DNA of 64,000 bases from assembly GCA_009779255.1 (NCBI GenBank), contig WREQ01000002.1, positions 59 through 64,058 on the forward strand, in the 5' to 3' direction. The notes beneath the pieces were generated by a model. The model did not search any database. It was given only the letters and a program-made list of their open reading frames with translations, and had not been told where the DNA came from. Positions 1-64,000 of this stretch are shown piece after piece. This DNA is from Dehalococcoidia bacterium. GTDB taxonomy: Bacteria; Chloroflexota; Dehalococcoidia; Dehalococcoidales; UBA1222. How positions within the stretch are numbered: the stretch's first letter is position 1; each line of letters begins with the position of its first letter. The translations under genes were made by a program, and so were the position numbers.

Positions 1-905
<905 letters not shown>

Positions 906-1014
906 AATTAAAACGCTTAGAGCGTTCAATTCTTGCTCTGCTTTTATATTCTTCCTTCCGCTATCCAGTTGTTAAGGTGCGCGCCCCGCCGATATGTGCG
1001 ACAAAGCAAGGTAA

Positions 1015-1043
1015 ATACTACCACAACTATCAAACCCTGTCAA
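1015..1043 (-). promoter_or_regulatory. candidate sigma-70-type promoter for the rRNA transcript
   Basis: On the minus strand: TTGACA (1043-1038), 17-nt spacer, TAGTAT (1020-1015), about 110 nt upstream of the 16S 5' end. Confidence 0.55.
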
Positions 1044-1233
1044 CAGCACGCAAACGAGACACAAACCACGCCTGCCCCGTGCCTGCGAACACCCCGCGCA
1101 AGACATCCTCAGGTAAAAACCTCTCAAATAATAATTTGGCGGTTGATTGACTGGCAGATGCCAACCACACCGCCATTGACATCCATTCCGTTATCACCTT
1201 AAACTCATGGGTATCCCAAGCGGAGGTTTGCAC

Positions 1234-2610
1234 ATGCCCAATATCGAAGACGCCGCTCAAAAACTGGCTTCCATGCTTGACGCCGCCGGCGCCGACTACG
1301 CCGAAGCCCGCCTTGAGGAAACCGCCGCCAGCTATATTACCTATCGGGGAAAGCAGCTGGAAACCATCGGTAAAAGCTCATCTGTCGGCGGTTGTATCCG
1401 CGCGCTGATGAAAGGTGGCTGGGGTTTCGTCAGCTTCAACTCACTCGACGGATTGGATGGCAAATTAAAACTGGCGGTTGAGGAGGCGCGCCTAGTCGGT
1501 CGGACGGAAAGCCACCTCGCCGAAACAGCGCCGGTAGTTGAAAAAACAGCCCAGCCAATAAAGGAAAATCCGGTGGAAATTCCGCTGGCCTACAAGAAAG
1601 AGCTGCTTGATGAATACAACGCCGCTATCTGGCACACCCCCAAACTACAGACATCCGTAATCGGCTACGGCGACGGACACAAGCGAAGCATTTTCCTCAA
1701 CTCCCAAGGGTCATTCATCCACAAGGAGCGCTGCGACGTAACGCTGCGCATGCTGGCCGCGGCCTCTGACGGAAGCGACATACAGCAGGCCAATATGAGC
1801 ATCGGTTCACCGGGCAATTTCTCAGCGGTGGAAAAACTGAACGACGAAGTACGGCAGATGGCCGACAGGGCGGTGGAGCTGCTGTCCGCCCCCCAGATAG
1901 ACGGAGGCGAATACACCGTGGTGCTCGACCCGGTGCTGGCGGGCGTTTTCGTACATGAAGCCTTCGGGCATCTGTCGGAAGCCGACTTCATATACGAGAA
2001 TGACCGTATGCGCGAGCTGATGGTGCTGGGCAAACGCTTCGGGCCGCCCGAACTAAGCATCGTGGACGGCGGCGCGCTGCCAGGACTGCGCGGCAGCTTC
2101 AAATACGATGACGAGGGAACACCTTCGTCGCTGACATATCTCATAAAGGAGGGCATCCTGACGGGAAGGCTGCACTCGCGCGAAACCGCTACGAAGATGG
2201 GTGAAAAACCCAGCGGGAATGCCCGTGCCATCTCCTACCGCTTCCCTCCCGTCGTGCGCATGACCAACACCTATATAGAACCGCGCGACACGCCCTTTAA
2301 CGCTATGATTTCCGACATCAAAGACGGAGTATACGCCCGCAACTGGTACGGCGGCACCACCAGCATGGAAATGTTCACCTTTTCAGCAGGCGAGGCCTAC
2401 TTGATAAAAAACGGCAAAATCGGACCGCTGATGCGCCCGGTAGTGCTTACCGGCAACGTCTTTCAGACCCTGCAAAATATCGACTCCATCGGCAACGACC
2501 TCGATATGAATCAGGGAGGCGGCTGTGGCAAGGGCGGGCAATCTCCACTGCCCGTTTCCAACGGCAGCCCGCATATCCGCATCCAAAAATGCCTGATTGG
2601 AGGCAAATAG
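1234..2610 (+). CDS. tldD: TldD-family metalloprotease
   Basis: The ORF opens at 1207, but GGAGG at 1222-1226 favours ATG 1234. HEAFGHLSE metal-binding motif. Adjacent to its usual partner pmbA. Confidence 0.9.
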   Translation: MPNIEDAAQKLASMLDAAGADYAEARLEETAASYITYRGKQLETIGKSSSVGGCIRALMKGGWGFVSFNSLDGLDGKLKLAVEEARLVGRTESHLAETAPVVEKTAQPIKENPVEIPLAYKKELLDEYNAAIWHTPKLQTSVIGYGDGHKRSIFLNSQGSFIHKERCDVTLRMLAAASDGSDIQQANMSIGSPGNFSAVEKLNDEVRQMADRAVELLSAPQIDGGEYTVVLDPVLAGVFVHEAFGHLSEADFIYENDRMRELMVLGKRFGPPELSIVDGGALPGLRGSFKYDDEGTPSSLTYLIKEGILTGRLHSRETATKMGEKPSGNARAISYRFPPVVRMTNTYIEPRDTPFNAMISDIKDGVYARNWYGGTTSMEMFTFSAGEAYLIKNGKIGPLMRPVVLTGNVFQTLQNIDSIGNDLDMNQGGGCGKGGQSPLPVSNGSPHIRIQKCLIGGK

Positions 2611-3921
2611 ATGAACAGTCTGATTTCTGAAATACTCACGCGGGCAGCAGAAGCCACCTCTGCCGCCGAGGTTTTCCTGTTCAGCTCAGAGGAAACCCCG
2701 GTGTCCTTCGAGGCCAACCGCCTGAAGAGCGTGCAAAACAAGCAGAGTGTATCTGCGGCGCTGCGCGTCTTTAGGAACGGGCGCATCGGTTTCGCCAGCT
2801 CCAGCAATCCTGCCAACATCAGCGGGCTTGTGGCCGCCGCCGTGGAAACATCCGAATTCGGCGCAAAGGCAGAATTCGACTTCCCACCGCAAGCGGAATT
2901 CCCCGCGGTCGAAGTGTACGATCCGGCAGTCGAAAAAGCGCCGCTTGACCAAATGGTCAGGCTCGGAGAGGAGATGATTGCCGCCGTCACCGCTCACACC
3001 CCGAACATTATCTGCGAAGCCGCAGTTTCCCGTGCCACGCTCAAAGTTGCCCTGGCCAACACCTCGGGGCTGAACGCCGAATACAGCGCCAGCCGCTTCA
3101 GCACCGGCATCGAAGGCACGCTGATTCAAGGTTCCGATATGCTTTTCGTGGGGGACGGCGACAGCTCATGCCGGCTGATTACGGATGCCAGCGGGATTTT
3201 GGCGAACGTCAAACGCCAGCTGGACAGCGCCTCAAGACAGGCAGCAATCAGGACAGGACGCGTGCCGGTCATTTTTTCACCAGACGGAGTCGCCTCCGCC
3301 CTGACCGCGCCACTGATTACGGCCTTCAACGGCAAACTGGTACTCGAAGGCGCCTCCCCCCTCAAGGACAAACTGAATACGTCGGTGTTTGACGCAAAGC
3401 TGAACATTTACGATGATACCACCGTTTCCTTCCGCCCCGGCAGCCGCCCGTTCGACGGCGAGGGCATCCCCAGCCGCCGCCTGCCCATGGTTGAAACCGG
3501 CATGCCGCGCAATTACCTGTACGACCTCAAAACGGCGGCCAGCGCGGGCGCGGCCAGCACCGGTCACGGAGGACGCGGAGGCGGAGCGCCTTCACCCTCA
3601 CCCGGCGCCTTCGTTTTCGACAATGGAGACATCAGCGTTGATGCCATGATTGCCGACATACGGGAAGGGTTGTTCATTGAACAGGTGATGGGCGCCACAC
3701 AAGGCAACATCCTTGGCGGCGATTTCAGCGGCAACGTGCTGTTGGGCTACAAAATCGAAAACGGCAGGATTACCGGACGCGTCAAGAACACCATGGTCTT
3801 CGGCAACATTTACGACCTGCTCAAGAATATCGCAGGCATCGGCAACGACGGCAGGTGGGTCGGCGGAAGCCTGTACACACCATCGCTTTATCTGCCTGAG
3901 ATTTCGGTATCAAGCAAATAG
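2611..3921 (+). CDS. pmbA: PmbA/TldE-family protease subunit
   Basis: 436 aa. Its ATG directly follows the tldD stop. Family-typical Gly-rich C-terminal region (GGDFSGNV..). Confidence 0.88.
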   Translation: MNSLISEILTRAAEATSAAEVFLFSSEETPVSFEANRLKSVQNKQSVSAALRVFRNGRIGFASSSNPANISGLVAAAVETSEFGAKAEFDFPPQAEFPAVEVYDPAVEKAPLDQMVRLGEEMIAAVTAHTPNIICEAAVSRATLKVALANTSGLNAEYSASRFSTGIEGTLIQGSDMLFVGDGDSSCRLITDASGILANVKRQLDSASRQAAIRTGRVPVIFSPDGVASALTAPLITAFNGKLVLEGASPLKDKLNTSVFDAKLNIYDDTTVSFRPGSRPFDGEGIPSRRLPMVETGMPRNYLYDLKTAASAGAASTGHGGRGGGAPSPSPGAFVFDNGDISVDAMIADIREGLFIEQVMGATQGNILGGDFSGNVLLGYKIENGRITGRVKNTMVFGNIYDLLKNIAGIGNDGRWVGGSLYTPSLYLPEISVSSK

Positions 3922-4045
3922 AACATAGTTCAGACAGTCTGCCGCAAACGCACGACGGAGCGCGTCATGCCCTAACTCATGAGCGCAGATGATCCTTCTC
4001 GTGCCGCTTGTTCCTTTCCGCTGTTCCCGCGCAAAGCGGTGTGGA

Positions 4046-4684
4046 TTAGTCTACGATCTTGACGCCGAATACGATCCACCCGGTGTATTTGCTGTTGGGG
4101 TAGACTTTGCTTGCGTTAAACCAAACCGTATTGTCCTCTGAATCACGCATACCGTGGGTGCTCCACAAACGAAAACGGAGATTTTTCGTTCCGTCCTCAG
4201 TAAACTCAAAAAACTTCCATCCGCTTATCAAAAAACCCGCAATGTTACCCGAATAAGGCGGACCATGAGTTGCATCGCTGTTACTAATTTCACCGCGAAT
4301 GTCATACATAAGTGTTTTATAATACCCTGCGGGTGCGGAATCATTCCTGACTACCAAAAAGTCATCATAAGCCGAACTTTCACCAGGCTCAACGCCATCG
4401 GGGAAAAAGGTTTTAATGTCGCCAACCGCCGCGTCTTCCAATGTGATGGCGATCTTCCTGCCGTCAAGGGTTTCCGTTGCGCCGCCGGAAACGGTGACGG
4501 GAAGATCAACCGTTCCGCCTAACACCAACTCTATCCCGGCGGGGATTTCCACGGTGAATTTCGGTTCGGACACTTCGTAGGTAAAGCCAACCTCGATCTT
4601 TTCGCCGGGGCCTGCGGCAAAGGCAGGGACGGACAGGCTTAACATGAAAGCCAGAGCGAGGATAACGCTTGCAAACTTTTTCAT
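4046..4684 (-). CDS. secreted protein of unknown function, paralogue A (212 aa)
   Basis: Signal peptide MKKFASVILALAFMLSLSVPAFA/AG. RBS AAAGGAG upstream. Tandem paralogue of 4741-5346. Confidence 0.85.
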   Translation of the reverse strand: MKKFASVILALAFMLSLSVPAFAAGPGEKIEVGFTYEVSEPKFTVEIPAGIELVLGGTVDLPVTVSGGATETLDGRKIAITLEDAAVGDIKTFFPDGVEPGESSAYDDFLVVRNDSAPAGYYKTLMYDIRGEISNSDATHGPPYSGNIAGFLISGWKFFEFTEDGTKNLRFRLWSTHGMRDSEDNTVWFNASKVYPNSKYTGWIVFGVKIVD

Positions 4685-4740
4685 GGGTTACGCTCCTTTT
4701 CATTTTTTATTGGTTTTTGTTCCCGCGTATAGCGGCTGGG

Positions 4741-5346
4741 TTAGTCCACTATCTTTACGCCGAATACAATCCAGCCGCTGTATTGGCTGTTGGGGTAGAT
4801 TTTGCTTGCGTAAAACGGAACTAAATTATCCTCTGAATCCAATGCACCATAAGTCAATACAAACCAAAGACTTTTTGTTCCATCTTCTGTAAACTCAAAA
4901 AACGTAAATCCACGCTCAAGACGGCCTATGGAAGAAGGGATCATGGAAATCTCATGTATAATATGATACCGGAGAGTTTTATAAAATCCATTAGGCGCGT
5001 CAGCATTCGAGACCACGAAGAAATCGTCGTAAGCAGCGCTTGCCCCAGGTTCAACGCCGTCGGGGAAATAGGATTTAATGTTGCCAACCGCCGCATCTTC
5101 CAATGTGATGGCGATCTTCCTGCCGTTAAGCGTTTCGGTTGCGCCGCCGGAAACGGTTATGGGAAATGCAACCCATTCTTTCACATCCAATTCTATCCTG
5201 GCAGGGATTTCCACGGTGTATTTCGGCTCGGACACTTCGTAGGTAAAGCCAACCTCGATCTTTTCGCCGGGGCCTGCGGCAAAGACGGGGACGGACAGGC
5301 TCAACATAAAAGCCAGAGCGAGGATAACGCTTGCAAACTTTTTCAT
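4741..5346 (-). CDS. secreted protein of unknown function, paralogue B (201 aa)
   Basis: Signal peptide and first ~50 codons nearly identical to paralogue A, also at the DNA level. Same 5' UTR. Shared C-terminus ..GWIVFGVKIVD. Confidence 0.85.
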   Translation of the reverse strand: MKKFASVILALAFMLSLSVPVFAAGPGEKIEVGFTYEVSEPKYTVEIPARIELDVKEWVAFPITVSGGATETLNGRKIAITLEDAAVGNIKSYFPDGVEPGASAAYDDFFVVSNADAPNGFYKTLRYHIIHEISMIPSSIGRLERGFTFFEFTEDGTKSLWFVLTYGALDSEDNLVPFYASKIYPNSQYSGWIVFGVKIVD

Positions 5347-5415
5347 GGGTTACGCTCCTTTCGTTTTTTATTGGTTTTTGTTCCCGCGTAAAGCGAGTCT
5401 GCGCATCGCGCTTGG

Positions 5416-5928
5416 TCAAACTACGATCAGTTCAAACTCCACGTTCGCCCCGTTCATCTGGGACAGGCTTTCATCCAGAGAATAGGTGCTGATTTTCAGT
5501 ATCGCCGTGTGCGTGCCTTTCGGAAGCGGCTTGGTCAGCTTCAAGTCCTCAATGCACATGGACGGCTCCACAAAGTCCGACTTGTAATAACGCTCGCCGT
5601 TTATGACAAGTTCAAAGACGAAATAACAGGGGTTGCCCTCCGGGTTGAGTAAAATCATCTTAACGTCTGTCGTACCCGACGGGAGCCTCACCGTGTCGTA
5701 ACCGGGTATTTTAATGCCCGACGTACCGCCCTTGTTCTCCGGCTCTCTGCCCGTGTACTCCTTCGCGCTCTCGTCCAGCTTGAAGACGATACCACCGACG
5801 GACGGGTTATTGTCGGATATGTCGGCGGGATTGTGGAAAAAGATGAAGTACGCTCCCACTCCGATTGCCGCGATGAGTACAGCCGCAATGATTATGACAT
5901 GCCTTGCTTTGAGCGTGATTGATTCCAT
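5416..5928 (-). CDS. N-terminally membrane-anchored protein of unknown function (170 aa)
   Basis: One hydrophobic helix (HVIIIAAVLIAAIGVGAYFIFF) followed by a beta-rich ~130-aa domain. RBS GGGGAAAGG upstream. First gene of the three-gene minus-strand unit. Confidence 0.8.
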   Translation of the reverse strand: MESITLKARHVIIIAAVLIAAIGVGAYFIFFHNPADISDNNPSVGGIVFKLDESAKEYTGREPENKGGTSGIKIPGYDTVRLPSGTTDVKMILLNPEGNPCYFVFELVINGERYYKSDFVEPSMCIEDLKLTKPLPKGTHTAILKISTYSLDESLSQMNGANVEFELIVV

Positions 5929-6039
5929 GGCCTTTCCCCTCGCGGTTTATTCGCCGTTTCGGTTTGCGTTCGGGTTTTGCGCCCGTGGAGTGATTGCTTC
6001 GTTTATACTATCACCTCGCTTTCAACGCCGAAAATGCAA

Positions 6040-6076
6040 CCAGGCGGTTCCCCTCTCGGAAAGGGGAACCGCCTGG
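6040..6076. terminator. strong orphan hairpin (15-bp perfect stem, 7-nt loop) with U-tracts on both strands
   Basis: CCAGGCGGTTCCCCT (6040-6054) pairs with AGGGGAACCGCCTGG (6062-6076). On the plus strand it is followed by TTATTGTTTCCGTATTCTTTTTT, on the minus strand by TTGCATTTTCGG. It lies in a divergent intergenic region. Confidence 0.6.
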
Positions 6077-6127
6077 TTATTGTTTCCGTATTCTTTTTTA
6101 TGGCATGACAAAAGCGCGGGATTATCC

Positions 6128-6158
<31 letters not shown>

Positions 6159-6421
6159 AAAAATTGTTCACAGCAGAGCATATTTGTCAAGTCCCTTCGC
6201 GCGAATACCCAAAAATACTCCCGCATTTTTTGGTATGACAAAGTGAACGCATAACACGACGATTAGGTATAGCACATCCTTTGAGAAAATACAAGAGGTT
6301 TTTGAGGAAAATTTCACATTTAACATTTTTATGGCGAATAATGCCCGTCATAAAAAACTTTATGGGGGAAACAGGCGGGCGATAGCAAGTCAATTGAACT
6401 TGTTGTATAATCAGTTTTGAG

Positions 6422-7222
6422 GTGGACCTCATCAATACCGCTGTCAAAATACGCGCCCGACCCAAACTGTACGAGCCGAACCTGCTGGCGGCTTGGCCTG
6501 GCATTTCCAATGTGGCCATGATAGTAGCCGGATATATCGCCCGCAAGCTGGAGTTCAAGAATCTGGCGGAAGTACGTGCGCCGCTGTTTTTCGACCCAGT
6601 CGGCGTCATGGTGCGCAACAATCTTGTCGAAGAACCACGCTTCCCCCAGAGCAACTTTTACTACTATAAAAATCCCGGCGAAGGCCGTGACCTGATTCTG
6701 TTCATGGGTGAGGCTCAGCCCCCCGCCAACAGCTACGATTTGGCAGGCGTCATCATTGATGCCGCGCAGCGCTTCAGGGTACAGCGCATCTATACCTGCG
6801 CCGCCGCCATTACCCGCATACACCATACCGAGGAGCCGCGGGTGTGGGGAGTAGGCACAACACCAGACGTGGTACAGGAACTCTCGGCGCACAGCCTGGT
6901 GCAAGGCGGCAGCCTGCAAATCGCCGGTATGAACGGCATACTGCTGGGAGTGGCCAAGGAACGAAACTTGGAAGGCGCCTGTCTGCTGGGAGAGGTGCCA
7001 GGTTATACCACCCAGCTGTCCAACCCGATGGCGGCGCTGGCGGTAGCACAGTCACTGGCCAGCCTGCTCAAAATCAAAATCGATTTCGATGAGCTGAAGG
7101 CCGGAGCCGCCGAGGCGCGCCGGCGCATGAAGCAAATAGCCGCCGAAGCCATGGAGGAATACATCGACTATTTTACCGAGCCGGTGTGGGAGCGTGGTGA
7201 AGATGAATCCGCAGAAGAGTGA
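6422..7222 (+). CDS. PAC2 (proteasome-assembly-chaperone-2-like) family protein
   Basis: 266 aa. The overall pattern (..PNLLAAWPGISNVAMIVAGY.., ..AGMNGILLG..) recalls PAC2/DUF75-type proteins. The family call is from memory. GTG start. Confidence 0.55.
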   Translation: MDLINTAVKIRARPKLYEPNLLAAWPGISNVAMIVAGYIARKLEFKNLAEVRAPLFFDPVGVMVRNNLVEEPRFPQSNFYYYKNPGEGRDLILFMGEAQPPANSYDLAGVIIDAAQRFRVQRIYTCAAAITRIHHTEEPRVWGVGTTPDVVQELSAHSLVQGGSLQIAGMNGILLGVAKERNLEGACLLGEVPGYTTQLSNPMAALAVAQSLASLLKIKIDFDELKAGAAEARRRMKQIAAEAMEEYIDYFTEPVWERGEDESAEE

Positions 7223-8186
7223 CCCCACCCCCCAACAAAAAACGGCGCTGGCCGAGATTTTGCCGCACATCGCCGACAGCGCAACGCCGCTCTCCAATGC
7301 CAAGATTAGCGAACTTTCCGATCTGACCGCCGGTGAACTGAAACAATTTGAAGCCGTCTGGAGCGGCATGGACACCGAACGAAAACAACAACTTCTGTCA
7401 CGCCTGTCCGAGTTGAGCGATGATAATGTGGAACTCAACTTTGACCGCATCTACCGCAACGCCATCTACGACATCGACGACACCGTGCGAAAAGAAGCCA
7501 TCGAAGGACTATGGGAAAGCTCCGACACTTCGCTGATCAGGCCGCTGCTGCGACTGGCGCAAGATGACCCAGCCACGGACGTGCGAGCCGCCGCCACCGC
7601 CGCGCTGGGACGTTTTTCACTGCTGGCAGAGCATCATAAAATCTCCGCTGAGAACCGCACGCGTATTTCCGAGGTGCTGCTGGCGGTAATCCAAAAGCGT
7701 GAGGAATCACTGGAAGTACGCCGCCGCGCACTGGAAGCCGTCTCGCCCATCAGTCTGCCAGACGTCACACGAGCCATCTGGGAGGCCTACCGCCACGAGG
7801 AGCCGGAAATCAAAATCAGCGCGGTGTACGCCATGGGCCGCAACTGCGACCTGTTATGGATGCCGACCGTGCTCAAGGAAATGGACAGCGACGACCAGGA
7901 GATGCGCTACGAAGCCGCAACCGCTGCCGGCGAACTGGGTGAAGCGGAGGCCATACCGCAGTTGGTGGAACTCACCCGTGACACCGACACAGAAGTCAAA
8001 ATGGCTGCTATCCTGGCACTGGGTAAAATCGGCGGGCAGGAGGCCAGGCAACGCCTGCGCGTGCTGCTTTCCAGCAAAAGCCGTGCCGTGCGCGAGGCCG
8101 CCGGGCAGGCCATGGCCGAACTGGAGTCAGGCGAAGTGCCGCTCAATCCCCACGAGGCCGGTGTCGATGAGCAGGATACCGATTAG
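7194..8186 (+). CDS. HEAT-repeat protein
   Basis: 330 aa with recurring HEAT/PBS-lyase-like units (..VRKEAIEGL.., ..VRAAATAALGR.., ..EVKMAAILALGKIGG.., ..RAVREAAGQAM..). Confidence 0.75.
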   Translation: MVKMNPQKSDPTPQQKTALAEILPHIADSATPLSNAKISELSDLTAGELKQFEAVWSGMDTERKQQLLSRLSELSDDNVELNFDRIYRNAIYDIDDTVRKEAIEGLWESSDTSLIRPLLRLAQDDPATDVRAAATAALGRFSLLAEHHKISAENRTRISEVLLAVIQKREESLEVRRRALEAVSPISLPDVTRAIWEAYRHEEPEIKISAVYAMGRNCDLLWMPTVLKEMDSDDQEMRYEAATAAGELGEAEAIPQLVELTRDTDTEVKMAAILALGKIGGQEARQRLRVLLSSKSRAVREAAGQAMAELESGEVPLNPHEAGVDEQDTD

Positions 8187-8763
8187 CATCAACCTGCACC
8201 CCTTGCCACAAGAAAACGCGCCCTGTGATTGCGTATACGCCAAGCCTCATCTCAAGTTTTCATCCCCGCACTGCATACCGGAACACGCCGGAACAGGACT
8301 CGCCACCGCATCGCGCGAGGATTTCTCAATAAGGACACTCCGGGACGGGCGGCATATCGGCATCTGTTCTCTCTATGAAATTGACCGTGCCGCCGCGGAA
8401 GCTTCAGTCGGCATCGCCATCGACGACAGCAACTATCATGGGCGAGGCTGCGGCACAAATGCCTTCATGATTCTCATCGGCTACGCTTTCAATCATCTTG
8501 GAATGCAGAGATTAAACCTCAAGACACTGGAGAGCAACCTGCGTGCGCGAAAATGTTTTGCAAAATGCGGATTCAACCCATGCGGCGGCCTGCGGGAAAA
8601 CGGAAATTCCTATCTGTTGATGCAGCAAGACCGCGCAGATTATGTCAAACGACTGGCGGAGACAAAAATAACTGCCGTTAACCATGGAATAAAATCTCCG
8701 GATTGTTGGGCAAGCCTGCGCCTGCGTACCAATGAAATTGACATACGTGGCATCCGGTCTTAG
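8167..8763 (+). CDS. GNAT-family N-acetyltransferase
   Basis: C-terminal part of track ORF 7699-8763. ATG 8167 is in frame and overlaps the HEAT gene stop. Acetyl-CoA-binding-type motif ..YHGRGCGTNAF.. and ..NLRARKCFAKCGF... Confidence 0.7.
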   Translation: MSRIPISINLHPLPQENAPCDCVYAKPHLKFSSPHCIPEHAGTGLATASREDFSIRTLRDGRHIGICSLYEIDRAAAEASVGIAIDDSNYHGRGCGTNAFMILIGYAFNHLGMQRLNLKTLESNLRARKCFAKCGFNPCGGLRENGNSYLLMQQDRADYVKRLAETKITAVNHGIKSPDCWASLRLRTNEIDIRGIRS

Positions 8764-8775
8764 ACTGCGTGTGTT

Positions 8776-9180
8776 ATGTCGCTGACCGTGGAGGAACTGA
8801 GAAATAAAACCGGCCAGACGTTGTTTGAGTTTGACTGGCCTGTTGAGCGCGACGCCGTGCGCAGGTTTGCGAATGCCGTCGGCGGCGACACTCCGGCACT
8901 GCACGAGGAAGTCCCACCGGCTTTCCTGTTGACGGCTGGTTTCGACCGGGTTATGACTGACCTTCTCAACCCACTCCGGGCGGTGCTGCACGGTAGCACC
9001 GAAATAGAGTGGTTCAATCCTGTGAAAATCGGAGATGTGCTCAAGGTTACGATCAAACTGGTGTCTGTGCGCAAGCATTCGCCGCTTGCATTCATCACGC
9101 TGGAGACCGAACAGCACCATCAGGATAACGTGCCGGTAGCACGATGCCGACAGATAATTGCGCTGAGGAGCGCTGGATGA
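8776..9180 (+). CDS. hot-dog fold protein, N-terminal-half MaoC/FAS1-type dehydratase subunit
   Basis: 134 aa. ATGA overlap with the next gene. Resembles the paired small subunit of heterodimeric (R)-hydratases. Confidence 0.65.
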   Translation: MSLTVEELRNKTGQTLFEFDWPVERDAVRRFANAVGGDTPALHEEVPPAFLLTAGFDRVMTDLLNPLRAVLHGSTEIEWFNPVKIGDVLKVTIKLVSVRKHSPLAFITLETEQHHQDNVPVARCRQIIALRSAG

Positions 9181-9578
9181 GCGTCAACACCGGAACTTTA
9201 GAGCCAGACATGGAAATACCTTCCCTCGTCAGACATCCGGATACGCGGCAACTGGCGATGTGGGCAGAGGCTTCCGGAGATAATAACCCAATTCATCTTG
9301 ATGGAGAGGCAGCCCGTGCGCACGGGCTGCCAAGGATAGTCATGCATGGACAACTTGGAACAGCATTTTTATGCCGGATGCTGTCGGACTGGTATGGGAG
9401 AGAAGGCCGCCTCAGAAAGATCGCTGTTGCCTACAAGGGCTTCAACTATCCCGACGACACACTCACCTGCCGCGGCAGAGTGAAGGCGATTGATGGAAAT
9501 TTTATCACTCTGGAGATCTGGATAGAGAATCAGCAAGGCGCTAAGACTACCGAAGGAACAGCGGTGGTGGAGATTTAA
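9177..9578 (+). CDS. MaoC-like (R)-specific enoyl-CoA hydratase/dehydratase subunit
   Basis: ATG 9177 preceded by GAGGAG (9165-9170). Motif ..SGDNNPIHLD...HGLPRIVMHG... Confidence 0.75.
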   Translation: MSVNTGTLEPDMEIPSLVRHPDTRQLAMWAEASGDNNPIHLDGEAARAHGLPRIVMHGQLGTAFLCRMLSDWYGREGRLRKIAVAYKGFNYPDDTLTCRGRVKAIDGNFITLEIWIENQQGAKTTEGTAVVEI

Positions 9579-9978
9579 CACCGCACACCGGAAAAGCGCA
9601 AACGCACAAGTTAAACATTCGCTCATTATCGCCACTGAGCCCGTTCCAGACGCAGTCTGTGTAGCAGGTCAGATTGCCAGACAACAGTATTTTGCATTCG
9701 AAATAACCGATAGCTCCGGGGGCGACTACATAGAAAACACGCAGGCAGTCGATGGTGAAGACATGGCTTTCTCTTTCTGTGCTTGACCCGCAATCTCAAA
9801 CAATGACACCATCGCCACCATCCCCACTGAATTCCGACTTCCGCCCAGGAGGCCGGAATGACATGGGGGGAAAGGAGGAAAGAAGCCAAAAACTGACTGC
9901 TGATAGCTGAAGGTGGTGTGCATTTCGCCGCCCGCTGGGTTATACTTAGACGGCATTCCCCTCAAAGAAAGGATAAAG

Positions 9979-10629
9979 ATGTCTGCATCTGAAGAAACAC
10001 ACAGCGCCGAGCTTTTCGAGGCGGTCTGGGACAAGGCCGTCGCCGGTATCGAAAAAATCACACAGGACGAAGCCGACCGCAAATTTCTTAAATCAGTAGC
10101 AATGGGCGGCAGCGTCGCCGCCGAAGCAACAGTCGCCGCCTGCCAGGAAATCAGCAAGTACTGGGACGGGGGCAACGAGACGGTAGCCACTGAGCTTTCC
10201 CAGCTTTTTTCACTGATGATGCTCAGCCAGATCTACCGCTGGATAAGAGAGAAACCGCCCGAAGGCATGACCAATACCGTTCCCCCCGAAGTCAGTGCCA
10301 CACGCATTATCTACATCTTTGACGGCGAACCCGAGCGTGGCATGGAAGACTTCCTGCACTTCAACAGCCAGTACGCCTACGATCTGGATCACCACACACA
10401 CCTTATTCACTTCGCCAGCCTGCTGTTGGCGCGCGTCTCCGAAATCTGCGGGCATCAGGCGCTGGACTGGAGCAAGGTAAAGTGGCCGGTGGTGGAAATG
10501 ACACATCTTACGCGAGGCACTATAATCGACGGGACGGCCATGCGCTCCAAACTCGACATCGACAATCTACTGTCCAGTTTGAGTACCGGCGTGCAGGCAA
10601 TGATGAGCTTTTATGGACAGCTCTCCTGA
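9979..10629 (+). CDS. hypothetical protein (216 aa)
   Basis: ATG 9979 preceded by AAAGAAAGGA. GC3-biased coding frame. No family recognised. Confidence 0.65.
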   Translation: MSASEETHSAELFEAVWDKAVAGIEKITQDEADRKFLKSVAMGGSVAAEATVAACQEISKYWDGGNETVATELSQLFSLMMLSQIYRWIREKPPEGMTNTVPPEVSATRIIYIFDGEPERGMEDFLHFNSQYAYDLDHHTHLIHFASLLLARVSEICGHQALDWSKVKWPVVEMTHLTRGTIIDGTAMRSKLDIDNLLSSLSTGVQAMMSFYGQLS

Positions 10630-12190
10630 AATGCAGTCTGACCTTCCTGGTCTGATTGCCGCGCTCAGTCTGGCGGAAACCTATCCCGAAAAACCTGCTT
10701 CGGTGGAGTTCATCCAGACCCAGATGTCCTGCATTTTCCTTACTCCGGATTTTGCCTACAAGATAAAAAAACCGGTCAACCTAGGCTATGTAGACTACAC
10801 CACACTGGAAAAGCGCCGCTATTTCTGCGAACAGGAGGTTGAACTCAACCGCCGCCTCTGTCCGGACTCGTACATCGGCGTCCTGCCGATTACTTTTGAC
10901 GGCGGGCGGTATGCGCTGAACGGTAGCGGGGAGACGGTCGAATACTGCGTCAAAATGCACCGCCTGCCCAACTACCGCCTGCTCGACCGCCTACTTGAAC
11001 AGCGCGCCGTGACGCCCGACATGATGGATGAAGTGGCGCTTAAAATCTCTGCTTTTCACGCAGGAGCAGAAACATCGGAGGAGATCGCGGCTTACGGCTC
11101 GCCCGAAGTTGTGACGCGAAACACCGAGGAGAACTTCAGCCAGACAGATATATACGTCGGGCGCTGCATCACACAGAAACAGTTTGAGCGCATATCCAGT
11201 TTTACCCGCGCTTTTATCCATGACAACAGAGAGATTTTCGAACGCCGGATCAGGGAGCGCCGTACCCGCGACTGCCACGGCGACCTGCATGCCCAACACG
11301 TCTGCTTCTGCGATGACGACGTCCACATATTCGACTGCATCGAATTCAACCAGCGCTTCCGCTATTGCGACATAATTTCTGAAATTGCCTTTCTGGCGAT
11401 GGACCTCGACCATGCCGGACGCGCCGACTTGGGACACCGCTTCATTCAATCATACGCGAAGCATAGCCACGACCCGGACATCGCGGCACTGCTCACCTTC
11501 TATAAATGCTACCGAGCCTACGTGCGCGGCAAGGTGGCCGGATTCAAACTCGACGACCCGCTGGTGAGTCAACCAGAGAAAGAAGCATCGGCGGCAATTG
11601 CAAAAGGCTATTTTGACTTGGCGCTTTCCTACACGCGCCAGCGTCCAGTTCTCGTCATCATGACCGGGCTGACCGGCAGCGGCAAAACCACCATTGCCTC
11701 CGCTCTTGCCGGCCGACTGGGGGCGATACACGCATCATCAGACGTCACCCGCAAACAGCTGGCAGGCATTCCCGAAACCGAACACCGCTTTGACGAAAAG
11801 GATGGAGGCATCTATACGCCGGAATTCACACGGCGCACATACGACGCTATCCTCAAACAGGCATCTGAAGCGCTACGGGACGGAGGTAATGCCATCCTTG
11901 ACGCCGCCTTCCTCAGACAAAAGGAGCGGAACGAAGCCGTCACAATGGCAAAAGAGCTTGGGGTTGACTGGCGGATACTGGAATGCCGCCTCAGCCCGGA
12001 ACTGACGCAAAAACGCCTCCTAGAGCGGCTGGCGCAGCCCTCCGCCTCAGACGGACGATGGGAAATTTACCAGCGGCAGACCGGCTGGTTTGAGCCGGTA
12101 CCAGATACATCAACGCAACACTACCTGCTAATTGACACATCATTACCCATAGAGCAAAATATATCAGGCGTTCTGGATTGGATGGATTGA
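10613..12190 (+). CDS. fusion of an aminoglycoside-phosphotransferase-like kinase domain and a P-loop (AAA_33-type) kinase domain
   Basis: 525 aa. ..CHGDLHAQHV.. kinase catalytic-loop-like motif in the N-terminal part. Walker A GLTGSGKTT in the C-terminal part. Confidence 0.7.
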   Translation: MDSSPEMQSDLPGLIAALSLAETYPEKPASVEFIQTQMSCIFLTPDFAYKIKKPVNLGYVDYTTLEKRRYFCEQEVELNRRLCPDSYIGVLPITFDGGRYALNGSGETVEYCVKMHRLPNYRLLDRLLEQRAVTPDMMDEVALKISAFHAGAETSEEIAAYGSPEVVTRNTEENFSQTDIYVGRCITQKQFERISSFTRAFIHDNREIFERRIRERRTRDCHGDLHAQHVCFCDDDVHIFDCIEFNQRFRYCDIISEIAFLAMDLDHAGRADLGHRFIQSYAKHSHDPDIAALLTFYKCYRAYVRGKVAGFKLDDPLVSQPEKEASAAIAKGYFDLALSYTRQRPVLVIMTGLTGSGKTTIASALAGRLGAIHASSDVTRKQLAGIPETEHRFDEKDGGIYTPEFTRRTYDAILKQASEALRDGGNAILDAAFLRQKERNEAVTMAKELGVDWRILECRLSPELTQKRLLERLAQPSASDGRWEIYQRQTGWFEPVPDTSTQHYLLIDTSLPIEQNISGVLDWMD

Positions 12191-13450
<1,260 letters not shown>

Positions 13451-13459
13451 GGAGAAGCT

Positions 13460-14665
13460 ATGCCCGAGAGTTTTTGCTCCGACAGATATTTTTTTACATC
13501 CGAATCGGTGACCGAGGGGCATCCCGACAAAATTTGCGACCAGATCTCGGATGCAGTTCTTGATGATATATTGAGGCAGGACCCCGATGCGCATGTCGCT
13601 TGTGAAACGGCGGTCACCAACGGACTGGTGTTCGTAATGGGCGAAATTACCACAGGGGCATACGCCGACATCCAGAAAATCGCCCGCGATGTCATCCGCG
13701 ATATCGGCTACACCAAACCAGAATACGGTTTCGAATGTCAGACATGCGGCGTGATGACCTCCATAAACAAGCAATCCCCCAACATCGCGCAAGGGGTCAA
13801 CTGGTCAGCTGAGGCAAAAGCCGGGTCGACAGATCTTCTCGATGCTACAGGTGCCGGCGACCAGGGCATGATGGTGGGATTTGCCTGCGATGAAACATCG
13901 GAACTGATGCCTCTACCGATTTCGCTGGCACACAGGCTGGCACAGCAGCTGGCGCATGCGCGCAAAAGCGGCGTTGTCCCATATCTGCGCCCAGACGGCA
14001 AGAGTCAGGTGACCGCGGAATACCATAACGGCCGGGTCAAACGCGTTGACAGCATCGTTATCGGCGCTCAACACGACACCGGCATCGTCCATCAGCAAAT
14101 CACAGAGGATGTCATCGAACACATTATCAAACCGATCGTTCCGGCGGAATTGATCGACGAAAACACCAAATACTGGGTAAATGCCACCGGCACATTTGAA
14201 ATCGGCGGACCGGTATCGGATACCGGCTTCACCGGACGCAAAATCCTGGTGGACACCTACGGCGGCATGGCACGCCACGGCGGCGGAGCTTTCTCCGGCA
14301 AGGACCCAACCAAAGTGGACCGCTCGGCGGCATATTACGCGCGCTACGTTGCCAAGAATTTGGTAGCCGCCGGACTGGCTGGAAGGCTTGAACTTCAGGT
14401 TTCCTATGTCATCGGCAAAGCCCGCCCGCTTTCCGTCTCTATCGAGGCCTTTGATACCGGAAAGGTTTGTCAGGAAAAACTGATAGAACTGGTGGAAAAA
14501 TACTTCGACTTCCGCCCGGCGGCTATTATCGAGCAGCTAGGGCTGAGGAATCCGATTTACAGGCAGACGGCTGCCTACGGTCATTTCGGGCGCACCGACA
14601 TTGACCTGCCATGGGAAAAAACTGACAAAGCGGAGATGTTGCGCAAAGAAGGTTTCAGCGATTAG
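13460..14665 (+). CDS. metK: S-adenosylmethionine synthetase
   Basis: 401 aa. Motifs [56 protein letters not shown]. Confidence 0.97.
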
Positions 14666-14682
14666 TGAAGTCGGAGTGAATA

Positions 14683-16119
14683 TTGACTGACAAAACACTC
14701 ATAAAATTCGGCACCGACGGTTGGCGCGCAGTCATAGCCGAAGAGTTTACCTTTGCCAATGTGCGTCGCTGCGCTCAGGCGACCGCTGGTTACATGAAAT
14801 CGGCGCGCCTGGCCGACGCCGGCGTTGTCATCGGCTGGGACACACGCTTCAGCTCTTCCGACTTTGCCAGCGCCACCGCCCGGACGATGGCGGATACCGG
14901 CATAAAGGTCTGGTTGAGCAGGCAGGCCGTACCGACCCCTGTCATCAGCTATACCGTCGCCAGTCTGAAAGCCGGAGGCGGCATCGCCATCACCGCCAGC
15001 CACAACCCGGCTAACTGGAACGGATTCAAGTTCAAGTCACCCGATGGCGCCAGCGCCCCTGCCGCAATTGTAGAGGAAATTGAAGAGCGCATCGCGGCAG
15101 CAGACCTAGAGCTTCTTGCGGCTCCAGCACATGAAATCGAAAAAGCCTCCGTAACTACATCTGATTTCACCCTCGCCTACCTTGAGCACATCGGGAAACT
15201 GCTTGACATTGGCGTTATCCGCTCGGCGGGGCTGAAAGTGGCTGTTGACTCCATGCACGGCGCCGGCTGTGGTTGGTTCAAATCCATACTATCCGGTGCC
15301 AAAACCACTGTACATGAAATCCGTGGGGAACCGAATCCGGCTTTCCCTGGCATGAAACAACCCGAGCCAATCGCCGTCAACCTTTCAGGGTTGTCGGACG
15401 TCATCAGGCAAACCGCGACTTCAGTGGGGCTTGCCCTCGATGGGGACGCCGACAGACTGGGTATCATGGATGAACACGGTAATTTCCTGACCCAACTGCA
15501 GGTTTATGCCCTGCTGGCGCTGTATTTTCTTGAAGTGCGCGGCGAACGCGGCGCCATTGTCAAAACCATCACTACCACAAATATGCTCAACCGGCTTGGC
15601 ACACTTTTCAACGTGCCGGTTTTCGAGGTGCCAGTGGGGTTCAAATACGTAGCGCCGGTGATGCTGCGCGAGAATGCACTCATCGGCGGCGAGGAAAGCG
15701 GCGGATATGGATTCCGCGGGCATGTTCCGGAGCGCGACGGCATACTGGCCGGATTGTATTTTTTGGACTTTATGGCCAGAACAGGCAGGACACCTTCGCA
15801 GCTGCTGGCGCGCCTTTACGACCTGGTCGGGCCGCACTACTACGACCGCCGCGACGTGACCTTCGATAAGGCGCAGCGTTCCTCCATATTGGAGCGCATG
15901 CGAGAGGTTTCGCCAGAAGAAATTGCCGGATTTAAAGTTGAGAAAAAAGAAGATAACGACGGCTTCCGCTTCCTGCTTAAAGGTGGGAGCTGGCTGCTGG
16001 TGCGATTTTCTGGCACCGAACCACTGCTAAGAATCTACGCCGAGGGTGACAGCATAGACAACGTGAATCGTATACTGGAAGCTGGTGCCGCCTTGGCCGG
16101 AGTAACTGAATTATTATGA
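14683..16119 (+). CDS. phosphoglucomutase/phosphomannomutase (alpha-D-phosphohexomutase family)
   Basis: 478 aa. Active-site loop TASHNPANWNGFK and Mg-binding DGDADR. Non-ATG (TTG) start inferred. Confidence 0.9.
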   Translation: MTDKTLIKFGTDGWRAVIAEEFTFANVRRCAQATAGYMKSARLADAGVVIGWDTRFSSSDFASATARTMADTGIKVWLSRQAVPTPVISYTVASLKAGGGIAITASHNPANWNGFKFKSPDGASAPAAIVEEIEERIAAADLELLAAPAHEIEKASVTTSDFTLAYLEHIGKLLDIGVIRSAGLKVAVDSMHGAGCGWFKSILSGAKTTVHEIRGEPNPAFPGMKQPEPIAVNLSGLSDVIRQTATSVGLALDGDADRLGIMDEHGNFLTQLQVYALLALYFLEVRGERGAIVKTITTTNMLNRLGTLFNVPVFEVPVGFKYVAPVMLRENALIGGEESGGYGFRGHVPERDGILAGLYFLDFMARTGRTPSQLLARLYDLVGPHYYDRRDVTFDKAQRSSILERMREVSPEEIAGFKVEKKEDNDGFRFLLKGGSWLLVRFSGTEPLLRIYAEGDSIDNVNRILEAGAALAGVTELL

Positions 16120-17198
16120 GCCAGGTCAATCTTGACGACCCTAAGACGTATGTAACCAGCGACCCATTCGGGATGTTGCATCACATACACGACATTTCCA
16201 TGCTGTGCCAGAAAGCATGGAGGCAGGCACTGACCCTAGATCTGCCACAAAGATATTCCAGGGTGAATAAAATAGCCATATTTGGCATGGGAGGATCGGC
16301 CATCGGCGGTGATCTTCTGTCCAGTCTGGTTATCGGCGAATGCAAGGTGCCAATTTCTGTTCACCGCGGATACATCCCTCCGGCATTTATTGACGAAAAT
16401 ACACTGGTTATCGCTTCCAGCTACTCCGGCAATACCGAGGAAACGCTTGCCGCTTTTGAGGCAATACCAGACCATCACACCCCCAAGATAGTTATGACGT
16501 CAGGAGGAGAGTTGGCCGGAATAGCGCAAAAACATGACCTGCCGGCCTTCATCTTTGACTACCAATCGCCGCCGCGCGCTGCCATGCCGCTTAGTTTTCT
16601 GGCATTGCTTGGCATCCTGCACAAACTTGAACTGATTGCGGACAAGAGCGCAGACGTGGCTGAGGCCTGCGAGGTCATGGACAGACTCTCTGAGACTATT
16701 AACGAAACCTCTCCCGAACAGGAAAATCCCGCCAAACAGCTGGCGCGGCGGCTTTATGGAAACATGGCGATCATCTATGGAGCGGAGCATCTCGCAGAGG
16801 TGGCATCGCGCTGGAAAATACAGATAAACGAGAATGCTAAAGGATGGGCGGGAAGCGCCGTTTTCCCTGAACTGAACCATAACTCGACAACGGGATACGC
16901 TGTGCCAAAAGAGATCAGTGAAAAAACATTTGTGATTATGCTCCGGTCTGAATCACTTCATCCCCGCATCCTGCTAAGATACGGCATCACCAGCAAGCTT
17001 CTTGACAGGCACGCCGTAAAACATGAAACACTGACCGCCATTGGAAAAAACAAACTGGCGCAGATGTTTAGCCTTATATTATTCGGAGATTATGCGAGCT
17101 ACTATCTGGCGCTGCTATACGGGATTGACCCCTACCCTATTGAAGCCGTGGATTACCTCAAGAGGGAACTGGGAAAAAGCAAGCAGAGCGGGAGCTGA
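16116..17198 (+). CDS. bifunctional phosphoglucose/phosphomannose isomerase (SIS-domain family)
   Basis: 360 aa. ..FGMGGSAIGGDLL.. and ..SYSGNTEET... ATGA overlap with the upstream mutase gene. Confidence 0.8.
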   Translation: MSQVNLDDPKTYVTSDPFGMLHHIHDISMLCQKAWRQALTLDLPQRYSRVNKIAIFGMGGSAIGGDLLSSLVIGECKVPISVHRGYIPPAFIDENTLVIASSYSGNTEETLAAFEAIPDHHTPKIVMTSGGELAGIAQKHDLPAFIFDYQSPPRAAMPLSFLALLGILHKLELIADKSADVAEACEVMDRLSETINETSPEQENPAKQLARRLYGNMAIIYGAEHLAEVASRWKIQINENAKGWAGSAVFPELNHNSTTGYAVPKEISEKTFVIMLRSESLHPRILLRYGITSKLLDRHAVKHETLTAIGKNKLAQMFSLILFGDYASYYLALLYGIDPYPIEAVDYLKRELGKSKQSGS

Positions 17199-17240
17199 AA
17201 TCATCCTTCAATAAACCACCGCCCTTTCGAAAACAGCAGA

Positions 17241-17265
17241 GAGCCGCTCCGAATCGGAGCGGCTC
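17241..17265. terminator. bidirectional intrinsic terminator between convergent genes
   Basis: GAGCCGCTCC (17241-17250) pairs with GGAGCGGCTC (17256-17265). T-rich flanks on both strands. Sits between the isomerase gene (+) and rpsI (-). Confidence 0.7.
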
Positions 17266-17290
17266 ATCTTTAATAACTGATAACCCACTT

Positions 17291-17686
17291 CTACCGCTTG
17301 GTGTACTGTGATGCTTTACGGGCGCGCCTGAGGCCTGGCTTCTTGCGCTCCTTGGCACGAGGATCGCGGGTAAGAAGACCTTCGGCGCGCAAGGCGGCCT
17401 TATGATTCTCGTCTTCCTTGAGCAGGGCGCGGGCAATCGCCAACGCCGTAGCGTCGGCCTGGCCGGTAACGCCACCGCCTTCCAGCTTGACTTCAATGTC
17501 ATATTTGGCGGTCGTCTGGGTAACATTGAGCGGCTTCAACACCGCCTGACGGTGGTCAAAGCGGGTAAAGCGCTCTTCATAGAGCTTCCCATCCACGACA
17601 ATCTTGCCGCTGCCCGGGACAAGCTTTACCTGTGCCACCGCTGTCTTGCGCCTGCCGGTCGCGCCGGTATAAGTCTTTTTAACCAT
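17291..17686 (-). CDS. rpsI: 30S ribosomal protein S9
   Basis: 131 aa. ..GRRKTAVAQV.. and C-terminal ..RRARKASQYTKR. Confidence 0.97.
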   Translation of the reverse strand: MVKKTYTGATGRRKTAVAQVKLVPGSGKIVVDGKLYEERFTRFDHRQAVLKPLNVTQTTAKYDIEVKLEGGGVTGQADATALAIARALLKEDENHKAALRAEGLLTRDPRAKERKKPGLRRARKASQYTKR

Positions 17687-17689
17687 TTG

Positions 17690-18112
17690 CTAACCCTCCT
17701 GCGCCTTGACTTTAGCCTGCACGCCAGCGGCGCCGGCATATACTTTGAGTTTCTTTATCATGGCATCGCCCAGCTTGTTACGAGGAAGCATCCCCCTGAC
17801 AGCATGCTCAATGACCGCCTCAGGTTTCCTGGACATCATTTCAGCCAGAGATACGGCGCGAAAGCCGCCCGGATAGCCGGAATGGCGATAGTACATTTTT
17901 TGCTCCAGCTTTTTGCCGGTAACCTTGATCTTGACGGCGTTAACAACCACTACGTAATCGCCTGTATCCAGGTTACGGGTGAACATGGCCTTGTTTTTGC
18001 CCATGAGCAACTCTGCCGCCTCGGTAGCCAGCTTGCCCAGCACCTTGCCTTCGGCATCGATGACGTGGCGCTCACGTTGAATTTCCTTTTCTTTGACGCT
18101 GTAGGTTTTCAT
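17690..18112 (-). CDS. rplM: 50S ribosomal protein L13
   Basis: 140 aa. ..YYRHSGYPGG... Conserved rplM-rpsI pairing. Confidence 0.97.
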   Translation of the reverse strand: MKTYSVKEKEIQRERHVIDAEGKVLGKLATEAAELLMGKNKAMFTRNLDTGDYVVVVNAVKIKVTGKKLEQKMYYRHSGYPGGFRAVSLAEMMSRKPEAVIEHAVRGMLPRNKLGDAMIKKLKVYAGAAGVQAKVKAQEG

Positions 18113-18122
18113 TGAAGCCTTC

Positions 18123-18935
18123 CTAAAGATTGTTTGCGTAATATACCTTTTTCAGATACAGCCCGCAGGCAGGCACGCACGGCCCTGCCAGGCCAAACTC
18201 ACGAACATTGATTATACCTTGAAACGCGGCGGGTGTCATTTTGCCCCGCCCCACGCGCAGCAGTGTCCCAACGGTGTTGCGCACTTGGTGCGGAAGAAAG
18301 GCATTGGCCACAAGCCTTACGATGACCATATCGGCTTCACGCCGGACTGCCGCTTCATACATGCGACGCACGGTACTCATTTGCGGATCATCCACACCAG
18401 AAGCAAACAAGATGAAATCATGCTCGCCAACCAGCAGGGAAGCCGCCTGGTTCATGGCCGCAATGTCCAGCTTCCCCGGCACTTGATAAGCACGATTGCG
18501 CCATAAAGCGGAACGCGAATCGGAGTTAAGGATGAAATATTCGTATTCACGTCTCACAGCATGGCGACGGGGGTCAAAATCAGAGGCGACGCTTCCTGCG
18601 AAACGGACTGCAATGTCTTCCGGCAGGTAGTGATTCAATCCATTTATAAACGCTTTCGCATCAAGCACCGCTGCCGTAGTGAAGCTGACCACCTGCCCAT
18701 GTGCGTGTACCCCGGCGTCAGTGCGCCCAGCAAAGCTGACTCGTACCGTCTCACAGGTAAGCGCCCGGAGCGCTCTTTCCAGCTCAGACTGAATCGTCGA
18801 CGCATTATCCTGCACCTGCGATCCGGCATAACGCGTGCCATCATACTCGATAAGCAACATCATACGCACGGCGGAAGGCTCCAATACTGCGGAGTCCCCC
18901 TGCGCCGGATCACGCGCCAACAGAGCAACAGTCAT
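18123..18935 (-). CDS. truA: tRNA pseudouridine(38-40) synthase
   Basis: ..LLIEYDGTRYAGSQVQ.. and catalytic ..GRTDAGVHA... The start could instead be the internal Met at 18863. Confidence 0.9.
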   Translation of the reverse strand: MTVALLARDPAQGDSAVLEPSAVRMMLLIEYDGTRYAGSQVQDNASTIQSELERALRALTCETVRVSFAGRTDAGVHAHGQVVSFTTAAVLDAKAFINGLNHYLPEDIAVRFAGSVASDFDPRRHAVRREYEYFILNSDSRSALWRNRAYQVPGKLDIAAMNQAASLLVGEHDFILFASGVDDPQMSTVRRMYEAAVRREADMVIVRLVANAFLPHQVRNTVGTLLRVGRGKMTPAAFQGIINVREFGLAGPCVPACGLYLKKVYYANNL

Positions 18936-18941
18936 GCTATT

Positions 18942-19295
18942 TTATACCAACTCCAGCTGTGCCATGGGAGCGCCATCGCCCTGACGCGGCGACAGCTTTA
19001 TGATGCGGGTATAACCACCATTGCGCTCCGCGTAGCGCTTGGCGATGTCGTCGAAGACCTTAGCAACTACATTCTCGTCATAGATGAACGCCAGCGCGCG
19101 GCGGCGTGCGGACAGGTCCCCCTTCTTACCCATGGTAATGATTTTCTCCGCCATACCGCGTATTTCCTTAGCCTTGGCCTCGGTAGTAACAATTTTTTCG
19201 GCATCCAACAGGTCCTGCACCAGATTGCGGTACATGGCGAGACGATGTGCCGTAGGACGATCGAATTTTCTTCCTGAAAGTTTGTGATTAGCCAT
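18942..19295 (-). CDS. rplQ: 50S ribosomal protein L17
   Basis: 117 aa. ..[17 protein letters not shown]... Confidence 0.97.
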
Positions 19296-19328
19296 ATATC
19301 CTCGCTTTGAGTGAAATAAGCACCGTTA

Positions 19329-20339
19329 CTACCCAGCCGTCTTGCTGCGTGACGACCTCTTGGGAAGCGCGGCCTTTCCTTCTTTTTCCTCGACAGGAGC
19401 TTCGGAAGCACGGGGGAACGACAGCCCCAGCCCAGACAGCTTCTCCTCGACTTCCTGACGCGACTTTTCCCCGAAGTTACGCAGCGACAGCAATTCTTTT
19501 TCATCGAGGCTGACCAATTCGCCGACGGTATTGATGCCGCCAAAGCGGCGCAGGCAGTTCATGGCCCGCACGGAGAGATCGAGCTTCTCCACAGGCATGT
19601 TGTAGAGATCATCCGGTATCGAAGCGCGGATAGCCTTTTTCTCTTCGTCCGCCACGGAAACACCGCCGTATTCCATCAGAGGCCGCAACTGTTCGGTCAG
19701 AATGGCGGCACCGCGGCTGACAGCACGCGACGGCAACAGGGTGCCATCCGTCCATATTTCCAGTGTCAGCCTCTCTTGACTGGTCTCGCGGCCAAGATGC
19801 ATCGGCTCAGTGGTGAAATTCACCTTGCGCACCGGCGTAAAAATGGCATCCACCGGAATAGTGCCAATAGGCAGATTATCGCCGCCGGAAGCAGTCTGGT
19901 AACCGGTCCCAAGTTCAACATCAATTTCCACCATAAGATGCGCGTTCTTGCCAGAGAGCGTCGCCAGATACAGGTCGGGATTGACAATTTCAAAGTCCAC
20001 TGACCCGGCGATATCGGAAGCACGCACCTCGCCGTCTCCGGACTTCTCCAGATAAAGCTTGCCCGGCTGCCCTGTGACGGGTTTAAGCCTGAGTGACTTG
20101 AGATTGAGTACAAAGTCCAGCACGTCTTCCTTAACATCTGGAATAGCGGAGAACTCGTGATGGATGCCGTCTATGCGCACACAGGTTACCGCCGCGCCAG
20201 GCAGATAGCGCAATAATACGCGGCGCATGGCATTGCCTAGCGTAGTACCAAAGCCCTTTTCCAGCGGCTCGGCCACGAAGCGGCCATATTTTTCATTTGA
20301 TTCAACAGTTTCAATCTTAGGTACCAATAAGGTAGCCAA
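19329..20339 (-). CDS. rpoA: DNA-directed RNA polymerase subunit alpha
   Basis: 336 aa. N-terminal assembly domain plus alpha-CTD (..[13 protein letters not shown]..). Confidence 0.97.
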
Positions 20340-20356
20340 GAGCGGCCTCCTTGCTT

Positions 20357-20980
20357 CTAGCGGGAGTAATACTCAACCACTGAAGCCGTATCAAACTTGG
20401 TCCCAACAGCACCGGGATTAGGCACGCTGACCACACGTCCCACCATCGAGGTTTTTTCCAGACTGAGCCATGAAGCCACTACCTTGCTGCCGATGCTTTC
20501 TGAAACAGTCTTGAAGTAATTACCTTTCTTGCTTGACTCATGCCAACCAACGACATCTCCTTCCTTGACCAGATAGGAAGGCACATCGGTGCGCTTGCCG
20601 TTTACCATGAAGTGGCCGTGCTGTACAAGCTGGCGAGACTGTGAGCGCGAATCAGCAAATCCCAGCCGGTAAACGACATTATCCAGACGCTTTTCCAGCA
20701 ACACAATCAGATTGTCGCCGGTGATGCCGCTCTGGCGCTCCGCCTCGGCAAAAAAGCGGCGGAACTGTCTCTCCAGCACTCCATAGCTGTAGCGCACCTT
20801 CTGCTTCTCACGCAACTGCATACCGCGGTCGGAAAGGCGGCGGCGGCGCGACAACTGCGGACCAGGAGCCTTTGGACGCTTGTCGTATGTACATTTGCCG
20901 ACGCACTTGTCGCCCTTTAAAAAGAGTTTCTCGCCGCTCCTGCGGCAGAGTCTACATTTAGCTTCAGTATACCTGGCCAT
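20357..20980 (-). CDS. rpsD: 30S ribosomal protein S4
   Basis: 207 aa. [14 protein letters not shown].. and an S4 RNA-binding domain. Confidence 0.97.
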
Positions 20981-20983
20981 AGT

Positions 20984-21376
20984 TTACACGCGCCTCCTTT
21001 TGGGCGGTCGGCAGCCGTTATGCGGCACGGGCGTAACATCGCGAATTGAGGTAATGTGCAGACCGGAGGCCTGCAACGAACGGATAGCCGCCTCGCGGCC
21101 TGAGCCAGGGCCTTTGACAAGGACTTCCACCTGCCTGAGACCGACCTCCATAGCCTTGCGCGCCGCAGTTGAGGCCGCCATCTGGGCGGCATAGGGAGTA
21201 CTCTTGCGCGACCCTTTGAAGCCTGAGGCGCCGGCAGAGGCCGACGACAGGACATTACCCTGCGGATCAGTCAGTGTAACAATGGTATTGTTAAAGGTAG
21301 CCTGAACATAAGCTCTACCTGAAGGTACGACCTTCTTTTCCCTTTTTCTGGTTGTCTTTTTTGCAGTCTGTGCCAT
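20984..21376 (-). CDS. rpsK: 30S ribosomal protein S11
   Basis: 130 aa. ..[14 protein letters not shown]... Confidence 0.97.
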
Positions 21377-21397
21377 GTATATCTCCTGAAACGTGCT

Positions 21398-21784
21398 TTA
21401 CTTCTTGGCGCCGCGCTTCTGTCCACGCCCGGCCACAGTCTTCGGCTTGCCTTTTCGCGTGCGGGCGTTGGTGCGTGTACGTTGCCCATGCACCGGCAGA
21501 CCGCGGCGATGACGCAGACCGCGGTACGAGCCGACATCAATCAGCCGCTTGATGTTGAGCTGAACCTCCTTGCGCAACTCGCCTTCCACAACAAACTCGC
21601 GATCGATGTATTCACGGATGCGATTGACTTCCGCCTCCGAAAGCGCGTCCATTCTGGTTTCCGGCGTGATTTTGGTAGCCGCCAGTATACGACGTGCCCT
21701 AGTCGGACCAACGCCATAAATATACTGCAGCGAAACCCACGCATGTTTTTCCTTGGGTAAGTCTACTCCGGCTATACGTGCCAT
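21398..21784 (-). CDS. rpsM: 30S ribosomal protein S13
   Basis: 128 aa. [10 protein letters not shown]... Confidence 0.97.
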
Positions 21785-21799
21785 CTATCCCTCCTGCGC

Positions 21800-21913
21800 C
21801 TATCCCTGACGCTGCTTGTGCTTAGGATTGGTGCAAATATTGCGCACCACGCCCTTGCGCTTAATAATCTTGCATTTTTCACATTGTGTCTTTACAGATG
21901 CCCGGACTTTCAT
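21800..21913 (-). CDS. rpmJ: 50S ribosomal protein L36 (zinc-type)
   Basis: Not in the ORF track because it is too short. Hand translation gives [37 protein letters not shown]. Canonical position between infA and rpsM. Confidence 0.95.
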
Positions 21914-21931
21914 TTCTCTTCCCCTGTTGCA

Positions 21932-22150
21932 CTATTTGAAACGATAGGTAATGCGCCCGCGCGCCAGGTCGTATGGAGACAATTCCACCAGCACCTTGTC
22001 GCCAGGAAGCACCCTTATGTAATGCACACGAATCTTGCCTGAGATGCTCGCCAACACCATATGCCCATTAGCCAGTTTAACCCTGAAAGTAGCATTGGGC
22101 AACGCTTCGGTTACTACACCCTCGACTTCAATCGCTTCTTTTTTCGCCAT
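21932..22150 (-). CDS. infA: translation initiation factor IF-1
   Basis: 72 aa. ..[26 protein letters not shown]... Confidence 0.97.
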
Positions 22151-22166
22151 ATTATTATATCTTATC

Positions 22167-22928
22167 CTAAATTCTGGTCAGGATTTCCGCCCCGCCGTCG
22201 GTAATCGCCACGGTATGCTCGAAATGAGCCGCCAAGCTACCATCAGCGGTGGATACCAACCAGCCGTCGCGCCCCTGTTTTGTGCGCCAGCCATCCTTGG
22301 TCAAACCAGCGGTGAGCATCGGCTCGATCGCCAGCGTCATACCGCTTTTAAGCTCGGGGCCGACACCGGGATCACCGAAGTTAGGCACCAGCGGCTCCTC
22401 ATGCATCTCCCGCCCTATTCCGTGCCCGGTATATTCGCGCACCACCATAAAACCACGCGCCTCAGCGAAACGTTGGACGGCAGACGAGACGTCCCCCAAC
22501 CGCCCTCCGGCACGAGCCGCCGCGATACCGGCCATCAGCGACTCGCGGGTGGCATTCATCAACCCCTGCGCCAGCTGACTAACGGGACCCACCCCGACAG
22601 TAATGGCAGCATCCCCCTGATAACCATCCACAATAGCCCCGAAATCGAGTGAAACGATATCACCTTCTCTCAAAACGCGTTCCCCAGGTATGCCATGCAC
22701 AATTTCATCGTTAACCGACACGCACACCGCTGCCGGATAGCCACGATAGCCCTTGAAAGACGGGCGCGCCCCGCGACGCCTCACTTCGCGCTCCGCGATA
22801 GCATCCAGCTCTCGCGTTTTCATTCCCGCACTTACACTGCTTCTCAGTATATCCAGCACTTCAGCAACCACTCTCCCGGCCCTGCGCATAGCTTCAAGTT
22901 CTTTAGCGTTCTTGATGCCGATACTCAT
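22167..22928 (-). CDS. map: type I methionine aminopeptidase
   Basis: 253 aa. Family-typical ..[14 protein letters not shown].., ..DFGA..DGY.GD.., ..[10 protein letters not shown]... Confidence 0.95.
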
Positions 22929-22930
22929 AT

Positions 22931-23581
22931 CTAGGAGAACCCGCCCATGGCCGCTACAATGCGTCCGGTAACAACACGCGGGTCGCCTTCCCCATCAACC
23001 TCAATCAGCTTGCCCTTTTTCCTGTAATACTCAATCAACGGCTGGGTTTGCTCGAAGTAAACCTCCAAACGCTTCTCGACAGTAGCCGGCTTGTCATCCT
23101 CCCGCTGATAAAGTTCATTCCCGCACTTCATGCAGACCGCAGGACCACCCTGCGCGCTGTCGCGCGTGTGCGGAGACTGACAGGCTAAGCACAGCCAGCG
23201 CCCCCCCAGTCGGCGCACCAGCTCAAACCGATCAACCCGAATATAAACCACGCCTTTCAAAGTCCCCACCCCACCCAAGGCGCCATCCAAGCATTCAGCC
23301 TGAGCCAAATTGCGGGGAAAGCCATCCAGTATAATCCCCCCCTGCGGAATGCCGGTCAGCCGGTCAAGCACCATCCGAACAGTAATCTCATCCGGCACCA
23401 GCGCTCCACTCTCGATGAAAGCCTTTACCTTCTGCCCCAGCTCGTCGCCGCGCTGCACAGCCTGACGAAACAACTCGCCGGTGGACATATGCTCCAAGCT
23501 AAGTTCACCCGCCACCAGCGTGGCCTGAGTTCCCTTTCCGGCGCCCGGAGCTCCCAGAAATACGATGATATTTTTCGTCAA
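22931..23581 (-). CDS. adk: adenylate kinase (Cys4 zinc-lid type)
   Basis: P-loop GAPGAGKGTQ. Lid cysteines CLAC..CMKC. An in-frame TTG at 23581 gives the start (M)TKNIIVFLG, 9 nt after the secY stop. The longer track ORF overlaps secY. Confidence 0.9.
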   Translation of the reverse strand: MTKNIIVFLGAPGAGKGTQATLVAGELSLEHMSTGELFRQAVQRGDELGQKVKAFIESGALVPDEITVRMVLDRLTGIPQGGIILDGFPRNLAQAECLDGALGGVGTLKGVVYIRVDRFELVRRLGGRWLCLACQSPHTRDSAQGGPAVCMKCGNELYQREDDKPATVEKRLEVYFEQTQPLIEYYRKKGKLIEVDGEGDPRVVTGRIVAAMGGFS

Positions 23582-23589
23582 AGCACTCT

Positions 23590-24918
23590 CTACTTGAGAA
23601 AACCCTCGTAGCGACGCATCGCCAGTTGAGCTTCCATCTGTTTCATGGTATCCAGCACCACACCAACTGAAATCAACATACCCGAGCTGGAAAGCGTAAT
23701 CACCTGCGCCACACCAGGGGTAACCAACTGCGCCATGAAAGGCACGATGGCAATTATGGCCAGAAAAAGCGCTCCCGCCCATGTGATACGCATGATGACC
23801 CCGTTAAGGTATTCAGAAGTCTGCTTGCCTGGACGAATGCCAGGTACGAATCCACCCTGGCGCTGCAACACATTCGGCAGATCCTGCTGCTGGAAAATTA
23901 CGGTAGTGTAAAAGAAAGCGAAACCGACTACCAACAGGAAATAGAGCCCCCAGTAGACCAGCCCCTGCGGCAACGGAGTGCCAGGGCTGAACGTGCGATA
24001 AATCCCGCTGGCGATACCGGTGCCGTTCATGGACCCGCCGAACCACTGCGCAATAACACCGGGGAAAGTAACCATGGCCATGGAAAAAATCAACGGAATC
24101 ATGCCGGCAGTATTAACACGCATCGGGATATGGCTCGCGCCGCTCTGCCGATACATGCGCCCGCCGCGAAAAACGCTCTTGGCATACTGCACCGGTATGC
24201 GCCGGTGCGCCTCAGTGAAAATCACAATCGCATAAGCGGTTACCAGCGCCAGAATGACGAATACGATCAAGCCGGCAATCTCCCCTTCCTGCCCGACAAA
24301 ATAACCCTGTCCGATTTGCGTCGGCAGAGAAGCCATGATTCCAGCAAAGATAATGATCGAGATGCCGTTGCCGATACCATATTGGGTGATCTGTTCACCC
24401 AGCCACACAAGGAACATTGAGCCGGCAATCAGCGAAAGCACAATCGCAACAGTCGCAAGCATGTCTCCGGAGGCAATCGCCCCCGCATTGCGCAGCAGTG
24501 TCAGCTGGGCATAACCCTGTAACCCAGCTAGCGGTATCATCAACCAGTGCGTAATGGCGCTGATGCGCTTGCGCCCGCTCTCACCTTCTCCTGCCAGTCG
24601 CTGCAGCGGCGGGAGAACCGGCGTCATCAGCGTAATTATGATACTTGCAGTGATATAAGGGTAAACACCCATGGCCGCCAGGCTGAAATTCTGCAACGCC
24701 CCGCCGCTGAATAAGTCAAGCATGCCCAGCAACGGATTGCTGCCAAGATAAACCTGCAGAACAGCAGCATCCACACCAGGAACCGGTACGTGCGCCATGA
24801 AACGGAACACCACCAGTATGCCAAAGGTAATCAACAGCCTTTTCCGCAAATCGGGAAGACTGAAGGCATCAATCATCGCCTGGATTAGACGCGGACGAGA
24901 TGCCGCCTTTTGTGCCAT
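23590..24918 (-). CDS. secY: preprotein translocase subunit SecY
   Basis: 442 aa, polytopic. Canonical position after rplO. Confidence 0.97.
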   Translation of the reverse strand: MAQKAASRPRLIQAMIDAFSLPDLRKRLLITFGILVVFRFMAHVPVPGVDAAVLQVYLGSNPLLGMLDLFSGGALQNFSLAAMGVYPYITASIIITLMTPVLPPLQRLAGEGESGRKRISAITHWLMIPLAGLQGYAQLTLLRNAGAIASGDMLATVAIVLSLIAGSMFLVWLGEQITQYGIGNGISIIIFAGIMASLPTQIGQGYFVGQEGEIAGLIVFVILALVTAYAIVIFTEAHRRIPVQYAKSVFRGGRMYRQSGASHIPMRVNTAGMIPLIFSMAMVTFPGVIAQWFGGSMNGTGIASGIYRTFSPGTPLPQGLVYWGLYFLLVVGFAFFYTTVIFQQQDLPNVLQRQGGFVPGIRPGKQTSEYLNGVIMRITWAGALFLAIIAIVPFMAQLVTPGVAQVITLSSSGMLISVGVVLDTMKQMEAQLAMRRYEGFLK

Positions 24919-25361
24919 TAGATGACCTCCACCTTGCCGCCGGCGGCCTCAATTTTAGCTTTGGCCGCCTCTGAACATGCGCTTACTCTGACAGTCAGAG
25001 CACGATCAATTTCACCCCCAGCCAGAATCTTTACCGGGATATCGGCAGACTTGATCAACCTCGCACTCAGCAGAACCTGAGGCGTAACCTCGCTACCAGC
25101 CTCAAATCTGCTGAGATCCGATATATTAAGGATAGAAAATTCCTTCTTGAACAGATTGACGAAGCCGCGCTTCTCAGGCAAACGCTTGATAATGGGAAGC
25201 TGGCCGCCCTCAAAACCGGGGCGTACACCGAAACCGGCACGCGCCTTATTGCCTTTGCAACCGCGCCCTGAAAAAGTTCCGTGGCCGCTTCCGACTCCGC
25301 GTCCGACCCGTTTCGCCGCTTTACGAGCGCCCGGGGCGGGAGTAAGTTCATGCTGCTTCAT
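24918..25361 (-). CDS. rplO: 50S ribosomal protein L15
   Basis: 147 aa. ..GRGVGSGHGTFSGRG.KG... Confidence 0.97.
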   Translation of the reverse strand: MKQHELTPAPGARKAAKRVGRGVGSGHGTFSGRGCKGNKARAGFGVRPGFEGGQLPIIKRLPEKRGFVNLFKKEFSILNISDLSRFEAGSEVTPQVLLSARLIKSADIPVKILAGGEIDRALTVRVSACSEAAKAKIEAAGGKVEVI

Positions 25362-25546
25362 TAAGACACCTCCTCCACCTTGACCAAGTGCCTTACTTTG
25401 ACCACCATGCCGCGCAGGGACAGCGAATCTTCATGTAAAACGCTCTGGTTAAGCTTTTTTAGCCCCAGCGATTTGATGGTGCGCTTTTGGTCTTCGGCAT
25501 AGCCGATATCGCTTTTGAGCCATGTTATCTTGAGTTTAGCCGTCAC
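25361..25546 (-). CDS. rpmD: 50S ribosomal protein L30
   Basis: 61 aa. ..[11 protein letters not shown]....KRTIKSLGL... Confidence 0.95.
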
Positions 25547-26069
25547 TGGTCGCCTCCTGAACAGCCGCAGCGCTCTTGCGCTTAGCCAGTTCTTTCTTGG
25601 GATCTTTCAGGTTTGAAAGCGCCAGAATTACCGCCTTGGCGACATTGGTTTTATTAGCGCTGCCCAGCGATTTGGTAAGAATATCACCGATACCGGCCGC
25701 CTCAACGATGGCACGCACCGAGCCGCCAGCGATGATGCCGATGCCCGGAGCCGCCGGCTTAAGCAACACTTGCGCCGCGCCAAACTTGGCGGTCACCTCA
25801 TAAGGAATGGTACTCCCCGCCATCGGTACCCTTATAAGATGCTTGTGCGCCACCGAATTCGCCTTGTTGATAGCTTCCGGCACTTCGTTGGATTTGCCCA
25901 CGCCGATGCCGACATGGCCGGCACCATCTCCACTGACCACAAGGGCGGTAAAGCTCAAGCGTTTGCCTCCCTTGAGCACCTTGGAGACACGATTGATATA
26001 AATCAATTTGTCGGTGAGTGCCAGTTCGGTCGGGTCGATCTTGCTTCTGGTAATGCTTTCCTTAGCCAC
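25536..26069 (-). CDS. rpsE: 30S ribosomal protein S5
   Basis: 177 aa. ..[30 protein letters not shown]... Confidence 0.97.
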
Positions 26070-26083
26070 TTCTTTCCGTCCTC

Positions 26084-26449
26084 TTAGAATTCCAGCCCGG
26101 CCTTGCGGGCAGCCTCGGCCAAGCTTTTGACACGGCCGTGATATTTGTACCCTCCGCGGTCAAAAACCACGGACTTAACGCCTGCCGCAAGCGCTCTCTC
26201 TGCCACAGCCGTGCCAACAAGCGCCGCCTGATCAGCTTTGATTTTGCCTTCGGACTGCTTGGCCATATCAGCCTCAAGCGTCGAAGCCGAGGTCAATGTG
26301 TGCCCCTGTTCGTCATCAATTACCTGCGCGTAAATATGCTGCAGGCTACGGAAAACGCACAGGCGAGGCCTGTCCGTGGTTCCCTTAAGATTGACTCGCA
26401 GACGCGCGTGACGCGCCTGCCGCGCTTTCCTGGTATTGAGTTTAGCCAT
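26084..26449 (-). CDS. rplR: 50S ribosomal protein L18
   Basis: 121 aa. ..[20 protein letters not shown].. and ..[22 protein letters not shown]. Confidence 0.97.
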
Positions 26450-27013
26450 TTATTTCGCTTTACCTCCACCAACAGCCTTACCAGCCTTACCAGCCTTGAG
26501 CTTGATAGTCTCGCCGGAGAAACGAATGCCCTTGCCTTTATAGGAATCCGGCGGCCGGATACGACGGATTTCAGCGGCCGTCTGTCCGACAATTTCCTTA
26601 TCGATTCCCGTAACCTTGATGCCGACATTCTTGGCGTCAACCTCAAAAGCAATCCCCGGACGCGGCTTTACCGAGACCGAGTGCGTAAAACCGACGCGCA
26701 ACACTATACCGGGGCCATCTTTCTCAACACGAAAGCCCACCCCCACAACCTCAAGATTACGCTCAAAACCATTGGTGACACCCTCAACCATGTTGGCCAG
26801 CAGAGTACGCGTCAGGCCATGCATCGCGCGCATGGTCTTCTCCTCTGACGGACGCGCCACCATGAGCTTGCCATCCTCGAGAGTCAAATTCATATCAGGG
26901 CTAATCAAGCGCTTGAGCTCGCCCTTGGGTCCCTTGACGCTGACCTCGCTGTCTTTAACAGCTATCGTCACGCCCGGCGGGACAGTTATTGGCATACGAC
27001 CTATTCTGGACAT
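26450..27013 (-). CDS. rplF: 50S ribosomal protein L6
   Basis: 187 aa. MSRIGRMPITVP.GV... Confidence 0.97.
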   Translation of the reverse strand: MSRIGRMPITVPPGVTIAVKDSEVSVKGPKGELKRLISPDMNLTLEDGKLMVARPSEEKTMRAMHGLTRTLLANMVEGVTNGFERNLEVVGVGFRVEKDGPGIVLRVGFTHSVSVKPRPGIAFEVDAKNVGIKVTGIDKEIVGQTAAEIRRIRPPDSYKGKGIRFSGETIKLKAGKAGKAVGGGKAK

Positions 27014-27033
27014 TTCCGAATCCTCTATTCAAA

Positions 27034-27432
27034 TTACCAAACGTAGCAAAGCAGTTCACCGCCGAGTCCCTGCTTCCAGGCCTGATAGCTGGGCACTACG
27101 CCTTTGGAAGTAGAGAGAATGGCGATACCCATGCCACCGTAAACTCGGGGAATTTCGTTGCGCTGGACATACAACCTAAGACCGGGCTTGCTCATGCGCT
27201 TCAGACCGGTGATCATAGGCTTGTTGCGTTCCTGATATTTGAGTGCAATCTTTATCTGGCGGTCAACCCCGGTGCCGGTTAATTCATAGCCGCCGATATA
27301 GCCTTCCTGCTTCAGAATTTTAGCGATACTGAGCTTAATTCTGGATACTGGAATGCTGACGCTGTCATGACGCGCCATCGCGCCGTTGCGCAACCTTGTC
27401 AACATATCTGCAATCGGATCAGTTACTGCCAT
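27034..27432 (-). CDS. rpsH: 30S ribosomal protein S8
   Basis: 132 aa. ..[13 protein letters not shown]... Confidence 0.97.
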
Positions 27433-27456
27433 CCGCTTCTCCTCCTTATTCCCGGC

Positions 27457-27642
27457 CTACCAGCTGGACTTACGCACGCCGGGAATCTGTCCCGACAGCG
27501 ACATGCGGCGAAAACAAATGCGGCACAACCCAAAAATGCGGATATAGCCCCTCGACCTGCCGCACAAATGACACCGATTGTGCTGCTGCACACGATACTT
27601 GGTGGGCCGTTTTGCTTTTACAATTTCTGATGTCTTAGCCAT
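27457..27642 (-). CDS. rpsN: 30S ribosomal protein S14, type Z (zinc-binding)
   Basis: 61 aa with CHLCGR...CRIC cysteine pairs. Confidence 0.95.
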
Positions 27643-27653
27643 ATCTTCTCCAA

Positions 27654-28193
27654 TTAGTCCTTGCTGAAGGGCATGCCAAGTGCTTCAAGTAGCTGATGCC
27701 CTTCGATATCGGTCCTGGCGGTGGTGACAATGGAAACCTCCAAGCCGCGCAGTTTGTCCACTTTTTCAAAGTCAATCTCTGGGAACACCGTCTGTTCTTT
27801 GAGTCCCAGGGTATAGTTGCCACGCCCATCCCAACCATTAGGGACACCGGCAAATTCACGAATGCGCGGCAACACAATGCTGACCAGCTTGTCGAGAAAC
27901 TCGTACATGCGCTCGCCGCGCAGCGTCACCTTGACCCCGATCGGCATGCCGACACGCAGTTTGAAGGCCGAGATAGACTTGGTGGAACGGCGCACAATGG
28001 GGCGCTGACCGGAAATGGCCGCCAGATCGTTTTGCGCCGCCTCAATAGCCTTGGCATTGGTAATCGCCTCGCCAGCACCGACGTTGAGCACCACCTTCTG
28101 AACGCGCGGCACCTGCATAACATTGGCATAGTCGTTCTGCTTTATCAAAGCAGGTACGACTTCTTTGCGGTATTTATCATGTAGTCTTGACAT
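27654..28193 (-). CDS. rplE: 50S ribosomal protein L5
   Basis: The internal ATG 28193 ([14 protein letters not shown]..) shares one base with the rplX stop (TAATG). The longer track ORF adds 7 unsupported codons. Confidence 0.95.
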
Positions 28194-28504
28194 TAGTCCA
28201 ACACCTCTTGGCACACCTTACAGGCACGCGCGCGGCTTCCGTCTTTCTTAATCTTCGTGCCAATGCGCGCTGGCTTGTTGCACTTGGGACACAGCAGCAT
28301 AACATTGGAAACCTGAAGTTTCTCCTCGCGTTTGATAATGCCCGCCTGCTTGACCTGGCCGCGCGGACGAGTGTGCTTCTTTATAATGTTGACGCCATCG
28401 ACCAGCACCTTGTTCTCACGCGGGTAGGCAAAATGCACCTTACCCTTCTTGCCACGGTCCTTGCCGGCGATCACCAGCACCGTATCGTTCTTTTTTATCT
28501 TCAT
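28193..28504 (-). CDS. rplX: 50S ribosomal protein L24
   Basis: 103 aa. [22 protein letters not shown].. KOW motif. Confidence 0.97.
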
Positions 28505-28515
28505 CAGTCAACCAC

Positions 28516-28884
28516 CTACAGTACTTCAGGAGCCAAGGAGAGAATCTTGTTGAAATTCCTCTCCCTTAACTCGCGGGCTACCGGTCCAAAAATGCGTGTC
28601 CCCTTGGGATTGTTCTCATCCCCCAGGATCACCCCTGCGTTATCATCAAAACGAATATAGGAGCCGTCGCTACGCCGATACGGTTCCGAAATACGCACGA
28701 TAACTGCTTTTACTACGTCACCCTTTTTAACCACAGCATCAGGTGTAGCACGCTTTACCGAGCAGGAAATCACATCTCCAACGCGCGCTTCCTTGCGCCC
28801 TGTGCCGCCGGGAATGTTGATGCACATTATCTGGCGGGCCCCGGTGTTATCCGCCACCTTCAATCTGGTGTATTGTTTAATCAC
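28516..28884 (-). CDS. rplN: 50S ribosomal protein L14
   Basis: 122 aa. [17 protein letters not shown]... Confidence 0.97.
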
Positions 28885-28897
28885 GGTGCTAACCTCT

Positions 28898-29176
28898 TTA
28901 GATTACTTCCTCAGGCTTGACTTCGGGCACTTCTCCGCGGGTCAGGATTTCCGTCACACGCCAGCGCTTCAACTTGGACAATGGCCTCGTCTCAACGATG
29001 CGCACCTTGTCCTCCAGTTTGCACTCGCCCTTTTCGTCATGCGCCAAGTATTTCACCATTATCCGATAGGTCTTGCGGTACAACGGATGATGTTTCTGTT
29101 TCTCGACCGCCACAACCACGGTTTTGCTCATCTTGGTGCCAACCACGACACCTCTCATGCTTTTAATATTGGCCAT
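28898..29176 (-). CDS. rpsQ: 30S ribosomal protein S17
   Basis: 92 aa. ..[17 protein letters not shown].....HPLY.K... Confidence 0.96.
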
Positions 29177-29178
29177 AA

Positions 29179-29391
29179 CTAATCCTGCCCCTTGCTAATC
29201 TCGCGCTCCCGCTGTACAGTCTTGATGCGGGCAACGTCGCGGCGATACTGCGGAATCTCACGGTGATTCTTGATCTGTTTGGTGGCTGCCTTAAAGCGTA
29301 AATCCAGCAGATCGCGATGCGTTTCGTCCAATCTCTTGTTTAAGACATCGTCGCTGAGCGCCCTGATATCCTTAATTTTCAACAGAAACAT
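29179..29391 (-). CDS. rpmC: 50S ribosomal protein L29
   Basis: 70 aa. ..[15 protein letters not shown]....LDLRF... Overlaps the rplP 3' end; the start could be a few codons later. Confidence 0.93.
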
Positions 29392-29818
29392 CCTCCTTTA
29401 CCGCCGGAGCAACCTCCCTGGTCACGAAGCGGGTGTCAAAGGGCAACTTGTAAGATGCCAGTCTCATAGCTGCCTTAGCAGTATCATGGTCCACGCCGCC
29501 CAGCTCAAACAGGATGCGCCCGGTTTTAATCACAGCCACCCAATGGTCAGGCGCGCCCTTACCGCCTCCCATACGAACCTCGGCTGGTTTTTTGGTGACC
29601 GGCTTGTCAGGGAAGACACGAATCCACACCTTGCCGCCACGATGCACACGACGCACGATAGCGCGACGGGCTGCCTCAATCTGGCGCGAAGTCATCCATG
29701 CCGAACCCATTGCCTGCAAGGCGAACTCGCCAAAAGCCAGCGTAGCGCCGGCATGAGCCGTACCGCTACGGCGGCCCTTATGAGTTTTTCTGAATTTAAC
29801 ACGTTTCGGTTGTAACAT
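29372..29818 (-). CDS. rplP: 50S ribosomal protein L16
   Basis: 148 aa. [15 protein letters not shown]... Confidence 0.97.
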
Positions 29819-29848
29819 CTGGTTCCCCTAAATCGTCTGTCGCGGACG

Positions 29849-30868
29849 CTATTCTTTTTTGGAGCGAGTACTGGTTTCCTCTGTCTCAGGCTTGGCGCCA
29901 GACGTCTTGACCTTGGACTTGAGTTTTGCCTCGGCCTTGGCATCAGGCTCCACCACCGCCTCGGCTTTCTTCTCCGGCTTGCGAGGAGTTTTACTACCAG
30001 ACTCTTTTTCCTTGGGCTTCGCGGCGGCTTCAACGACCACTTCCTTGGTTTCCACGCCAGACTCCACCTTCTTTCGCACACGCGGCTTCTTAACATCGGC
30101 AGGCTTGGCTTCAGCAGAATCCTTGGCCGGAACCACTTTCAGCCGTGCAACCGCTTCAACCATGGTGATATCTTTGGCAGAAACCGGAGGCGGAGCCTCA
30201 ACCTGGGTTTCAATAACGGCAACATCCTCAATTGCAGACACAGGGAAAATGTCGCCACGATAAATCCAGACCTTGACCCCGATGCGCCCCAACGTGGTAT
30301 GAGCCTCTGTAAAACCGTAATCAATGTCGGCGCGTAGCGTCTGCAGCGGCACACGCCCCTGATGCATCATTTGACGGCGAGCGATTTCAACACCGCCCAG
30401 ACGTCCCGAGCAAATAATCCTCATCCCTTTGGCACCAGCCTGCAAGGTGCGGAAGATGCTTTGCTTCATCGCACGGCGATAAGCCACGCGACGCTCCATC
30501 TGTTCAGCTACGGAGCGGGCCACCAGATAAGCGTCCAGTTCCGGCTGGCGGATTTCACGAATATCCAACTGGATCTTCTTGCCGCCCAGCACGCCCTCAA
30601 GGTATTGCCGCATCTCTTCAACGCGCTGACCGCCGCGGCCGATGACAATGCCGGGACGCGAGGTATGCACGGTAACGCTTATCTTGCCTCCCTGGCGCTC
30701 GATTTCCACCGCAGAGATACCGGCGTCGGAATATCTGGTCTTAACCGCCTTGCGCAGCTTGACATCCTCAAGAATGAACTCGGCATAATGCTTGTCGTCA
30801 TACCACTTGGACTGCCACTCGCGGATGACGCCCAGACGAAAACCCAGCGGATGAACTTTACGTCCCAT
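29849..30868 (-). CDS. rpsC: 30S ribosomal protein S3 with a long Lys/Glu/Ala/Pro-rich C-terminal extension
   Basis: MGRKVHPLGFRLG.. with KH and S3-C domains in the first ~230 aa, then ~110 extra low-complexity residues (..KKPRVRKKVESGVETKE..KPKEKESGSKTPRKPEKKAEA..). Confidence 0.95.
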   Translation of the reverse strand: MGRKVHPLGFRLGVIREWQSKWYDDKHYAEFILEDVKLRKAVKTRYSDAGISAVEIERQGGKISVTVHTSRPGIVIGRGGQRVEEMRQYLEGVLGGKKIQLDIREIRQPELDAYLVARSVAEQMERRVAYRRAMKQSIFRTLQAGAKGMRIICSGRLGGVEIARRQMMHQGRVPLQTLRADIDYGFTEAHTTLGRIGVKVWIYRGDIFPVSAIEDVAVIETQVEAPPPVSAKDITMVEAVARLKVVPAKDSAEAKPADVKKPRVRKKVESGVETKEVVVEAAAKPKEKESGSKTPRKPEKKAEAVVEPDAKAEAKLKSKVKTSGAKPETEETSTRSKKE

Positions 30869-31206
30869 TAACCCTCCTGCTCCGCCACCACCACCGTGAT
30901 GTGGCTGGAACGCTTCAAAATGCGATCGGCACGACCGCGCGCTCTCGGTTGAAAACGTTTCATCATCGGCGCGTCGTCGGCATAGATTTTAACAATTTTC
31001 AGTTCTGAGGCAGTCAGCTGGAAATTATTCTCAGCGTCGGCAGCGGCAGTCTTGATAGCCTTGGCCACCACACGCGCCGAAGGCGAAGAGGCAAACTTAA
31101 GCGTCATCAACGCATCTTCCACTTTCCTGCCACGCACCAGATTCAGCAGCAACCGAATCTTGCGCGACGAGTAACCCGTATCCTTTGCGACCGTTTTAAC
31201 TTCCAT
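30868..31206 (-). CDS. rplV: 50S ribosomal protein L22
   Basis: 112 aa. ..SSRKIRLLLNLVRGRKVEDAL..L.F... Confidence 0.97.
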   Translation of the reverse strand: MEVKTVAKDTGYSSRKIRLLLNLVRGRKVEDALMTLKFASSPSARVVAKAIKTAAADAENNFQLTASELKIVKIYADDAPMMKRFQPRARGRADRILKRSSHITVVVAEQEG

Positions 31207-31215
31207 GCTTCAATC

Positions 31216-31503
31216 CTAGCCCTTCGACTGGGTAGTCTTTTCTGATTTGGAGGAATGCCCGCGAAAAGTGCGGGTGACAGCGAACTCACCCAACCGATGG
31301 CCGACCATATTCTCAGTGATAAAAATCGGCACGTGCCTCCTGCCGTCATGCACCCCGATGTTCAGTCCCACCATTTCGGGGAGGACGGTTGACCAGCGCG
31401 CCCATGTCTTGATTACTACCTTTTTGCCCGAGTGGTTGACATCATCAACCTTCTTCATCAGCTTGGCGTCTATAGCCGGACCCTTTTTAACTGACCTTGA
31501 CAT
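31216..31503 (-). CDS. rpsS: 30S ribosomal protein S19
   Basis: 95 aa. [13 protein letters not shown].... Confidence 0.97.
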
Positions 31504-32331
31504 TTATTTACCTCGCCGCTTGACAATCAATTTATCCGAAGGCTTAGGCTTGCGTGTCTTATAGCCCAGCGCCGGTTTGCCCCAAGGAGTCTTCGGGCCT
31601 GCCATACCGATCGGAGAGCGTCCCTCGCCGCCACCATGCGGATGGTCGCGAGGAGTCATGGCGATGCCGCGCACCGCGGGGCGCCATCCCATGCGCCGCT
31701 TACGCCCAGCCTTGCCCAATTTGACATTGGAGTGCTCCAAGTTCCCCACCTGCCCCACCGTGGCGCGACACTCCGCGCGCACGCGGCGCATTTCGCCGGA
31801 AGGCAGGCGAACCAGCACATAATCGCCTTCCTTTGCCATCAGTTGGGCAACCGCGCCAGCCGAGCGCACCAGCTTGCCGCCGCGCCCGACCTCGGTCTCA
31901 ATATTGTGAATCAGCGTGCCGGTAGGCATATTCCTGAGCGGCAGGGTATTGCCGGGCTTAAGCTCGGCGTCCTCGGCCACCTTGACCATTTCCCCCACCT
32001 TCACGCCGCTGGGCGATATGATGTAGCGCTTGTCGCCATCGACGTAATGAATCAGTGCCAGATTGGCAGAGCGATTGGGATCGTACTCAATCGCCGCCAC
32101 TTTTCCGGGAACACCGACCTTGTCACGCTTGAAATCCACAATGCGCAAACGGCGCTTGACTCCCGAGCCGCGATGGCGCACCGTGAGCTTGCCTTGGGAA
32201 TTACGCCCGGCACTCTGCTTACGCGGAGCCAGCAACGCCTTTTCCGGAGTGCTTTTAGTGATCTCCTCATAAGTAAGCCCAGTCATGCCACGCCTGCCTG
32301 GCGAAGTCGGGCGATAAACTTTGATACCCAT
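31504..32331 (-). CDS. rplB: 50S ribosomal protein L2
   Basis: 275 aa. ..[18 protein letters not shown]... Confidence 0.98.
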
Positions 32332-32340
32332 GTTTTCTCC

Positions 32341-32634
32341 TTAGACGCCCTCAAACAGCTGGATTTTGTCGCCGGCCTTGAGCGTTACGATTGCCTTTTT
32401 CCATGGCGAAGTGGTCATCATACGGCGGCCCGCTCTGCGGGTTTTGCCCTTGACCATAATGACATTGACAGCGGTGACCGTAACCCCGAAAGCCTTCTCC
32501 ACCGCCTGCTTCACCTGTGCCTTATTGGCACCGTCAGCCACCTTGAAAGAATACTTGCCCTGTGCCTGCAGCCCCGCACCCTTTTCGGTAATCAGGGGCT
32601 TGCGTAGCACCTCATACACCTGAATGGCTTTCAT
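32341..32634 (-). CDS. rplW: 50S ribosomal protein L23
   Basis: The internal ATG 32634 (MKAIQVYEVLRKPLITEK..) shares one base with the rplD stop. The six upstream codons in the track ORF are unsupported. Confidence 0.95.
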   Translation of the reverse strand: MKAIQVYEVLRKPLITEKGAGLQAQGKYSFKVADGANKAQVKQAVEKAFGVTVTAVNVIMVKGKTRRAGRRMMTTSPWKKAIVTLKAGDKIQLFEGV

Positions 32635-33263
32635 TAGGCGGCACCTCCCCACAGCTCTTCTATCTGCCGCAGAGCGGCCTCGGTGAGCAACAGTTTGTCA
32701 TAGGTCAGCATGTCAGCCACATTCAAGAGCCTAGCCGGCATGGTTTTGACCGACGACAGGTTGCGGGCACTCTTGACCACGTTCTGATCCACCTCGTGTA
32801 GCGCCAGAATAGCGGTGTTCTCAATGTTCAGCGCTTTCATGAGATTGACTATTTCCTTGGTTTTAGGCTCTTCCAAGACGAGTTCATCCAGCACCACCAG
32901 CCCCTTTTCCGCGGCCTTGGACGACAGCACACAGCGAATCGCCAGACGGCGCGCCTTCTTGGTAAGCGAATCGGAAAAACTGCGCGGATGAGGACCAAAA
33001 ATGACCCCTCCACCGCGTCTGAGGCCGCTCTTGCGGGAGCCGGCACGCGCCCGTCCGGTATGCTTCTGTTGATGCAATTTTTTGGAACTGCCAGCCACCT
33101 CTGAACGTGTCTTGGTATCCGCAGTACCCTGACGGGCGTTGGCGCGCTGAGCCAGCAATGCCTGATGCACTACCGCGTCATTGGCTTCACGGGCGAATAC
33201 AGCATCGGATATATCAATATTGCGCACGACCTCGCCTCTTTTGTTATAAACCGGAATGTTCAC
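32634..33263 (-). CDS. rplD: 50S ribosomal protein L4
   Basis: 209 aa. ..KTRSEVAGSSKKLHQQKHTGRAR.GS... Confidence 0.97.
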   Translation of the reverse strand: MNIPVYNKRGEVVRNIDISDAVFAREANDAVVHQALLAQRANARQGTADTKTRSEVAGSSKKLHQQKHTGRARAGSRKSGLRRGGGVIFGPHPRSFSDSLTKKARRLAIRCVLSSKAAEKGLVVLDELVLEEPKTKEIVNLMKALNIENTAILALHEVDQNVVKSARNLSSVKTMPARLLNVADMLTYDKLLLTEAALRQIEELWGGAA

Positions 33264-33886
33264 TTGACGCTCCCGCTGGACTTGCCGATAAGCAGCAGTC
33301 CGTTCCTGGCGCCAGGCACAGCGCCCTTAACCAAGAGAAGATTGTTTATAGGATCGGCCTTTACCACAACAAGGTTACGCACGGTTACCCGCTCGTTACC
33401 CATATGGCCAGCCATGCGTGTCCCCTTGTAAACACGGCCGGGGGTAGTGGTTGACGATATGGAGCCAGGAGCGCGTTGGCGATCCGACTGGCCGTGGGTT
33501 TTGGGTCCGCCGCGGAAATGATAACGCTTGACGCCGCCAGCAAAGCCGCGCCCTTTTGATATGCCGGTAACCGTAATCTTGTCACCCGGCTGAAACAGGC
33601 TCACATCCAGCTTATCGCCCACCTTGACGTCCCCGACGTCAGACAGGCGGAACTCACGCAGGTATTTGAACTCGCCGAACCCCATGCCCTGACCTTTCTG
33701 AGCAGAGTTCAGCTTTTTGGCGGCACCGAAGCCGACCTGAGCGGCGGTGTAGCCATCAGTTTCCGGCGTCTTGATCTGCACAACAGTGCAGGGGCCGGCT
33801 TCAATTCTGGTAACAGCCTCCGCCCTGCCATTCTCGGCAAAGAACTGCGTCATGCCCAGTTTAAGACCTAAAATTCCCTGTATCAT
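33260..33886 (-). CDS. rplC: 50S ribosomal protein L3
   Basis: 208 aa. ..GISKGRGFAGGVKR..F.GGP.THG.S... Confidence 0.97.
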   Translation of the reverse strand: MIQGILGLKLGMTQFFAENGRAEAVTRIEAGPCTVVQIKTPETDGYTAAQVGFGAAKKLNSAQKGQGMGFGEFKYLREFRLSDVGDVKVGDKLDVSLFQPGDKITVTGISKGRGFAGGVKRYHFRGGPKTHGQSDRQRAPGSISSTTTPGRVYKGTRMAGHMGNERVTVRNLVVVKADPINNLLLVKGAVPGARNGLLLIGKSSGSVK

Positions 33887-33895
33887 CTCTGTACC

Positions 33896-34216
33896 TTACT
33901 GCGATTTAATATCAATGCCCACGCCTGAAGGCAAATTCAAGCTGGTGAGGGCGTCAATCGTCTTTGAAGTTGTTTCCACAATATCTATAATCCGCTTGTG
34001 AGTACGGATTTCAAACTGTTCCTGTGAATCCTTGTCAATGAAGGACGAGCGAATCACACTGAAACGCTTGATACGAGTCGGCAGCGGCACCGGCCCGGTG
34101 ACAATAGCGCCCGTCTTTTCCAAAGCCTCTACGATCTGGCGCGCCGCCTGATCCAGGATACGGTGATCAAATCCTCTGAGCTTAATGCGAATTTTCTGCT
34201 TGGTATTAGTGGTCAT
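33896..34216 (-). CDS. rpsJ: 30S ribosomal protein S10
   Basis: 106 aa. ..[14 protein letters not shown]...... Confidence 0.97.
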
Positions 34217-34228
34217 GTTATCCCCTCA

Positions 34229-36322
34229 CTAACCGGCCTTGCCGGCACTCTCGGCTTTGATTTCCTCAGCCAGCGCCGCCGGCACCTGTTGATACTGGAA
34301 GAACTCGAGTGAGAATGTAGCGCGCCCCTGAGTCATTGAGCGCAAATCAGTGGTATAGCCAAAGGTCTTGGACAGAGGCACGAGGCCATGCACGATGTTG
34401 GTATCGCCGGTCGTTTCGATAGACTCAACCCGCCCGCGGCGTGAATTCAGGTCCCCGATGATGTCGCCCATATACTGCTCGGGCGTTACCACATCAACCT
34501 TCATGATCGGCTCCAAAATCGCCGCGTTGCATTTATTCAGCGCGTTTTTCAGCGCCAGCGAACCGGCCATCTTGAAGGCCATATCGTTGGAGTCCACCTC
34601 GTGGAAACTACCGTCATAGATAGTGGCCTTCACATCCACCACCTGATAACCGGCCAGCCCTCCCGTCTCAAGAGCATCCTTTATACCTTCACCGGCGGCC
34701 TTGATGAACTCACGAGGCAGCGCGCCGCCACGCACCTTGTCTACATATTCAAAACCCTTCCCGGGGTTCGGCTCAAATTCCACCATTACATGACCGTACT
34801 GGCCGCGGCCGCCGCTCTGGCGCACAAAACGACCCTCCACCTTGCCATCACTGGTAATAGTCTCTTTATAGGCAACTTTAGGAGCACCAACATTGGCGCC
34901 CACCTTGAAATCAGTCATCAGGCGGCTGACCAGCACATCCAGATGCAGCTCACCCATGCCGGCGATAACCGTCTGCCCTGTTTCATCATTGAACGACACC
35001 TTAAAAGTCGGGTCTTCCTCGGACAGCTTGGTCAGACCATCAATCATTTTATCGCGATCGGCGCGGGTTTTCGGCTCTACGGCAACCGAAATAACCGGCG
35101 TCGGGAAGCTGATGGATTCCAGCAACACAGGATGAGCCGGATCGCACAGAGTATCGCCGGTGAAAGTGTTCTTGCTGCCCATAGTGGCCACAATCGAGCC
35201 GGCACCAGCCGATTGAATTTCTTCATGGTGATTGGCGTGCATCAGCAGCAACCGCCCGACACGCTCTTTGTTGCCACGAGTAGAGTTGAGAATGGTGGAA
35301 CCCGCAGTAATGGTTCCGGAATAAACACGCAGATAAACCAGCCGCCCCACAAAGGGATCGGACACGATTTTGAAAGCCAGCACTGCCATGTGAGCATCGT
35401 CGCTGGTAGGGCAGGTCACCACGTCACCGGTTTTGACATCTGTGGCCTTGGCGTCCGGTTTGTCCAGCGGCGATGGCAGATAATCCACCACGGCGTCAAG
35501 CAATGGCTGCACTCCCTTGTTCTTGAGGGATGAACCGCACAGCACCGGGATCGCCTTGCCATTCAACGCCACCCTGCGCAGCGCCGCCTTGAGATCGGAG
35601 ACACTGACTTCGGCGCCTTCCAAATAGGCGCTCATAATATAATCATCAACCTCAGCCAGTCTTTCAATCATTTTCACGCGGTGCTCTTCATAATCAGCCT
35701 TCTGCTCCGCGGAAATTTCCCTGACACTGGGAGGGTCATCGGGTTTGGCACCATCGTAAACAATCGCCTTACCCTCAACCAGATCAATCATGCCGATAAA
35801 GGTGCTTTCCTTGCCAATCGGAAGTTGTATGACAATAGGCCGAGCCTTGAGACGAGTCTCGATCATGCCCACACAGCGAAAGAAATCGGCGCCGGTGCGG
35901 TCAAGCTTGTTGACCAAGCAAATACGCGGCACACCGTAGCGATCAGCCTGGCGCCACACCGTCTCACTCTGCGCTTCCACGCCGGCCACGCCGTCAAAAA
36001 CAACCACACCCCCGTCAAGCACGCGCAGACTGCGTTCCACCTCGGCGGTGAAATCGACGTGTCCGGGCGTGTCAATCAGGTTGACGCGGTAGCCGTTCCA
36101 TTCGGTAGTGGTAGCAGCGGAGCAAATGGTGATGCCGCGGGCGCGCTCCTGCTCCATCCAGTCCATCACCGTAGTGCCTTCATCGATGTTGCCAAGCTTA
36201 TAGGTGCGGCCCGTATAGAAAAGGATACGCTCGGTAGTCGTGGTTTTACCGGCATCGATATGAGCGATAATGCCGATGTTGCGTATTTTATCTTTCGCGA
36301 TATTTCCTGCAATTTCAGCCAT
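34229..36322 (-). CDS. fusA: translation elongation factor G
   Basis: 697 aa. G1 AHIDAGKTT, DTPGHVDF, NKLD. Followed after 12 nt by rpsJ, with no tuf between them. Confidence 0.98.
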   Translation of the reverse strand: MAEIAGNIAKDKIRNIGIIAHIDAGKTTTTERILFYTGRTYKLGNIDEGTTVMDWMEQERARGITICSAATTTEWNGYRVNLIDTPGHVDFTAEVERSLRVLDGGVVVFDGVAGVEAQSETVWRQADRYGVPRICLVNKLDRTGADFFRCVGMIETRLKARPIVIQLPIGKESTFIGMIDLVEGKAIVYDGAKPDDPPSVREISAEQKADYEEHRVKMIERLAEVDDYIMSAYLEGAEVSVSDLKAALRRVALNGKAIPVLCGSSLKNKGVQPLLDAVVDYLPSPLDKPDAKATDVKTGDVVTCPTSDDAHMAVLAFKIVSDPFVGRLVYLRVYSGTITAGSTILNSTRGNKERVGRLLLMHANHHEEIQSAGAGSIVATMGSKNTFTGDTLCDPAHPVLLESISFPTPVISVAVEPKTRADRDKMIDGLTKLSEEDPTFKVSFNDETGQTVIAGMGELHLDVLVSRLMTDFKVGANVGAPKVAYKETITSDGKVEGRFVRQSGGRGQYGHVMVEFEPNPGKGFEYVDKVRGGALPREFIKAAGEGIKDALETGGLAGYQVVDVKATIYDGSFHEVDSNDMAFKMAGSLALKNALNKCNAAILEPIMKVDVVTPEQYMGDIIGDLNSRRGRVESIETTGDTNIVHGLVPLSKTFGYTTDLRSMTQGRATFSLEFFQYQQVPAALAEEIKAESAGKAG

Positions 36323-36362
36323 AATTGAAAATCAAATCCTTACAAAACCAGGCTAACTCGTT

Positions 36363-36833
36363 CTACCACTTGTAGTGAGCGAACGCCCTGTTAGCCTCCG
36401 CCATCTTGTGCGTTTCTTCGCGCTTCTTCACCGCCACACCCTGCCCTCTGGAGGCATCAATGAGTTCGGCGGCCAGTTTTTCAGCCATGGACTTACCGTT
36501 GCGATCGCGGCTGGCCTTAATCAGCCAACGCAGTGCCAGTGCCTGATCACGGCCCTTGCGCACCTCGACCGGCACCTGATAGTTAGCGCCGCCCACGCGG
36601 CGAGGACGCACCTCAAGCAGGGGGGTGGCGTTGGTGACCGCCTGCTGCAAAACAGGCAGCGGCTCCTTGCCTTCCTTCTCCTGTATGATGTCCATGGCGT
36701 CGTAAAAAACACTCTGGGCGACACTTTTTTTGCCGCCGTACATGATCTTGCGGATAAACACCGCCACCAATTCGCTGTCGTATCTGGAGTCGACGACGAC
36801 TGCTCTCTTTTTAACTACTGCGCGACGAGGCAT
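36363..36833 (-). CDS. rpsG: 30S ribosomal protein S7
   Basis: 156 aa. MPRR....KR......DS.Y... Confidence 0.97.
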   Translation of the reverse strand: MPRRAVVKKRAVVVDSRYDSELVAVFIRKIMYGGKKSVAQSVFYDAMDIIQEKEGKEPLPVLQQAVTNATPLLEVRPRRVGGANYQVPVEVRKGRDQALALRWLIKASRDRNGKSMAEKLAAELIDASRGQGVAVKKREETHKMAEANRAFAHYKW

Positions 36834-36841
36834 GTTCCCTC

Positions 36842-37285
36842 CTAGGCCCTTTTCTTGGCAACTTCAGCGCCCTTGCCTTTTTTGGCGCCGTACTTGCTGC
36901 GGCCCTGCTTGCGATTGGCGACGCCGGTAGTATCCAGCGTGCCGCGAATAACATGATAGCGGACACCGGGCAGGTCGGGGACGCGGCCGCCGCGGATGAG
37001 CACCACCGAGTGCTCCTGCAATTCGTGCCCCTCACCCGGAATATAGGACGTGACTTCAATGCCGTTGGTCAGCCTGACGCGGGCAATTTTGCGCAACGCG
37101 GAGTTAGGCTTCTTAGGCGTCATGGTCTTTACCTGAACGCATACACCGCGCTTCTGCGGCGCGCTCTTCCTGCGGCGCACCAGCTTATTCTTGAGTGTAT
37201 TCAGCGTAAAACGCAACGCCGGCGTCTTGGTCTTCCCTGAGACCGTGTGACGACCCTTTCTTACCAATTGATTAATGGTGGGCAA
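36842..37285 (-). CDS. rpsL: 30S ribosomal protein S12
   Basis: An in-frame TTG at 37285 gives (M)[11 protein letters not shown].., preceded by GGGGA. The track ORF from ATG 37315 adds 10 non-conserved residues. Confidence 0.93.
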
Positions 37286-37312
37286 TGTCTTTTCCCCTTT
37301 ACTCCCACAATT

Positions 37313-37340
37313 CAAAGGATGAGCATATGCTCATCCTTTG
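37313..37340. promoter_or_regulatory. perfect 28-nt palindrome in the rpsL upstream region
   Basis: CAAAGGATGAGCATATGCTCATCCTTTG, read directly. Lies 28-55 nt upstream of the inferred rpsL start and ~195 nt downstream of the LRR gene stop. Confidence 0.5.
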
Positions 37341-37533
37341 TTAAACTTCCCGGCTGACAGGTCTGTAATCACCCTGCAACAGCTTTACGGTGTTTGACGA
37401 ACGCAAGTTGAAAGTATATCAGGGAACAGAAACGAATGTCAAACGCCCGTATAAGCCCAATACATACCCAGCTTGCCAACGGACCTTGTATCTAAAAAAT
37501 TTTGTTGGAAACGTTTGGGGGGAATCCCCTTAG

Positions 37534-38127
37534 TCAGGGATACCTCTCAACTAACTGGAACTTTATACCATTCTCCACACAATACCGGTGAGCGTATGAA
37601 TCTGGAGGGCAGATGATGGTGAGGTTGGGGCACTCATAAAAAGCTTCAGCGCCAATACGGACCACACTACCAGGTATCGTTACACTTTCTAAGTTCAAAC
37701 AACCAGCGAAAGCCCCCCAGATTACAGCGTCCCCATCTCTCGGCGTAAACCCGCCGATGTATGTTACACTGAGTGGTATATATATGGTTGTCAGCCTTTC
37801 GCAACCAAGGAATGCTGTATCGTCAATGCCTATTACTCTTCTGCCATCAATCTGCTCTGGTATAACAACATCGCCGTCAGCGCCCGTATATCCAGTTATT
37901 ATCACCATATACATATACTCAGTTGGCGGATGCCAAATTATTGGTAGCTGTTCGAACCAAATTATAGAGTAGGTAAAATCCGAAGCAGGGTTTGGTTCAG
38001 TTCTACTGGTGTTAGTAAGAGTCGGCTGACTGGTTACTGTATTAAGTGAACAACTCACATTGCATAAAGCTAGTAGCGCTACTATGCATACAACAGATAA
38101 AGTACTGCTAAAAACCCCAACCTTCAT
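37534..38127 (-). CDS. secreted/lipoprotein-like leucine-rich-repeat (BspA/LRR_5-type) surface protein
   Basis: 197 aa. N-terminal hydrophobic signal with ..LLALCNVSC... Repeats of the ..AF..C..L..I.IP.SV..IG..AF.. type. Visibly lower GC than the flanks. Confidence 0.8.
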   Translation of the reverse strand: MKVGVFSSTLSVVCIVALLALCNVSCSLNTVTSQPTLTNTSRTEPNPASDFTYSIIWFEQLPIIWHPPTEYMYMVIITGYTGADGDVVIPEQIDGRRVIGIDDTAFLGCERLTTIYIPLSVTYIGGFTPRDGDAVIWGAFAGCLNLESVTIPGSVVRIGAEAFYECPNLTIICPPDSYAHRYCVENGIKFQLVERYP

Positions 38128-38333
38128 CGTGGTGACCTTTTTACTCGTTCACGAAATAATTATCTGACCACCAACCATTCCGCTTTGGCCAGATTTGGTG
38201 TGAAGTTTCATGATAGATACTCTTCTTAAAGGTAGTTTGCCTACTCCCGCTCGTGGCTTAACCGTAGCAGACCTAATGCAAAGCTGTCAAATTCCTGTAT
38301 GAGGTCCAATATGTGTTGGGCTTGTGCACGCTG

Positions 38334-38363
38334 TTGACATCCACTTCGTGCAAGTGGTATAGT
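38334..38363 (+). promoter_or_regulatory. near-consensus promoter of the aro operon leader
   Basis: TTGACA (38334-38339), 18-nt spacer, TATAGT (38358-38363). The spacer contains the inverted repeat CCACTT-CGTGC-AAGTGG. Confidence 0.65.
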
Positions 38364-38381
38364 CCGTAACAGGAAGAAAAA

Positions 38382-38468
38382 ATGTTACTTACGCTTAACC
38401 CGAACAGCTGGTACTTCTATTACTATTACTTCACTGACGCCACCAGGCGCTCGGGCAGCGAGGCATAG
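38382..38468 (+). CDS. candidate leader peptide (28 aa) rich in aromatic codons
   Basis: Hand-found. RBS AGGAAG (38371-38376), ATG 38382. Translation MLLTLNPNSWYFYYYYFTDATRRSGSEA*. Eight consecutive Trp/Tyr/Phe codons at 38409-38432. Confidence 0.7.
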   Translation: MLLTLNPNSWYFYYYYFTDATRRSGSEA

Positions 38469-38511
38469 TCTTCCGGACCGGTTCAACCATCACAGCAAAT
38501 TTTAATGAAGT

Positions 38512-38540
38512 CCTCCCCGAGCGGGAGGCTTTCTGTTTTT
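38512..38540 (+). terminator. intrinsic terminator (attenuator) between the leader ORF and the first aro gene
   Basis: CCTCCC (38512-38517) pairs with GGGAGG (38523-38528), followed by CTTTCTGTTTTT. The upstream segment CGCTCGGG (38448-38455) plus GAGG (38460-38463) is complementary to 38512-38523 and could act as an anti-terminator. Confidence 0.65.
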
Positions 38541-38678
38541 AAGGGGGAGCGCAATCAAAAAATATCGTTGGAATTTCAGGCTTCACCGGCGGCGCGCGGC
38601 GGGAAGCTGACAGGCGCAAACGGCCGGGTGCATAAATTCAAATATCATTGAAAACTATGGACTAATAAGGAGCAGACC

Positions 38679-39758
38679 ATGATTATAATGAAAAAGGATG
38701 CCTCAAAACAGGAAATCGACAATGTGGTCGCCGAGATAAAAAAACTCGGGCTACGCGCCGATATCTCCCACGGCGAAGCACTGACCGTCATCGGGCTGGT
38801 CGGAGACGAGCGCCGGGTTAATTTTCAGCATCTGGCGGTGCTGCCGGGGGTCAGGGAGACACGCATGATAGAAGCGCCCTACAAACTCATCAACCGCGAG
38901 TATTCAGACGCCTTCCAGGATCCCGGCAAAAGCCGTGTCATTCGCGCCGGTAATATTGAAATCGGCGGCGATAGTCCGGTTTACATCGCCGGGCCATGCG
39001 CCATTGAGAGCCGCGAGCAACTCTTCCGTATCGCCGAAGAGGTTAAAAAGGCCGGCGCTCACATACTGCGTGGCGGCATATTCAAGCCGCGCTCATCGGC
39101 GCACTTTTGGCAGGGACTGGGCTCACAGGGAGATTCAGAAGCGCGCGAGGCGCTATCATGGCTACAGGAGGCTGGCCGGAAATTCGAGATGCCCACCATC
39201 ACCGAAGTGCGCGGCGAATACAAGGCAGCGCTGATTGCGGAATACGTGGACATTCTGCAAATCGGCGCGCGCAACATGTACGACCAGGATCTGCTGAGCA
39301 CCATCGCGCGCCAAGGCAAGCCAGTGCTGTATAAACGCCATTTCGGCGCCAGCGTCGAGGAGTTCCTTTCTTTCTCCGAATACATCGCCGTCGATGGCAA
39401 CAAGGACATCATCCTCTGCGAGCGCGGAGTACTGCCCATCGGCAAAGGCAAGAGCTTCACCCGCTACACCCTGGACATAGCGGCCGTGCCGGTCATCAAG
39501 AAGGAATCCTTCCTGCCGGTGATAGTGGACCCCAGCCATGCAACGGGGCGGCGCGACCTGATATACTCTATGAGCTGCGCCGGAATAGCGGCAGGCGCCT
39601 GCGGTCTGGCCATCGAGGTGCATTACAACCCGGCCGAGGCCTGGGTGGATGCCGCGCAGGCGATTACATCCGATGAGCTGGCAGAAATCATCGACACCTG
39701 CAACCGGATTCATGCGGTTACAGTGGAGCGCAGGAAGATAAACAAGACGGGAGTGTAA
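38679..39758 (+). CDS. aroF: 3-deoxy-7-phosphoheptulonate (DAHP) synthase, type I-beta, with an N-terminal ACT/ferredoxin-like regulatory domain
   Basis: 359 aa. ..GIFKPRSSAHFWQGLG... The ~70-aa N-terminal extension resembles the Thermotoga-type regulated enzyme. RBS AAGGAG. Confidence 0.9.
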   Translation: MIIMKKDASKQEIDNVVAEIKKLGLRADISHGEALTVIGLVGDERRVNFQHLAVLPGVRETRMIEAPYKLINREYSDAFQDPGKSRVIRAGNIEIGGDSPVYIAGPCAIESREQLFRIAEEVKKAGAHILRGGIFKPRSSAHFWQGLGSQGDSEAREALSWLQEAGRKFEMPTITEVRGEYKAALIAEYVDILQIGARNMYDQDLLSTIARQGKPVLYKRHFGASVEEFLSFSEYIAVDGNKDIILCERGVLPIGKGKSFTRYTLDIAAVPVIKKESFLPVIVDPSHATGRRDLIYSMSCAGIAAGACGLAIEVHYNPAEAWVDAAQAITSDELAEIIDTCNRIHAVTVERRKINKTGV

Positions 39759-39759
39759 C

Positions 39760-40830
39760 ATGCAGGCGATACGGATGGCTCTTGGGGAACGCAGCTACAA
39801 CGTCTACATCGGCGCTGGAGCGCTGGACGAAGTCGCCGTACACTTGCGGCGGGCCAAGATGGGACCGCGGCTGGCGTTGGTGACCAACCCCACCGTATTT
39901 GAACTACATGGAAACCGGTTCAGGGAAACGCTCACCGCCGAGGGTTTTGATGTCAGCGTCTTCACCGTGCCGGATGGGGAGGAGTACAAGTCGCTGGAGT
40001 CTGCCGGACGACTGTACACCGAATTCAGCGAGGCGCTAATCGAGCGCTCAACGCCGCTGCTGGCGCTGGGCGGCGGCATCATCGGCGACCTGGCCGGTTT
40101 TGTGGCTGCCACCTACATGCGCGGCATGCCGCTGGTGCAGCTGCCGACCACGCTGCTGGCACAGGTGGATTCATCCATCGGCGGCAAAACGGCGGTCAAC
40201 CACGGCACGCTAAAAAACCAGATTGGCGCCTTCTACCAGCCGGTCGCCGTATTCTCGGACATCGCCGCACTAAAAACCCTGCCCCGGACACAGCTGTCGG
40301 AGGGGCTGGCTGAGATCATCAAATCGGCGGTCATCGGCGATGAGCTGCTGTTCAGAATGCTGGAGCGCCGCACAAAGGAAATCCTCGCCGGCGACGAACG
40401 CCTCCTGCAAGCGGCCGTATCCCGCGCCGCCGCTGTTAAAATAAGTATTGTGCGCCGCGATGAACACGACACCGGACTGCGCAACACACTCAACTTCGGC
40501 CATACCGCCGCGCACGCCATCGAAACCATCACCAACTTCAAGGTCAGCCACGGGGAAGCGGTAGCCGCCGGCATGCTCATCGCCGGACGAGTCGCCGCCG
40601 GCATGGGCGTTTTTCCGGCTTCGGCACTGGAACGCCTGCGGGCGGTCATCAGCGCCGCGGAACTGCCGCTTTCGCTGCCGCTGAACGCCTCCGAAGTGCT
40701 GGAGGCAATCAAGCACGATAAAAAAATGATGAGCGGGAAACTTAAATTCATACTGCCGACCAGAATCGGGCAAGTCGTCATCAGCGACAGGGTAACCCCG
40801 GACATGGTCGCCGAGGCTATCGTTGAGTAA
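39760..40830 (+). CDS. aroB: 3-dehydroquinate synthase
   Basis: 356 aa. ..LALGGGIIGDLAGFVAATYMRG.., ..GGKTAVN... Confidence 0.95.
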   Translation: MQAIRMALGERSYNVYIGAGALDEVAVHLRRAKMGPRLALVTNPTVFELHGNRFRETLTAEGFDVSVFTVPDGEEYKSLESAGRLYTEFSEALIERSTPLLALGGGIIGDLAGFVAATYMRGMPLVQLPTTLLAQVDSSIGGKTAVNHGTLKNQIGAFYQPVAVFSDIAALKTLPRTQLSEGLAEIIKSAVIGDELLFRMLERRTKEILAGDERLLQAAVSRAAAVKISIVRRDEHDTGLRNTLNFGHTAAHAIETITNFKVSHGEAVAAGMLIAGRVAAGMGVFPASALERLRAVISAAELPLSLPLNASEVLEAIKHDKKMMSGKLKFILPTRIGQVVISDRVTPDMVAEAIVE

Positions 40831-41488
40831 AAAAAATTCGCCGCGCATCTGCGCCGTGATTACCCGGAACGACCCTGGGTTGATTGCCGCGGCCTCGCGC
40901 TATGCAGATCTTTTCGAGGTGCGCATTGACCTCATCGGCGGGGACTGGCTCAAGCTGGCTAAAATGCTCAGAAAGCCATGGCTGGCCACCAATCGCCTCA
41001 AGATAGAGGGCGGCGCATGGGACGGTAGTGAGGAAGCACGCCGCAACGAACTGCTGAAGGCCGCCAAAGCAGGCGCCAGCATCGTGGATGTAGAGCTGGC
41101 GTCGCCGGATATTGGTGAAATCGTGCCGCAAATCAAGAAATATTCCCTTTGCCTGGTATCGCATCACAACAACCGCCGCACCCCGGCCAGCGCAACCCTG
41201 CGCCGCGTCATTGAGGCGGAAATCGCCGCCGACGCCGACATCTGCAAACTGGTAACCACCGCGCGCAACAGCGAGGACAACCTGACCATACTCAGCGTAA
41301 TCGGCGAATACCGCCAGACACGCATCGTCGCCTTCGCACAGGGGCCACGCGGGCAGCTGAGCCGACTGCTGTGCCCGCTGGCCGGCGGAGACTTTACCTA
41401 CGCCGCCATAGACGGCGCGGAGACGGCGGCACCCGGACAGCTGACGCTGTCTCAAATGCGGCGGCTTTATGGGGTAAGCGGATTATGA
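40823..41488 (+). CDS. aroD: 3-dehydroquinate dehydratase, type I
   Basis: 221 aa. ..ICAVIT....A......ADLFEVRIDLI... Overlaps the aroB end by 8 nt. Confidence 0.85.
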   Translation: MSKKNSPRICAVITRNDPGLIAAASRYADLFEVRIDLIGGDWLKLAKMLRKPWLATNRLKIEGGAWDGSEEARRNELLKAAKAGASIVDVELASPDIGEIVPQIKKYSLCLVSHHNNRRTPASATLRRVIEAEIAADADICKLVTTARNSEDNLTILSVIGEYRQTRIVAFAQGPRGQLSRLLCPLAGGDFTYAAIDGAETAAPGQLTLSQMRRLYGVSGL

Positions 41489-42891
41489 ACGGCACATCCA
41501 CCAAACTCTGCGGCGTCATCGGCGACCCGGTTGGACATACGCTTTCGCCGGTTATGCACAATGCCGCTATGGAACACCTGGGGTTGGATTATGTCTACTT
41601 GGCCTTCCATGTAAAACCGGCGGGGCTTGCGGCGGCGATTGAGGGCGTGAGAGCGATGGGCATCGCCGGACTAAATGTCACCATGCCGCACAAGGTGAGT
41701 GTAATTCAGCATCTGGATGACCTCGACGGGCTGGCCCGCGATATCGGCGCGGTTAATACCATTGTAAATAAAGATGCACGGCTCACCGGCTTTAACACCG
41801 ACGCCGGCGGCTTTCTATGGTCACTGGCTGACGCCGGATTCGACTCAGAAGACCAAGACGTCGTGCTACTGGGTGCAGGTGGCGCCGCGCGCGCTGTCGG
41901 ATTCGCGCTGGCGCGCTCCGGCGCCCGCGTCACCATACTCAACCGCGCGAATGAGCTGGACCAGGCGATAAAACTGGCGGAAACCCTAAGCACCGTCGCG
42001 AAATGCGAAGTGGATGCTTTAGAATTGAACGCGGCCAACCTCAAAAAGAGTCTGGAAAAGGCCTCGTTGCTGGTCAACGCCACCAGCATAGGCATGGAGT
42101 CCAACAACGCGGAAACGCCGGTTCCGGCGGAGCTGCTCCGTCCCGGGCTTACCGTGTTTGACATAGTTTATGCTCCGCTTGAAACCCGGTTTTTGAAAGA
42201 AGCGAAACAGCGCGGCTGCCGGACCATAGGCGGGCTGGAGATGCTGGTACGGCAGGGAGCGCTGGCACTGGAGTTATGGACAAGGCAGGAGGCACCGGTG
42301 GCCGTCATGCACAAGGCGGCGCTCGCCGCCATCTCTACGCAGGCTAAGTCAGCACCACCACCCCGAACGATAACTTCTATCGCGTTGATTGGCTTTATGG
42401 GCGCAGGTAAATCATCAGTCGGACGCGCCCTGTGCGACATACTGGGCAAACCGCTAGCAGATACAGACGCACTGATTGAGAAACACACCGGCAGGACGAT
42501 TGCCCAAATATTCAGCGAGGACGGCGAAGCAGCCTTCCGCCGCATGGAGCGTGACGTCATCGCAGAAGTCTCCCGCACGGGAGGGAACGTAATCGCCTGC
42601 GGCGGCGGCGCGGTACTTGACCCTGCAAATATCGAGAACATCAAAAGAAACGCTGTAGTCGTCTACCTGCAGGCCTCCGCCGAAGACATCAAAAAACGCC
42701 TGGCCGGGAGCGGTGACCAGCGTCCTCTGCTGGCGGAAGGGACAGACAAGGTGGCTGGCATGCTGGCCGAACGCATCACCATGTATGAAAACGCCGCCGA
42801 CATCATTATTGAAACCTCACGGCTCAACACCGAGGCCGTAGCGGATGAAATTATAAAGCAGTTGAGAAGCTATGAAGATTTCGATTTCTAA
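41485..42891 (+). CDS. aroE: fused shikimate dehydrogenase / shikimate kinase
   Basis: ATG 41485 overlaps the aroD stop (ATGA). N-terminal ..GVIGDPVGHTLSPVMHNAA.. is the AroE part. The C-terminal ~170 aa carry Walker A GFMGAGKSSVGR and form the AroK part. 468 aa as one frame. Confidence 0.9.
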   Translation: MNGTSTKLCGVIGDPVGHTLSPVMHNAAMEHLGLDYVYLAFHVKPAGLAAAIEGVRAMGIAGLNVTMPHKVSVIQHLDDLDGLARDIGAVNTIVNKDARLTGFNTDAGGFLWSLADAGFDSEDQDVVLLGAGGAARAVGFALARSGARVTILNRANELDQAIKLAETLSTVAKCEVDALELNAANLKKSLEKASLLVNATSIGMESNNAETPVPAELLRPGLTVFDIVYAPLETRFLKEAKQRGCRTIGGLEMLVRQGALALELWTRQEAPVAVMHKAALAAISTQAKSAPPPRTITSIALIGFMGAGKSSVGRALCDILGKPLADTDALIEKHTGRTIAQIFSEDGEAAFRRMERDVIAEVSRTGGNVIACGGGAVLDPANIENIKRNAVVVYLQASAEDIKKRLAGSGDQRPLLAEGTDKVAGMLAERITMYENAADIIIETSRLNTEAVADEIIKQLRSYEDFDF

Positions 42892-44140
42892 AAGCATCGC
42901 CAAGGGGCTGCTGGACGCTCCCTCGTCCAAGAGCTACACCATCCGCGCCCTGATGTGCGCCGCGTTGGCTCCGGGCCACAGCTACATCCGGCGGGCGCTT
43001 TTCGCCGATGACACGCTGGCCGCCGCAGATGTACTGCAAAAGACCGGCATCGGCATCCTCAAAAACGAACACGGCTGGGGCATTGAAGGCGGCCTGCTCA
43101 AAACACCGTCCTCCGAATTGTTCTGCCGCGACAGCGCCGCCACACTGCGCTTCATGACCGCCATATCTGCCCTGATTCCCGGCACGGTGCGGCTGGTGCC
43201 AGGGGCGGGGCTGGCAAAACGTCCTGTGCTGCCGTTGCTGGACGCGCTGACGCAGCTGGGAGTGAACTGCCGGCTGGAAGACCAGACGATACTAGTGGAA
43301 GACAGCGAATTTCACGGTGGCCGGGTGGAGATGCCCGGCGACATCAGCTCGCAATTCATTTCAGCGCTGCTTATAGCCGGGGCGCGCTCGCAACAGGGAG
43401 TGCAAATCGCGCTCACCTCGCCGCCGGTTTCCAAACCCTATCTGAATATGACCATCGAATGCCTCAAAAAGTTCGGCATACACGCCGCCGCTTCTCCAAC
43501 TATGGAGGAGTTCAGAGTTGCCCGCCAAGACTTCCGCCCCGTCGAATACACCGTGGAGGGAGACTGGTCGCAAGCCTCCTACTTGCTGGCATTGGGAACG
43601 CTCTGCGGAGAGGTGATTGTAAGCAATCTGAACGCCGAGAGCCTGCAGGGTGACCGCGTAATCCTCACCTTGCTGACCCGCATGGGAGCGCGCCTATCGG
43701 TGCGACGCAGTTCAGTAATGGCACAAAGATCATTCCTGCACGGCATCAACGCCGACCTGTCGGACTGCATTGACCTGCTCCCCACCATGGCCGTCCTCGC
43801 CGCCTGCGCTGACGGCGAGAGCCGTTTTTCCGGTGTCAAAAACGCGCGTCTCAAGGAATCCAACCGAGTTGAGGCGGTCGCTGCCGAACTGCGGAAAACC
43901 GGCATCCGAGTGCGCGATGAAGACGATGTGCTGGTCATCTTCGGCGGTAGCCCACGCGGCGCCGTTATCGACAGTCACGATGATCACCGCATGGCGATGG
44001 CCTTCGGCGTGCTGGGAGCGGCCGCCGGCGATATGACGATTGAAGGCGCCGAATGTGTCGCCAAGACCTATCCCGATTTCTGGAAATCCCTGACCACGCT
44101 CGGCATAAAGGTGGAAAACGATGTCAAACAGTCTGGGTAA
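42872..44140 (+). CDS. aroA: 3-phosphoshikimate 1-carboxyvinyltransferase (EPSP synthase)
   Basis: 422 aa. ..PSSKSYTIRAL.. and ..RLKESNRVEAV... Confidence 0.95.
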   Translation: MKISISKSIAKGLLDAPSSKSYTIRALMCAALAPGHSYIRRALFADDTLAAADVLQKTGIGILKNEHGWGIEGGLLKTPSSELFCRDSAATLRFMTAISALIPGTVRLVPGAGLAKRPVLPLLDALTQLGVNCRLEDQTILVEDSEFHGGRVEMPGDISSQFISALLIAGARSQQGVQIALTSPPVSKPYLNMTIECLKKFGIHAAASPTMEEFRVARQDFRPVEYTVEGDWSQASYLLALGTLCGEVIVSNLNAESLQGDRVILTLLTRMGARLSVRRSSVMAQRSFLHGINADLSDCIDLLPTMAVLAACADGESRFSGVKNARLKESNRVEAVAAELRKTGIRVRDEDDVLVIFGGSPRGAVIDSHDDHRMAMAFGVLGAAAGDMTIEGAECVAKTYPDFWKSLTTLGIKVENDVKQSG

Positions 44141-45212
44141 GCTCTTTCGCGTCACCTCATTCGGCGAAAGCCACGGACGGCTGGTTGGCGCTGTCATCGA
44201 CGGCTGCCCCGCCGGACTTGAGCTATCGGAGGCCGATATTCAGCCTGACCTTGACCGGCGTCGGCCGGGCGGCGGCGCCGTCTCTACACCCCGCACCGAG
44301 GAAGACCAGGCCGACATTCTCTCCGGCGTCTTCAACGGCAAAACAACAGGGGCGCCCATCTGCATTACCATCCCCAACCGGAACGCACAGTCCGATGATT
44401 ATGCAGAACAGCGCTCAATTCCCCGCCCCAGCCACGCCGACTACACTTATTACGTCAAGTACGGCGGCCACGCCGATTACCGCGGCGGCGGGCGCGCCTC
44501 CGGACGCCTCACCGCGAGTATGGTGATGGCAGGCGCGATAGCCAGAAAATTGCTGACTGCCCAAGGGATAGAAATACTGGGACACGCCGTCGAGATTGGC
44601 GGAATCAAAACCTCCGCACGCGATTATGACACGATTCGACGCGATGCCCGGTTTAACGCCACTGGCTGTGCTGACCAGGACGCGGCGAAGCTGATGCTTC
44701 AGGCAATTGATAGGGCGCGCCGCGATGGCGACAGTCTGGGTGGTATTATCGAGGTGATCGCGCTGGGCGTGCCGGCCGGGCTGGGTGAGCCGCTTTTCGA
44801 CAGCGCAGAGAGCGCCATGGCACAAGCCTTCTTCTCCATTCCGGCGGTCAAGGGCGTGGAGTTCGGCGCTGGATTTGCCGCTGCCCGTCTCAAGGGTTCA
44901 GAAAATAACGATCCTTTCATCATAAGCGAAGGCAGGGTGCAAACCGACTCCAACCACGCCGGCGGCATACTGGGCGGCATTACAAGCGGCATGCCTATCA
45001 CAGCGCGTCTTGCAGTCAAGCCTACCCCTTCAATTGCCCTACCACAACGTAGCGTCAATCTGGAAAGCCTAAGCGCGGCGGAGATGTCCGTCAGAGGCCG
45101 CCATGACCCGTGCGTAGTGCCGCGCGCCATAGTGGTAGCCGAAGCCGCCATGGCGATAACATTGTGCGACCTGTCCATCATAGCAGGCACAATGGGGAGA
45201 GTGATGGCATGA
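44121..45212 (+). CDS. aroC: chorismate synthase
   Basis: 363 aa. ..FRVTSFGESHG..VGAVIDGCPAGL... Confidence 0.96.
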   Translation: MSNSLGKLFRVTSFGESHGRLVGAVIDGCPAGLELSEADIQPDLDRRRPGGGAVSTPRTEEDQADILSGVFNGKTTGAPICITIPNRNAQSDDYAEQRSIPRPSHADYTYYVKYGGHADYRGGGRASGRLTASMVMAGAIARKLLTAQGIEILGHAVEIGGIKTSARDYDTIRRDARFNATGCADQDAAKLMLQAIDRARRDGDSLGGIIEVIALGVPAGLGEPLFDSAESAMAQAFFSIPAVKGVEFGAGFAAARLKGSENNDPFIISEGRVQTDSNHAGGILGGITSGMPITARLAVKPTPSIALPQRSVNLESLSAAEMSVRGRHDPCVVPRAIVVAEAAMAITLCDLSIIAGTMGRVMA

Positions 45213-46438
45213 GCCTCGAGAATCTGCGCGGCGCCATCGACGACGTGGACGCCCGCATCGTCAAACTGCTGGCCGAGCGACTGCTGATTGCCGGCCAAAT
45301 CGGACTGGAAAAGCGCCTCGGCGGCATACCACTCAATGACGCCGCGCGCGAGGCCACCGTACTGGAACGCGTCCGCCGGCTGGCCGAAGCCGAGGGAGTG
45401 AGCGCCGCCGCTGTTGAAAACGTCTACCGCCACATCATCACCTCCTCCAAGAGCGTGCAGGATGTTTCCACCGCCTTACAGGGCGAAACAGGCACTCAAG
45501 TCGGTGCCGCATCATATGTTATTCCTGAAGGTGACTGGCGCATACCGGAGCGCCGGCTGGGACACAGCAGAACAACCAAGAGATTTGCCATCGTGGGTGG
45601 CGCCGGCAGGATGGGACGCTGGCTGGGCAAGCTGCTGCTGGCTGAGCAAATGGATGTCATCCTCATTGGGCGGGATGCCGGACGGTTATCCGTCGCCTCC
45701 AGCGAACTCAAAACCGTGGCTACCACCGACCTGCGCGCAGCGGGTAGCGCCGACGTGATTATTCTGTCGGTGCCGATAAACGGCTTCGCGTCACTAGTGG
45801 AAGAACTTGGCCAGTACGTAAAACCCGGCCAGACGGTAATCGACCTGACCTCGGTCAAGGTGATGCCAGTGGACATGATGCACAAACACTTGCCGAACTG
45901 TCTGACGCTGGGGGCGCACCCTGTATTCGGCCCCGGGGCGGAAAGCCTATCCGGCCACAACGTCATTCTCACGCCTACGAACGACCCTGAGCAGGCGCTG
46001 GCACAATGGGCGCAAACATGGCTGGAAACACACGGAGCGCGCGTGCGGCTGATGTCCCCCACCGAGCATGACCGGCTGATGTCGGTGGTTCTGGGATTGG
46101 CACACTTCATCGCCATCGTATCCGGCGACGTGATTCTGAACCAGGAGGACCACGCCGGTCTTGAAATGGCCTCCGGCGTCACCTTCCGGGCGCTTCGTGC
46201 GCTGGTTGCCAGCGTTCTGGGAGAAGACCCTGAGCTATACGCCGCTATACAGACCAATCTGCCGGATCTGCCGGTGCTGGAACGCAGCTTCATCGAAAAA
46301 GCCGCAGAATGGGCAGACCTAGTCGCGGCGGGCAACGCCATAGAGTTCGCCCGCCGTATGCGGGCGCTTGATGACCGGCTGGAGCGTGGCGAGTCTAGAG
46401 CCGCCTACAATGCCCTATACCGCATCACAGAGAAATAA
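45209..46438 (+). CDS. tyrA: bifunctional chorismate mutase (AroQ-type) / prephenate dehydrogenase
   Basis: ATG 45209 overlaps the aroC stop (ATGA). N-terminal ..LRGAIDDVDARIVKLLAERL.. is the CM part. The Rossmann motif ..IVGGAGRMGRWLG.. starts the PDH part. Confidence 0.88.
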   Translation: MSLENLRGAIDDVDARIVKLLAERLLIAGQIGLEKRLGGIPLNDAAREATVLERVRRLAEAEGVSAAAVENVYRHIITSSKSVQDVSTALQGETGTQVGAASYVIPEGDWRIPERRLGHSRTTKRFAIVGGAGRMGRWLGKLLLAEQMDVILIGRDAGRLSVASSELKTVATTDLRAAGSADVIILSVPINGFASLVEELGQYVKPGQTVIDLTSVKVMPVDMMHKHLPNCLTLGAHPVFGPGAESLSGHNVILTPTNDPEQALAQWAQTWLETHGARVRLMSPTEHDRLMSVVLGLAHFIAIVSGDVILNQEDHAGLEMASGVTFRALRALVASVLGEDPELYAAIQTNLPDLPVLERSFIEKAAEWADLVAAGNAIEFARRMRALDDRLERGESRAAYNALYRITEK

Positions 46439-46482
46439 CCAGGTGTTATCGCAGATTTGATTCACCATCCAGACGCAATAAA

Positions 46483-46506
46483 AAAGCGGGGCATAAGCCC
46501 CGCTTT
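46483..46506. terminator. bidirectional intrinsic terminator
   Basis: AAAGCGGGGC-ATAA-GCCCCGCTTT, with an A-run 5' and a T-run 3'. Sits between convergent tyrA (+) and the zinc-ribbon gene (-). Confidence 0.8.
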
Positions 46507-46530
46507 GCGGTTTACCGAAATGCAACCTCT

Positions 46531-46821
46531 CTAGCCATCGCGGTTCTGGACGAAACAGTCGCTGCAGTATACCGGGCGGCCGGTGCGCGGCTCAAACGGT
46601 AACTGAGTTTCTATGCCGCAGGCGGCGCATACTGCAGGAAACATTTGCCTAGGACCTCCGCCCTGCCCACCAATCCGCGACTTCTTGGCGCCGCGGCAAG
46701 TGGAACAGCGTTTGGGGTCATTGACGAAACCTTTCTTGGCGTAGAATTCCTGCTCTGATGCGGTAAACACAAAATCCGCACCGCAGTCCACACACGAAAT
46801 AGTCCTATCCTGGTAGCTCAA
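46531..46821 (-). CDS. zinc-ribbon protein (CxxC...CxxC N-terminal ribbon plus CxxC-x17-CxxC C-terminal ribbon)
   Basis: 96 aa. CVDC..(25)..CSTC and CAAC-17 aa-CSDC, read directly. Confidence 0.8.
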   Translation of the reverse strand: MSYQDRTISCVDCGADFVFTASEQEFYAKKGFVNDPKRCSTCRGAKKSRIGGQGGGPRQMFPAVCAACGIETQLPFEPRTGRPVYCSDCFVQNRDG

Positions 46822-46884
46822 GGATGACCTCCCTTCTTTTAAACTCGGTTGTAGCCAGTCACCCTTGGCCTATGCGAAAAACAG

Positions 46885-47075
46885 TGAAAGAAGCCCGCAG
46901 GTCACGACCAGACTTTTAACCTGCGGGCGATTATTACACAGGAACGAAAGCTTGTCAACAGGCGCGGCAGCCATTACCAGGAGATTATGCGGACGGCAGC
47001 GGCTCTCCATCCCCAATTCCTTCCTTCATCACGCCCAAACGGGTGTAAAAATCCGGAATCTTGTTGAGATGCGCC
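46885..47075. repeat. direct repeat copy 1 (~191 bp)
   Basis: Aligns by eye with 48084-48275, with a mismatch roughly every 6-10 nt. Contains hairpin GCCCGCAGGT/ACCTGCGGGC (46893-46928) and a decayed DUF5661-like 3' coding end. Confidence 0.85.
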
Positions 47076-47200
47076 ACCAAGGCAGCGGCTCGGCTATTGT
47101 GCGTAACATTGAACAACATGCCCTGGAAAGCGCCGTGGCAACCGACTCAATCCTGGCCGTACCTGTGCAGGAAAGCGGCAGGAAGTTATGGCAGGATCAC
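46985..47200 (-). pseudogene. decayed paralogue of the 48200-48478 gene (DUF5661-like)
   Basis: The minus-strand frame reads ..VGCHGAFQGMLFNVTHNSRAAALVAHLNKIPDFYTRLGVMKEGIGDGEPLPSA*. It matches the C-terminus of the intact copy (..WAHLNKIPDFYTRLGVMKEGIGAGE*). An in-frame TGA lies just upstream and no N-terminal half is recognisable. The upper boundary is approximate. Confidence 0.5.
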
Positions 47201-47457
47201 GGCTCGTTGAGGTGTCATGTTTCCTCGTAAAAGCAGCCGATAGGGACCACGAGCTCATCGTTTACCACGAAGAACCTTAAGCACCGCCCAAGGTCATTGT
47301 CTTGAGCAAGTTTGCCATTGCAGGGCAAGCCTGCAATGGCAAAACACAACGAAGCACTAAGCTAATAACGATACAGACAACCCTCTGTCGCCCTGCGCGT
47401 TCGGCAAAGCCGCGTGCCGCAGAATCTGGCAGTTTGCCCCATGTTACTCTTGCGTGC

Positions 47458-48066
47458 CTATTTCTTGCGCGGACCAATGACCGGGTAAACAGCGCGGCCA
47501 TACGCCTGATTGACGACCATTGCCGAACACAGGTATACCGCTAAGACTCCGGCGATGAGCAACGACCAGCCGGCTACATGCGAGAATTCCGCGGGCAGAA
47601 CGCCGAGGTCGACAAGCGCCACAAAGGGAAGCGCGATGTCCACAAAAAGTATTATCAGAGACAGCAGGCTGAAAGACTTGAAGAAGGCCGGCGTCCAGAG
47701 GATGGTGACAGCCGCCAGCACGCACCAGGCGTAGCCGTCTATGCGCGCATCCAGCGGAGTACCCGCGCCAATCGCCTGCCATTTAAGCAGCATCGAGATG
47801 CCACCTACCAGCATGAAGAAGGCGCTAAAGTACAGGAAGGTGTTTCCCCCGGGGTGGTTTTTTCCTTTGAGGTCCAAAAGACCCACTATCAATTGTACTA
47901 CGAAGCCGCCGATGAGCCAGGCTCCCACGAGGGGGATGGCCGAGGTTTCTACGCGGCCGGTGAGTACGGCAAAGAAACAGGCGCAGGCGACTGCCAAAGC
48001 CACCAGGCCAGCCGGCGTTGGGTTTGCCCATTCATTGTTTGCTTGCACTGTTTGTTTGTCTTGCAT
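47458..48066 (-). CDS. GPR1/FUN34/YaaH (acetate-uptake transporter, SatP-like) family membrane protein
   Basis: 202 aa with six hydrophobic segments. ..NPTPAGLVALA.. and ..GGF.VQL..G......GN.F.. family motifs. RBS AAGGAGGGA. Confidence 0.8.
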   Translation of the reverse strand: MQDKQTVQANNEWANPTPAGLVALAVACACFFAVLTGRVETSAIPLVGAWLIGGFVVQLIVGLLDLKGKNHPGGNTFLYFSAFFMLVGGISMLLKWQAIGAGTPLDARIDGYAWCVLAAVTILWTPAFFKSFSLLSLIILFVDIALPFVALVDLGVLPAEFSHVAGWSLLIAGVLAVYLCSAMVVNQAYGRAVYPVIGPRKK

Positions 48067-48083
48067 GAGTTTCCCTCCTTAAT

Positions 48084-48275
48084 TGAAAGAAGCCCGCAGG
48101 TCACGACGAGATTCTTAACCTGCGGGCGATTATTACAACCGGAACAAAAGGTTGTCAACAGGCACGATAGCCATTACCAAGAGATTATGCGGACGATGGC
48201 TACTCTCCGGCTCCAATTCCTTCCTTCATCACACCCAAACGAGTGTAAAAATCCGGAATCTTGTTGAGATGCGCC
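48084..48275. repeat. direct repeat copy 2 (~192 bp)
   Basis: Partner of 46885-47075. Contains terminator-like hairpin 48092-48127 and the 3' end of the intact DUF5661-like gene. Confidence 0.85.
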
Positions 48276-48478
48276 CAGACAAGCCTGCCGGTGACAACCG
48301 GGTCGTCATCAGTGATGTTGGTGTTGGCGTCTGCTTTGCCATGCTCCAGCTCCACATTCATCCCCAGACAAAACTCCGCCACATCCCACTTATCGAAATT
48401 CATGCCGATCTTTGCGGCAACCTCTGTAGCCTGTTCAATGGTAAAAACCTTTTCCATCATGTACTCCCTTTTAAACAT
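48200..48478 (-). CDS. small DUF5661-like protein (92 aa)
   Basis: ..GMNVELEHG....NITDDDPVVTGRLVWAHLNKIPDFYTRL... The family name is recalled from memory. Confidence 0.75.
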   Translation of the reverse strand: MFKREYMMEKVFTIEQATEVAAKIGMNFDKWDVAEFCLGMNVELEHGKADANTNITDDDPVVTGRLVWAHLNKIPDFYTRLGVMKEGIGAGE

Positions 48479-48585
48479 ATTTTACCATAATCAACCCATT
48501 TCTTCCTATTCCAATTCCGCAATATCATCAATGGCTTGAGCCACAATCAATACTATGGAAATATAAGCACTCCACCACCAACCTG

Positions 48586-49632
48586 CTACCCATTTTTGAT
48601 GTACCTCGTGTTTCGCGCCGTGCCGACTTTTTTGATGACGCCCTCTCTGACCATAGAGCCAAGCACCGCCTCTATTGTTGTCGGGCTTACATCTGGCAGG
48701 ACATACGCCAGTTCCGCTTTCGAAACTGGAAGCAGATTGTTCAGCACGGCCGCCTCCACCCGCCGCATCTTTGTAACGCGCACACCTTGCACCACGGCAA
48801 AACGCTTGTCCAGTTCCTTGTAACACACCAGCAGCGCTTGCAGAAAGTTTTCGATGAACTGGAAATAGCTGTTCCGGTTCTCATGCCATCCGTCAGAGGA
48901 CAAGCGCAGCGCTTCATAATACATCGTCTTGGTATGGTTTATCTGTTCCTCGAAGGAGATATACCTCCCCACGTAAAACCCATTCTTGTACAGCAGGAGC
49001 AGAGAGAGCAGCCGTGACATCCTGCCGTTTCCATCCAAAAACGGGTGTATACAGAGGAAATCGAGAACAAAGCATGGTATGAGTAAAAGGCTGTTGACAC
49101 CAGCGCTGCGGCGCGCGTCCATGAAGGCCAGGAGCAACTGCTCCATCGTATCCGCCGTTTCGCTGGCCGGGGTGGGAGCAAAACGGACTTTTCGCCTGCC
49201 GGAGGCGTCCGTCTCCATGATGACGTTATCGGACTGCTTGTAGGTACCGCCGCCTGCCGAAGTATACGAAAGCATGGCGCGGTGAAGCCCCAGAATGTCA
49301 GCTTCACGCATGTCAAGCGCCTTGTAGCCATTATGGACTGCGGCGAGAGCGTCGCGGTATCCCGCTATTTCCATTTCATCATGGTTCAACGGCGCGCTGT
49401 TTTGATTGACAATCTCGGCAATACGTTTCTCACTGGTAACAATGCCTTCGATTTCATTTGACCCTTTGACGGACTGCACCCGCGCAATGCCTTCCAGACT
49501 CGTAAAGATGCCGGGATATGAATCCTTGCGGGCAATATCCAGCGCTTTGAGTTCACTGATGGCACCAGTGATGTTAAGAAGTTTAGCTGGGAGTAGACCG
49601 TTTTCCAAAAATGAGTAGTCAAAACGCTTCAT
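48586..49632 (-). CDS. Fic-family protein (putative AMP-transferase) with an N-terminal inhibitory-helix motif and a C-terminal winged-helix-like region
   Basis: 348 aa. Canonical Fic motif HPFLDGNGRMSR. Upstream SNEIEG fits the (S/T)xxxE(G/N) auto-inhibition motif. Confidence 0.9.
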   Translation of the reverse strand: MKRFDYSFLENGLLPAKLLNITGAISELKALDIARKDSYPGIFTSLEGIARVQSVKGSNEIEGIVTSEKRIAEIVNQNSAPLNHDEMEIAGYRDALAAVHNGYKALDMREADILGLHRAMLSYTSAGGGTYKQSDNVIMETDASGRRKVRFAPTPASETADTMEQLLLAFMDARRSAGVNSLLLIPCFVLDFLCIHPFLDGNGRMSRLLSLLLLYKNGFYVGRYISFEEQINHTKTMYYEALRLSSDGWHENRNSYFQFIENFLQALLVCYKELDKRFAVVQGVRVTKMRRVEAAVLNNLLPVSKAELAYVLPDVSPTTIEAVLGSMVREGVIKKVGTARNTRYIKNG

Positions 49633-49652
49633 TGCGCACTATTCCCCCTTAT

Positions 49653-49729
49653 ATCTGCACATATTATAGACTGCAATATGCAGATAGTCAAGTGGTATCT
49701 GCATAAACAATGGCTGCTCATATGCAGAT
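49653..49729. promoter_or_regulatory. two copies of an inverted repeat ATCTGCA-N18/19-TGCAGAT in the fic/ABC divergent promoter region
   Basis: ATCTGCA 49653-49659 with TGCAGAT 49679-49685, and ATCTGCA 49698-49704 with TGCAGAT 49723-49729. Confidence 0.5.
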
Positions 49730-49837
49730 TGTTGTCCGGTGATTACCCCATTTCCCCAAAAGACGCTGGCTTGTGATTCATGCCAATCACGCTATAATTA
49801 CATCATTACGCTGTTTGGCAATGGAAAAGGTGTTAAA

Positions 49838-51601
49838 GTGAAACCACTGCATTTTGTCCTGCGCTACGCCAGGGCTTATTCCCGCGTCCTCGTCATCACC
49901 ATCGCCTCCATGGTTTTGTTGGTAGGCGGCGGGCTTATCATCCCGTGGATTATCGAGAACCTGCTGACGACTCTGCAGTCGGGAGACGTCTCCGACCAGA
50001 TGCTGCGCGATGTTTCACGCCTGTCGTTGATTGCGATGGGCATCTTCCTGCTCCGCGCCGTTTTTTCATTCACACAGAACTACTGCGCCCACATCGCCGG
50101 CTGGGGCGTGGTAGCCGACGTGCGCAAGTTCATCTACGAGCGTATGCAGCGCTTCAAACTGCGATTCTATGAGGACAAACAGACCGGCCAGCTGATGACA
50201 CGCGTCATGGACGACACCGGCAAGTTTGAGGACATGATTGCCCACGCTGTTCCGAACTTACTCGTCAGCGCGGTGACACTGCTGGGCGTAATCACGGTGC
50301 TGATGATTTTCAACTGGCAACTGGCGCTGCTGTCGTTGATACCTATTCCATTCGTGATACTCTTCATGCGCGGCTTCGCCAAATACGTGCGCCCGGCCTT
50401 CCGCCTGAGACAAGCGGAGCTGGCCAACATCAACGCCGTGCTAGCGGACAACATCACCGGCATCCGCGACATCAAGGCCTTCACCCGCGAGGAGGAGGAG
50501 GCGCTGCGCTTCAACCGCGGTATTGAACGCCACCGCCGGCTGTCGCTCAAGGCGATTAAAATGATGAGCGCCTTCGAGCCGCTGGTGGACTTAGCATCAT
50601 CGGCAGGTACACTGATTGTAATTTACTTCGGCGGGCGGCTGGTGGTGAATGAGAGCCTCACCGTGCCGGTGTTGGTGGCCTTCTTCCTTTACCTGAGCCA
50701 GTTGTACGCACCTGTGCGCACGATGTCGATTTCCTGGGAGCACGTGCAGGAAGCGCTGGCCTCAGCCGACCGTCTGACAGAGCTGGTGGATGAAGAGCCG
50801 GAGGTCAATGACGCGCCGGGAGCGCTGCAGCTAACGGAGCGGGCGCGGGGGGAACTGGTCTTCCGCAATGTCACTTTCGGATACAAAAACGGCATTACCG
50901 TGCTGGAGCATATTGATCTCGAAATCCCGGCCAAGAGCGTGGTAGCGCTGGTAGGTCCGAGCGGCGTCGGCAAGAGTACACTGGTAAGCCTGATACCGCG
51001 ATTTTATGATGTGAGCAACGGCGCGGTGATGCTGGACGGGAAAGACATCAAAACCATCACACTGGAAAGCCTGCGCAGGCAGGTGAGCATCGTGCTGCAG
51101 GATGTGTTCCTGTTCCATGGCACGGTGCGTGATAACATCCTCTTCGGCAGACCTGACGCCACAGACGAGGAGGTAATCGCCGCCGCAAAGGCGGCCAACG
51201 CCCACGAGTTTGTGACGGCAATGCCGGACGGCTATGATACGCTGGTAGGCGAACGCGGCGTCAAACTATCAGGCGGGCAGAAGCAACGCATTTCCATCGC
51301 GCGGGCACTGCTCAAGGACGCTCCGGTGCTGATACTGGACGAAGCAACCTCTTCTATTGACACCGAAACCGAGGTGCTGATACAGCAGGCACTGGAAAGA
51401 CTGATGGCGGGGCGCACCACAATCATCATCGCACACCGGCTGTCCACCATCCGCGGGGCAGATCAAATCGTGGTGCTGGACGGCAAACATATCGCCGAGC
51501 GCGGTACCCACGCCGCACTGATGACGCGGCATGGGCTGTACGCCCGCCTCACCGGCGCACAGAATCGGCTGGACAGAGGGGAATCCTCCTCTACCAGTTA
51601 A
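49838..51601 (+). CDS. ABC transporter, fused permease/ATPase (MsbA/exporter type)
   Basis: Six-TM domain plus NBD with Walker A GPSGVGKST, signature LSGGQKQR and Walker B ILILDEATS. The start is uncertain: GTG 49838 is chosen because the track ORF opens at 49739 with a non-transporter-like N-terminus. Confidence 0.9.
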   Translation: MKPLHFVLRYARAYSRVLVITIASMVLLVGGGLIIPWIIENLLTTLQSGDVSDQMLRDVSRLSLIAMGIFLLRAVFSFTQNYCAHIAGWGVVADVRKFIYERMQRFKLRFYEDKQTGQLMTRVMDDTGKFEDMIAHAVPNLLVSAVTLLGVITVLMIFNWQLALLSLIPIPFVILFMRGFAKYVRPAFRLRQAELANINAVLADNITGIRDIKAFTREEEEALRFNRGIERHRRLSLKAIKMMSAFEPLVDLASSAGTLIVIYFGGRLVVNESLTVPVLVAFFLYLSQLYAPVRTMSISWEHVQEALASADRLTELVDEEPEVNDAPGALQLTERARGELVFRNVTFGYKNGITVLEHIDLEIPAKSVVALVGPSGVGKSTLVSLIPRFYDVSNGAVMLDGKDIKTITLESLRRQVSIVLQDVFLFHGTVRDNILFGRPDATDEEVIAAAKAANAHEFVTAMPDGYDTLVGERGVKLSGGQKQRISIARALLKDAPVLILDEATSSIDTETEVLIQQALERLMAGRTTIIIAHRLSTIRGADQIVVLDGKHIAERGTHAALMTRHGLYARLTGAQNRLDRGESSSTS

Positions 51602-51634
51602 CCATCGGGCGGACTGCGCGTCCCTCCGGAGATT

Positions 51635-51877
51635 CTAAAGCAGAATGACCCCGGTTATCACCAGCGCCGCCGCGATAACCAGCGCAATCCTGCCTCCGGT
51701 AATCAGAGCGCCCGGCTGCGGGCTTTCCGGATTATGGGTAAGGAATTCGCGCAGGTCTTCCTTCTGCGCCAAAGCATTATCCAAATCGACTCTTTCACGG
51801 CGTCCCCACAGAACAAACCCTATTCCCAGGCCGGCAAAAAACGCGGCCAGCACAAAAGCCCATGCGGCAGCTGACAC
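51635..51877 (-). CDS. small two-TM membrane protein (80 aa)
   Basis: GTG start preceded by AAGGAGGA. Two hydrophobic helices flank a charged loop. Confidence 0.6.
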   Translation of the reverse strand: MSAAAWAFVLAAFFAGLGIGFVLWGRRERVDLDNALAQKEDLREFLTHNPESPQPGALITGGRIALVIAAALVITGVILL

Positions 51878-52113
51878 GGCATTCCTCCTTGCGAATCTTT
51901 ACCAGAATAATATAGAGAAGCGAGCTGAATAGCAATAGGACACATGCCGCCAGTCACCCGTTATGAGCCAGATGCCACACTAAAGACGGGTGCCGAAGTT
52001 CCGGGCAAGCGTTTAATGGCTGAATCCGCAGATGCACCATTTGCCAGCGTTTGCCAAGCCCGCCGTTTATCCCCGGCTTTGGCGCGCACCGCTTATAAAG
52101 CTTTCGGGTAGTC

Positions 52114-53763
52114 CTACCTCAGCTCCAGCTCTTTCTTCTTTTTATCAAAGATGAGCACGACGACAAGAATCTCCAGGATGAAGATAGTCGCGTTCACAAT
52201 GGTCCAAATGTCCACCAGCCGCACAGGCATGCTCATGTCCTCGGTCAGGAAGAAGACGATGACGCCGATAACAGCCAGGATGCCGACAACGAACAGCCAG
52301 AGGTACTTCACTGTGCGGACTTCCTGGTGGCCTTCTTTATCTTTGACACCATTCCACAAGAAGGCTCTGATCAACACCAGAACGGCCAGCAGCACCCCCA
52401 GGAGACAGAGGATGAGGTTGACGAGCGCCCATGGGTCGCCGTCTGAAGGCGGCGGCGGCGGATCACCACCCGTCGTCTGCGTCCAGTTGGCCCTTACGGT
52501 GACGTCGTTTGCCGGCATGGTGAAGGTGGTGGTGGCGCTGCTTGAGTTAGCCAGCGTAACGCCGCCCGAAACAACCGTCCAGCCAATGAAGGTATATCCG
52601 TCTCTGGCGCCGGCGTGGATGGTTACGACATTGCCGGGGGTGTAAGTGCCAGCGCCGGTGGTAGAAGCATAGCTGTCGTTGACGTAGACGGTATAGGCAG
52701 GAGGAGGCGGCGGGGAAGTCGTCTGTGTCCAATTGGCTCTTACGGTGACGTCGTTTGCCGGCATGGTGAAGGTGGTGGTGGCGCTGCTTGAGTTAGCCAG
52801 CGTAACGCCGCCCGAAACGACTGTCCAGCCCGCAAAGGTATATCCGTCTCTGGCGCCGGCATTGATGGTTACAACACTGCCAGGGGTGTAAGTGCCAGCG
52901 CCGGTGGTAGAGGCATAGCTGTCATTGACGTAGACGGTATAGGCAGGAGGAGGCGGCGGAGAAGTCGTCTGTATCCAATTGGCTCTTACGGTGACATCGT
53001 TTGCCGGCATGGTAAAGGTGGTGATACCGCTGTTTGGAGTAAACAGGGTCACGCCGCCGGAAACGACCGTCCATCCGGTGAAGGTATATCCGTCTCTGGC
53101 GCCGGCATGGATGGTTACGACCTCACCTTGGGCATAAGTCCCAGCGCCCGTGGGAGAAGCATAGCTGTCGTTGACGTAGACTCTATAGGCGGGCGGCTGC
53201 GGGGTGGCGGTAGTGGGAGGGGCGATATAAGAATGATTATAGCTTATACCATCGACCTTATCGCCAGCCTGGTTGCGGATAACCACTGTTGTTATGTCAT
53301 GCTCACTGCCGGCACGGACTTCAATGGTATACACCGCGTCGTCATAGGAATAACCAGGGAGACCGTGGGACGTAATATGGGTAAGGTCATAAGTATAGGT
53401 ACCGGTAGCCGCCACGCTGAAATCCAGAATGAGAGGCTGGTTCACCGTACCCGCCAGGGTAAAGATATAACTACCAGAATCAATGTAGCCACCGCTGATG
53501 TTGCTTGGCAAGGGATGGAAAGGCGTCCTTGGGGTAAGCTTATAGGTAAAACCAGCATTCGGAGCTGCTGCCGTATCGCCGGTAAAGTGCTGTTCAACGC
53601 TCTGGGTAACCACGCCCGGGGCCGCCATCACTGCAGGCGGGGTACCCAGGATATTCCCAAGCAGACAAACGGCTAAAATGACAGGGAGGGCAACCCCACC
53701 GACTTTGCCTATTTTAGCCTGGAGTATTCTTTTTATACCGGAAAGCATGGTGGTCATATTCAT
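52114..53763 (-). CDS. membrane-anchored pilin-domain / Listeria-Bacteroides-repeat surface protein (candidate basal pilus subunit)
   Basis: 549 aa. Signal peptide, then an FctA/Spy0128-like pilin-type segment (GFTYKLTP.., GTYTYDLTH...YSYDDAVYTIEVR). Three 82-aa repeats (..GYTF.GWTVVSGGVTL...FTMPANDVTVRANW) with PPPPP linkers. Three C-terminal TM helices and a KKKK tail. No sorting motif. Confidence 0.8.
   Translation of the reverse strand: MNMTTMLSGIKRILQAKIGKVGGVALPVILAVCLLGNILGTPPAVMAAPGVVTQSVEQHFTGDTAAAPNAGFTYKLTPRTPFHPLPSNISGGYIDSGSYIFTLAGTVNQPLILDFSVAATGTYTYDLTHITSHGLPGYSYDDAVYTIEVRAGSEHDITTVVIRNQAGDKVDGISYNHSYIAPPTTATPQPPAYRVYVNDSYASPTGAGTYAQGEVVTIHAGARDGYTFTGWTVVSGGVTLFTPNSGITTFTMPANDVTVRANWIQTTSPPPPPAYTVYVNDSYASTTGAGTYTPGSVVTINAGARDGYTFAGWTVVSGGVTLANSSSATTTFTMPANDVTVRANWTQTTSPPPPPAYTVYVNDSYASTTGAGTYTPGNVVTIHAGARDGYTFIGWTVVSGGVTLANSSSATTTFTMPANDVTVRANWTQTTGGDPPPPPSDGDPWALVNLILCLLGVLLAVLVLIRAFLWNGVKDKEGHQEVRTVKYLWLFVVGILAVIGVIVFFLTEDMSMPVRLVDIWTIVNATIFILEILVVVLIFDKKKKELELR
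52465..53196 (-). repeat. three tandem ~246-bp coding repeats
   Basis: Repeat starts PAYRVYVND / PAYTVYVND / PAYTVYVND at residues 191, 273 and 355. Copies 2 and 3 are almost identical at the DNA level by eye. Confidence 0.9.
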
Positions 53764-53764
53764 C

Positions 53765-54709
53765 CTACCCCTCGTATTGCAAATTGCGGTGGTTACGGCG
53801 ACGTTTGTTCCGCATGATTAAGAACAGAATCAGTACCAGGAAGAGAACCAGCAGGATTACGATGATAATCTTGCCCCACAGTGGGATACTCTCCCACAGG
53901 CCAGGAAGACCATCAACCGCCTTGGACTCTCCAATAAGTTTGTTCGTTTCCGACTCGTTAAAAGTTTCATAGGTAATCCTCCCGATAAGGATATCCCGTC
54001 CGCTGGTGGAGGAGCTGGAACAGGTGGCGAGGAGGATAATCCGATCCGAGGTGTCAACCCCGATATCGCGGGAATGGATGGCCATTTCCCCAATGCGATC
54101 AAGATATGCCTGTTGGGCTGGCTGCCCCGTGACGCGGGGATGGAAAATCTGGTAATCATAAGCACTGGTGTGGATAAAAGCGAAGAACTCCAGCCCGTAT
54201 TCTTTGCCATCATAATACAACATACCGTAAGGACGGGCTTCAAAATATTTCTGGTCGGCGAAGTTCCCAATCTCCCCGAACATGACCTGTTTTTCCATGT
54301 GGTGCCCGTAAATGATAGAGTTGAAATCGGAAAAATTCCGACTGCTACTGGCATCAATGAATATGGCGCCGGACAGGGAATATTTCCCTTCGGCGTTGGT
54401 ATTGACATACTTGAGGTTGTTTCTCCCCTGAACTACGGGATAGTCGATATTGGTGCCGTAGACCGTAAGCCAGGCGCAGACATCAGTGTTAATTGCCTGG
54501 AGTCTGGTAAAGGCCTCCCCGGCGTTCTCAGCTGTGGGTTTATATATCTCATAGCGGGCGGCGCTGGCAGCACCTGTGACTTGGTTGGAATCCCACATGG
54601 CGTAGCAGCCGATAGTAATAAGTAGCATCAAAGACATCAGAACGACGGTGTCTAAAACACCATGCGCCGCCTTGATGGCCCTCTTTCCTATCTTAACTGC
54701 TACGCTCAT
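53765..54709 (-). CDS. sortase, class B-like, with an extra C-terminal TM helix
   Basis: 314 aa. N-terminal anchor. ..NTDVCAWLTVYGTNIDYPVVQG.., His motif IYGHHM, Cys motif LLATC, Arg in SGRDILIG. C-terminal IIIVILLVLFLVLILFLI plus RNKRRR. Confidence 0.88.
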   Translation of the reverse strand: MSVAVKIGKRAIKAAHGVLDTVVLMSLMLLITIGCYAMWDSNQVTGAASAARYEIYKPTAENAGEAFTRLQAINTDVCAWLTVYGTNIDYPVVQGRNNLKYVNTNAEGKYSLSGAIFIDASSSRNFSDFNSIIYGHHMEKQVMFGEIGNFADQKYFEARPYGMLYYDGKEYGLEFFAFIHTSAYDYQIFHPRVTGQPAQQAYLDRIGEMAIHSRDIGVDTSDRIILLATCSSSSTSGRDILIGRITYETFNESETNKLIGESKAVDGLPGLWESIPLWGKIIIVILLVLFLVLILFLIMRNKRRRNHRNLQYEG

Positions 54710-54751
54710 ATGGGTTCTTACCTTAAAGGTTCGTGTTTTTAAGCTACAACC

Positions 54752-56173
54752 TTAGGAGATAACCGGTTCCTCTTGGTTGTCTTTCCTTTTGCGGGACTTG
54801 ATGGCCACGAAGAGTACGAGGCCGCCGACAGCCAGAACAATGAGGCCTACGAAGGCCAGGGTGTTCAGGTTGAGGCCGGTGGGCGGATCTTCGCTGTAGG
54901 TGTTGGTGAACAGGGCATAAGAATCACCCTGCTCAATGTCGCCTACATACAGGTTGGGGATGGGGGTGGCGTCAGCGGTGGGATCGTTGACGTTCAGGTA
55001 GACAACAGGGATGCCGAGGGGAGAGGCAACAGTGCTGCTCCAGCCGCCCTTAGCGTTGCCGTAGGCTTCGCCGTTAAGGTAAACAACGGCAAATGGGTAG
55101 TACTTGACAGCTCCGGCTTCGGCGACGGCGTAGGTGGCACTAGCCTCCAGGCCGGAGAAGAAGACCAGGCGCTGGCCGTCTTCCAGTGTGATACCGGTCT
55201 TCGCTACACCAGAGATGAATTCAATGTAGAGACCGTAGGCGCTAGTACCGGCAGAGTCGTTGACGTTGGTGACGTTAAGCCACGTACCAGGGTTGAGGAT
55301 GTCTTCCTGCATGACGGCAGCCCAGTACACTGAGGTGTTGTCAACGGTAGCAGGCTGGGTGACGGTCACGGTGAAATCAAAAGAGGTTACGGTACCGCCG
55401 ACGATATCCTTTTGAATGTACAGGAAGCCTTTGCCGTCGGTGGGGGTAGTGGTGTCGAATATGCGGTCGATGGTGTTGGTGAAAGCCAGGCCGTAGGCGC
55501 CTCCGCTGGTATCTACCTTGCCCAGGGTATCGGTAAAGTCATCGCCGAAGTCATCAACAGCCTTGAAGCCATAGACGCCGAAGATATAGAGGTCACCGAC
55601 TTGATGGTCAGGGCAACCAGCAGTATTGCATTCCTCAATGACGACGTAGAGGTAATACACGGCCTCGGAATAGTGCAGGTAGTCCTCGTAGTCAACACCG
55701 TCGGCTGTTACGTCGTCGCCAAGGAAGGCAGGGTTGGTGGCAGGCACGGTTTCCACAATCTCGTAGATGTAAATACCGGCAAGGCTCCAGGTAACGGCGT
55801 CTAAATCAATCTTTTCTTCCGCGTAGTAGTTGTCGTAGCCGTTAGGAACGGCAATGTCAGCTGCAGTCTCGTTGCCGTCAAAGGAGATGATGACGGTGTT
55901 GGCGCCACTAGTGACAAAGGTAAGCCCGGGCATGGTACTAGCGACGGTCTTATCGCCATTAAAGGAATACGGGGTGATGGTGAATTCAAAGTCGAGAGCG
56001 CCCGAATAGTTCGTAAATACAATACCGGAGGGGACCTTCAGCACTTTGGTAACGTAGGCTTCGGTGATAGCGTCTGGATCCACGGGGTCGGCCATAACAG
56101 ACACCGGCAGTGTTGTAAGACACAGCGCCAGCGTCATCAGGGAGGCCAAGGCTAGTTTGAGTTTCTTGGTCAT
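54752..56173 (-). CDS. two-domain pilin-like sortase substrate (candidate backbone pilin), sorting signal DPPTG
   Basis: 473 aa. Signal peptide ..LPVSVMA/DP. ..IYIYEIVETVP...YSEAVYYLYVVIEE... Two domain-terminal FTNT motifs. C-terminus EDPPTG, hydrophobic helix, KSRKRK. Confidence 0.85.
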   Translation of the reverse strand: MTKKLKLALASLMTLALCLTTLPVSVMADPVDPDAITEAYVTKVLKVPSGIVFTNYSGALDFEFTITPYSFNGDKTVASTMPGLTFVTSGANTVIISFDGNETAADIAVPNGYDNYYAEEKIDLDAVTWSLAGIYIYEIVETVPATNPAFLGDDVTADGVDYEDYLHYSEAVYYLYVVIEECNTAGCPDHQVGDLYIFGVYGFKAVDDFGDDFTDTLGKVDTSGGAYGLAFTNTIDRIFDTTTPTDGKGFLYIQKDIVGGTVTSFDFTVTVTQPATVDNTSVYWAAVMQEDILNPGTWLNVTNVNDSAGTSAYGLYIEFISGVAKTGITLEDGQRLVFFSGLEASATYAVAEAGAVKYYPFAVVYLNGEAYGNAKGGWSSTVASPLGIPVVYLNVNDPTADATPIPNLYVGDIEQGDSYALFTNTYSEDPPTGLNLNTLAFVGLIVLAVGGLVLFVAIKSRKRKDNQEEPVIS

Positions 56174-56279
56174 GCTTTTCCTTTCAGTTTTTTTTATTTT
56201 TTTGTTTTATATAAACAGGGGGTTAAGCCCGCCTGATACCTTTCATGGCAAGTTCTGTCATGTTTTAGTTGACACAAGG

Positions 56280-57047
56280 CTAGAGTCCTCTCCAGCGCAA
56301 GATAGTAATAACCGAACCCTTGGTGTCCTTGACGTTCACGGCTCCGTAGATACGGCTGTCGGTAGCGCTGGCTCGGGCATCACCCAAAACGAAGACCTCA
56401 TCTGCCTTTAACAGCATGGGAAAGCTGACGTCGCTCATGTACCGCTCGGTCTTCTCATAAATATCCGGCTCCTGCACCAAGGCGCTGTTCACCAGTAGGC
56501 CGTGGGTGTTGATATCAACAGTATCCCCTGCCACAGCCACCACCCTGCGAACCTGGGTCTGCCCCTCAAAGGTCAGGAGGAGAAGGTCGCCGGGTTCGTA
56601 GGACTTGTCCCAACGGTAATACATCACCAGGTCCCCGTCCTTCATCGCCGGAACCATCCCGGGTTCGCTGTTGTAGTGAATGCCATAGACAAAAGTGAAA
56701 GCCGCCACGGCCACGGCCACAATGATGCCGATTTTTGCTCCCAACCCCCCCAGCTCCCGCAGGAAAGAGTAGGAAGAAGAGCGGCGGGCAGGCGCCTTAG
56801 GGCGCGGCGGGACAGGGGTTGCGCCGCTACCCTCACTGCAAGTGGAAGTCGCGCTGCCAACCCCAGCAGGCCTTTTGCCCAACTCTACCTGGGAGGCAGA
56901 CGACACCTTTCCCTCACTGTGGCCGGAGGATATCACGGCATCGCTCCTGCCGGGTGGCGGCAAGATGACGGTATCCTCCCCCGAGGTGGGGGCAGGCAAA
57001 CCAGACGGGTTATTGTTTGAATCCATCTTGTCTTCAAGTCTCTCCAT
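56280..57047 (-). CDS. signal peptidase I (S26) homologue lacking the Ser/Lys dyad (SipA/LepA-like pilus accessory protein)
   Basis: 255 aa. Pro/Ser/Gly-rich N-terminal region, one TM. GMVPAMKDGD aligns to SMxPTLxxGD (Ser to Gly130). VRRVVAVAGD aligns to xKRxxGxPGD (Lys to Arg167). GDARASATDSR box retained. Confidence 0.8.
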   Translation of the reverse strand: MERLEDKMDSNNNPSGLPAPTSGEDTVILPPPGRSDAVISSGHSEGKVSSASQVELGKRPAGVGSATSTCSEGSGATPVPPRPKAPARRSSSYSFLRELGGLGAKIGIIVAVAVAAFTFVYGIHYNSEPGMVPAMKDGDLVMYYRWDKSYEPGDLLLLTFEGQTQVRRVVAVAGDTVDINTHGLLVNSALVQEPDIYEKTERYMSDVSFPMLLKADEVFVLGDARASATDSRIYGAVNVKDTKGSVITILRWRGL

Positions 57048-57050
57048 AGA

Positions 57051-60000
57051 TTAGGCTGCCTGATCGGCGCGGCGACGTGACTTCCATGTGGTAAATGACG
57101 CCACAGCACCTAAGGCCAGAGCGATGAGACCAAGGAAGTGTTGTCCTCCCAGAGAAAGACCAGTGGGCGGAACAACGGCGTCCCAATGATTAGTGAATGC
57201 GAACTCGCGGTCAATCGTTATGGCATGAAGCTCGGTATCATTGCCTACCGTGACAGAGGTGCCTTCGCTGTCGGTAAAAGAGACCATGTAGGGGATAGGC
57301 ATCGGGTTGCCATTGGCATCCACACCAAGGAAATCCACTGTCTCGACGACTCTGATAAAGCCTACCAGCGGGACGCCCGCTATCACGATGTGCTGGCCGT
57401 GCTTGAGGTAGAATGTCGCAGCGCCGTTAGCATCCAGCCTCAACGTGCCGGTTTTGTCCACAGTTGTGCCGGTGTAGATGACGTAGCCAAACTCCGTGCC
57501 CACCGCAAACGGCGTGGGCAGGATGGGATTGGGCGTCGCACTCGGGTCGCCCTGGTCGCTGAAGAAGTACACCGTAAACTCCCAGTCCATGGTCGGGTTG
57601 CCCATCTTGCCTGTCACTGTCTTGCTCACCGTCAATGTCGTGCCGGAATTTATGTAGTTAATCTGGTCGTTGGTCAGTAGCGCGCCGTCGAATTGGCTGT
57701 TGATGCGGGTGATGGCGCTGAGGAGCGCATAGTTGACCGGCGGCGTATAACTTTGTCCCGCCGTGTTCCCGATTACCATCGCCGTACCGCCGCTCACGAC
57801 AATACCGTCTGCGATTCTGATGTTGCCGTAGGCAATGCTCGGGAACTTAAGTGGGTTGTTGTACGCGTTATGTGTGACGCCGCCGTCATTGCTGTCGCGC
57901 CATTCCGTGTAGATGCCGCCGCCGTCCTGCGTTGCCGTGTTGTCCGAGATGACGCCGCCGGTCATTTCGAGAACGCCGTCGATGGTCACATACACGCCGC
58001 CGCCATTGGCATTGGCCTTATTACCAGGAATCTTACCGCCGTTCATGGTAAATGAGCCATCGTTGTAAACGCCGCCGCCGTTGGTAGCTGTGTTGGCATC
58101 AGGGGCATTCTCACCGCCGATCGTGCCGCCGGTCATGGTAAAAGTTCCGGCACTATACACACCGCCGCCATTGTTGACTGCCGTATTACCAGAAACCTTA
58201 CCGCCTTCCATGGTAAATGTGCCGCCAACGGCTACATACACGCCGCCACCGTTGTTTGCTATGTTGCGGTTGATAACGCCATCACCAGGCTTCTCAAAGA
58301 CACCGCTGGCGCCTACGTATATGCCGCCGCCGTCGCTGGCAGCTCTATTATTAGAAACAGCACAGTTATCCCCCATTTCAAACGCGCCGTTATTATATAC
58401 GCCGCCGCCGAACGAAGCTTCGTTGTAGCTGATCTCGCCGTTGTAGTTCCTCATCTCAAAAATGCAGCCGCTCGCAATATACACGCCGCCGCCAAGTTCA
58501 GCCGTGTTCGCATGCCCGTTAACGCCAATGGCGCCACCGTACATCTCAAACCTGCTTGCGTTGGTAACATACACACCGCCGCCGTCATCAATTGCTGTAT
58601 TACCGGAAATCTCACCGTTAAACAAGGTGAAGAAAGACGCATCGGCTACATATACGCCACCACCCAGGGTCGCAGTGTTGCCTCTAATGACGGGAACGAT
58701 AGTATCGCTGGACATTTCGAATTCGCCGTTGATTGCGCACACGCCGCCGCCATACTCAGCCGTATTGCCACTGATCTCGCCGCCTTTGATAACAAGCCGC
58801 TTGCCTGCTGTGCTATTGCTGACGTAATACACGCCGCCACCGCCGCCAACTGCCGTGTTGTCGCTGATGGTGCCGGCTTCTATAACGAAGCTACCGCTAC
58901 TTCCGTCATAATACACGCCACCGCCATCCTGCGATGCCGTGTTGTCGGAGATAACGCCGCCTTTCAGGATGAAGCCGCTGGCAATGCTACTTCCGTCATA
59001 ATACACGCCGCCGCCGTTGGTAGCTGTGTTGCCGGAGATGGCACCGTCTTCCATGATGAAGCTGTTGACAGTGCTGCTTCCGTCATAATACACGCCGCCG
59101 CCGTTGGATGTTGCCGTATTGCCGGAGATCGTGCCGTCTTCCAGGGTGAACGTGCCGGCGTTGTAAACACCGCCGCCGTTGGATGTTGCCGTATTGCCGG
59201 AGATCTTGCCGTCTTCCATGGTAAAGGTGCCCCAGTTGTAAACGCCGCCGCCGCGGGCAGCTGTGTTGGCATCAGAGGCATTCTCGCCGCCGATCGTGCC
59301 GCCGGTCATGGTAAAAGTTCCGGCATTATACACGCCGCCGCCAACGCCATTGGTCGCATTACCAGAAATCTTACCGCCTTCCATGGTAAAGGGTCCCTCG
59401 TTGTAAACGCCGCCGCCGGCGGATGTTGCCGTATTGCCGGAGATGGTACCGTCTTCCATATTGAACGTGTCGACGTTGTAAACACCGCCGCCGATTGTTG
59501 CCGTATTGCCGGCGATCGTGCCGCCTTCCATGGTAAAGAGGCCCTCGTTGTAAACGCCGCCGCCGTTGGTAGCTGTGTTGGCATCAGAGGCATTATCACC
59601 GCCGATCGTGCCGCCGGTCATGGTGAACGTGCCACTGTTAAGCACACCGCCGCCAGATGCTGCCGTATTGCCGGAAATCGTGCCGTCTTCCATGGTAAAG
59701 GTGCCCTCGTTGAAAACACCACCGCCGCCGTCCTGCGTTGCAGTATTGCCGGAGATGGTGCCGTCTTTCATGGTGAAGGTGCCGCCGACATAGATATAAA
59801 CGCCGCCGCCGCCGAATGCTGCCGTATTGCCGGAAATCGTGCCGTCTTCCATGGTGAAGGTGCCGCCGACATAGATATAAACGCCGCCGCCATCGGTAGC
59901 TGTGTTGGCATCAGAGGCATTCTCGCCACCGATCGTGCCGCCGGTCATGGTGAAGGTACCCATCATGAAGCTACAAACGCCGCCGCCGATTGATGCCGCA

Positions 60001-63000
60001 TTGCCGGAGATGGTGCCGTCTTCCATGGTGAATGTACTGGCGTTGAAAACACCGCCGCCGTTGCCGCCACTGGATGTTGCCGTATTGCCGGAGATCGTGC
60101 CGTCTTTCATAGTAAAGGTGCCACTGTTAAGCACGCCACCGCCGCTGCCGAGTGTTGCCGTATTGCCGGAGATCGTGCCGTCTTCCATGGTGAACGTGCC
60201 GACGTTATATACACCGCCGCCGTTGTAGGTGACTTTGTTGCCGGAGATGACGCCGCCGGTCATGGTGATTGTGCCTGTGCCACTGTTGGCCACACCGCCG
60301 CCATTGCTGATTGCCGTATTACCAGAGATGGCGCCGCCTTTCATAGTGAAGGTGCCGCCGAAGTTGCTGATGTAAACGCCGCCGCCGGTGTCATTCTTAC
60401 AATTCGTTATCACAGCACCGTCTTCCATGGTGAAGGCGCCGCCGTTATTCACCGCCACACCGCCGCCAGTGACATCCGTGTCATCGCCGTCAAGGATGAT
60501 ATTGCTGATGGTTAGGCTGCCATTTACAGTGAGGTGCCGATTTGTACTGAGCTGCGTAATCGTCCACTGGTTACCAGTGTCCGACGTGAGGGTGATGTTT
60601 TTGCCCGCCGGTATGACCACCGCCGCGTTCTTATACGACGTAGCGATTGGCCCCTTCGGATCAGTTCCGGCAAAGTCAGACATATCGAGGTCATCTTCCA
60701 GCGCAACTATCGTCCACGGATTTCCCGTATTTGTCGGGTCGCAAGCCGCAACCGCGTCTGCCAGCCAGTAGTAGGTGCCAATGAGGGTGCCTGTAGCGGG
60801 GGTGCCGTCCCAGACTTGGTAGCGATCGGGGATCGGCGAGGTAACAATAAGGTCATCGCCGCTGACGCCTATGATATAGCCGGGTATTGCGGTCGCTGCA
60901 GAGGAATGCAACGTGAAATGCGACGCATTCGAGTTAATGGCACCATCGACGACCAGCACCGCCGTTGCAGGCGGGACCGGCCATGCGGACGTGGGTGTTG
61001 CGCCATAACCCAGGCGGACCTCAACAGGGATCGTCGGGGTGAACGTTGCTGGAGTAGACAAGCCGCCCGTGTTAACCAAGACCGTTCCCGTTATCGTCGG
61101 GGAACCGCTCAGGCTGACAAGCCCTCCGGCCACATTGTTGTAGACCGCATAACCTGTGGTGGCCGAGACAGAGCCGCCGTTGATGTTGATAGAACCGGTC
61201 ATTTGGTTGAATATCGCATAGCCTGTCGTGGCCGATACATTGCCGCCGCTGATGTTGACCATGCCAGTCGAGTGGTTGTTGATCGCCCTGCCGGTGGTGG
61301 CAGATACCGTTCCGCCGCTGATTGTGATGGTGCCAGCATTATCGTTGTAGATCGCTCTGCTGTTGGTGTTGTTTGCGTTGTTCTGTACTTTGCCGCCGGT
61401 GATCGTGAGGATATTATTGCCGGCTGTGCCGCCTGCAAGATATATCGTGCCCTGAGCAGCAGCCGGATTATCCGAAGTGACCTCTGTGGGGATCGTGGAG
61501 GTTGTTTCCGATATTGTTATCAGGCCTGTCGAGTTGTTGTATATCGCAACCCCGACCGTGGCCGAGACAGTGCCGCCGCTGACATTGATCGCGCCAGTCG
61601 AATTGTTGTAGACCGCCATGCCGCTTGTGGCCGAGACCCTTCCGCCACTGATGTTGACCGTGCCGGCACCATTGTTAAAGATCGCGTTGCCGCCGGCTGC
61701 GGTGTTCTCCACTATACCGCCGGTGATCGTGAGGACACCACCTACATGGCGTATCGTACCCTGAGCGCTGTTGGTATGCGCCGAAGTGATCCTTGTGGGG
61801 ATCGTGGAGGTTGTTTCCGATATCACGATCGTGCCAACCACCTGGTTGTTGATCGCAATGCCAGTGCCGGACGATACCGTTCCGCCGCTGATTGTGAGCG
61901 TCGCACTGGTAGATTGGTTGACGATCGCAGCGCCGGTGGTGGACGATACCGTTCCGCCGGTGATCGTGACCGGACCGCCTGACGATCCGGTGAGGATCGT
62001 AGTGCCGGTGCCGGACGACACTATTGCCGAACCGCTGATTGTGACCGCGCCTGCCCCGAAGTTGTAGATCGCCATGCCTGTGTCAGTGGCCGAGACCGTG
62101 CCGCCGGTGATGTTGACCGTGCCGGTCGATTGGTGCCAGATCGCCCTGCCGGTCGTCGCCGTGACAGCGCCGCCAGTGACGGTGACCGTACCTGTCCCGG
62201 CGGTGCCGATCGTCCCGTTGACGCCAGTCGATGAGACCACACCGCCGGTGACGGTGAGGTTACCGCTGTTGACCTGTACGGCACGCGCATTAGACTGTGT
62301 GTTGGAGTTGTTTATTGCGCCGGTGCTTGTGACGTTCACGCCGGAGCTGATGTTAATTACACCGGTGGCCACCGAGCCGGTGGTATTGGCCGTAATCGAG
62401 CCGCCCAGAGTTATGTTGCCCCAGTTCTCAGAGAGTGCTGTACTGTTCTCGAACGTTATATTCTGCGAACCTATGTTGAGCTGGCCTGTGCCGGTGTATG
62501 GTGTGGTGGCCGTGTTTAGTGCGTTCGCGAAGAATATGCTGCAAGCGTTACCTTCCGCATCCGCGCGTATCAGGTCTATCAGGTTCTGAACGTTGGTGTT
62601 GGTATAACCGGCGCCGCCTATCTGATAGTGTGAGCCGTCGTCCATGAATCCAATCGCCGCAAAGGCGGATGTGCTTACGTACACTATGTACTCATAGGTC
62701 TTATCGAGTGCCCTAAGGACAAGGTTATTCCCGACCTCAATTATCTCGAAACCTGCGCCGGACGGCTGGTGAAGCTGGAAGCTGTTCAGATAGCTTGTGC
62801 CGTTGACATTAGCTCCGTTCACCACAACGACGTCGCCGTGTGCGTAAGCGGCTAACTGGACCGTATACATCTTGCTTACGGGCGCAAACGGCGTGCCAGT
62901 TGTGAGAGCGGTCAGTCTGTTCTGGGTGACGTAGATCGTTCCCGTTATGGTCGGATTGCCGCCGAGATTCACTGCTCCTGCCGCCGCATTGCAATAGACC

Positions 63001-64000
63001 GCATAAACGTCGCCCGTGACCGTGCCGCCGGTGATGTTCACGATCCCGGAACTTGCGTTGTATATCGTGCGGGCGTTGGCATTGGCCGCAGTGTTCGATA
63101 CCGTGCCGCCGGATATGTTGATCGTTCCGCCTGCTACGTTGCGTATCGTACCCTGGGTGTTGTTAGTGTTCGCCGATGTCACGATCGTCGGGACGGTGCT
63201 CGACGCTTCGGATATCGTTATCACTCCGAGGGAGGAGTTCCAGATCGCCACGCCTGCGCCGCTCTGTACCGTGCCGCCGGATATATTGACCGCTCCGGTG
63301 GAGACATTCTCGAGCGCGTGGGCAGCACCGGTGTTCCGCACCGTGCCGCCGGATATGTCAATCGTTCCGTTGAATTGGTTCACGATTGCGGAGTACGGGC
63401 TGTTGGCTGATACCATGCCGCCGGATATCATTATCACTCCGCTGGAGTTGTTCCGGATCGCGACGCCGCCGTTGGCTGAGACCGTACCGCCGGTGATGTT
63501 CACAATCCCGGAACCTGCGTTGTATATCGTGCGGGCGTTGCCATTGGCCGAGGGATTCGATACCGTGCCGCCGGATATGTTGATCGTCCCGCCTACGACA
63601 TTGTGTATCGTGCCGCTGGTGGCGGATACGTTCGCCGATGTCACGAGCGTCGGGTTGGTGCTCGACGCTTCGGATATCGTTATCACTCCGGTGGAGTCGT
63701 TCCATATCGCCGCGCCTGTGTTGCTCCGGACCGTACCTCCGGATATGCTGACCGTGCCGGCCCCATTGTTAAAGATCGCGTTGCCTGTGCCGGTGTTCTC
63801 GATCAAGCCGCCGGTGATCGTAAGCCTCGGCCCCGTGGTCGCGCCTGAGGAGATGTCGATCACGTAACTTCCGGGGTTCCCTCTTATGATCGTCGGGTTC
63901 GACGTTTCCGATATCGTTACATGCCCCGTGCTTAAGCTGTATATCACCCTGCCCGAGCCTGTGTTCACTACCGTACCGCCGGATATGTCGATCGCTCCGG
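57051..64000 (-). CDS. giant beta-helix-repeat surface adhesin, sorting signal VPPTG (5'-truncated by the window edge)
   Basis: The frame is open to position 64000 (codons upstream of the listed GTG read ..GAIDISGGTVV..), giving more than 2,300 aa. Two repeat families: ISGGTVSxxxGxAIxN, and GGGVYxxGTFTMxxGxISGNTA. C-terminal CnaB/pilin-like domain (TVSKTVTG...AFTNHW), then VPPTG, TM, KSRRR. Confidence 0.9.
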   Translation of the reverse strand, partial: GAIDISGGTVVNTGSGRVIYSLSTGHVTISETSNPTIIRGNPGSYVIDISSGATTGPRLTITGGLIENTGTGNAIFNNGAGTVSISGGTVRSNTGAAIWNDSTGVITISEASSTNPTLVTSANVSATSGTIHNVVGGTINISGGTVSNPSANGNARTIYNAGSGIVNITGGTVSANGGVAIRNNSSGVIMISGGMVSANSPYSAIVNQFNGTIDISGGTVRNTGAAHALENVSTGAVNISGGTVQSGAGVAIWNSSLGVITISEASSTVPTIVTSANTNNTQGTIRNVAGGTINISGGTVSNTAANANARTIYNASSGIVNITGGTVTGDVYAVYCNAAAGAVNLGGNPTITGTIYVTQNRLTALTTGTPFAPVSKMYTVQLAAYAHGDVVVVNGANVNGTSYLNSFQLHQPSGAGFEIIEVGNNLVLRALDKTYEYIVYVSTSAFAAIGFMDDGSHYQIGGAGYTNTNVQNLIDLIRADAEGNACSIFFANALNTATTPYTGTGQLNIGSQNITFENSTALSENWGNITLGGSITANTTGSVATGVINISSGVNVTSTGAINNSNTQSNARAVQVNSGNLTVTGGVVSSTGVNGTIGTAGTGTVTVTGGAVTATTGRAIWHQSTGTVNITGGTVSATDTGMAIYNFGAGAVTISGSAIVSSGTGTTILTGSSGGPVTITGGTVSSTTGAAIVNQSTSATLTISGGTVSSGTGIAINNQVVGTIVISETTSTIPTRITSAHTNSAQGTIRHVGGVLTITGGIVENTAAGGNAIFNNGAGTVNISGGRVSATSGMAVYNNSTGAINVSGGTVSATVGVAIYNNSTGLITISETTSTIPTEVTSDNPAAAQGTIYLAGGTAGNNILTITGGKVQNNANNTNSRAIYNDNAGTITISGGTVSATTGRAINNHSTGMVNISGGNVSATTGYAIFNQMTGSININGGSVSATTGYAVYNNVAGGLVSLSGSPTITGTVLVNTGGLSTPATFTPTIPVEVRLGYGATPTSAWPVPPATAVLVVDGAINSNASHFTLHSSAATAIPGYIIGVSGDDLIVTSPIPDRYQVWDGTPATGTLIGTYYWLADAVAACDPTNTGNPWTIVALEDDLDMSDFAGTDPKGPIATSYKNAAVVIPAGKNITLTSDTGNQWTITQLSTNRHLTVNGSLTISNIILDGDDTDVTGGGVAVNNGGAFTMEDGAVITNCKNDTGGGVYISNFGGTFTMKGGAISGNTAISNGGGVANSGTGTITMTGGVISGNKVTYNGGGVYNVGTFTMEDGTISGNTATLGSGGGVLNSGTFTMKDGTISGNTATSSGGNGGGVFNASTFTMEDGTISGNAASIGGGVCSFMMGTFTMTGGTIGGENASDANTATDGGGVYIYVGGTFTMEDGTISGNTAAFGGGGVYIYVGGTFTMKDGTISGNTATQDGGGGVFNEGTFTMEDGTISGNTAASGGGVLNSGTFTMTGGTIGGDNASDANTATNGGGVYNEGLFTMEGGTIAGNTATIGGGVYNVDTFNMEDGTISGNTATSAGGGVYNEGPFTMEGGKISGNATNGVGGGVYNAGTFTMTGGTIGGENASDANTAARGGGVYNWGTFTMEDGKISGNTATSNGGGVYNAGTFTLEDGTISGNTATSNGGGVYYDGSSTVNSFIMEDGAISGNTATNGGGVYYDGSSIASGFILKGGVISDNTASQDGGGVYYDGSSGSFVIEAGTISDNTAVGGGGGVYYVSNSTAGKRLVIKGGEISGNTAEYGGGVCAINGEFEMSSDTIVPVIRGNTATLGGGVYVADASFFTLFNGEISGNTAIDDGGGVYVTNASRFEMYGGAIGVNGHANTAELGGGVYIASGCIFEMRNYNGEISYNEASFGGGVYNNGAFEMGDNCAVSNNRAASDGGGIYVGASGVFEKPGDGVINRNIANNGGGVYVAVGGTFTMEGGKVSGNTAVNNGGGVYSAGTFTMTGGTIGGENAPDANTATNGGGVYNDGSFTMNGGKIPGNKANANGGGVYVTIDGVLEMTGGVISDNTATQDGGGIYTEWRDSNDGGVTHNAYNNPLKFPSIAYGNIRIADGIVVSGGTAMVIGNTAGQSYTPPVNYALLSAITRINSQFDGALLTNDQINYINSGTTLTVSKTVTGKMGNPTMDWEFTVYFFSDQGDPSATPNPILPTPFAVGTEFGYVIYTGTTVDKTGTLRLDANGAATFYLKHGQHIVIAGVPLVGFIRVVETVDFLGVDANGNPMPIPYMVSFTDSEGTSVTVGNDTELHAITIDREFAFTNHWDAVVPPTGLSLGGQHFLGLIALALGAVASFTTWKSRRRADQAA
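57911..60480 (-). repeat. array of degenerate ~22-25-codon coding repeats (GGGVY..GTFTM.DG.ISGNTA)
   Basis: Dozens of recurrences are visible both in the translation and as recurring DNA strings (e.g. ggtgccgtcttccatggtgaa, acgccgccgcc). Boundaries are approximate. Confidence 0.85.

Follow-up and report, generated by a model that had tools for sequence, protein, structure and literature searches.

The nearest functional precedent for the element described here is aroR-aroF of Corynebacterium glutamicum, in which a Phe-Tyr-Phe leader precedes the operon of the DAHP synthase gene aroF (Neshat et al. 2014, as reported in the review PMC11802643). In that review's account, aroR responded to limitation of Phe and not of Tyr. 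Our comparisons with aroR use this functional description only. In Firmicutes, Tyr, Phe and Trp T-boxes sense tRNA charging through an antiterminator/terminator switch 5' of aro genes (Panina et al. 2003, cited in PMC1262725). Among published surveys, one of leader genes deemed the Chloroflexi too sparsely sampled (PMC4833913), one of Actinobacteria detected neither Tyr nor Phe elements (PMC1262725), and one of premature terminators leaves these taxa and genes unmentioned (PMC2965389). Our search of the literature on Dehalococcoides and Chloroflexi returned no description of such an attenuator; most subscription journals lay outside its coverage, so this absence is no proof.

The Dehalococcoidales include the organohalide-respiring Dehalococcoides and Dehalogenimonas and are slow-growing. 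We know of no genetic tools for the order and, to our knowledge, its gene regulation is almost wholly unstudied. The element analyzed here lies 5' of an aro operon in the window, by which we mean the whole 64-kb stretch of DNA. Judged from its sequence and that of its relatives, it is very probably a ribosome-mediated (leader-peptide) transcription attenuator of that operon. The features of the locus are as follows.

38334-38363, + strand: sigma-70-type promoter, with -35 TTGACA (38334-39), an 18-nt spacer and extended -10 TGgTATAGT (38355-63)
38371-38376, + strand: Shine-Dalgarno-like AGGAAG, 5 nt 5' of the leader ATG (direct reading)
38382-38468, + strand: leader peptide ORF, 28 codons plus stop, encoding MLLTLNPNSWYFYYYYFTDATRRSGSEA; ATG start, TAG stop at 38466-68
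38409-38432, + strand: putative regulatory codons, an unbroken aromatic run of eight (W Y F Y Y Y Y F), codons 10-17 of the leader
38434-38441, + strand: segment 1, the 5' arm of hairpin P1 (1:2, anti-antiterminator or pause hairpin)
38446-38463, + strand: segment 2, comprising the 3' arm of P1 (38446-38454) and, partly shared with it, the 5' antiterminator strand (38448-38455 and 38460-38463)
38507-38540, + strand: intrinsic terminator, stem 38507-38532, core CCUCCC/GGGAGG 38512-38528, U tract to 38540; −13.2 kcal/mol
38512-38523, + strand: segment 3, serving both as terminator 5' arm and loop and as antiterminator 3' strand (pairing, folding, covariation)
38541-38678, + strand: spacer of 138 nt from attenuator to DAHP synthase (DAHPS), holding the DAHPS Shine-Dalgarno AAGGAG (38667-72)
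38679-46438, + strand: regulated operon of seven genes, here and below assigned with NCBIfam
38679-39758, + strand: DAHP synthase
39760-40830, + strand: aroB
40823-41488, + strand: aroD
within 41371-42891, + strand: aroE-aroK fusion
42872-44140, + strand: aroA
44121-45212, + strand: aroC
within 45110-46438, + strand: chorismate mutase/prephenate dehydrogenase

The promoter scored 11/12 and was the top promoter-like site within 37500-39500 in a promoter scan. By direct reading, TATAGT occupies 38358-38363 and the TG at 38355-56 makes the -10 extended. The leader ORF starts 18 nt past this -10 box. As in attenuators, the 5' leader of this biosynthetic operon holds, 3' of the promoter, a short translatable ORF, and this ORF carries clustered codons for amino acids made by the regulated pathway. 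Across the six frames of the 64-kb window, only one run of at least six aromatic codons occurs, that of the leader, the next longest having five; the leader ORF is also the only small ATG ORF with 8/8 aromatic codons. The window holds no other amino-acid operon or aromatic-run mini-ORF. No curated leader-peptide HMM matched, either in NCBIfam at E ≤ 10 (four representative leaders) or in Pfam at E ≤ 1 (three).

The seven operon genes are co-directional and mostly overlapping. The upstream genes of the window, encoding an LRR protein, then rpsL, rpsG and a 697-aa ORF (34229-36322) that is presumably fusA, lie on the opposite strand; a terminator on the + strand therefore cannot belong to the upstream gene. 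In related loci, aroB follows DAHP synthase in 80 of 80 cases, while the upstream neighbour varies, being rpsL in only 21. Because the attenuator tracks DAHPS-aroB while the upstream gene changes, the element belongs to the aro operon. The spacer between the attenuator and DAHPS is longer in the window than in most relatives (median 49 nt). A GC-rich hairpin occurs within it at ~38580-38608. Spacer and hairpin were set aside as parts of the mechanism, being neither conserved nor significantly structured.

An earlier note on this DNA had proposed a near-consensus promoter (TTGACA, 18 nt, TATAGT), an RBS (AGGAAG), a 28-codon leader ORF with TGG TAC TTC TAT TAC TAT TAC TTC as codons 10-17, and a GC hairpin (CCTCCC/GGGAGG) with a U tract 43 nt after the stop. 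It also claimed complementarity of 38448-38463 to 38512-23 and a downstream shikimate/tyrosine operon running from DAHP synthase to chorismate synthase plus CM/PDH. The promoter was present as described and the RBS was found at 38371-38376 by direct reading. Translation reproduced the ORF at 38382-38468 and its codons at 38409-38432, the hairpin with its U tract was recovered, both reading and RNAduplex returned the complementarity, and NCBIfam bore out the operon.

The terminator consists of CCTCCC (38512-17), the loop CGAGC (38518-22) and GGGAGG (38523-28), followed by CTTTCTGTTTTT (38529-40). It starts 43 nt past the leader stop codon and, as in attenuators, separates the leader ORF from the first structural gene. 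In the antiterminator, CGCTCGGG (38448-55) pairs with CCCGAGCG (38516-23) and GAGG (38460-63) with CCTC (38512-15); RNAduplex returned exactly this pairing, at −18.4 kcal/mol. Folding of the two alternatives, as suggested in the earlier note, gave the antiterminator an energy that is not negligible: it is the minimum free energy structure before the terminator 3' arm emerges, at −18.8 kcal/mol as a hairpin versus −13.2 kcal/mol for the terminator. Forced-structure energies over 38433-38532 were −28.8 kcal/mol for the terminator and −28.2 kcal/mol for the antiterminator. In these models, the two states are near-isoenergetic, so that the order of events would decide the outcome, as in known attenuators.

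The hairpin P1 pairs 38434-38441 with 38446-38454 (−10.9 kcal/mol) and shares seven nucleotides with the antiterminator strand 38448-38463. As a 1:2 hairpin, it rivals the antiterminator but does not fully win at equilibrium in the window: ribosome-free RNA up to the terminator loop folds preferentially into the antiterminator and not into full P1. If the leader were untranslated, termination would hence require kinetic trapping. The effect of the ribosome was modelled by folding the RNA 3' of the ribosome and by forced-structure energies. With a ribosome on the stop codon, which starts 0 nt past the duplex-defined antiterminator strand, the RNA beyond folds into the terminator only. A stalled ribosome would reach and mask segment 1 from only the last ~4 of the eight aromatic codons. 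Folds of the full transcript with a masked ribosome were rejected as unrealistic; they contained long-range pairs across the ribosome and gave inconsistent, model-dependent terminator calls. Taken as a whole, the 181-nt region has unremarkable stability (z = −0.69), a value that is uninformative for a switch built of short competing helices. Using cmscan at E ≤ 10, the only Rfam matches within 37900-38900 were three irrelevant sub-threshold ones, with no leader family and no T-box.

The comparison set comprised 80 loci from species-representative genomes, selected with DAHP synthases 63-81% identical to that of the window. All are Dehalococcoidales/Dehalococcoidia MAGs, including Dehalogenimonas and several Dehalococcoidaceae. 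The relatives' upstream regions, which the earlier note had proposed to inspect, keep the small ORF and its aromatic run in 79 of the 79 loci with enough sequence. Indeed, the whole layout 5' of DAHP synthase is shared by these 79: TTGACA promoter, leader ORF, terminator and antiterminator. The leader homologue is an ATG-initiated ORF of 21-45 codons with a dense aromatic run (median 7 aromatic codons, range 4-11) placed 165-330 nt upstream of the DAHP synthase start, again in 79/79. In the 80th locus (L008), the contig is truncated inside the leader, yet the antiterminator strand and terminator are retained. A perfect TTGACA 5' of the leader is kept family-wide, and the promoter score is at least 9/12 in 68/79 loci. 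Each related locus has a strong intrinsic terminator with a U tract between the leader stop and DAHP synthase (−9 to −29 kcal/mol), the core being CCUCCC or CCCUCYC paired with GGGAGG. The automatic leader picker took an upstream extension in several loci (e.g., L015, L017, L043, L048) and chose the wrong ORF in L053, which was excluded from the statistics; where the promoter lies helps to reveal the shorter or true leader in such cases.

Covariation was evaluated using a MAFFT alignment built without reference to structure. In this alignment, 85.8% of the cells of the 11-pair antiterminator helix are paired, versus at most 68% in slid controls, and both sides change in 9 of the 11 pairs. For example, the column pair 36-133, which joins the leader to the terminator loop, is UA in 30 loci, CG in 18 and GC in 14. 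RNAalifold recovered the antiterminator helix as the consensus unaided. The G-rich leader segment (e.g., GCGCUUGGGAGG) is complementary to the 5' arm and loop of the terminator, and the loop co-changes with it: CGAGCG/CGCUCG, CAAGCG/CGCUUG, CCAGGCG/CGCCUGG and CCUCUC/GAGAGG. The compensatory changes that the earlier note had suggested looking for are thus present, including in the otherwise free terminator loop. Pairing of leader segments with their own terminator averaged −19.3 kcal/mol, versus −15.9 kcal/mol with foreign ones; 0 of 10000 permutations reached the observed mean, and shuffled leader segments gave −10.7 kcal/mol. The antiterminator occludes a median of 7 nt of the terminator arm and 4 nt of its loop. 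Terminator and antiterminator are thus mutually exclusive, the latter sequestering the terminator 5' arm and covarying with it, as in attenuators.

The other two helices behave similarly. A short GC hairpin, P1, lies directly 3' of the aromatic run, and its 3' arm enters the G-rich segment. Across the family, the P1 helix is 84% paired, with changes on both sides in 4/5 pairs. The terminator is 84.9% paired and 9/11 pairs covary; this percentage understates the per-locus folds because the 3' arm slips in the alignment where loop lengths differ.

Spacing was also compared. Between the last aromatic codon and the antiterminator strand, the median gap is 14 nt (interquartile range 11.5-17). From that strand to the start of the stop codon, the median distance is 5 nt, and it is no more than 15 nt in 72/79 loci, a placement that would let a non-stalled ribosome occlude segment 2. 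By median, the run extends 5 nt into the P1 5' arm, which a ribosome halted near its end would mask, and P1 and the antiterminator strand overlap by 10 nt. These family spacings agree with ribosome footprints.

The trpL/pheL-type scheme of the earlier note is supported by the comparative data, namely the conserved ORF, run, terminator and antiterminator and their covariation. It overlooked the P1 hairpin (38434-38454), which completes the 1:2 / 2:3 / 3:4 design. To the observed sequence elements, their conservation in 80 species, helix covariation, energetics and spacing, we add three inferred steps: ribosome stalling, the identity of the amino acids sensed and termination in vivo. Transcription would start ~7 nt past TATAGT, and a ribosome would translate the 28-codon leader. 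When charged tRNA-Tyr, tRNA-Phe and probably tRNA-Trp are plentiful, the ribosome would cross the run and segment 2 (38446-38463) to reach the stop at 38466. With segment 2 covered, segment 3 (38512-38523) would emerge partnerless, the terminator (38507-38532) would form and, with its U tract, halt RNA polymerase near 38540. When aromatic aminoacyl-tRNA is scarce, the ribosome would stall within the run (38409-38432). A stall at the final aromatic codons would place it over segment 1 (38434-38441) and block P1 (1:2); segment 2, just past the leading edge of the ribosome, could then pair with segment 3 to form the antiterminator. The terminator would thereby be prevented and the operon transcribed. 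If the attenuator reading is true, the aromatic-pathway operon is most likely switched on when charged Tyr, Phe and Trp tRNAs run low.

Several other explanations of these data were weighed. Even in shuffled sequence, promoter and terminator scanners return 2-5 consensus matches per 2 kb, as would suit a promoter-like site, a spurious ORF and an intergenic hairpin that co-occur by chance. Chance, whose probability we consider negligible, is refuted by the conservation across 80 species, by covariation and by the permutation and random-window controls: an ATG ORF with at least 5/8 aromatic codons occurred in 2.1% of 1600 random 300-nt windows from the same loci, versus 94% of the DAHP synthase upstream regions. 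The leader peptide might itself be functional, as a micro-protein or nascent-chain arrest peptide, with a terminator that simply ends its own small transcript; its aromatic-rich core is conserved and frequently followed by W-R. However, the N- and C-termini vary freely in length and sequence (21-45 aa), and conservation 3' of the run is accounted for by the covarying P1 and antiterminator RNA helices. The element is, moreover, always directly 5' of and co-oriented with DAHPS-aroB, and representative leaders matched no protein family in NCBIfam or Pfam; together these points make a functional peptide highly improbable. We also regard as very unlikely that the small ORF is untranslated, with the hairpins acting as a constitutive or a protein- or ligand-controlled terminator (T-box, riboswitch or RNA-binding-protein attenuator) and the UAY repeats as an RNA motif. 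An SD-like 4-mer does lie within 20 nt of the start in only 31/79 loci, a count based on automatically chosen start codons. However, relatives have an SD-like motif or else a leaderless arrangement before the leader ATG: nine of the loci without such a motif place the -10 box 6-10 nt ahead of the ATG, in keeping with leaderless translation. In addition, every locus has an in-frame ATG and a frame open through the run; this frame closes at the antiterminator strand or at most 27 nt beyond it. Within runs, synonymous codons mix freely (TAC 139, TAT 205; TTC 32, TTT 115), with TGG interspersed and TGG and TTY standing in for TAY; therefore the aromatic amino acids are conserved and not a nucleotide repeat. 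Finally, neither a T-box nor any other Rfam family matched even at E ≤ 10, and the family shows no large conserved aptamer-like structure, the 43-64-nt spacer being unconserved in the MAFFT alignment.

Taking the ribosome-mediated attenuator as the preferred reading, we considered which amino acids it would sense. Tyr predominates in the runs across the family (Y 344, F 147, W 62; 344/553), in agreement with the tyrA in the operon. The attenuator could therefore be real and sense only Tyr, or Tyr plus Phe, the Trp and some of the Phe codons being passengers. Consistent with such narrow sensing, the operon ends in a Tyr-specific prephenate dehydrogenase, 18/79 leaders have Phe plus Tyr and lack Trp, and read-through at C. 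glutamicum aroR, in the review's account, was moved by one of its two encoded aromatic amino acids (PMC11802643). Against it, all three residue types occur in 57/79 runs, and Trp is the last aromatic residue, at what would be the most effective stall site beside P1, in 35/79 leaders. Further, the operon is mainly the common pathway that feeds all three products. On balance, we think sensing of Tyr alone or with Phe unlikely, while sensing of all three aromatic amino acids is possible, falling somewhat short of probable. Codon content alone is no proof of which amino acids are sensed because aroR, as the review describes it, ignored Tyr availability despite its Tyr codon.

The attenuator constitutes a confidently predicted cis-regulatory mechanism for the whole aromatic amino-acid pathway in at least 80 Dehalococcoidales species. 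It also predicts how Dehalococcoidales would respond to aromatic amino acids from community partners. The comparative set provides a clean model family, with three interlocked helices and abundant covariation. Leader-peptide attenuation needs ribosomes close behind RNA polymerase, and lineages with 'runaway' transcription, such as Bacillus, use T-boxes and riboswitches instead. Because of this need, the element is indirect evidence that points to transcription-translation coupling in this branch of the Chloroflexota. In a joint and more tentative reading, a single attenuator may integrate the charging of three aromatic tRNAs in a positional hierarchy (the Tyr run, Phe, and often a single Trp at the base of P1). 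It might then act as an order-wide master switch of the common aromatic pathway of the Dehalococcoidales, with leaderless translation of the leader in some species, and its conservation might be the first sequence-level evidence of tight transcription-translation coupling in the lineage.

The earlier note knew of no description, for the Dehalococcoidia or Chloroflexota, of a mixed aromatic leader on the common pathway. We found no report from the Chloroflexota, but aroR is a precedent elsewhere. Like aroR as functionally described, the present element is a predicted attenuator directly 5' of an operon that begins with DAHP synthase and contains mixed aromatic codons; in aroR, stalling raises read-through. 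In contrast, aroR is found in the Actinomycetota, has three aromatic codons and no Trp and, in the same description, was affected by Phe limitation alone, whereas the Dehalococcoidales element has 4-11 aromatic codons, is Tyr-dominated, usually contains Trp and precedes a seven-gene operon that includes tyrA. With pheL-pheA and pheM-pheST of Enterobacteria (RF01859), it shares the four-segment logic, an aromatic run (there Phe) and alternative antiterminator and terminator hairpins. In those leaders, all the regulatory codons are for Phe and the target is a terminal-branch enzyme or a tRNA synthetase; our locus has no RF01859 match. With trpL of E. coli (RF00513), it shares the 1:2 / 2:3 / 3:4 design, regulatory codons at segment 1 and a stop that lets the ribosome cover segment 2. 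Unlike our element, trpL has just two regulatory codons, both for Trp, and governs the Trp branch; RF00513 was not matched here. The Firmicutes T-boxes resemble it in sensing tRNA charging and in switching between antiterminator and terminator 5' of aro genes; unlike it, they bind uncharged tRNA directly and need no translation, and the locus has no T-box match. The design is therefore that of the trpL, pheL and hisL attenuators, and the element works like the Rfam leader families (Trp, Phe, His, Leu, Thr and leu/phe) yet belongs to none of them. It is a well-defined new family within a known class, with the textbook trp/phe/his design and no mechanistic surprise.

The three segments that interlock in the alternative antiterminator and terminator pairings are built from two blocks, an SD-like GGGAGG and an anti-SD-like CCUCCC. 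The resulting GGGAGG/CCUCCC terminator core was near-invariant across 80 species. As the segments are made of this core, an SD-like GGGAGG also lies within the leader ORF itself, about 14-25 nt 3' of the aromatic run.

Translation of the leader peptide appears to start differently among the related Dehalococcoidales loci encoding DAHP synthase. An SD-like motif precedes the leader in the window and in many other loci. By contrast, in nine species' loci (L002, L003, L019, L026, L032, L061, L075, L076 and L080) the end of the -10 box lies only 6-10 nt from the leader ATG, and no Shine-Dalgarno sequence was found upstream of that ATG. Based on this spacing and the missing motif, the template for leader-peptide translation in these nine species would be a leaderless mRNA.

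In the window, 138 nt (38541-38678) separate the terminator from the DAHP synthase ATG, as compared to a median of 49 nt in the relatives. This gap contains a GC-rich hairpin, GCTTCACCGGCGGCGCGCGGCGGGAAGC, at about 38580-38608, which has no U tract and was not conserved among the other loci; the fold z-score was only -0.94. Two relatives carry other elements at this position. In locus L078, whose spacer is 197 nt (about 2812-3000), approximately 10 copies of CGGGAAT/TGGGAAT occur at intervals of 10-20 nt and resemble a repeat array to which an RNA- or DNA-binding protein might bind. The spacer of locus L004 (about 2840-3000) contains a second small ORF, MLALQKQTKWSEQGHLPAREIYYYCPKFTCHFS, which includes a YYY triplet and could represent another leader or a degenerate one.

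No amino-acid biosynthetic operon other than aro was found within the 64-kb window, and the adjacent adenosylhomocysteinase and metK genes have no recognisable leader ORF. These and other genes of the window are as follows.

12191-14665: adenosylhomocysteinase and metK
37534-38127, minus strand: BspA-type LRR protein, just upstream of the attenuator
within 52114-63968, minus strand: class B sortase, adjoining a FILTED/Listeria-Bacteroides-repeat surface protein
within 52114-63968, minus strand: 473-aa ORF with no family assigned, neighbour of the sortase/surface protein pair
within 52114-63968, minus strand: 2305-aa ORF with no family assigned

For Dehalococcoidia, this combination of cell-surface genes, with the sortase, the repeat surface protein and the BspA-type LRR protein, is unusual.

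Finally, the window's DAHP synthase, whose N-terminus is encoded at 38679-38800, aligns to the full-length model NF006421 starting with residue 1. The match covers an N-terminal extension of ~85 residues that precedes the catalytic TIGR01361 domain. In related enzymes, the corresponding extension is an allosteric domain. By analogy with these enzymes, the aromatic pathway may therefore be under dual control, through both allostery and attenuation.

Follow-up and report, generated by a model that had tools for sequence, protein, structure and literature searches.

Pilus operons of the streptococcal type

[quoted passage not shown] The PI-2 operon of Streptococcus pneumoniae and Streptococcus oralis (pitA, sipA, pitB, srtG1 and srtG2) is a second system of this kind, in which srtG1 is followed by another sortase gene with no basal-pilin gene between them. 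The SrtB protein of Clostridioides difficile is also a class B sortase; the proline-rich PxTG motif that it recognises in its (S/P)PxTG substrates resembles the PPTG and PKTGD signals described below. However, SrtB attaches single proteins to peptidoglycan and is not known to polymerise pili or to work with a SipA partner.

A 64,000-nucleotide stretch of DNA (the window) from a Dehalococcoidia bacterium carries five co-directional genes on the minus strand, from position 52114 to the end of the window, in the order of the FCT operons. From the lowest coordinate upwards, these are the fifth gene (549 aa, 52114-53763), a sortase gene (314 aa, 53765-54709), a backbone pilin gene (473 aa, 54752-56173), a signal-peptidase homologue gene (255 aa, 56280-57047) and a partial adhesin gene (57051 to beyond 64000). 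The intergenic gaps of 1, 42, 106 and 3 nt agree with the 1-106 nt given in an earlier note on this DNA. The motifs quoted there for the adhesin, pilin, sortase and fifth protein are all found in the translations, and the sortase, Peptidase_S26 and Flg_new profiles match far above chance. The reading as an FCT-type operon is also borne out, both by the gene order cpa-sipA-fctA-srtC-fctB and by a class B sortase as the assembler.

Tip adhesin, helper protein, shaft pilin and sortase

The tip adhesin (57051..64000) has a repetitive beta-helix body, and its C-terminal part is formed by a pilin-type stalk domain with a sorting signal after it. Its reading frame has not yet closed at base 63998, and the gene is called at 6268 aa in an ENA contig, up to the contig end; the length of >2,300 aa claimed previously is therefore a lower bound. 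The gene spans at least 18.8 kb and runs off every contig, with the N-terminus outside the window. Pfam DUF7601 matches residues 2111-2210 of the adhesin ORF (48.7 bits, cutoff 27). The matches to Pfam Beta_helix, to the Cpa structure 2XI9 and, in the C-terminal part, to NCBIfam pilus_ancill_1 are weak. Tandem repeats with units of 72-312 bp occur in the gene. The VPPTG sorting motif (57159..57173), located within AVVPPTG, precedes a hydrophobic segment and then KSRRR. Homologous adhesins take the same position in related loci, and x-P-T-G is their usual ending. The sorting signals of both the window and S. pyogenes operons are of the xVPTG/VPPTG type, whereas the thioester-domain Cpa at the S. 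pyogenes tip is replaced here by a giant beta-helix protein, 6268 aa long or more.

The second gene product (56280..57047) belongs to the signal-peptidase-I family, as had been claimed (Peptidase_S26, E 1.5e-18), but it lacks the Ser-Lys catalytic dyad and is closest to SipA/LepA. A 95-aa Ser/Pro/Gly-rich N-terminal extension precedes a single TM helix (around residues 99-125). The best PDB matches are SipA (4N31, 2.3e-17) and LepA (4K8W, 3e-16), and the true signal peptidase 4NV4 matches far less well (7e-5). Alignment to 4NV4 places Gly130 at the Ser position and Arg167 at the Lys position (cf. PMC4049620). The Lys column is occupied by Arg in 53 of 59 homologues from related loci and by Lys in none of the 59. 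A dyad-less SipA-like helper is thus shared with the FCT operons (4N31, E 2e-17), although the S. pyogenes SipA has Asp/Gly at the dyad positions instead of Gly/Arg and the long N-terminal extension is a feature of the window protein.

The backbone pilin (54752..56173) carries two Ig-like domains behind its signal peptide, and structure prediction supports the pilin fold proposed for it. The AlphaFold model (pLDDT 87.1) finds PitB (4S3L, E 5e-20; also 7W7I) and Spy0128 (E ~1e-14) as its best Foldseek matches in the PDB, with PitB of PI-2 the closest in structure. Isopeptide triads are predicted at K43/E141/N233 and K255/E352/N424, and K219 (55517-55519) is the candidate inter-subunit lysine. 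Both Lys/Glu/Asn triads and K219 are kept in 89-100% of 85 homologues. The EDPPTG sorting motif (54875..54892) precedes a TM helix and then KSRKRK. A full HMMER search gave a pilin family of 522 cluster representatives at E<=1e-3, whose sorting consensus, vTPTG, is of the PitB kind; PPTG variants occur. The Spy0128-fold two-domain pilin with its triads and an equivalent linking lysine is thus another feature in common with S. pyogenes.

The class B pilus sortase (53765..54709) has TM helices at its N- and C-terminus and belongs to TIGR03064 (183.2 bits, cutoff 153.75). Its class B hallmarks, YGTNIDYPVVQG, IYGHHM, LLATC and SGRD, are present as described. The active-site residues His136/His137 (IYGHHM), Cys230 (LLATC) and Arg238 (SGRD) are invariant across 32 homologues. 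The best PDB match is 4Y4Q (E 1e-67), which we take to be SrtG1 of PI-2, and the S. pyogenes pilus sortase Spy0129 (3PSQ) matches at E 1e-43. An identical protein is deposited as MCL2678822.1, 'class B sortase [Dehalococcoidia bacterium]'.

The fifth protein and its putative membrane anchor

The putative basal (FctB-like) pilin (52114..53763) is composed, from the N- to the C-terminus, of a signal peptide, a pilin-like N-domain assigned by homology (around residues 48-190; 53194-53622), three InlB B-repeats (52444-53181; Flg_new_2 x3, E 6e-46), a proline-rich linker and a FILTED three-TM domain (52129-52431; NF052597, 86.9 bits, cutoff 40). A 246-bp tandem repeat (52472..53190; 2.9 copies, 89% matches) encodes the InlB B-repeats. 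Three hydrophobic C-terminal segments together with the FILTED match substantiate the triple-TM anchor seen earlier, and the protein of the window has no sorting signal.

The N-domain aligns with the N-domain of Spy0128 at E 0.0035, with K169 (53257-53259) opposite the lysine in GSKVP, presumably K161. A comparison of 47 fifth-protein homologues with 85 pilins by hhalign gave a probability of 99.1% and E 4e-19, and placed K169 opposite pilin K219. K169, one of only three invariant residues in the alignment of homologues, is kept in all 47. The Lys and Glu of an internal isopeptide are missing, as in FctB (PMC7900414), and H129 occupies the Glu column. The model of the N-domain, built on a pilin alignment, is weak (pLDDT 64), and its Foldseek matches to Spy0128 are not significant (E ~0.04). 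Fifth proteins of the window and of S. pyogenes have in common a pilin-like N-domain, a linking lysine and the lack of an internal isopeptide. However, the S. pyogenes basal subunit carries an LPXTG-type signal for SrtA, whereas the window protein carries a FILTED domain behind three InlB B-repeats; PI-2 has no such protein at this position. On this homology, the fifth protein is probably a basal-pilin variant that is anchored in the membrane.

Adhesins and pilins of related loci end in x-P-T-G and fifth proteins in P-K-T-G-D. Most fifth-protein homologues have this PKTGD sorting signal at the end and are followed by a second class B-like sortase, presumably for cell-wall attachment. Of the 47 fifth proteins in the alignment, 11 have the FILTED ending; that of the window is one of them, and no second sortase follows its gene. 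The second sortase is present in 26 of 41 sorting-signal loci, whereas no FILTED locus has one (0 of 5 to 0 of 8; Fisher p 0.011 and 0.001). The FILTED variant occurs in walled Coriobacteriia and Family XIII as well. It is therefore neither an adaptation specific to wall-less cells nor evidence for a wall-less host.

Host and distribution

On the minus strand, bases 1-905 correspond to the 5' portion of a bacterial 16S rRNA gene (934 bits), and a GenBank record with identical proteins is labelled as a 'Dehalococcoidia bacterium' MAG, both as expected from the earlier assignment. The pilus operon shares its contig with this 16S gene, the ribosomal S10-spc operon, EF-G and shikimate genes. The 16S sequence is about 90% identical to an unverified D. 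mccartyi sequence, and this points to a host within Dehalococcoidales.

In a sortase scan of species-representative genomes, about 70 of the best 80 loci have the identical five-gene order. Their hosts are mostly termite-gut Oscillospiraceae, other Clostridia, Coriobacteriia and Propionibacteriaceae; none belongs to Chloroflexota. The scan, which also returned S. oralis PI-2 loci (L083-L085), and a further search yielded no second Dehalococcoidia genome with the operon. Operons of identical architecture (L006-L086) come from Oscillospiraceae, Lachnospiraceae, Christensenella, Desulforamulus, Coriobacteriia and Propionibacteriaceae, which are termite-gut and other anaerobes, all in phyla with peptidoglycan walls. 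Their sortases are 45-65% identical to that of the window, the closest (55-65%) being from Oscillospiraceae, Coriobacteriia and Family XIII. Unlike the window operon, they mostly combine PKTGD on the fifth protein with a second class B-like sortase. The papers searched contain no description of these operons, and none on sortase pili in Dehalococcoidia or Chloroflexi was found. The Chloroflexota host is a further difference from S. pyogenes, but the operon itself is not confined to this lineage: it is a common and probably mobile type in termite-gut Bacillota and Actinomycetota.

Origin, integrity and anchoring of the operon

From about 52 kb on, tetranucleotide composition correlates less well with the rest of the window (0.56-0.77) than it does in control pieces (0.85-0.93), so that horizontal acquisition is likely, most likely from gut Bacillota or Coriobacteriia. 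A contig onto which an island of co-resident Clostridia or Coriobacteriia had been mis-joined during assembly or binning would look alike, and would also fit the restriction of close homologues to Bacillota and Actinomycetota and the sister operon L086, whose flanks differ from those here and do not match the remainder of the window in composition (r 0.52). Such an artefact is nevertheless very unlikely: the junction between the pilus genes and the ABC transporter, Fic, shikimate genes and ribosomal operon is found in both a 68,416-bp GenBank contig and a 60,925-bp ENA MEGAHIT contig, which possibly derive from the same reads, GC is equal on both sides (0.53-0.585 vs 0.50-0.61), and neither a repeat nor a mobile-element gene is seen there. 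A recent acquisition that is unexpressed or non-functional in its host would account for the unadjusted composition, for promoter-like sites no more frequent than expected by chance and for the fact that the searches found the operon in no other Dehalococcoidia genome. We regard silent cargo of this sort as unlikely, since all five ORFs are intact, including the adhesin gene of at least 18.8 kb, every catalytic and linking residue is retained, and the in-frame InlB repeat duplication (89% DNA identity) suggests continued evolution under selection.

There is a small chance that the pilus is an ordinary wall-anchored one in a host that keeps peptidoglycan and a housekeeping sortase, the 549-aa protein being an independent membrane adhesin encoded beside the pilus genes. 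Walled bacteria do have the FILTED variant, and PI-2 of S. pneumoniae functions without a dedicated basal pilin (PMC11231552). However, the position of the fifth gene and a lysine that aligns with the pilin-linking lysine are kept in 47 loci, and the FILTED end excludes the sorting signal with second sortase, as expected for alternative anchors of one subunit. Moreover, neither PPTG protein carries a PKTGD or LPXTG-type (wall-sortase) signal. No cell-wall genes lie within the 64-kb window. The dcw (division and cell wall) genes are retained in basal Dehalococcoidia orders but were lost in the ancestor of Dehalococcoidales and SAR202 (PMC10608941), and the 16S identity to the unverified D. mccartyi sequence points to the former of these two groups.

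Proposed assembly and retention of the fibre

We therefore favour, with reasonable though far from full confidence, the combined reading that the five genes form a complete operon of the FCT-2/3/4 and PI-2 kind, for a SipA-like-dependent pilus polymerised by a class B sortase, that this operon lies in the chromosome of a Dehalococcoidia MAG of termite-gut type, that it was acquired horizontally and that its fibre is held in the membrane. By homology with the streptococcal systems, the Sec pathway would export the four substrates and helper proteins, and the SipA-like protein would act as a non-proteolytic helper because its Ser-Lys dyad is missing. Cys230 of the sortase would cut the xPPTG signals after Thr and link the giant beta-helix adhesin to Lys219 of the pilin, and pilin-pilin linkage via the same Lys219 would come next. 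Transfer of the fibre to the fifth protein, onto its invariant Lys169, would terminate growth. This protein ends in the FILTED three-helix membrane domain, which follows a stalk of three InlB B-repeats with proline-rich linkers; the cytoplasmic membrane would therefore hold the completed fibre, and no peptidoglycan acceptor would be required. The membrane anchor thus probably answers the question, raised in the earlier note, of how the fibre is retained. If this is true, the fibre would stay attached even in a bacterium whose group is believed to lack the conventional cell wall.

Organization of the pilus operon

Judged from their sequences, five minus-strand genes at the end of the window belong to a known kind of gene cluster, the FCT/PI-2-type pilus cluster, with a variant base. 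The ORFs encode a 549-aa product called here the fifth protein (52114-53763), a class B sortase of 314 aa (53765-54709), a backbone pilin of 473 aa (54752-56173), a SipA-like protein of 255 aa (56280-57047) and an adhesin, which extends from 57051 past the window end in a frame that has not closed at base 63998. Adjacent ORFs are 1, 42, 106 and 3 nt apart. An earlier note on this DNA had read these genes as an FCT-type operon, and that reading holds: every motif it quoted is found in the translated ORFs, and a sortase, a SipA homologue without the catalytic dyad, a pilin of the Spy0128/PitB fold and an adhesin with an xPTG signal are all present. Profile searches of the kind that it proposed matched as well, with TIGR03064 on the sortase, Peptidase_S26 on the 255-aa protein and Flg_new_2 on the fifth protein. 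The cluster is filed as a variant because the fifth protein ends in FILTED, a three-transmembrane (three-TM) domain (NCBIfam NF052597), with no sorting signal and no second sortase gene after it within the window.

In GenBank, the sortase is MCL2678822, the fifth protein MCL2678821, the pilin MCL2678823 and the SipA homologue MCL2678824; these four and EF-G (MCL2678803) lie on one 68,416-bp contig of a Dehalococcoidia bacterium MAG that is labelled to class only. The names in use there are class B sortase, InlB B-repeat-containing protein, hypothetical protein and signal peptidase I, and none is flagged as a pilus protein. A scan for promoters and terminators gave nothing beyond chance. Next after the fifth gene, at a distance of 236 nt downstream, comes an ORF of 80 aa (51635-51877, minus strand; GenBank MCL2678820, hypothetical protein) whose product has two hydrophobic segments.

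Sortase and backbone pilin

The sortase scores 183.2 bits on the NCBIfam class B model TIGR03064 (cutoff 153.75), and its matches in the PDB include 4Y4Q, which we take to be SrtG1 (E 1e-67), and Spy0129 (E 1e-43). His136/His137, Cys230 and Arg238 are present and invariant in 32 homologues; they are the counterparts of the active-site residues His126/127, Cys221 and Arg229 of Spy0129 (PMC11231552).

For the 473-aa pilin, a sequence search of the PDB gave no match and a word-indexed homologue search returned only the protein itself. At E<=1e-3, a full HMMER search recovered 522 cluster representatives. With 85 of them as input, the AlphaFold model reaches a mean pLDDT of 87.1, and in Foldseek its best match is PitB, the shaft pilin of PI-2 (4S3L, E 5e-20; 7W7I), followed by Spy0128 and other T-antigens at E ~1e-14. 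The triads K43/E141/N233 and K255/E352/N424 are kept in 89-100% of the family and are predicted, from the conservation of these residues, to form intramolecular Lys-Asn isopeptides. K219, in the motif GKVD (family consensus KVDPTPG), is kept in 84 of the 85 sequences, and its position matches that of the GSKVP lysine of Spy0128, which we take to be the inter-subunit lysine K161. Residues are given in true protein numbering. The C-terminus reads EDPPTG and continues into a TM helix and a basic tail; the consensus sorting signal of the family is vTPTG, of which PPTG is a common variant. Three of the related loci (L013, L019 and L027) carry two tandem backbone-pilin genes.

SipA-like protein and adhesin

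The 255-aa protein is a Peptidase_S26 member in Pfam and scores above the cutoff of the NCBIfam model sigpep_I_bact, which would fit an active signal peptidase. This reading is rejected because both the Ser and the Lys of the dyad are replaced: in the alignment to the true signal peptidase 4NV4, Gly130 stands at the position of the catalytic Ser and Arg167 at that of the Lys. The best solved relatives are SipA (4N31, 2.3e-17) and LepA (4K8W, 3e-16), and 4NV4 matches at only 7e-5. Among 59 SipA-like homologues from related loci, the Lys column holds Arg in 53 and Lys in none, and the Ser column varies (S 21, G 15, D 12, A 8). Loss of the Ser-Lys dyad is the hallmark of SipA (PMC4049620). The match to the S. 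pyogenes SipA construct (4N31) starts at residue 118. Ahead of the TM helix, residues 1-95 (56763-57047) form an N-terminal extension that is rich in Ser, Pro and Gly and presumably lies in the cytoplasm. In six related loci (L011, L025, L029, L031, L050 and L054), a second SipA-like gene lies upstream of the adhesin.

The adhesin ends in VPPTG, a hydrophobic segment and KSRRR. Pfam DUF7601 matches the last 200 aa above its cutoff, and NCBIfam pilus_ancill_1 and Cpa (2XI9) match them weakly; a sequence search of the PDB with this C-terminus gave weak matches to Cpa only. The remainder is a repetitive beta-helix, so that the adhesive part is unlike that of Cpa. In the ENA metagenome contig that overlaps the window (ERZ27257304, k141_4245263, 60,925 bp; L001 1-7659), the adhesin is called at 6268 aa up to the contig end. 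Because the frame runs off the end of that contig as well, the adhesin gene counts among the giant genes and its product has no fewer than 6268 aa; this length is a lower bound, as the N-terminus and the signal-peptide region lie beyond the sequence covered by the window and the ENA contig.

The fifth protein resembles a basal pilin with a membrane domain

From N- to C-terminus, the fifth protein consists of a signal peptide, a domain of ~140 aa, three InlB B-repeats (Flg_new_2, E 6e-46), a proline-rich linker and the FILTED domain. The latter scores 86.9 bits (cutoff 40) over residues 445-545, corresponding to model positions 1-108 of 110, and contains three hydrophobic segments. The first loop and the C-terminus carry basic residues, a charge distribution that fits an N-out, C-in topology. 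A literature search found no description of this domain. The InlB repeats are encoded by a 246-bp tandem array (window 52472-53190; 2.9 copies, 89% DNA matches), and because they are 89% alike at the DNA level they have been duplicated recently.

A word-indexed search with the N-terminal domain gave no match. A PDB-wide phmmer search aligns it with the N-domain of Spy0128 at E 0.0035, placing K169, in the motif GDKVDG, opposite the GSKVP lysine. When 47 fifth-gene products from related loci are aligned, only Y74, Y125 and K169 are invariant, and a profile-profile comparison of these 47 with the 85 backbone pilins gives a probability of 99.1% (E 4e-19), with K169 opposite K219 of the pilin. Structure prediction, another check proposed in the earlier note, supports the pilin fold of the backbone subunit but yields a weak model for this domain: on an alignment with the backbone pilins, the pLDDT is 64 and the Foldseek matches to Spy0128 are not significant.

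Because a His occupies the column of the invariant Glu of the pilin and there is no conserved Lys in the first strand, an internal isopeptide in this domain seems unlikely. The domain thereby agrees with the published description of FctB, in which an Ig-like domain lacks an intramolecular isopeptide, carries its linking lysine close to the last strand and is accompanied by a proline-rich tail (PMC7900414). Compared with FctB, which the earlier note placed at the same point of the gene order, the fifth protein has the FctB-like domain and the candidate linking lysine but not the LPXTG-type signal through which a second sortase attaches FctB to the wall.

Two endings of the fifth protein among related loci

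A scan of a species-representative genome collection with the sortase alignment gave 211 relatives, of which the best 80 were analysed; the source genome itself is not part of that collection. The order adhesin, SipA-like protein, pilin, sortase and fifth protein is found in about 70 of these best 80 loci. Their hosts include Oscillospiraceae, Lachnospiraceae (Lacrimispora, Hungatella), Christensenella, Desulforamulus and Family XIII as well as Coriobacteriia, Propionibacteriaceae, Bifidobacteriaceae, Enterococcus and S. oralis (PI-2), and many of the host genomes are MAGs with termite-gut isolate names. No Chloroflexota occur among the best 80 of the 211, and the best match has only 60% identity. 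A sortase scan of JGI metagenomes gave seven matches, all on termite-gut contigs and at 58% identity or less; none of them is a further Dehalococcoidia-like copy or shares the flanks of the island.

Across most loci, the C-terminus of the fifth protein consists of xPKTGD, a TM helix and a basic tail, and the adhesins and pilins end in x-P-T-G. In 26 of 41 PKTGD-type loci, the fifth gene is followed by a second sortase of 250-290 aa that scores 139-176 bits on the class B model TIGR03064 (cutoff 153.75). It appears to be reserved for anchoring and to recognise a motif of its own rather than the x-P-T-G signals of adhesin and pilin. This pairing of xPKTGD with a second, shorter class B-like sortase is seen in L007, L011, L014, L018-L020, L025, L028, L029, L032 and others.

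A minority of loci have a fifth protein with a FILTED end instead and lack a second sortase after it. These are found in Coriobacteriia (L009, L010, L013, L027 and L071), in Family XIII (L030, L065 and L074), in a Clostridiales MAG (L041), on the contig L086 and in the window. The two endings are mutually exclusive: a second sortase is present in none of five FILTED loci counted strictly, and in none of eight once L041, L071 and the window are counted too (Fisher p = 0.011 and 0.001, respectively). The invariant lysine, K169 in the window, is kept in both variants of the fifth protein. The most economical interpretation is that one basal subunit can be fixed by either ending. The closest relative among the loci found is L086, in which the sortase is 65% and the pilin 45% identical to those of the window and the FILTED end is very similar; its fifth protein has a Thr-rich linker where that of the window has InlB repeats. 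The proposed membrane-anchored base is a variant uncharacterised in the searched literature, yet not unique to this organism.

Genomic context and origin

The claim of the earlier note about the 16S gene is confirmed, in that bases 1-905 on the minus strand correspond to the 5' 931 model positions of bacterial 16S rRNA. The fragment is ~90% identical to a 16S rRNA sequence of D. mccartyi, a figure that is indicative only. The 16S gene is cut by the window start, and TldD/PmbA genes lie directly on its 5' side (window 1-1206). The window also holds SAM-cycle genes, the S10-spc ribosomal operon, EF-G, rpoA, secY and the shikimate pathway; with 16S, ribosomal and shikimate genes on the same stretch, the pilus island lies in the core chromosome. 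Other genes include three consecutive ORFs of 212, 201 and 170 aa (4046-5928, minus strand), of which the first two gave no Pfam match on scanning and none has a Pfam match on record. At 6422-8186 on the plus strand, a gene for a protein of the PAC2 family (proteasome assembly chaperones) precedes one for a HEAT-repeat protein, adjoined by acetyltransferase and MaoC-type dehydratase genes. A small LRR_5 protein (37534-38127, minus strand) is located between the ribosomal operon and the shikimate genes, and a Fic-domain protein (48586-49632, minus strand) just outside the pilus island.

The GC content is unchanged across the pilus island. The tetranucleotide correlation with the rest of the window (906-52000) is 0.84-0.92 before the island and 0.56-0.77 from ~52 kb on, against 0.85-0.93 for 5-kb control pieces. 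This shift, together with the taxonomic spread of the homologues, points to horizontal acquisition. A chimeric contig would produce the same shift; the junction of the island is also present in the ENA contig, which speaks against a chimera, although the two assemblies may share reads. The host phylum is unusual for this kind of pilus, and a literature search found no sortase pili described in Chloroflexi or Dehalococcoidia.

The earlier note assumed a wall-less host, a premise that is plausible and depends on the order of the MAG. According to a survey of Chloroflexota genomes, a common ancestor of Dehalococcoidales and SAR202 lost the dcw (division and cell wall) genes, which basal orders such as Tepidiformales have kept (PMC10608941), and two Dehalococcoidia-like aquifer genomes also lack the peptidoglycan pathway (PMC3971608). 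Termite-gut Chloroflexi MAGs are reported to be all Dehalococcoidia and mostly Dehalococcoidaceae (PMC7024585). The 64-kb window and the overlapping contigs carry housekeeping genes and no cell-wall genes, and speak neither for nor against a wall.

Implications for assembly and anchoring

Conserved residues and homology to FCT/PI-2 systems suggest a covalent assembly scheme. The class B sortase would cleave the PPTG signals and link K219 of a pilin to the adhesin and, after that, one pilin to the next, with the SipA-like protein helping without proteolysis. The fibre would finally be passed to K169 of the fifth protein, whose three-TM FILTED domain, with its predicted N-out, C-in topology, would keep it in the membrane, and the three InlB repeats and proline-rich linkers may act as a spacer. 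Such a scheme would need no peptidoglycan acceptor. The earlier note asked how a fibre could be retained in such a cell; the puzzle is real but is largely answered by the product of the fifth gene, putatively anchored in the membrane through its FILTED end.

Sortase pili are usually described as wall-anchored in Gram-positive bacteria, and to our knowledge those of the FCT/PI-2 type have been studied almost only in streptococci. They are widespread in anaerobic gut Clostridia and Actinomycetota. It is possible, though we consider it rather doubtful, that a sortase pilus works here in a peptidoglycan-free, S-layer-bounded cell, with a membrane-held basal pilin in which FILTED takes the place of signal and sortase and with recent InlB repeats that span the surface layer, and that this arrangement, common to some Coriobacteriia and Family XIII, let the operon pass, in the termite gut, from phyla with walls to Chloroflexota. 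If true, this would mean wall-independent anchoring of sortase pili. If the fifth protein is the pilus base, the operon family would have two interchangeable anchors, namely a membrane domain or the pair of sorting signal and second sortase. Of these, the membrane domain would not depend on peptidoglycan, which would explain function after transfer into Dehalococcoidia. There would then also be a first clue to the way in which the poorly known termite-gut Chloroflexota attach to surfaces, through an adhesin of at least 6268 aa.

Follow-up and report, generated by a model that had tools for sequence, protein, structure and literature searches.

Background

The genes of the Streptococcus pyogenes FCT-3 pilus are found in the order cpa-sipA-fctA-srtC2-fctB, and the polyproline tail of FctB is short. 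Another SipA-dependent system is S. pneumoniae PI-2 (pitA-sipA-pitB-srtG1-srtG2), which to our knowledge lacks a basal pilin gene of its own downstream of the sortase. All characterised sortase pili that we know of are finished by transfer of the basal pilin to peptidoglycan precursors. The FCT-3 components, the VPPTG and QVPTG motifs and the requirement for SipA have been described (PMC7900414). FctB (ap2), the basal minor pilin of the FCT-2/3/4 types (3klq, 8k6t), carries an LPXTG/LPLAG signal and is attached to peptidoglycan by SrtA; its Ig-like fold has no internal isopeptide bond (PMC7900414). The lysine of FctB sits in an omega-loop (PMC8244301).

The FILTED domain (NF052597) is a curated three-helix anchor of surface proteins. 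Its typical members carry Listeria-Bacteroides/InlB-B repeats, have no sortase in the locus and in many cases belong to Bathyarchaeia and Methanomassiliicoccales. A literature search found no paper that mentions 'FILTED domain', and nothing relevant on sortase pili in Chloroflexota or on membrane-anchored basal pilins.

Gene order and components of the operon

The window, that is the whole stretch of 64,000 nucleotides analysed, contains an operon on the minus strand with the gene order adhesin, SipA-like protein, backbone pilin (DPPTG), class B sortase and a gene for a protein of 549 aa. The analysis supports assigning this operon to the FCT-3 type; its SipA is non-catalytic and its class B sortase belongs to the pilus type. 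The gene order confirms the original prediction that the 549-aa gene is the last of the operon and holds the position of fctB, which likewise closes its operon, behind sipA, fctA and the gene of a class B-type sortase. A dedicated and conserved last gene after the sortase separates the operon from PI-2.

The adhesin gene (57051..64000, minus strand) runs past the window edge and encodes a giant tip-adhesin candidate with a VPPTG signal; the C-terminus gave a weak match to pilus ancillary protein 1. It had been taken as a gene of 2305 aa, but the frame is still open at the edge and the protein has 6268 aa in an independent assembly. The next gene (56280..57047, minus strand) encodes a SipA/LepA-like, non-catalytic signal-peptidase homologue of 255 aa (PF10502), with S. 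pyogenes SipA 4n31 (2.3e-17) and LepA 4k8w as best PDB matches. It belongs to the S26 fold, but a reading of canonical boxes B and D shows glycine for the catalytic serine (GMVPAM) and arginine for the catalytic lysine (VRRVVAVAGD). The backbone pilin (54752..56173, minus strand; 473 aa) has, by sequence reading, a DPPTG signal, a transmembrane (TM) helix and a KSRKRK tail. Pfam gave a weak DUF7601 match, and orthologues are found in the same position in the loci L004, L019 and L005. [quoted passage not shown]

The sortase (53765..54709, minus strand; 314 aa) is of class B, pilus type, with 183.2 bits against TIGR03064 (cut-off 153.75) and TM segments at both the N- and the C-terminus. In the PDB it matches 4y4q (SrtB family, 1e-67) and 3psq (Spy0129, 1e-43), and the GHH and TC...GR motifs align. 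The closest solved relative is thus 4y4q, deposited as 'Sortase, SrtB family', which we take to be SrtG1 of PI-2. The ATG of the 549-aa gene starts 1 nt past the sortase stop codon.

A mis-binned or chimeric insert was considered as the origin of the operon and rejected. Two independent assemblies agree on the pilus locus and its linkage, the GC content is 0.562 in the operon and 0.555 in the rest of the window, and the contig carries a cluster of ribosomal protein genes, rpoA and secY.

Architecture of the 549-aa protein

The gene for this FctB-like, FILTED-anchored protein (52114..53763, minus strand, stop codon included) encodes, from the N-terminus on, a signal peptide and an Ig domain, next three InlB-B repeats connected through PPPPP linkers, and finally three TM helices before a KKKK tail. 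The homologue search returned an identical sequence, MCL2678821.1, named 'InlB B-repeat-containing protein [Dehalococcoidia bacterium]' at NCBI. ORF, Pfam and hydropathy analyses confirm the predicted architecture of signal peptide, three repeats, PPPPP linkers, stalk, three helices and KKKK. Four hydrophobic stretches were found by hydropathy, one of them the signal peptide and three the C-terminal helices. The signal peptide (residues 1-48, 53620..53763, minus strand; hydropathy and charge calculation) has a basic n-region and a hydrophobic stretch at residues 16-48, with a putative cleavage site between AVMA and AP at its end.

The three InlB B-repeat (Flg_new_2) domains with TSPPPPP linkers occupy 52472..53190 (minus strand; PF18998 and TIGR02543, three copies each). 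The match to PF18998, a divergent InlB B-repeat, had an E-value of 5.9e-46 and 154.8 bits against a gathering threshold of 23.6. The DNA of the repeats (52472-53190) is a tandem array with a period of 246 nt, 2.9 copies and 89% matches. These repeats between Ig domain and anchor are a difference from FctB, while a Pro-rich segment after the Ig domain is common to both. Direct reading of the sequence gives the Pro-rich juxtamembrane stalk as GGDPPPPPSDGDP (52432..52473, minus strand). Homologue searches with the whole protein are dominated by B-repeat proteins, and the part comprising repeats and anchor is 46-58% identical to FILTED B-repeat proteins without a link to sortase.

By hydropathy, the C-terminal helices lie at approximately 445-467, 488-507 and 520-540 and are followed by KKKKELELR. 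The charge calculation gives a net charge of +1, with four K/R, for the TM1-TM2 loop, -2 for the TM2-TM3 loop and +3 for the C-terminal tail. This pattern agrees with an N-out, C-in topology, for the first loop weakly. The helices had been predicted to lack a preceding [LVD]PxTG-like motif, and a regular-expression search for a cleavable sorting signal ([LIVNDQ]Px[TSA][GNDA], PPTG and PxTG) found none in the entire protein. A Pro-rich near-motif is present directly before TM1, PPSDG in the 549-aa protein and PPLSG in L019.

The N-terminal domain and its conserved lysine

The domain at residues 47-185 (53209..53625, minus strand) is a single Ig-like domain (CnaB-type) of the FctB/FctA-N kind according to profile, AF2 model and Foldseek search. 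Profile A1 matched T-antigen (4.4e-13), FctB3 (2.6e-6), FctB (7.2e-6) and Spy0128 (1e-4) in the PDB. With the AF2 model (pLDDT 86), the first-ranked Foldseek match was FctB (3klq_B, E 7.5e-7, probability 1.00) at about 17-19% sequence identity. Judged from profile and predicted fold, the domain is a homologue of FctB/FctA-N, which bears out the pilin-type N-terminal segment of the original prediction.

The domain has two lysines in all. One of them, K169 (codon 53257..53259, minus strand), is the candidate acceptor in the alignment, located directly before the last strand in GDKVDGISY. An exposed acceptor lysine had been proposed as something to look for, and K169, in the loop that leads into the last strand of the predicted domain, is a conserved candidate. 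The FctB lysine has the same loop location, and in the profile alignment K169 falls within one residue of FctB Lys110, a numbering derived from P117N (PMC7900414). K169 is invariant in 6/6 examined sequences of the subfamily that combines this domain with FILTED (5/5 in the alignment, and L019), whereas the members are 33-41% identical in the rest of the domain. The position of the first-strand lysine is variable in the same alignment (K/V/Q/R/K), an invariant His is found where FctA has the catalytic Glu, and no Asn is conserved at +2 in the last strand. Judged by these positions the domain is without an internal Lys-Asn isopeptide triad, and the same has been described for FctB (PMC7900414).

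The closest relatives of the domain outside the FILTED proteins are P0272-P0275, TIGR03786-positive minor pilins of 180-283 aa. They share the context of the conserved lysine (GGKVEKIEF and similar) but end in a cleavable wall-sorting signal with one TM and a basic tail, where the 549-aa protein has FILTED. The signals are KTGD, LAQTG, LPLTG and LPKTG, that is three of LPXTG/LAXTG type and one of KTGD type. The gene for P0272 closes an operon of the order adhesin-pilin-SipA-pilin-srtB. From these signals and the slot of P0272 it follows that the FILTED tail stands exactly where the homologues have a sorting signal. A search of a 5.8-billion-protein index with profile A1 found the classical minor pilins and missed known members of the subfamily.

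The FILTED domain

The FILTED domain (residues 445-545 of 549, 52129..52431, minus strand; NCBIfam NF052597.1 and AF2) has three TM helices. NF052597.1 matches the C-terminal 101 residues with an E-value of 1.1e-24 and 86.9 bits (cut-off 40), and the other members of the subfamily score 92-126 bits. The motifs WALVNLIL, FFLTEDM and LVDIWTIVNA are present. The three-TM tail had been proposed as a new anchor. It is instead this curated domain, which serves surface proteins generally as an anchor and in most cases has no sortase nearby; motifs and three-helix layout are those of NF052597 members, and the differences are the fused FctB-like pilin domain, the pilus operon and the small size of the subfamily.

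An exhaustive HMMER search gave 2087 representative homologues, against five matches in a word-indexed search restricted to the C-terminal 120 aa. Residues W4, A5, N8, L9, G15, G59, T66, D77 and W79 are invariant in the alignment, and the AF2 model has helices at 2-29, 46-67 and 73-98. No significant analogue of this model was found in the PDB (every match had E > 1). The strongly conserved polar residues hint at a function beyond passive anchoring. High conservation, common to archaea and bacteria, makes the domain of interest in itself.

Carriers of FILTED belong to Bathyarchaeia and Methanomassiliicoccales among the archaea and to Dehalococcoidia, Coriobacteriia and Firmicutes among the bacteria. 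The genome scan used a 6-sequence alignment and narrow patterns, which biases its taxonomic counts towards close relatives. Of 69 FILTED proteins, 47 carry Flg_new. A class B sortase lies within 10 kb in one of the 53 FILTED loci of the scan, many of which are archaeal, and the FILTED proteins of the contexts L001-L003 have no sortase nearby. Because FILTED is mostly found without a sortase nearby, the anchor alone says nothing about pili.

The subfamily with FctB-like domain and FILTED tail

Seven complete proteins combine the FctB-like domain with FILTED, and an eighth locus ends before its tail. The subfamily consists of five of about 160 retrieved proteins together with L019 and L066. Upstream of the genes of all six complete proteins with readable upstream DNA, and of the gene in the truncated eighth locus, lies one for a class B sortase or for a sortase substrate. 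Counting only loci beyond the window, the figure is again 6/6 with readable upstream DNA, five of these having a complete FILTED tail. Synteny with the window operon is full in L004, and L019, from a Coriobacteriia MAG, has the full operon in the same gene order. The sortase is immediately upstream of the FctB-like gene in L008 and L065, and a sorting-signal protein in L005 and L006/7. Co-occurrence of the anchor with sortase loci, which the original prediction put forward for study, is accordingly seen for the combination of both domains and not for FILTED by itself. Other members of the subfamily comprise FctB-like domain, stalk and anchor with no B-repeats at all. The cognate sortase substrates of L019 use PPSG, PESG and EETG.

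Proposed role of the 549-aa protein

The reading of the 549-aa protein as a basal pilin is well supported at the level of comparative analysis. We consider it reasonably probable that it is the base subunit, both terminator and anchor, of a sortase-assembled pilus of the FCT-3/PI-2 type. Because the three-helix FILTED anchor takes the place of a wall sorting signal, the probable tether of the fibre is the membrane and not the cell wall. The claim that the protein is a terminal acceptor is favoured by the FctB-like domain, the conserved candidate lysine, the missing signal, the polytopic anchor and the operon slot; the part of the claim that did not stand is the novelty of the anchor.

The class B sortase, aided by the SipA-like protein, would polymerise the 473-aa pilin through the threonine of DPPTG and next hand the growing fibre to K169. 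The 549-aa protein, having no sorting signal, could not act as a donor, and growth would stop. The stable FILTED domain would then keep the finished fibre on the cytoplasmic membrane, with need of neither a housekeeping sortase nor lipid II. The three B-repeats and polyproline linkers may be a spacer that positions the base of the fibre beyond the envelope layer. Thr-Lys linkage, termination step, permanent membrane retention and spacer role are thus what we infer for this protein. Counted against a base subunit are the approximately 250 residues of repeats between the acceptor domain and the membrane, across which it would have to reach a membrane-bound sortase, the mostly sortase-free occurrence of FILTED, its conserved polar residues and the near-motifs before TM1.

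The protein could also be a stand-alone membrane-anchored adhesin, co-transcribed with the pilus genes but without any covalent bond to the fibre. Its FctB-like domain would in that case be just the outer Ig module of a B-repeat stalk held by FILTED. Most FILTED proteins are indeed B-repeat surface proteins, as shown by the share with Flg_new and by the sortase-free contexts (52/53 genome loci, and L001-L003), and the identity of repeats and anchor to such proteins suggests origin as a cassette. We nevertheless find this unlikely, since the combination of FctB-like domain and FILTED adjoins a sortase or substrate in every locus with readable upstream DNA, some members lack B-repeats, the linking-lysine position is invariant in an otherwise divergent domain and relatives with classical signals fill the same operon slot. 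Less probable still is a non-covalent assembly platform, in which FILTED would dock the sortase, SipA or nascent pilins and the N-terminal domain would chaperone or cap the fibre. Polar residues within the membrane are invariant (N in TM1, T-E-D and D-x-W-T-x-x-N) and suggest an interface for a partner or oligomer, the sortase has TM segments at both ends, and the 1-nt spacing makes it likely that the two proteins are made together. The same motifs, however, recur in archaeal proteins that have neither a sortase nor a SipA as partner, which makes a pilus-specific interface unlikely, and acceptor chemistry better explains the conserved lysine.

FILTED would be an elaborate cleaved sorting signal if the protein were cut within the Pro-rich stretch ahead of W445 and passed to the wall, an S-layer or another acceptor. 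With a K/R-containing loop behind TM1, the layout is similar to that of a sorting signal, and near-motifs lie 3-10 residues ahead of TM1 (PPSDG in the 549-aa protein, PPTTDG in P0126, PPLSG in L019). The substrate motifs of L019 point the same way, as does an [IVT]P[LF] motif 6-18 residues ahead of TM1 in approximately 30% of FILTED proteins. Against this, the 549-aa protein has no true PxTG-type motif, the segments upstream of FILTED are highly variable across the family, the domain is abundant in archaea without sortases and two extra conserved TM helices would be superfluous in a cleaved signal. We regard cleavage as very improbable, and a degenerate sorting motif before TM1 is unlikely. 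A base subunit held by an integral membrane domain would, if true, give sortase fibres a second means of termination and attachment, and would account for a pilus that functions without a wall acceptor. It would also offer a simple, testable system of five genes and one predicted Thr-Lys bond.

Relation to the cell wall and distribution

Coriobacteriia normally have a cell wall. The membrane anchor had been proposed as a solution for a peptidoglycan-less monoderm, which is not supported here: the same design is found in the Coriobacteriia MAG, and within Dehalococcoidia peptidoglycan is ancestral and its loss is confined to some of the orders, those numbered 10-25 (PMC10284905). No peptidoglycan genes were found among the ORFs scanned in the 64-kb window. 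We propose tentatively, at somewhat less than even chance, a wall-independent sortase pilus that ends on an integral membrane protein and is usable in peptidoglycan-less Dehalococcoidia, with FILTED as a mobile bacterial-archaeal cassette of the termite gut. Dehalococcoidia MAGs from termite guts have been assigned to Dehalococcoidaceae and Dehalobiaceae (PMC7024585). The genome bins with FILTED come almost all from termite-gut metagenomes.

A probable basal pilin and its operon

The last gene of the pilus operon (52114-53763, minus strand) encodes a protein of 549 amino acids that combines an FctB-like N-terminal domain with a C-terminal three-helix domain, FILTED. The identical protein is deposited in NCBI as MCL2678821.1, 'MAG: InlB B-repeat-containing protein [Dehalococcoidia bacterium]'. 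Hydropathy analysis gave four hydrophobic stretches, the first being an N-terminal signal peptide and the others C-terminal helices at approximately residues 445-467, 488-507 and 520-540, followed by KKKKELELR. Three InlB-B/Listeria-Bacteroides repeats were found with Pfam and with TIGRFAM; the DNA encoding them is a tandem array with a period of 246 nt and 89% matches. No LPXTG, PPTG or PxTG-like motif was found when the whole protein was scanned. The original prediction of three repeats, three helices, a basic tail and no sorting motif thus described the protein accurately. The charges of the TM1-TM2 loop (four K/R, net +1), the TM2-TM3 loop (-2) and the tail (+3) agree with a predicted N-out, C-in topology, which the first loop supports weakly.

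Four genes precede it on the same strand, encoding an adhesin, an S26 homologue, a pilin and a class B sortase. The giant adhesin (57051-64000, minus strand) is rich in GGGVY-type repeats and ends in a VPPTG signal (VVPPTG) with a TM helix and a basic tail. Its ORF runs off the window, and it was called as 6268 amino acids in an independent ENA assembly (ERZ27257304 k141_4245263). An ORF of 2305 amino acids starting at GTG 63968 was rejected because the frame is open to the window edge. The best solved relatives of the 255-amino-acid S26 homologue are S. pyogenes SipA (4n31) and LepA (4k8w), and its sequence reads Gly for the catalytic Ser and Arg for the Lys. The 473-amino-acid pilin terminates in DPPTG. 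The sortase scored 183 bits on TIGR03064 (cut-off 153.75), its nearest solved relatives being 4y4q (SrtB family, 1e-67) and Spy0129 (1e-43), and its stop codon is 1 nt from the start of the 549-amino-acid gene. The genes are ordered as in cpa-sipA-fctA-srtC2-fctB, the FCT-3 locus of S. pyogenes.

An ORF of 80 amino acids with hydrophobic segments at both ends (51635-51877, minus strand) is located 236 nt downstream of the 549-amino-acid gene, with a promoter-like site between the two. The independent assembly has a gene call for this ORF as well, and it had no family match.

The FctB-like domain

[quoted passage not shown] A profile of the five sequences (A1), searched against the PDB, matched the T-antigen backbone pilin 8f70 (E 4e-13), FctB3 (8k6t, 2.6e-6), FctB (3klq, 7e-6) and Spy0128 (3b2m, 1e-4). 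The AF2 model of the domain (pLDDT 86) had FctB as its best PDB match, followed by the N-domain of Spy0128.

In the A1 alignment neither the Lys of the first strand nor the Asn of the last is conserved, and an invariant His occupies the position of the FctA catalytic Glu; the domain is therefore predicted to lack an internal isopeptide bond. FctB also lacks this bond (PMC7900414). K169 (GDKVDGISY), the candidate acceptor, is invariant in the alignment and is located between the last two strands of the model, at most one residue from the FctB lysine taken as Lys110 in the printed alignment, with numbering counted back from P117N (PMC7900414). The linking lysine of FctB is found on that omega loop (PMC8244301). 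The domain thus resembles FctB in fold, in the missing bond and in the loop lysine.

The FILTED domain

Residues 445-545 matched NF052597, 'FILTED domain-containing surface protein', with 86.9 bits (cut-off 40). The motif FFLTEDM of the window protein agrees with the domain name, which presumably derives from a motif of this type. An exhaustive HMMER search gave 2087 representatives at E <= 1e-3, in proteins of 90-3400 amino acids, with the domain nearly always C-terminal (median 9 residues beyond) and with the conserved motifs WALxNLIL, LTED and VDxWTIVN. The AF2 model comprises three helices (pLDDT 72) and had no significant structural match in the PDB; no paper describing the domain was found. 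Among mid-sized members, Flg_new repeats are present in 47/69 and an FctA domain in only 3/69.

The genome scan gave 53 loci (L009-L061), counts that are biased towards close relatives by the narrow search patterns. Thirty-three are archaeal (22 Ca. Bathycorpusculum, 10 'Nitrososphaerota archaeon' and one Ca. Methanoplasma) and 20 bacterial (seven Dehalococcoidia/Dehalococcoidales, six Coriobacteriia/Coriobacteriales and seven Firmicutes). Archaea and bacteria are thus both represented. Nearly all are termite-gut MAGs, a distribution that suggests habitat-linked horizontal spread of FILTED as an anchor cassette of surface proteins. A class B sortase was found within 10 kb at only one of the 53 loci, and none was seen in three contexts inspected individually (L001-L003). 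The domain thus anchors surface proteins in general to the membrane and is not specific to pili.

Several invariant polar or aromatic residues are located within the membrane or at its edge (window 52129-52431, minus strand; FILTED alignment A2): W-A-x-x-N-L in TM1, T-E-D after TM2 and D-x-W-T-x-x-N at the start of TM3, often with an E in TM3. Such conservation appears to exceed the needs of a passive anchor. An [IVTM]P[LF] motif (e.g. IPLSG, VPLVG, VPLDQG) precedes WAL by 6-18 residues in 36/119 FILTED proteins and is absent from the window protein. P0264 (L069/L070, GCA_017434325.1), with 833 amino acids and Cna_B and FILTED domains, has a different pilus-like context: no sortase is nearby, and the neighbouring genes encode an S26 peptidase, a transglutaminase-core protein and T2SSF/T2SSE. 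Mini-ORFs of approximately 100-125 amino acids consisting of FILTED alone (P0002, P0003, P0129 and others) could represent genuine independent proteins or result from truncated gene calls.

Two kinds of C-terminus in one operon position

The combination of an FctB-like domain with FILTED departs from the general behaviour of FILTED proteins. Upstream of P0126 (L004) are an adhesin (IVPPTG), SipA, a pilin (NTPPTG) and srtB, and in a Coriobacteriia MAG (L019) an adhesin, SipA, two pilins and srtB; in the L019 protein 23 consecutive prolines separate the Ig domain from FILTED. A sortase is immediately upstream at L008 (P0161) and at L065, where the contig ends before the C-terminus and the FILTED tail is unseen. 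Genes with sorting signals precede P0231 (L005) and P0174 (L006/7), and a further FctB-like plus FILTED protein (L066) has an upstream contig too short to judge.

The nearest relatives of the N-domain without FILTED (P0272-P0275) are minor pilins of 180-283 amino acids ending in KTGD, LAQTG, LPLTG or LPKTG, one TM helix and a basic tail, whereas the window protein has FILTED where these have sorting signals. The P0272 gene is the last in an adhesin-pilin-SipA-pilin-srtB operon. Across homologous operons the same position thus holds either a classical FctB-like pilin with a sorting signal or a FILTED-tailed one. The FCT-type pilus machinery (components and motifs VPPTG and QVPTG named in PMC7900414), the FctB fold, InlB-B repeats and the curated FILTED domain were already known; the novelty is the FILTED anchor in place of the cell-wall sorting signal of a basal pilin, a replacement of which no description was found in the literature.

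Pro-rich segments immediately precede TM1 in the window protein (PPPPPSDGDP, 52432-52473, minus strand), P0126 (PPTTDGG) and the protein at L019 9179-10465 (PPPPLSGA), the cognate operon substrates having PPTG, PPTG and PPSG/PESG/EETG, respectively. The segment could be the remnant of a sorting motif, or the resemblance could have arisen by chance in a Pro-rich stalk.

Proposed termination and anchoring of the fibre

Taken as a whole, the data are probably best explained by a sortase-joined basal pilin that ends the fibre and is anchored by FILTED. The class B sortase would move the pilin polymer from the DPPT-thioester to K169, polymerisation would stop at an acceptor without a sorting signal, and FILTED would keep the fibre attached to the membrane, with the B-repeats and polyproline as a putative spacer through the envelope. 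Of this model, the domain identities, the conservation of the lysine and of the gene position and the lack of a sorting motif are established, and the covalent link, the end of polymerisation, the retention in the membrane and the spacer are proposed. That the protein is instead a stand-alone adhesin seems unlikely, and a role as a non-covalent assembly platform is more doubtful still. The near-motifs before TM1 (PPSDG in the window protein, PPLSG in L019) could be read as making FILTED a cleaved sorting signal, but its abundance in archaea and its two extra conserved helices weaken this reading, the least probable of those considered.

Host and cell wall

The contig genuinely belongs to the host genome, since it holds a ribosomal-protein, rpoA and secY cluster, the GC content of the operon equals that of its flanks and the same linkage is found in the independent assembly. 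Termite-gut Dehalococcoidia MAGs have been placed in Dehalococcoidaceae and Dehalobiaceae (PMC7024585). Peptidoglycan is ancestral in Dehalococcoidia, and its loss is confined to orders 10-25, among them Dehalococcoidales (PMC10284905; bioRxiv 10.1101/2021.08.23.457424). The label 'Dehalococcoidia' alone does not imply a wall-less cell. If the two families belong to Dehalococcoidales, as we assume, peptidoglycan loss in the host would be plausible. The wall-independent anchoring proposed originally is permitted by the design, but the design need not be an adaptation to wall loss, since an FctB-like plus FILTED protein is also found in a pilus operon of the Coriobacteriia MAG and Coriobacteriia are normally walled.

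Elsewhere in the window, archaeal-type NCBIfam models gave the best match for several housekeeping genes (1207-17198, plus strand), namely TldD (Arch_mtprotase_TldD), GlmM (Arch_GlmM), a bifunctional PGI/PMI and a proteasome-assembly-chaperone family protein (6422-7222). A CxxC-x17-CxxC zinc-ribbon protein (46531-46821, minus strand) is encoded between the pilus operon and shikimate genes, and a Fic-domain protein (48586-49632, minus strand) in a stretch of lower GC (0.50 for 48-50 kb).

Follow-up and report, generated by a model that had tools for sequence, protein, structure and literature searches.

An open reading frame of 255 aa on the minus strand of the window (the whole 64-kb stretch of DNA analysed here) encodes a protein that is public, with exactly the same sequence, as 'MAG: signal peptidase I [Dehalococcoidia bacterium]'. 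The gene, which we call sip (56280..57047), lies in a cluster of putative pilus genes, and the locus raises the question of whether its product is a signal peptidase at all or rather a catalytically dead relative that serves in pilus assembly.

Family and catalytic positions of Sip

Pfam Peptidase_S26 (PF10502) matched residues 105–249 of Sip (E = 1.5e-18), and NCBIfam TIGR02227 'signal peptidase I' gave 76.6 bits against a cut-off of 47. By profile score, Sip falls within signal peptidase I, but it has neither the Ser nucleophile nor the Lys general base of that enzyme. Among PDB sequences, the best phmmer match was SipA of S. pyogenes (SpySipA, 4n31, E = 2.3e-17), followed by LepA (4k8w, 3e-16), and the best active peptidase (4nv4) reached only 7.3e-5. 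Similarly, the best Foldseek match of the AF2 model was 4n31 (E = 3.9e-10, 33% identity, TM-score of 0.79 on the target); SpsB (8.8e-6) and E. coli LepB ranked lower. The model itself, built with 116 homologues, had a mean pLDDT of 71.8, with values of ~50 for residues 1–90 and mostly 86–98 for the beta domain. SpySipA is thus the nearest solved relative by both sequence and fold, in support of the SipA/LepA-like identity proposed in the original prediction.

We also computed a neighbour-joining tree from 122 alignment columns, with the three diagnostic columns removed and 500 bootstraps. Every Lys-less protein, including SpySipA, fell into one split (332/500 bootstraps, moderate support), and two housekeeping peptidases from the PDB stood apart from all pilus-linked proteins in 500/500. 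The Lys-less split argues, with moderate support, that Sip shares the pseudo-enzyme lineage of SpySipA and would not represent an independent loss. Overall, the protein and fold matches support the assignment of Sip as a SipA/LepA-family pseudo-peptidase, a catalytically dead descendant of signal peptidase I. This family is already known, and a SipA homologue beside a class B sortase would not surprise a specialist.

The true start of sip is probably Met8 (ATG at 57024–57026), since both of the closest full-length homologues start at the position that aligns with it. Residues 1–94 (56766..57047, minus strand) form a Pro/Ser/Gly-rich cytoplasmic N-terminal extension that is disordered in the AF2 prediction and that, compared with the closest homologues, is conserved only in its first ~10 residues and in a juxtamembrane RRxxSFLREL motif. 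A single transmembrane helix follows (residues 95–120, 56688..56765, minus strand; AF2 model and sequence); it is preceded by Arg88-Arg89, giving an N-in/C-out topology as in signal peptidases. The remainder, residues 121–255 (56283..56687, minus strand), is the extracytoplasmic S26-fold domain, as indicated by Pfam, PDB sequence matches, AF2 and Foldseek. A Pro/Ser/Gly-rich N-terminus of ~100 aa had previously been noted as unusual. The extension is real, but long N-termini are typical of the SipA-type family, in which this part ranges from 0 to 386 residues (median 79) and is nearly absent in many homologues.

Two catalytic residues had been predicted to be replaced, the Ser nucleophile by Gly and the Lys general base by Arg, and both replacements were borne out. 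In HMMER alignments to the active peptidases 4nv4 (B. anthracis) and SpsB (4wvh, S. aureus), Gly130 (56658..56660, minus strand) stood beneath the Ser of SMxPTL, and Arg167 (56547..56549, minus strand) beneath the Lys of VKRxxGxPGD. Three separate MAFFT alignments placed both residues in the same columns, and the codon coordinates originally given for them were exactly right. Asp48 and Gly85 of SpySipA correspond to Ser90 and Lys145 of the E. coli enzyme, respectively (Young et al., PMC4049620). In the alignment with SpySipA, Gly130 paired with Asp48 and Arg167 with Gly85, and it is via these two residues that the E. coli numbering of the dyad positions was reached. Box E (GDARASATDSR, residues 222–232, 56352..56384, minus strand; MAFFT alignments) had been described as intact, which holds only in part. 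G222, D223, R225, D230, S231 and R232 are kept, but the Asn of the box is replaced by Ala224, and Ala228 (56364–56366) stands at the site of E. coli Ser278, the Ser that holds and positions the catalytic Lys. A third catalytic element has therefore been lost. Judged by its sequence, Sip cannot perform Ser-Lys catalysis, as the Ser/Lys/Ser triad is gone.

The original prediction had also named an arrangement that would speak against it, namely Ser127 and a Lys at the catalytic positions. This is not what we found: position 127 is V, A, T, R, L or I in the 120 closest homologues, which led us to reject Ser127 as an alternative nucleophile, and box D of Sip contains no Lys in the sequence alignment. 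Lys136 and Ser231 were likewise rejected as catalytic alternatives, since true peptidases have these residues too and they are variable among SpySipA and the family representatives. No conserved alternative Ser or Lys was present among the 120 closest homologues and 151 family representatives.

Residue variation across the family

At least 866 relatives of Sip were found at E ≤ 1e-3 in a 90%-clustered collection, and all of those with a source name are called signal peptidase I; a profile search of 1.84 billion cluster representatives returned at least 429 at E ≤ 1e-30. We determined residue frequencies in the 120 closest homologues and in a representative set consisting of the 151 best 50%-identity cluster representatives. 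Among the closest homologues, position 130 is G in 68, S in 28, D in 20, A in 3 and T in 1, and position 228 is mainly Ala (89) or Val (24). Across the 151 representatives, position 130 is occupied by 12 different residues (S 54, D 29, G 26, A 14 and others), position 167 by 13 (R 77, G 21, L 14, A 13, S 8, Q 5 and others), and position 228 is mostly Ala (A 98, S 21). Lys was found at position 167 in none of the 151. The idea that an invariant Arg167 marks a re-tooled site is weakened by these counts: the residue is Arg in 120/120 close relatives but in 77/151 representatives, with G, L, A, S or Q elsewhere.

The scaffold behaves differently from the former active site. R168, D223, D230, S231 and R232 are invariant or nearly so in the 151 representatives, and the scaffold residues of boxes B, D and E are invariant in the alignments of Sip homologues. 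Variable former catalytic positions within an invariant scaffold argue for a constrained fold with a released active site. The truly constrained residues are R168, D175, D223, R225, D230-S231-R232, N187, E193 and P210; the former active-site positions vary freely, but the general base is never Lys. This list provides rational targets for mutagenesis, and the diverse orthologues could be used for complex prediction or reconstitution.

Six related loci provided a control, as they encode an additional upstream paralogue that is a true Ser/Lys-type peptidase, located just upstream of the adhesin in five of them. These paralogues have Ser at the nucleophile column (Thr in L020) and Lys at the general-base column, and four of the six also have Ser at the third column. 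The alignment thus discriminates active from inactive forms.

These patterns bear on the possibility that Sip is an active, pilus-dedicated signal peptidase with non-canonical residues (another Ser together with Arg167, Lys136 or a substrate-supplied group), which would cleave the signal peptides off the adhesin and the pilin. The pilin does have an AXA-type signal peptide (VMA/DP) that needs cleavage, the Sip score exceeds the TIGR02227 equivalog cut-off, and among close homologues S231 is invariant and K136 nearly so. However, S231 and the KDG motif are also present in true peptidases, where they are non-catalytic (TLKDGE in SpsB), and K136 is Ser in the functional SpySipA and R, Q, N or H in many representatives. 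Ser127 is not conserved, and the canonical nucleophile is Gly, at a position that drifts among 12 residues in the family. Furthermore, SpySipA is without peptidase activity, and mutating its groove-head residues was without effect (PMC4049620). In some related loci a separate true S/K peptidase is encoded beside the pseudo one, which argues for different jobs. We consider an active enzyme very unlikely. As to the database name, hundreds of Sip relatives have been automatically called 'signal peptidase I' because they pass the TIGR02227 equivalog cut-off, and none of those examined can use a Ser-Lys mechanism.

Lost and variable catalytic positions would also be expected of a decaying relic, that is, a pseudo-enzyme gene without function that has drifted since a signal peptidase was duplicated. 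The sip reading frame is intact, however, and Sip is 50–69% identical to its homologues in other phyla, with 16 invariant and about 45 near-invariant columns. The size of the family, with its at least 429 cluster representatives at E ≤ 1e-30, and an operon position that is fixed across phyla likewise speak against decay. Comparison of these homologues shows sip to be under purifying selection, and we regard a relic as extremely improbable. The preferred reading of Sip is that of a maintained pseudo-enzyme.

The pilus cassette and its genomic setting

Upstream of sip lies a giant tip-adhesin candidate, of which the C-terminal 2305+ aa are in the window (57051..64000, minus strand; ORF, domain matches and VPPTG signal) and which comprises at least 6268 aa on the full, longer ENA contig. 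It has beta-helix-type Gly-rich repeats and a DUF7601 domain, and its C-terminus contains VVPPTGLSLGG followed by a hydrophobic stretch and KSRRR. The adhesin stop codon is 3 nt ahead of the sip ATG. On the other side of sip, a backbone-pilin candidate of 473 aa (54752..56173, minus strand) was recognized by its Sec signal peptide and its sorting signal. The latter is of the DPPTG type, with a C-terminal DPPTGLNLNTLAF motif, a hydrophobic stretch and KSRKRK; the sorting region ahead of the hydrophobic stretch reads EDPPTGLNLNTLAF. A search of PDB sequences matched this pilin to no solved pilin.

The next gene encodes a class B sortase of 314 aa (53765..54709, minus strand; TIGR03064, 183 bits), in which the GHH/TC/R catalytic motifs are present. 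In the PDB it matched 4y4q best (1e-67), followed by Spy0129, the pilus sortase of S. pyogenes (3psq, 1e-43); other sortase B chains of known structure gave 1e-25 to 1e-29. We take 4y4q to be the PI-2 sortase SrtG1; a literature search on this PDB entry found nothing. The last gene encodes a pilin-like protein of 549 aa (52114..53763, minus strand; domain matches) at the position of the basal pilin FctB. Its N-domain is weakly similar to the N-domain of Spy0128 (3b2m, E = 0.0035), three InlB-B repeats and a poly-Pro stretch were also recognized, and the C-terminus is a multi-TM FILTED domain (NF052597, 1.1e-24). This FILTED protein has no xPxTG sorting motif, and a literature search for the domain returned no relevant paper. 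No second sortase is encoded within the 64-kb window.

From the adhesin to the FILTED gene, the intergenic gaps measure 3, 106, 42 and 1 nt, and a scan of 51500–57300 revealed no promoter- or terminator-like sites in them; the tight spacing and the lack of such sites fit a single operon. The locus had been interpreted as FCT-like, and the gene order supports this view: adhesin, sip, pilin, srtB and the FILTED gene are arranged as cpa-sipA-fctA-srtC1-fctB of FCT-2. Of the features that characterize FCT and PI-2 cassettes, a pilus-type class B sortase and an adhesin and pilin with [V/P]P[P/T]TG-type signals are both present, but an LPXTG basal pilin, which a housekeeping sortase would anchor to the cell wall, is absent from the locus, the FctB position being occupied by the FILTED gene. 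Assembly may thus differ in detail from the FCT model.

To other genomes, we applied a scan of one genome per species, which yielded 80 loci (L001–L080). Synteny was counted in those with at least 3 kb downstream of sip, using a threshold of E < 1e-40 for sortase homologues. A class B sortase was found downstream of sip in 70 of 70 qualifying loci; 69 pass the distance filter, and the count also includes L037, where the sortase ORF and the end of sip overlap. The linkage of the gene to class B sortase pilus cassettes is strict. Related loci come from Clostridia, Coriobacteriia, Actinomycetes, Enterococcus and S. oralis PI-2, and all five genes stand in this order again in Coriobacteriia, Oscillospiraceae, Lachnospiraceae (Hungatella, Lacrimispora), Family XIII, Desulforamulus and Propionibacteriaceae. 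In Enterococcus raffinosus the five genes are present and the sip > pilin > srtB core is kept, with the adhesin gene placed behind the FILTED gene, and a sip > pilin > sortase core is also kept in S. oralis PI-2. The pairing of SipA with class B sortases thus holds well beyond streptococci, across several phyla.

The most unexpected aspect of the sip locus is its setting in a Dehalococcoidia core chromosome. The rest of the window carries ribosomal-protein operons and genes for EF-G, SecY, adk, map, rpoA, the shikimate pathway, metK and ahcY, and the named relatives of EF-G are all from Dehalococcoidia, Dehalococcoidales or Dehalogenimonas (65–85% identity). The nearest named relatives of Sip come from Coriobacteriia, Oscillospiraceae and Family XIII MAGs. 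GC content is equal inside and outside the cassette and does not separate it from the core. Tetranucleotide correlation to the core was 0.57–0.73 for windows starting at ≥52.5 kb, compared with 0.75–0.93 for windows upstream of the cassette. This shift fits an acquired island, but it may also reflect biased composition of surface proteins or chimerism of the assembly.

Our literature search on Dehalococcoidia and sortase pili found no paper linking the two, and to our knowledge cultured members of this class lack a peptidoglycan wall. It is doubtful that the cassette is a working covalent-pilus system of a Dehalococcoidia cell, in which Sip and the class B sortase would polymerise the pilin and the fibre would be held in the cytoplasmic membrane by the FILTED protein instead of in the cell wall. 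If true, sortase pili would be anchored here in a variant manner that needs no wall, and this would also apply to many loci with a FILTED gene in Clostridia and Coriobacteriia. Provided that the assignment to Dehalococcoidia is correct, the range of sortase pili reaches into Chloroflexota.

Proposed role of Sip and comparison with known systems

We consider it likely that Sip is a dead S26 protein, co-transcribed with the pilus cassette, that aids the class B sortase non-catalytically. It is a type II membrane protein, with a disordered cytoplasmic tail, one transmembrane helix and an extracytoplasmic S26 domain, and would be produced from a common transcript with the tip adhesin, the backbone pilin, the presumably lid-less class B sortase and the membrane-anchored pilin-like protein. 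The peptide-binding groove (boxes B, D and E) would be retained at the outer face of the membrane and could hold an extended segment of the pilin precursor, most plausibly around the xPxTG sorting signal. By presenting or orienting this segment to the sortase, Sip would cause the pilin to be polymerised instead of staying a monomer.

The homologues behind this functional reading are SipA of S. pyogenes, S. pneumoniae and GBS. Polymerisation cannot proceed without SipA, which has no peptidase activity and keeps its peptide groove (PMC4049620), and the operons that encode it are those using lid-less class B sortases (PMC4049620, PMC7900414). By homology, polymerisation would also require the Sip of the window, which would lack peptidase activity and bind peptide, and its role could likewise be described as that of a 'chaperone'. 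In vitro, binding of SpySipA to pilins, sorting-signal peptides or sortase was not detected, and the groove mutant V99R had no effect (PMC4049620). Both observations count against the peptide-presentation step.

The undetected binding of SipA to pilin or sortase in vitro would be easier to reconcile with another role, in which the disordered tail couples assembly to a cytoplasmic partner, or Sip serves as a substrate-free scaffold or stabiliser of a membrane sortase complex. Variable and often long cytoplasmic tails (0–386 aa) are indeed a family trait. However, the tail shows little conservation of sequence or length and many homologues have almost none of it; the conserved portion is the extracytoplasmic groove scaffold. 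Such a role appears unlikely to us, and non-catalytic assistance to the sortase is the reading we prefer. What the present analysis adds is a broad, multi-phylum family with its sortase linkage, the 'never Lys' pattern, an unexpected host and a cassette architecture that lacks a wall anchor.

Compared with named systems, Sip has the S26 fold and N-terminal TM anchor of S. pyogenes SipA/LepA (4n31, 4k8w; FCT-2/3/4), to which it is about 33–34% identical. Neither protein has the Ser-Lys dyad or a Ser278-equivalent, and both are encoded between a tip adhesin and a backbone pilin, together with a class B sortase. The substitutions differ, being Gly/Arg/Ala in Sip and Asp48/Gly85/Arg in SpySipA, and the Gly272-equivalent is kept as G222 in Sip whereas it is Asn in SpySipA. 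Sip further differs by its cytoplasmic extension of about 90 aa and by its host, which is not a streptococcus.

The PI-2 SipA of S. pneumoniae and the S. oralis-mitis group is 45–49% identical to Sip over the domain. The order sip > pilin > class B sortase(s) is common to both loci, and the pilin sorting signals are of one type (VTPTG...NLPF in PI-2, DPPTG...TLAF in the window). Gly occupies the nucleophile position in both proteins, whereas the general-base position is Ala in PI-2 SipA and Arg in Sip. The loci also differ in that PI-2 encodes two class B sortases and lacks a FILTED-domain gene, whereas the window has one sortase and a FILTED gene.

[quoted passage not shown] Its base pilin, FimB, ends up on the side of classical pilins in having a sorting signal for sortase B; the window locus has a membrane-anchored FILTED protein instead.

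Finally, active peptidases (E. coli LepB, SpsB, 4nv4) have their fold, topology and box B/D/E scaffold in common with Sip, and the locus-linked true Ser/Lys peptidases are 38% identical to it. The difference lies in the active site, where active peptidases keep the Ser, the Lys and the Lys-positioning Ser, and Sip has Gly, Arg and Ala.

Related S26 genes that keep the catalytic lysine

Some of the 80 related pilus loci (L001–L080, from a scan of one genome per species) carry a second gene of the signal peptidase I (S26) fold in which the catalytic Lys is kept. Six loci have such a gene (coordinates within each locus): L014 (6149–6691), L018 (6395–6937), L023 (6415–6972), L025 (4212–4805), L027 (4349–4918) and L020 (505–1212), with Ser at the nucleophile position in all of them except L020, where it is Thr. 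Five of the six lie directly upstream of the adhesin gene, a region that falls outside the window, which ends inside the adhesin. The second S26 genes share 38% identity with the window protein; they cluster with the pseudo-peptidases, not with the housekeeping peptidases. This hints at an origin of the pseudo-enzyme through duplication of a pilus-dedicated peptidase.

The annotated sip ATG at 57047 lies 3 nt past the stop codon of the adhesin. The first residue of the two closest full-length Sip homologues aligns with Met8, whose codon (ATG, 57024–57026) is preceded by GGAGAG.

Adhesin and pilin sorting signals

The adhesin ORF (57051–64000, minus strand) continues past the window end and, in a longer public contig, reaches at least 6268 aa, with the assembly stopping within the ORF. 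Dozens of Gly-rich beta-helix-type repeats ('GGGVYN...FTMxGGxISGNTA') are found in it, and it also has a VPPTG signal and a domain of the DUF7601 type. The backbone pilins adjoining sip in L001–L080 have in common an extended sorting signal, xTPTG-x(4-7)-[LMIF][PA][FY], as exemplified by VTPTGLLIDNLPF; at the C-terminus of the window pilin (54752–54900) it reads DPPTGLNLNTLAF. Tip adhesins of the same loci carry VPTG or VPETG without the NLPF element, by which the pair of SipA and class B sortase may recognise the pilins.

Host assignment and surroundings of the cassette

All named relatives of EF-G (34229–36322) belong to Dehalococcoidia, Dehalococcoidales or Dehalogenimonas, and the contig is assigned to Dehalococcoidia by this sequence relatedness. 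Ribosomal-protein operons, SecY and rpoA are present on the same contig as the pilus cassette (compared parts: 1–51600 versus 52114–64000 of the window), the named relatives of which lie in MAGs of Coriobacteriia and Clostridia. Tetranucleotide correlation to the core, the housekeeping part outside the cassette, decreases at ∼52.5 kb, with equal GC on both sides; this shift could be caused by an island, a composition bias or a chimeric assembly. Our literature search found no report connecting sortase pili with Dehalococcoidia.

Many related cassettes (L002, L010, L014, L015, L018, L021, L023, L025 and L027) end in another sortase gene, a more distant one, which comes behind the FILTED gene; none was found in the window (region 51601–52114), where the next feature is an 80-aa TM ORF (51635–51877). 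Beyond it, the cassette is bordered by an ABC exporter encoded in the opposite orientation, and a Fic/DOC-domain protein (48586–49632, minus strand) lies directly upstream of the exporter. Amid the housekeeping genes lie a short ORF that contains a BspA-type leucine-rich repeat (37534–38127, minus strand) and a HEAT-repeat protein (7194–8186, plus strand).

The FILTED protein at the basal pilin position

A 549-aa FILTED protein (52114–53763, minus strand) stands where the basal pilin FctB would be, and a homologue of it follows the class B sortase gene in most related loci. Its N-domain bears a weak likeness to Spy0128 and is followed by three InlB-B repeats, a poly-Pro stretch and the C-terminal FILTED domain (NF052597), on which a literature search returned nothing. 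This multi-TM domain takes the place of an LPXTG signal. The protein may anchor the pilus in the membrane rather than in the cell wall.
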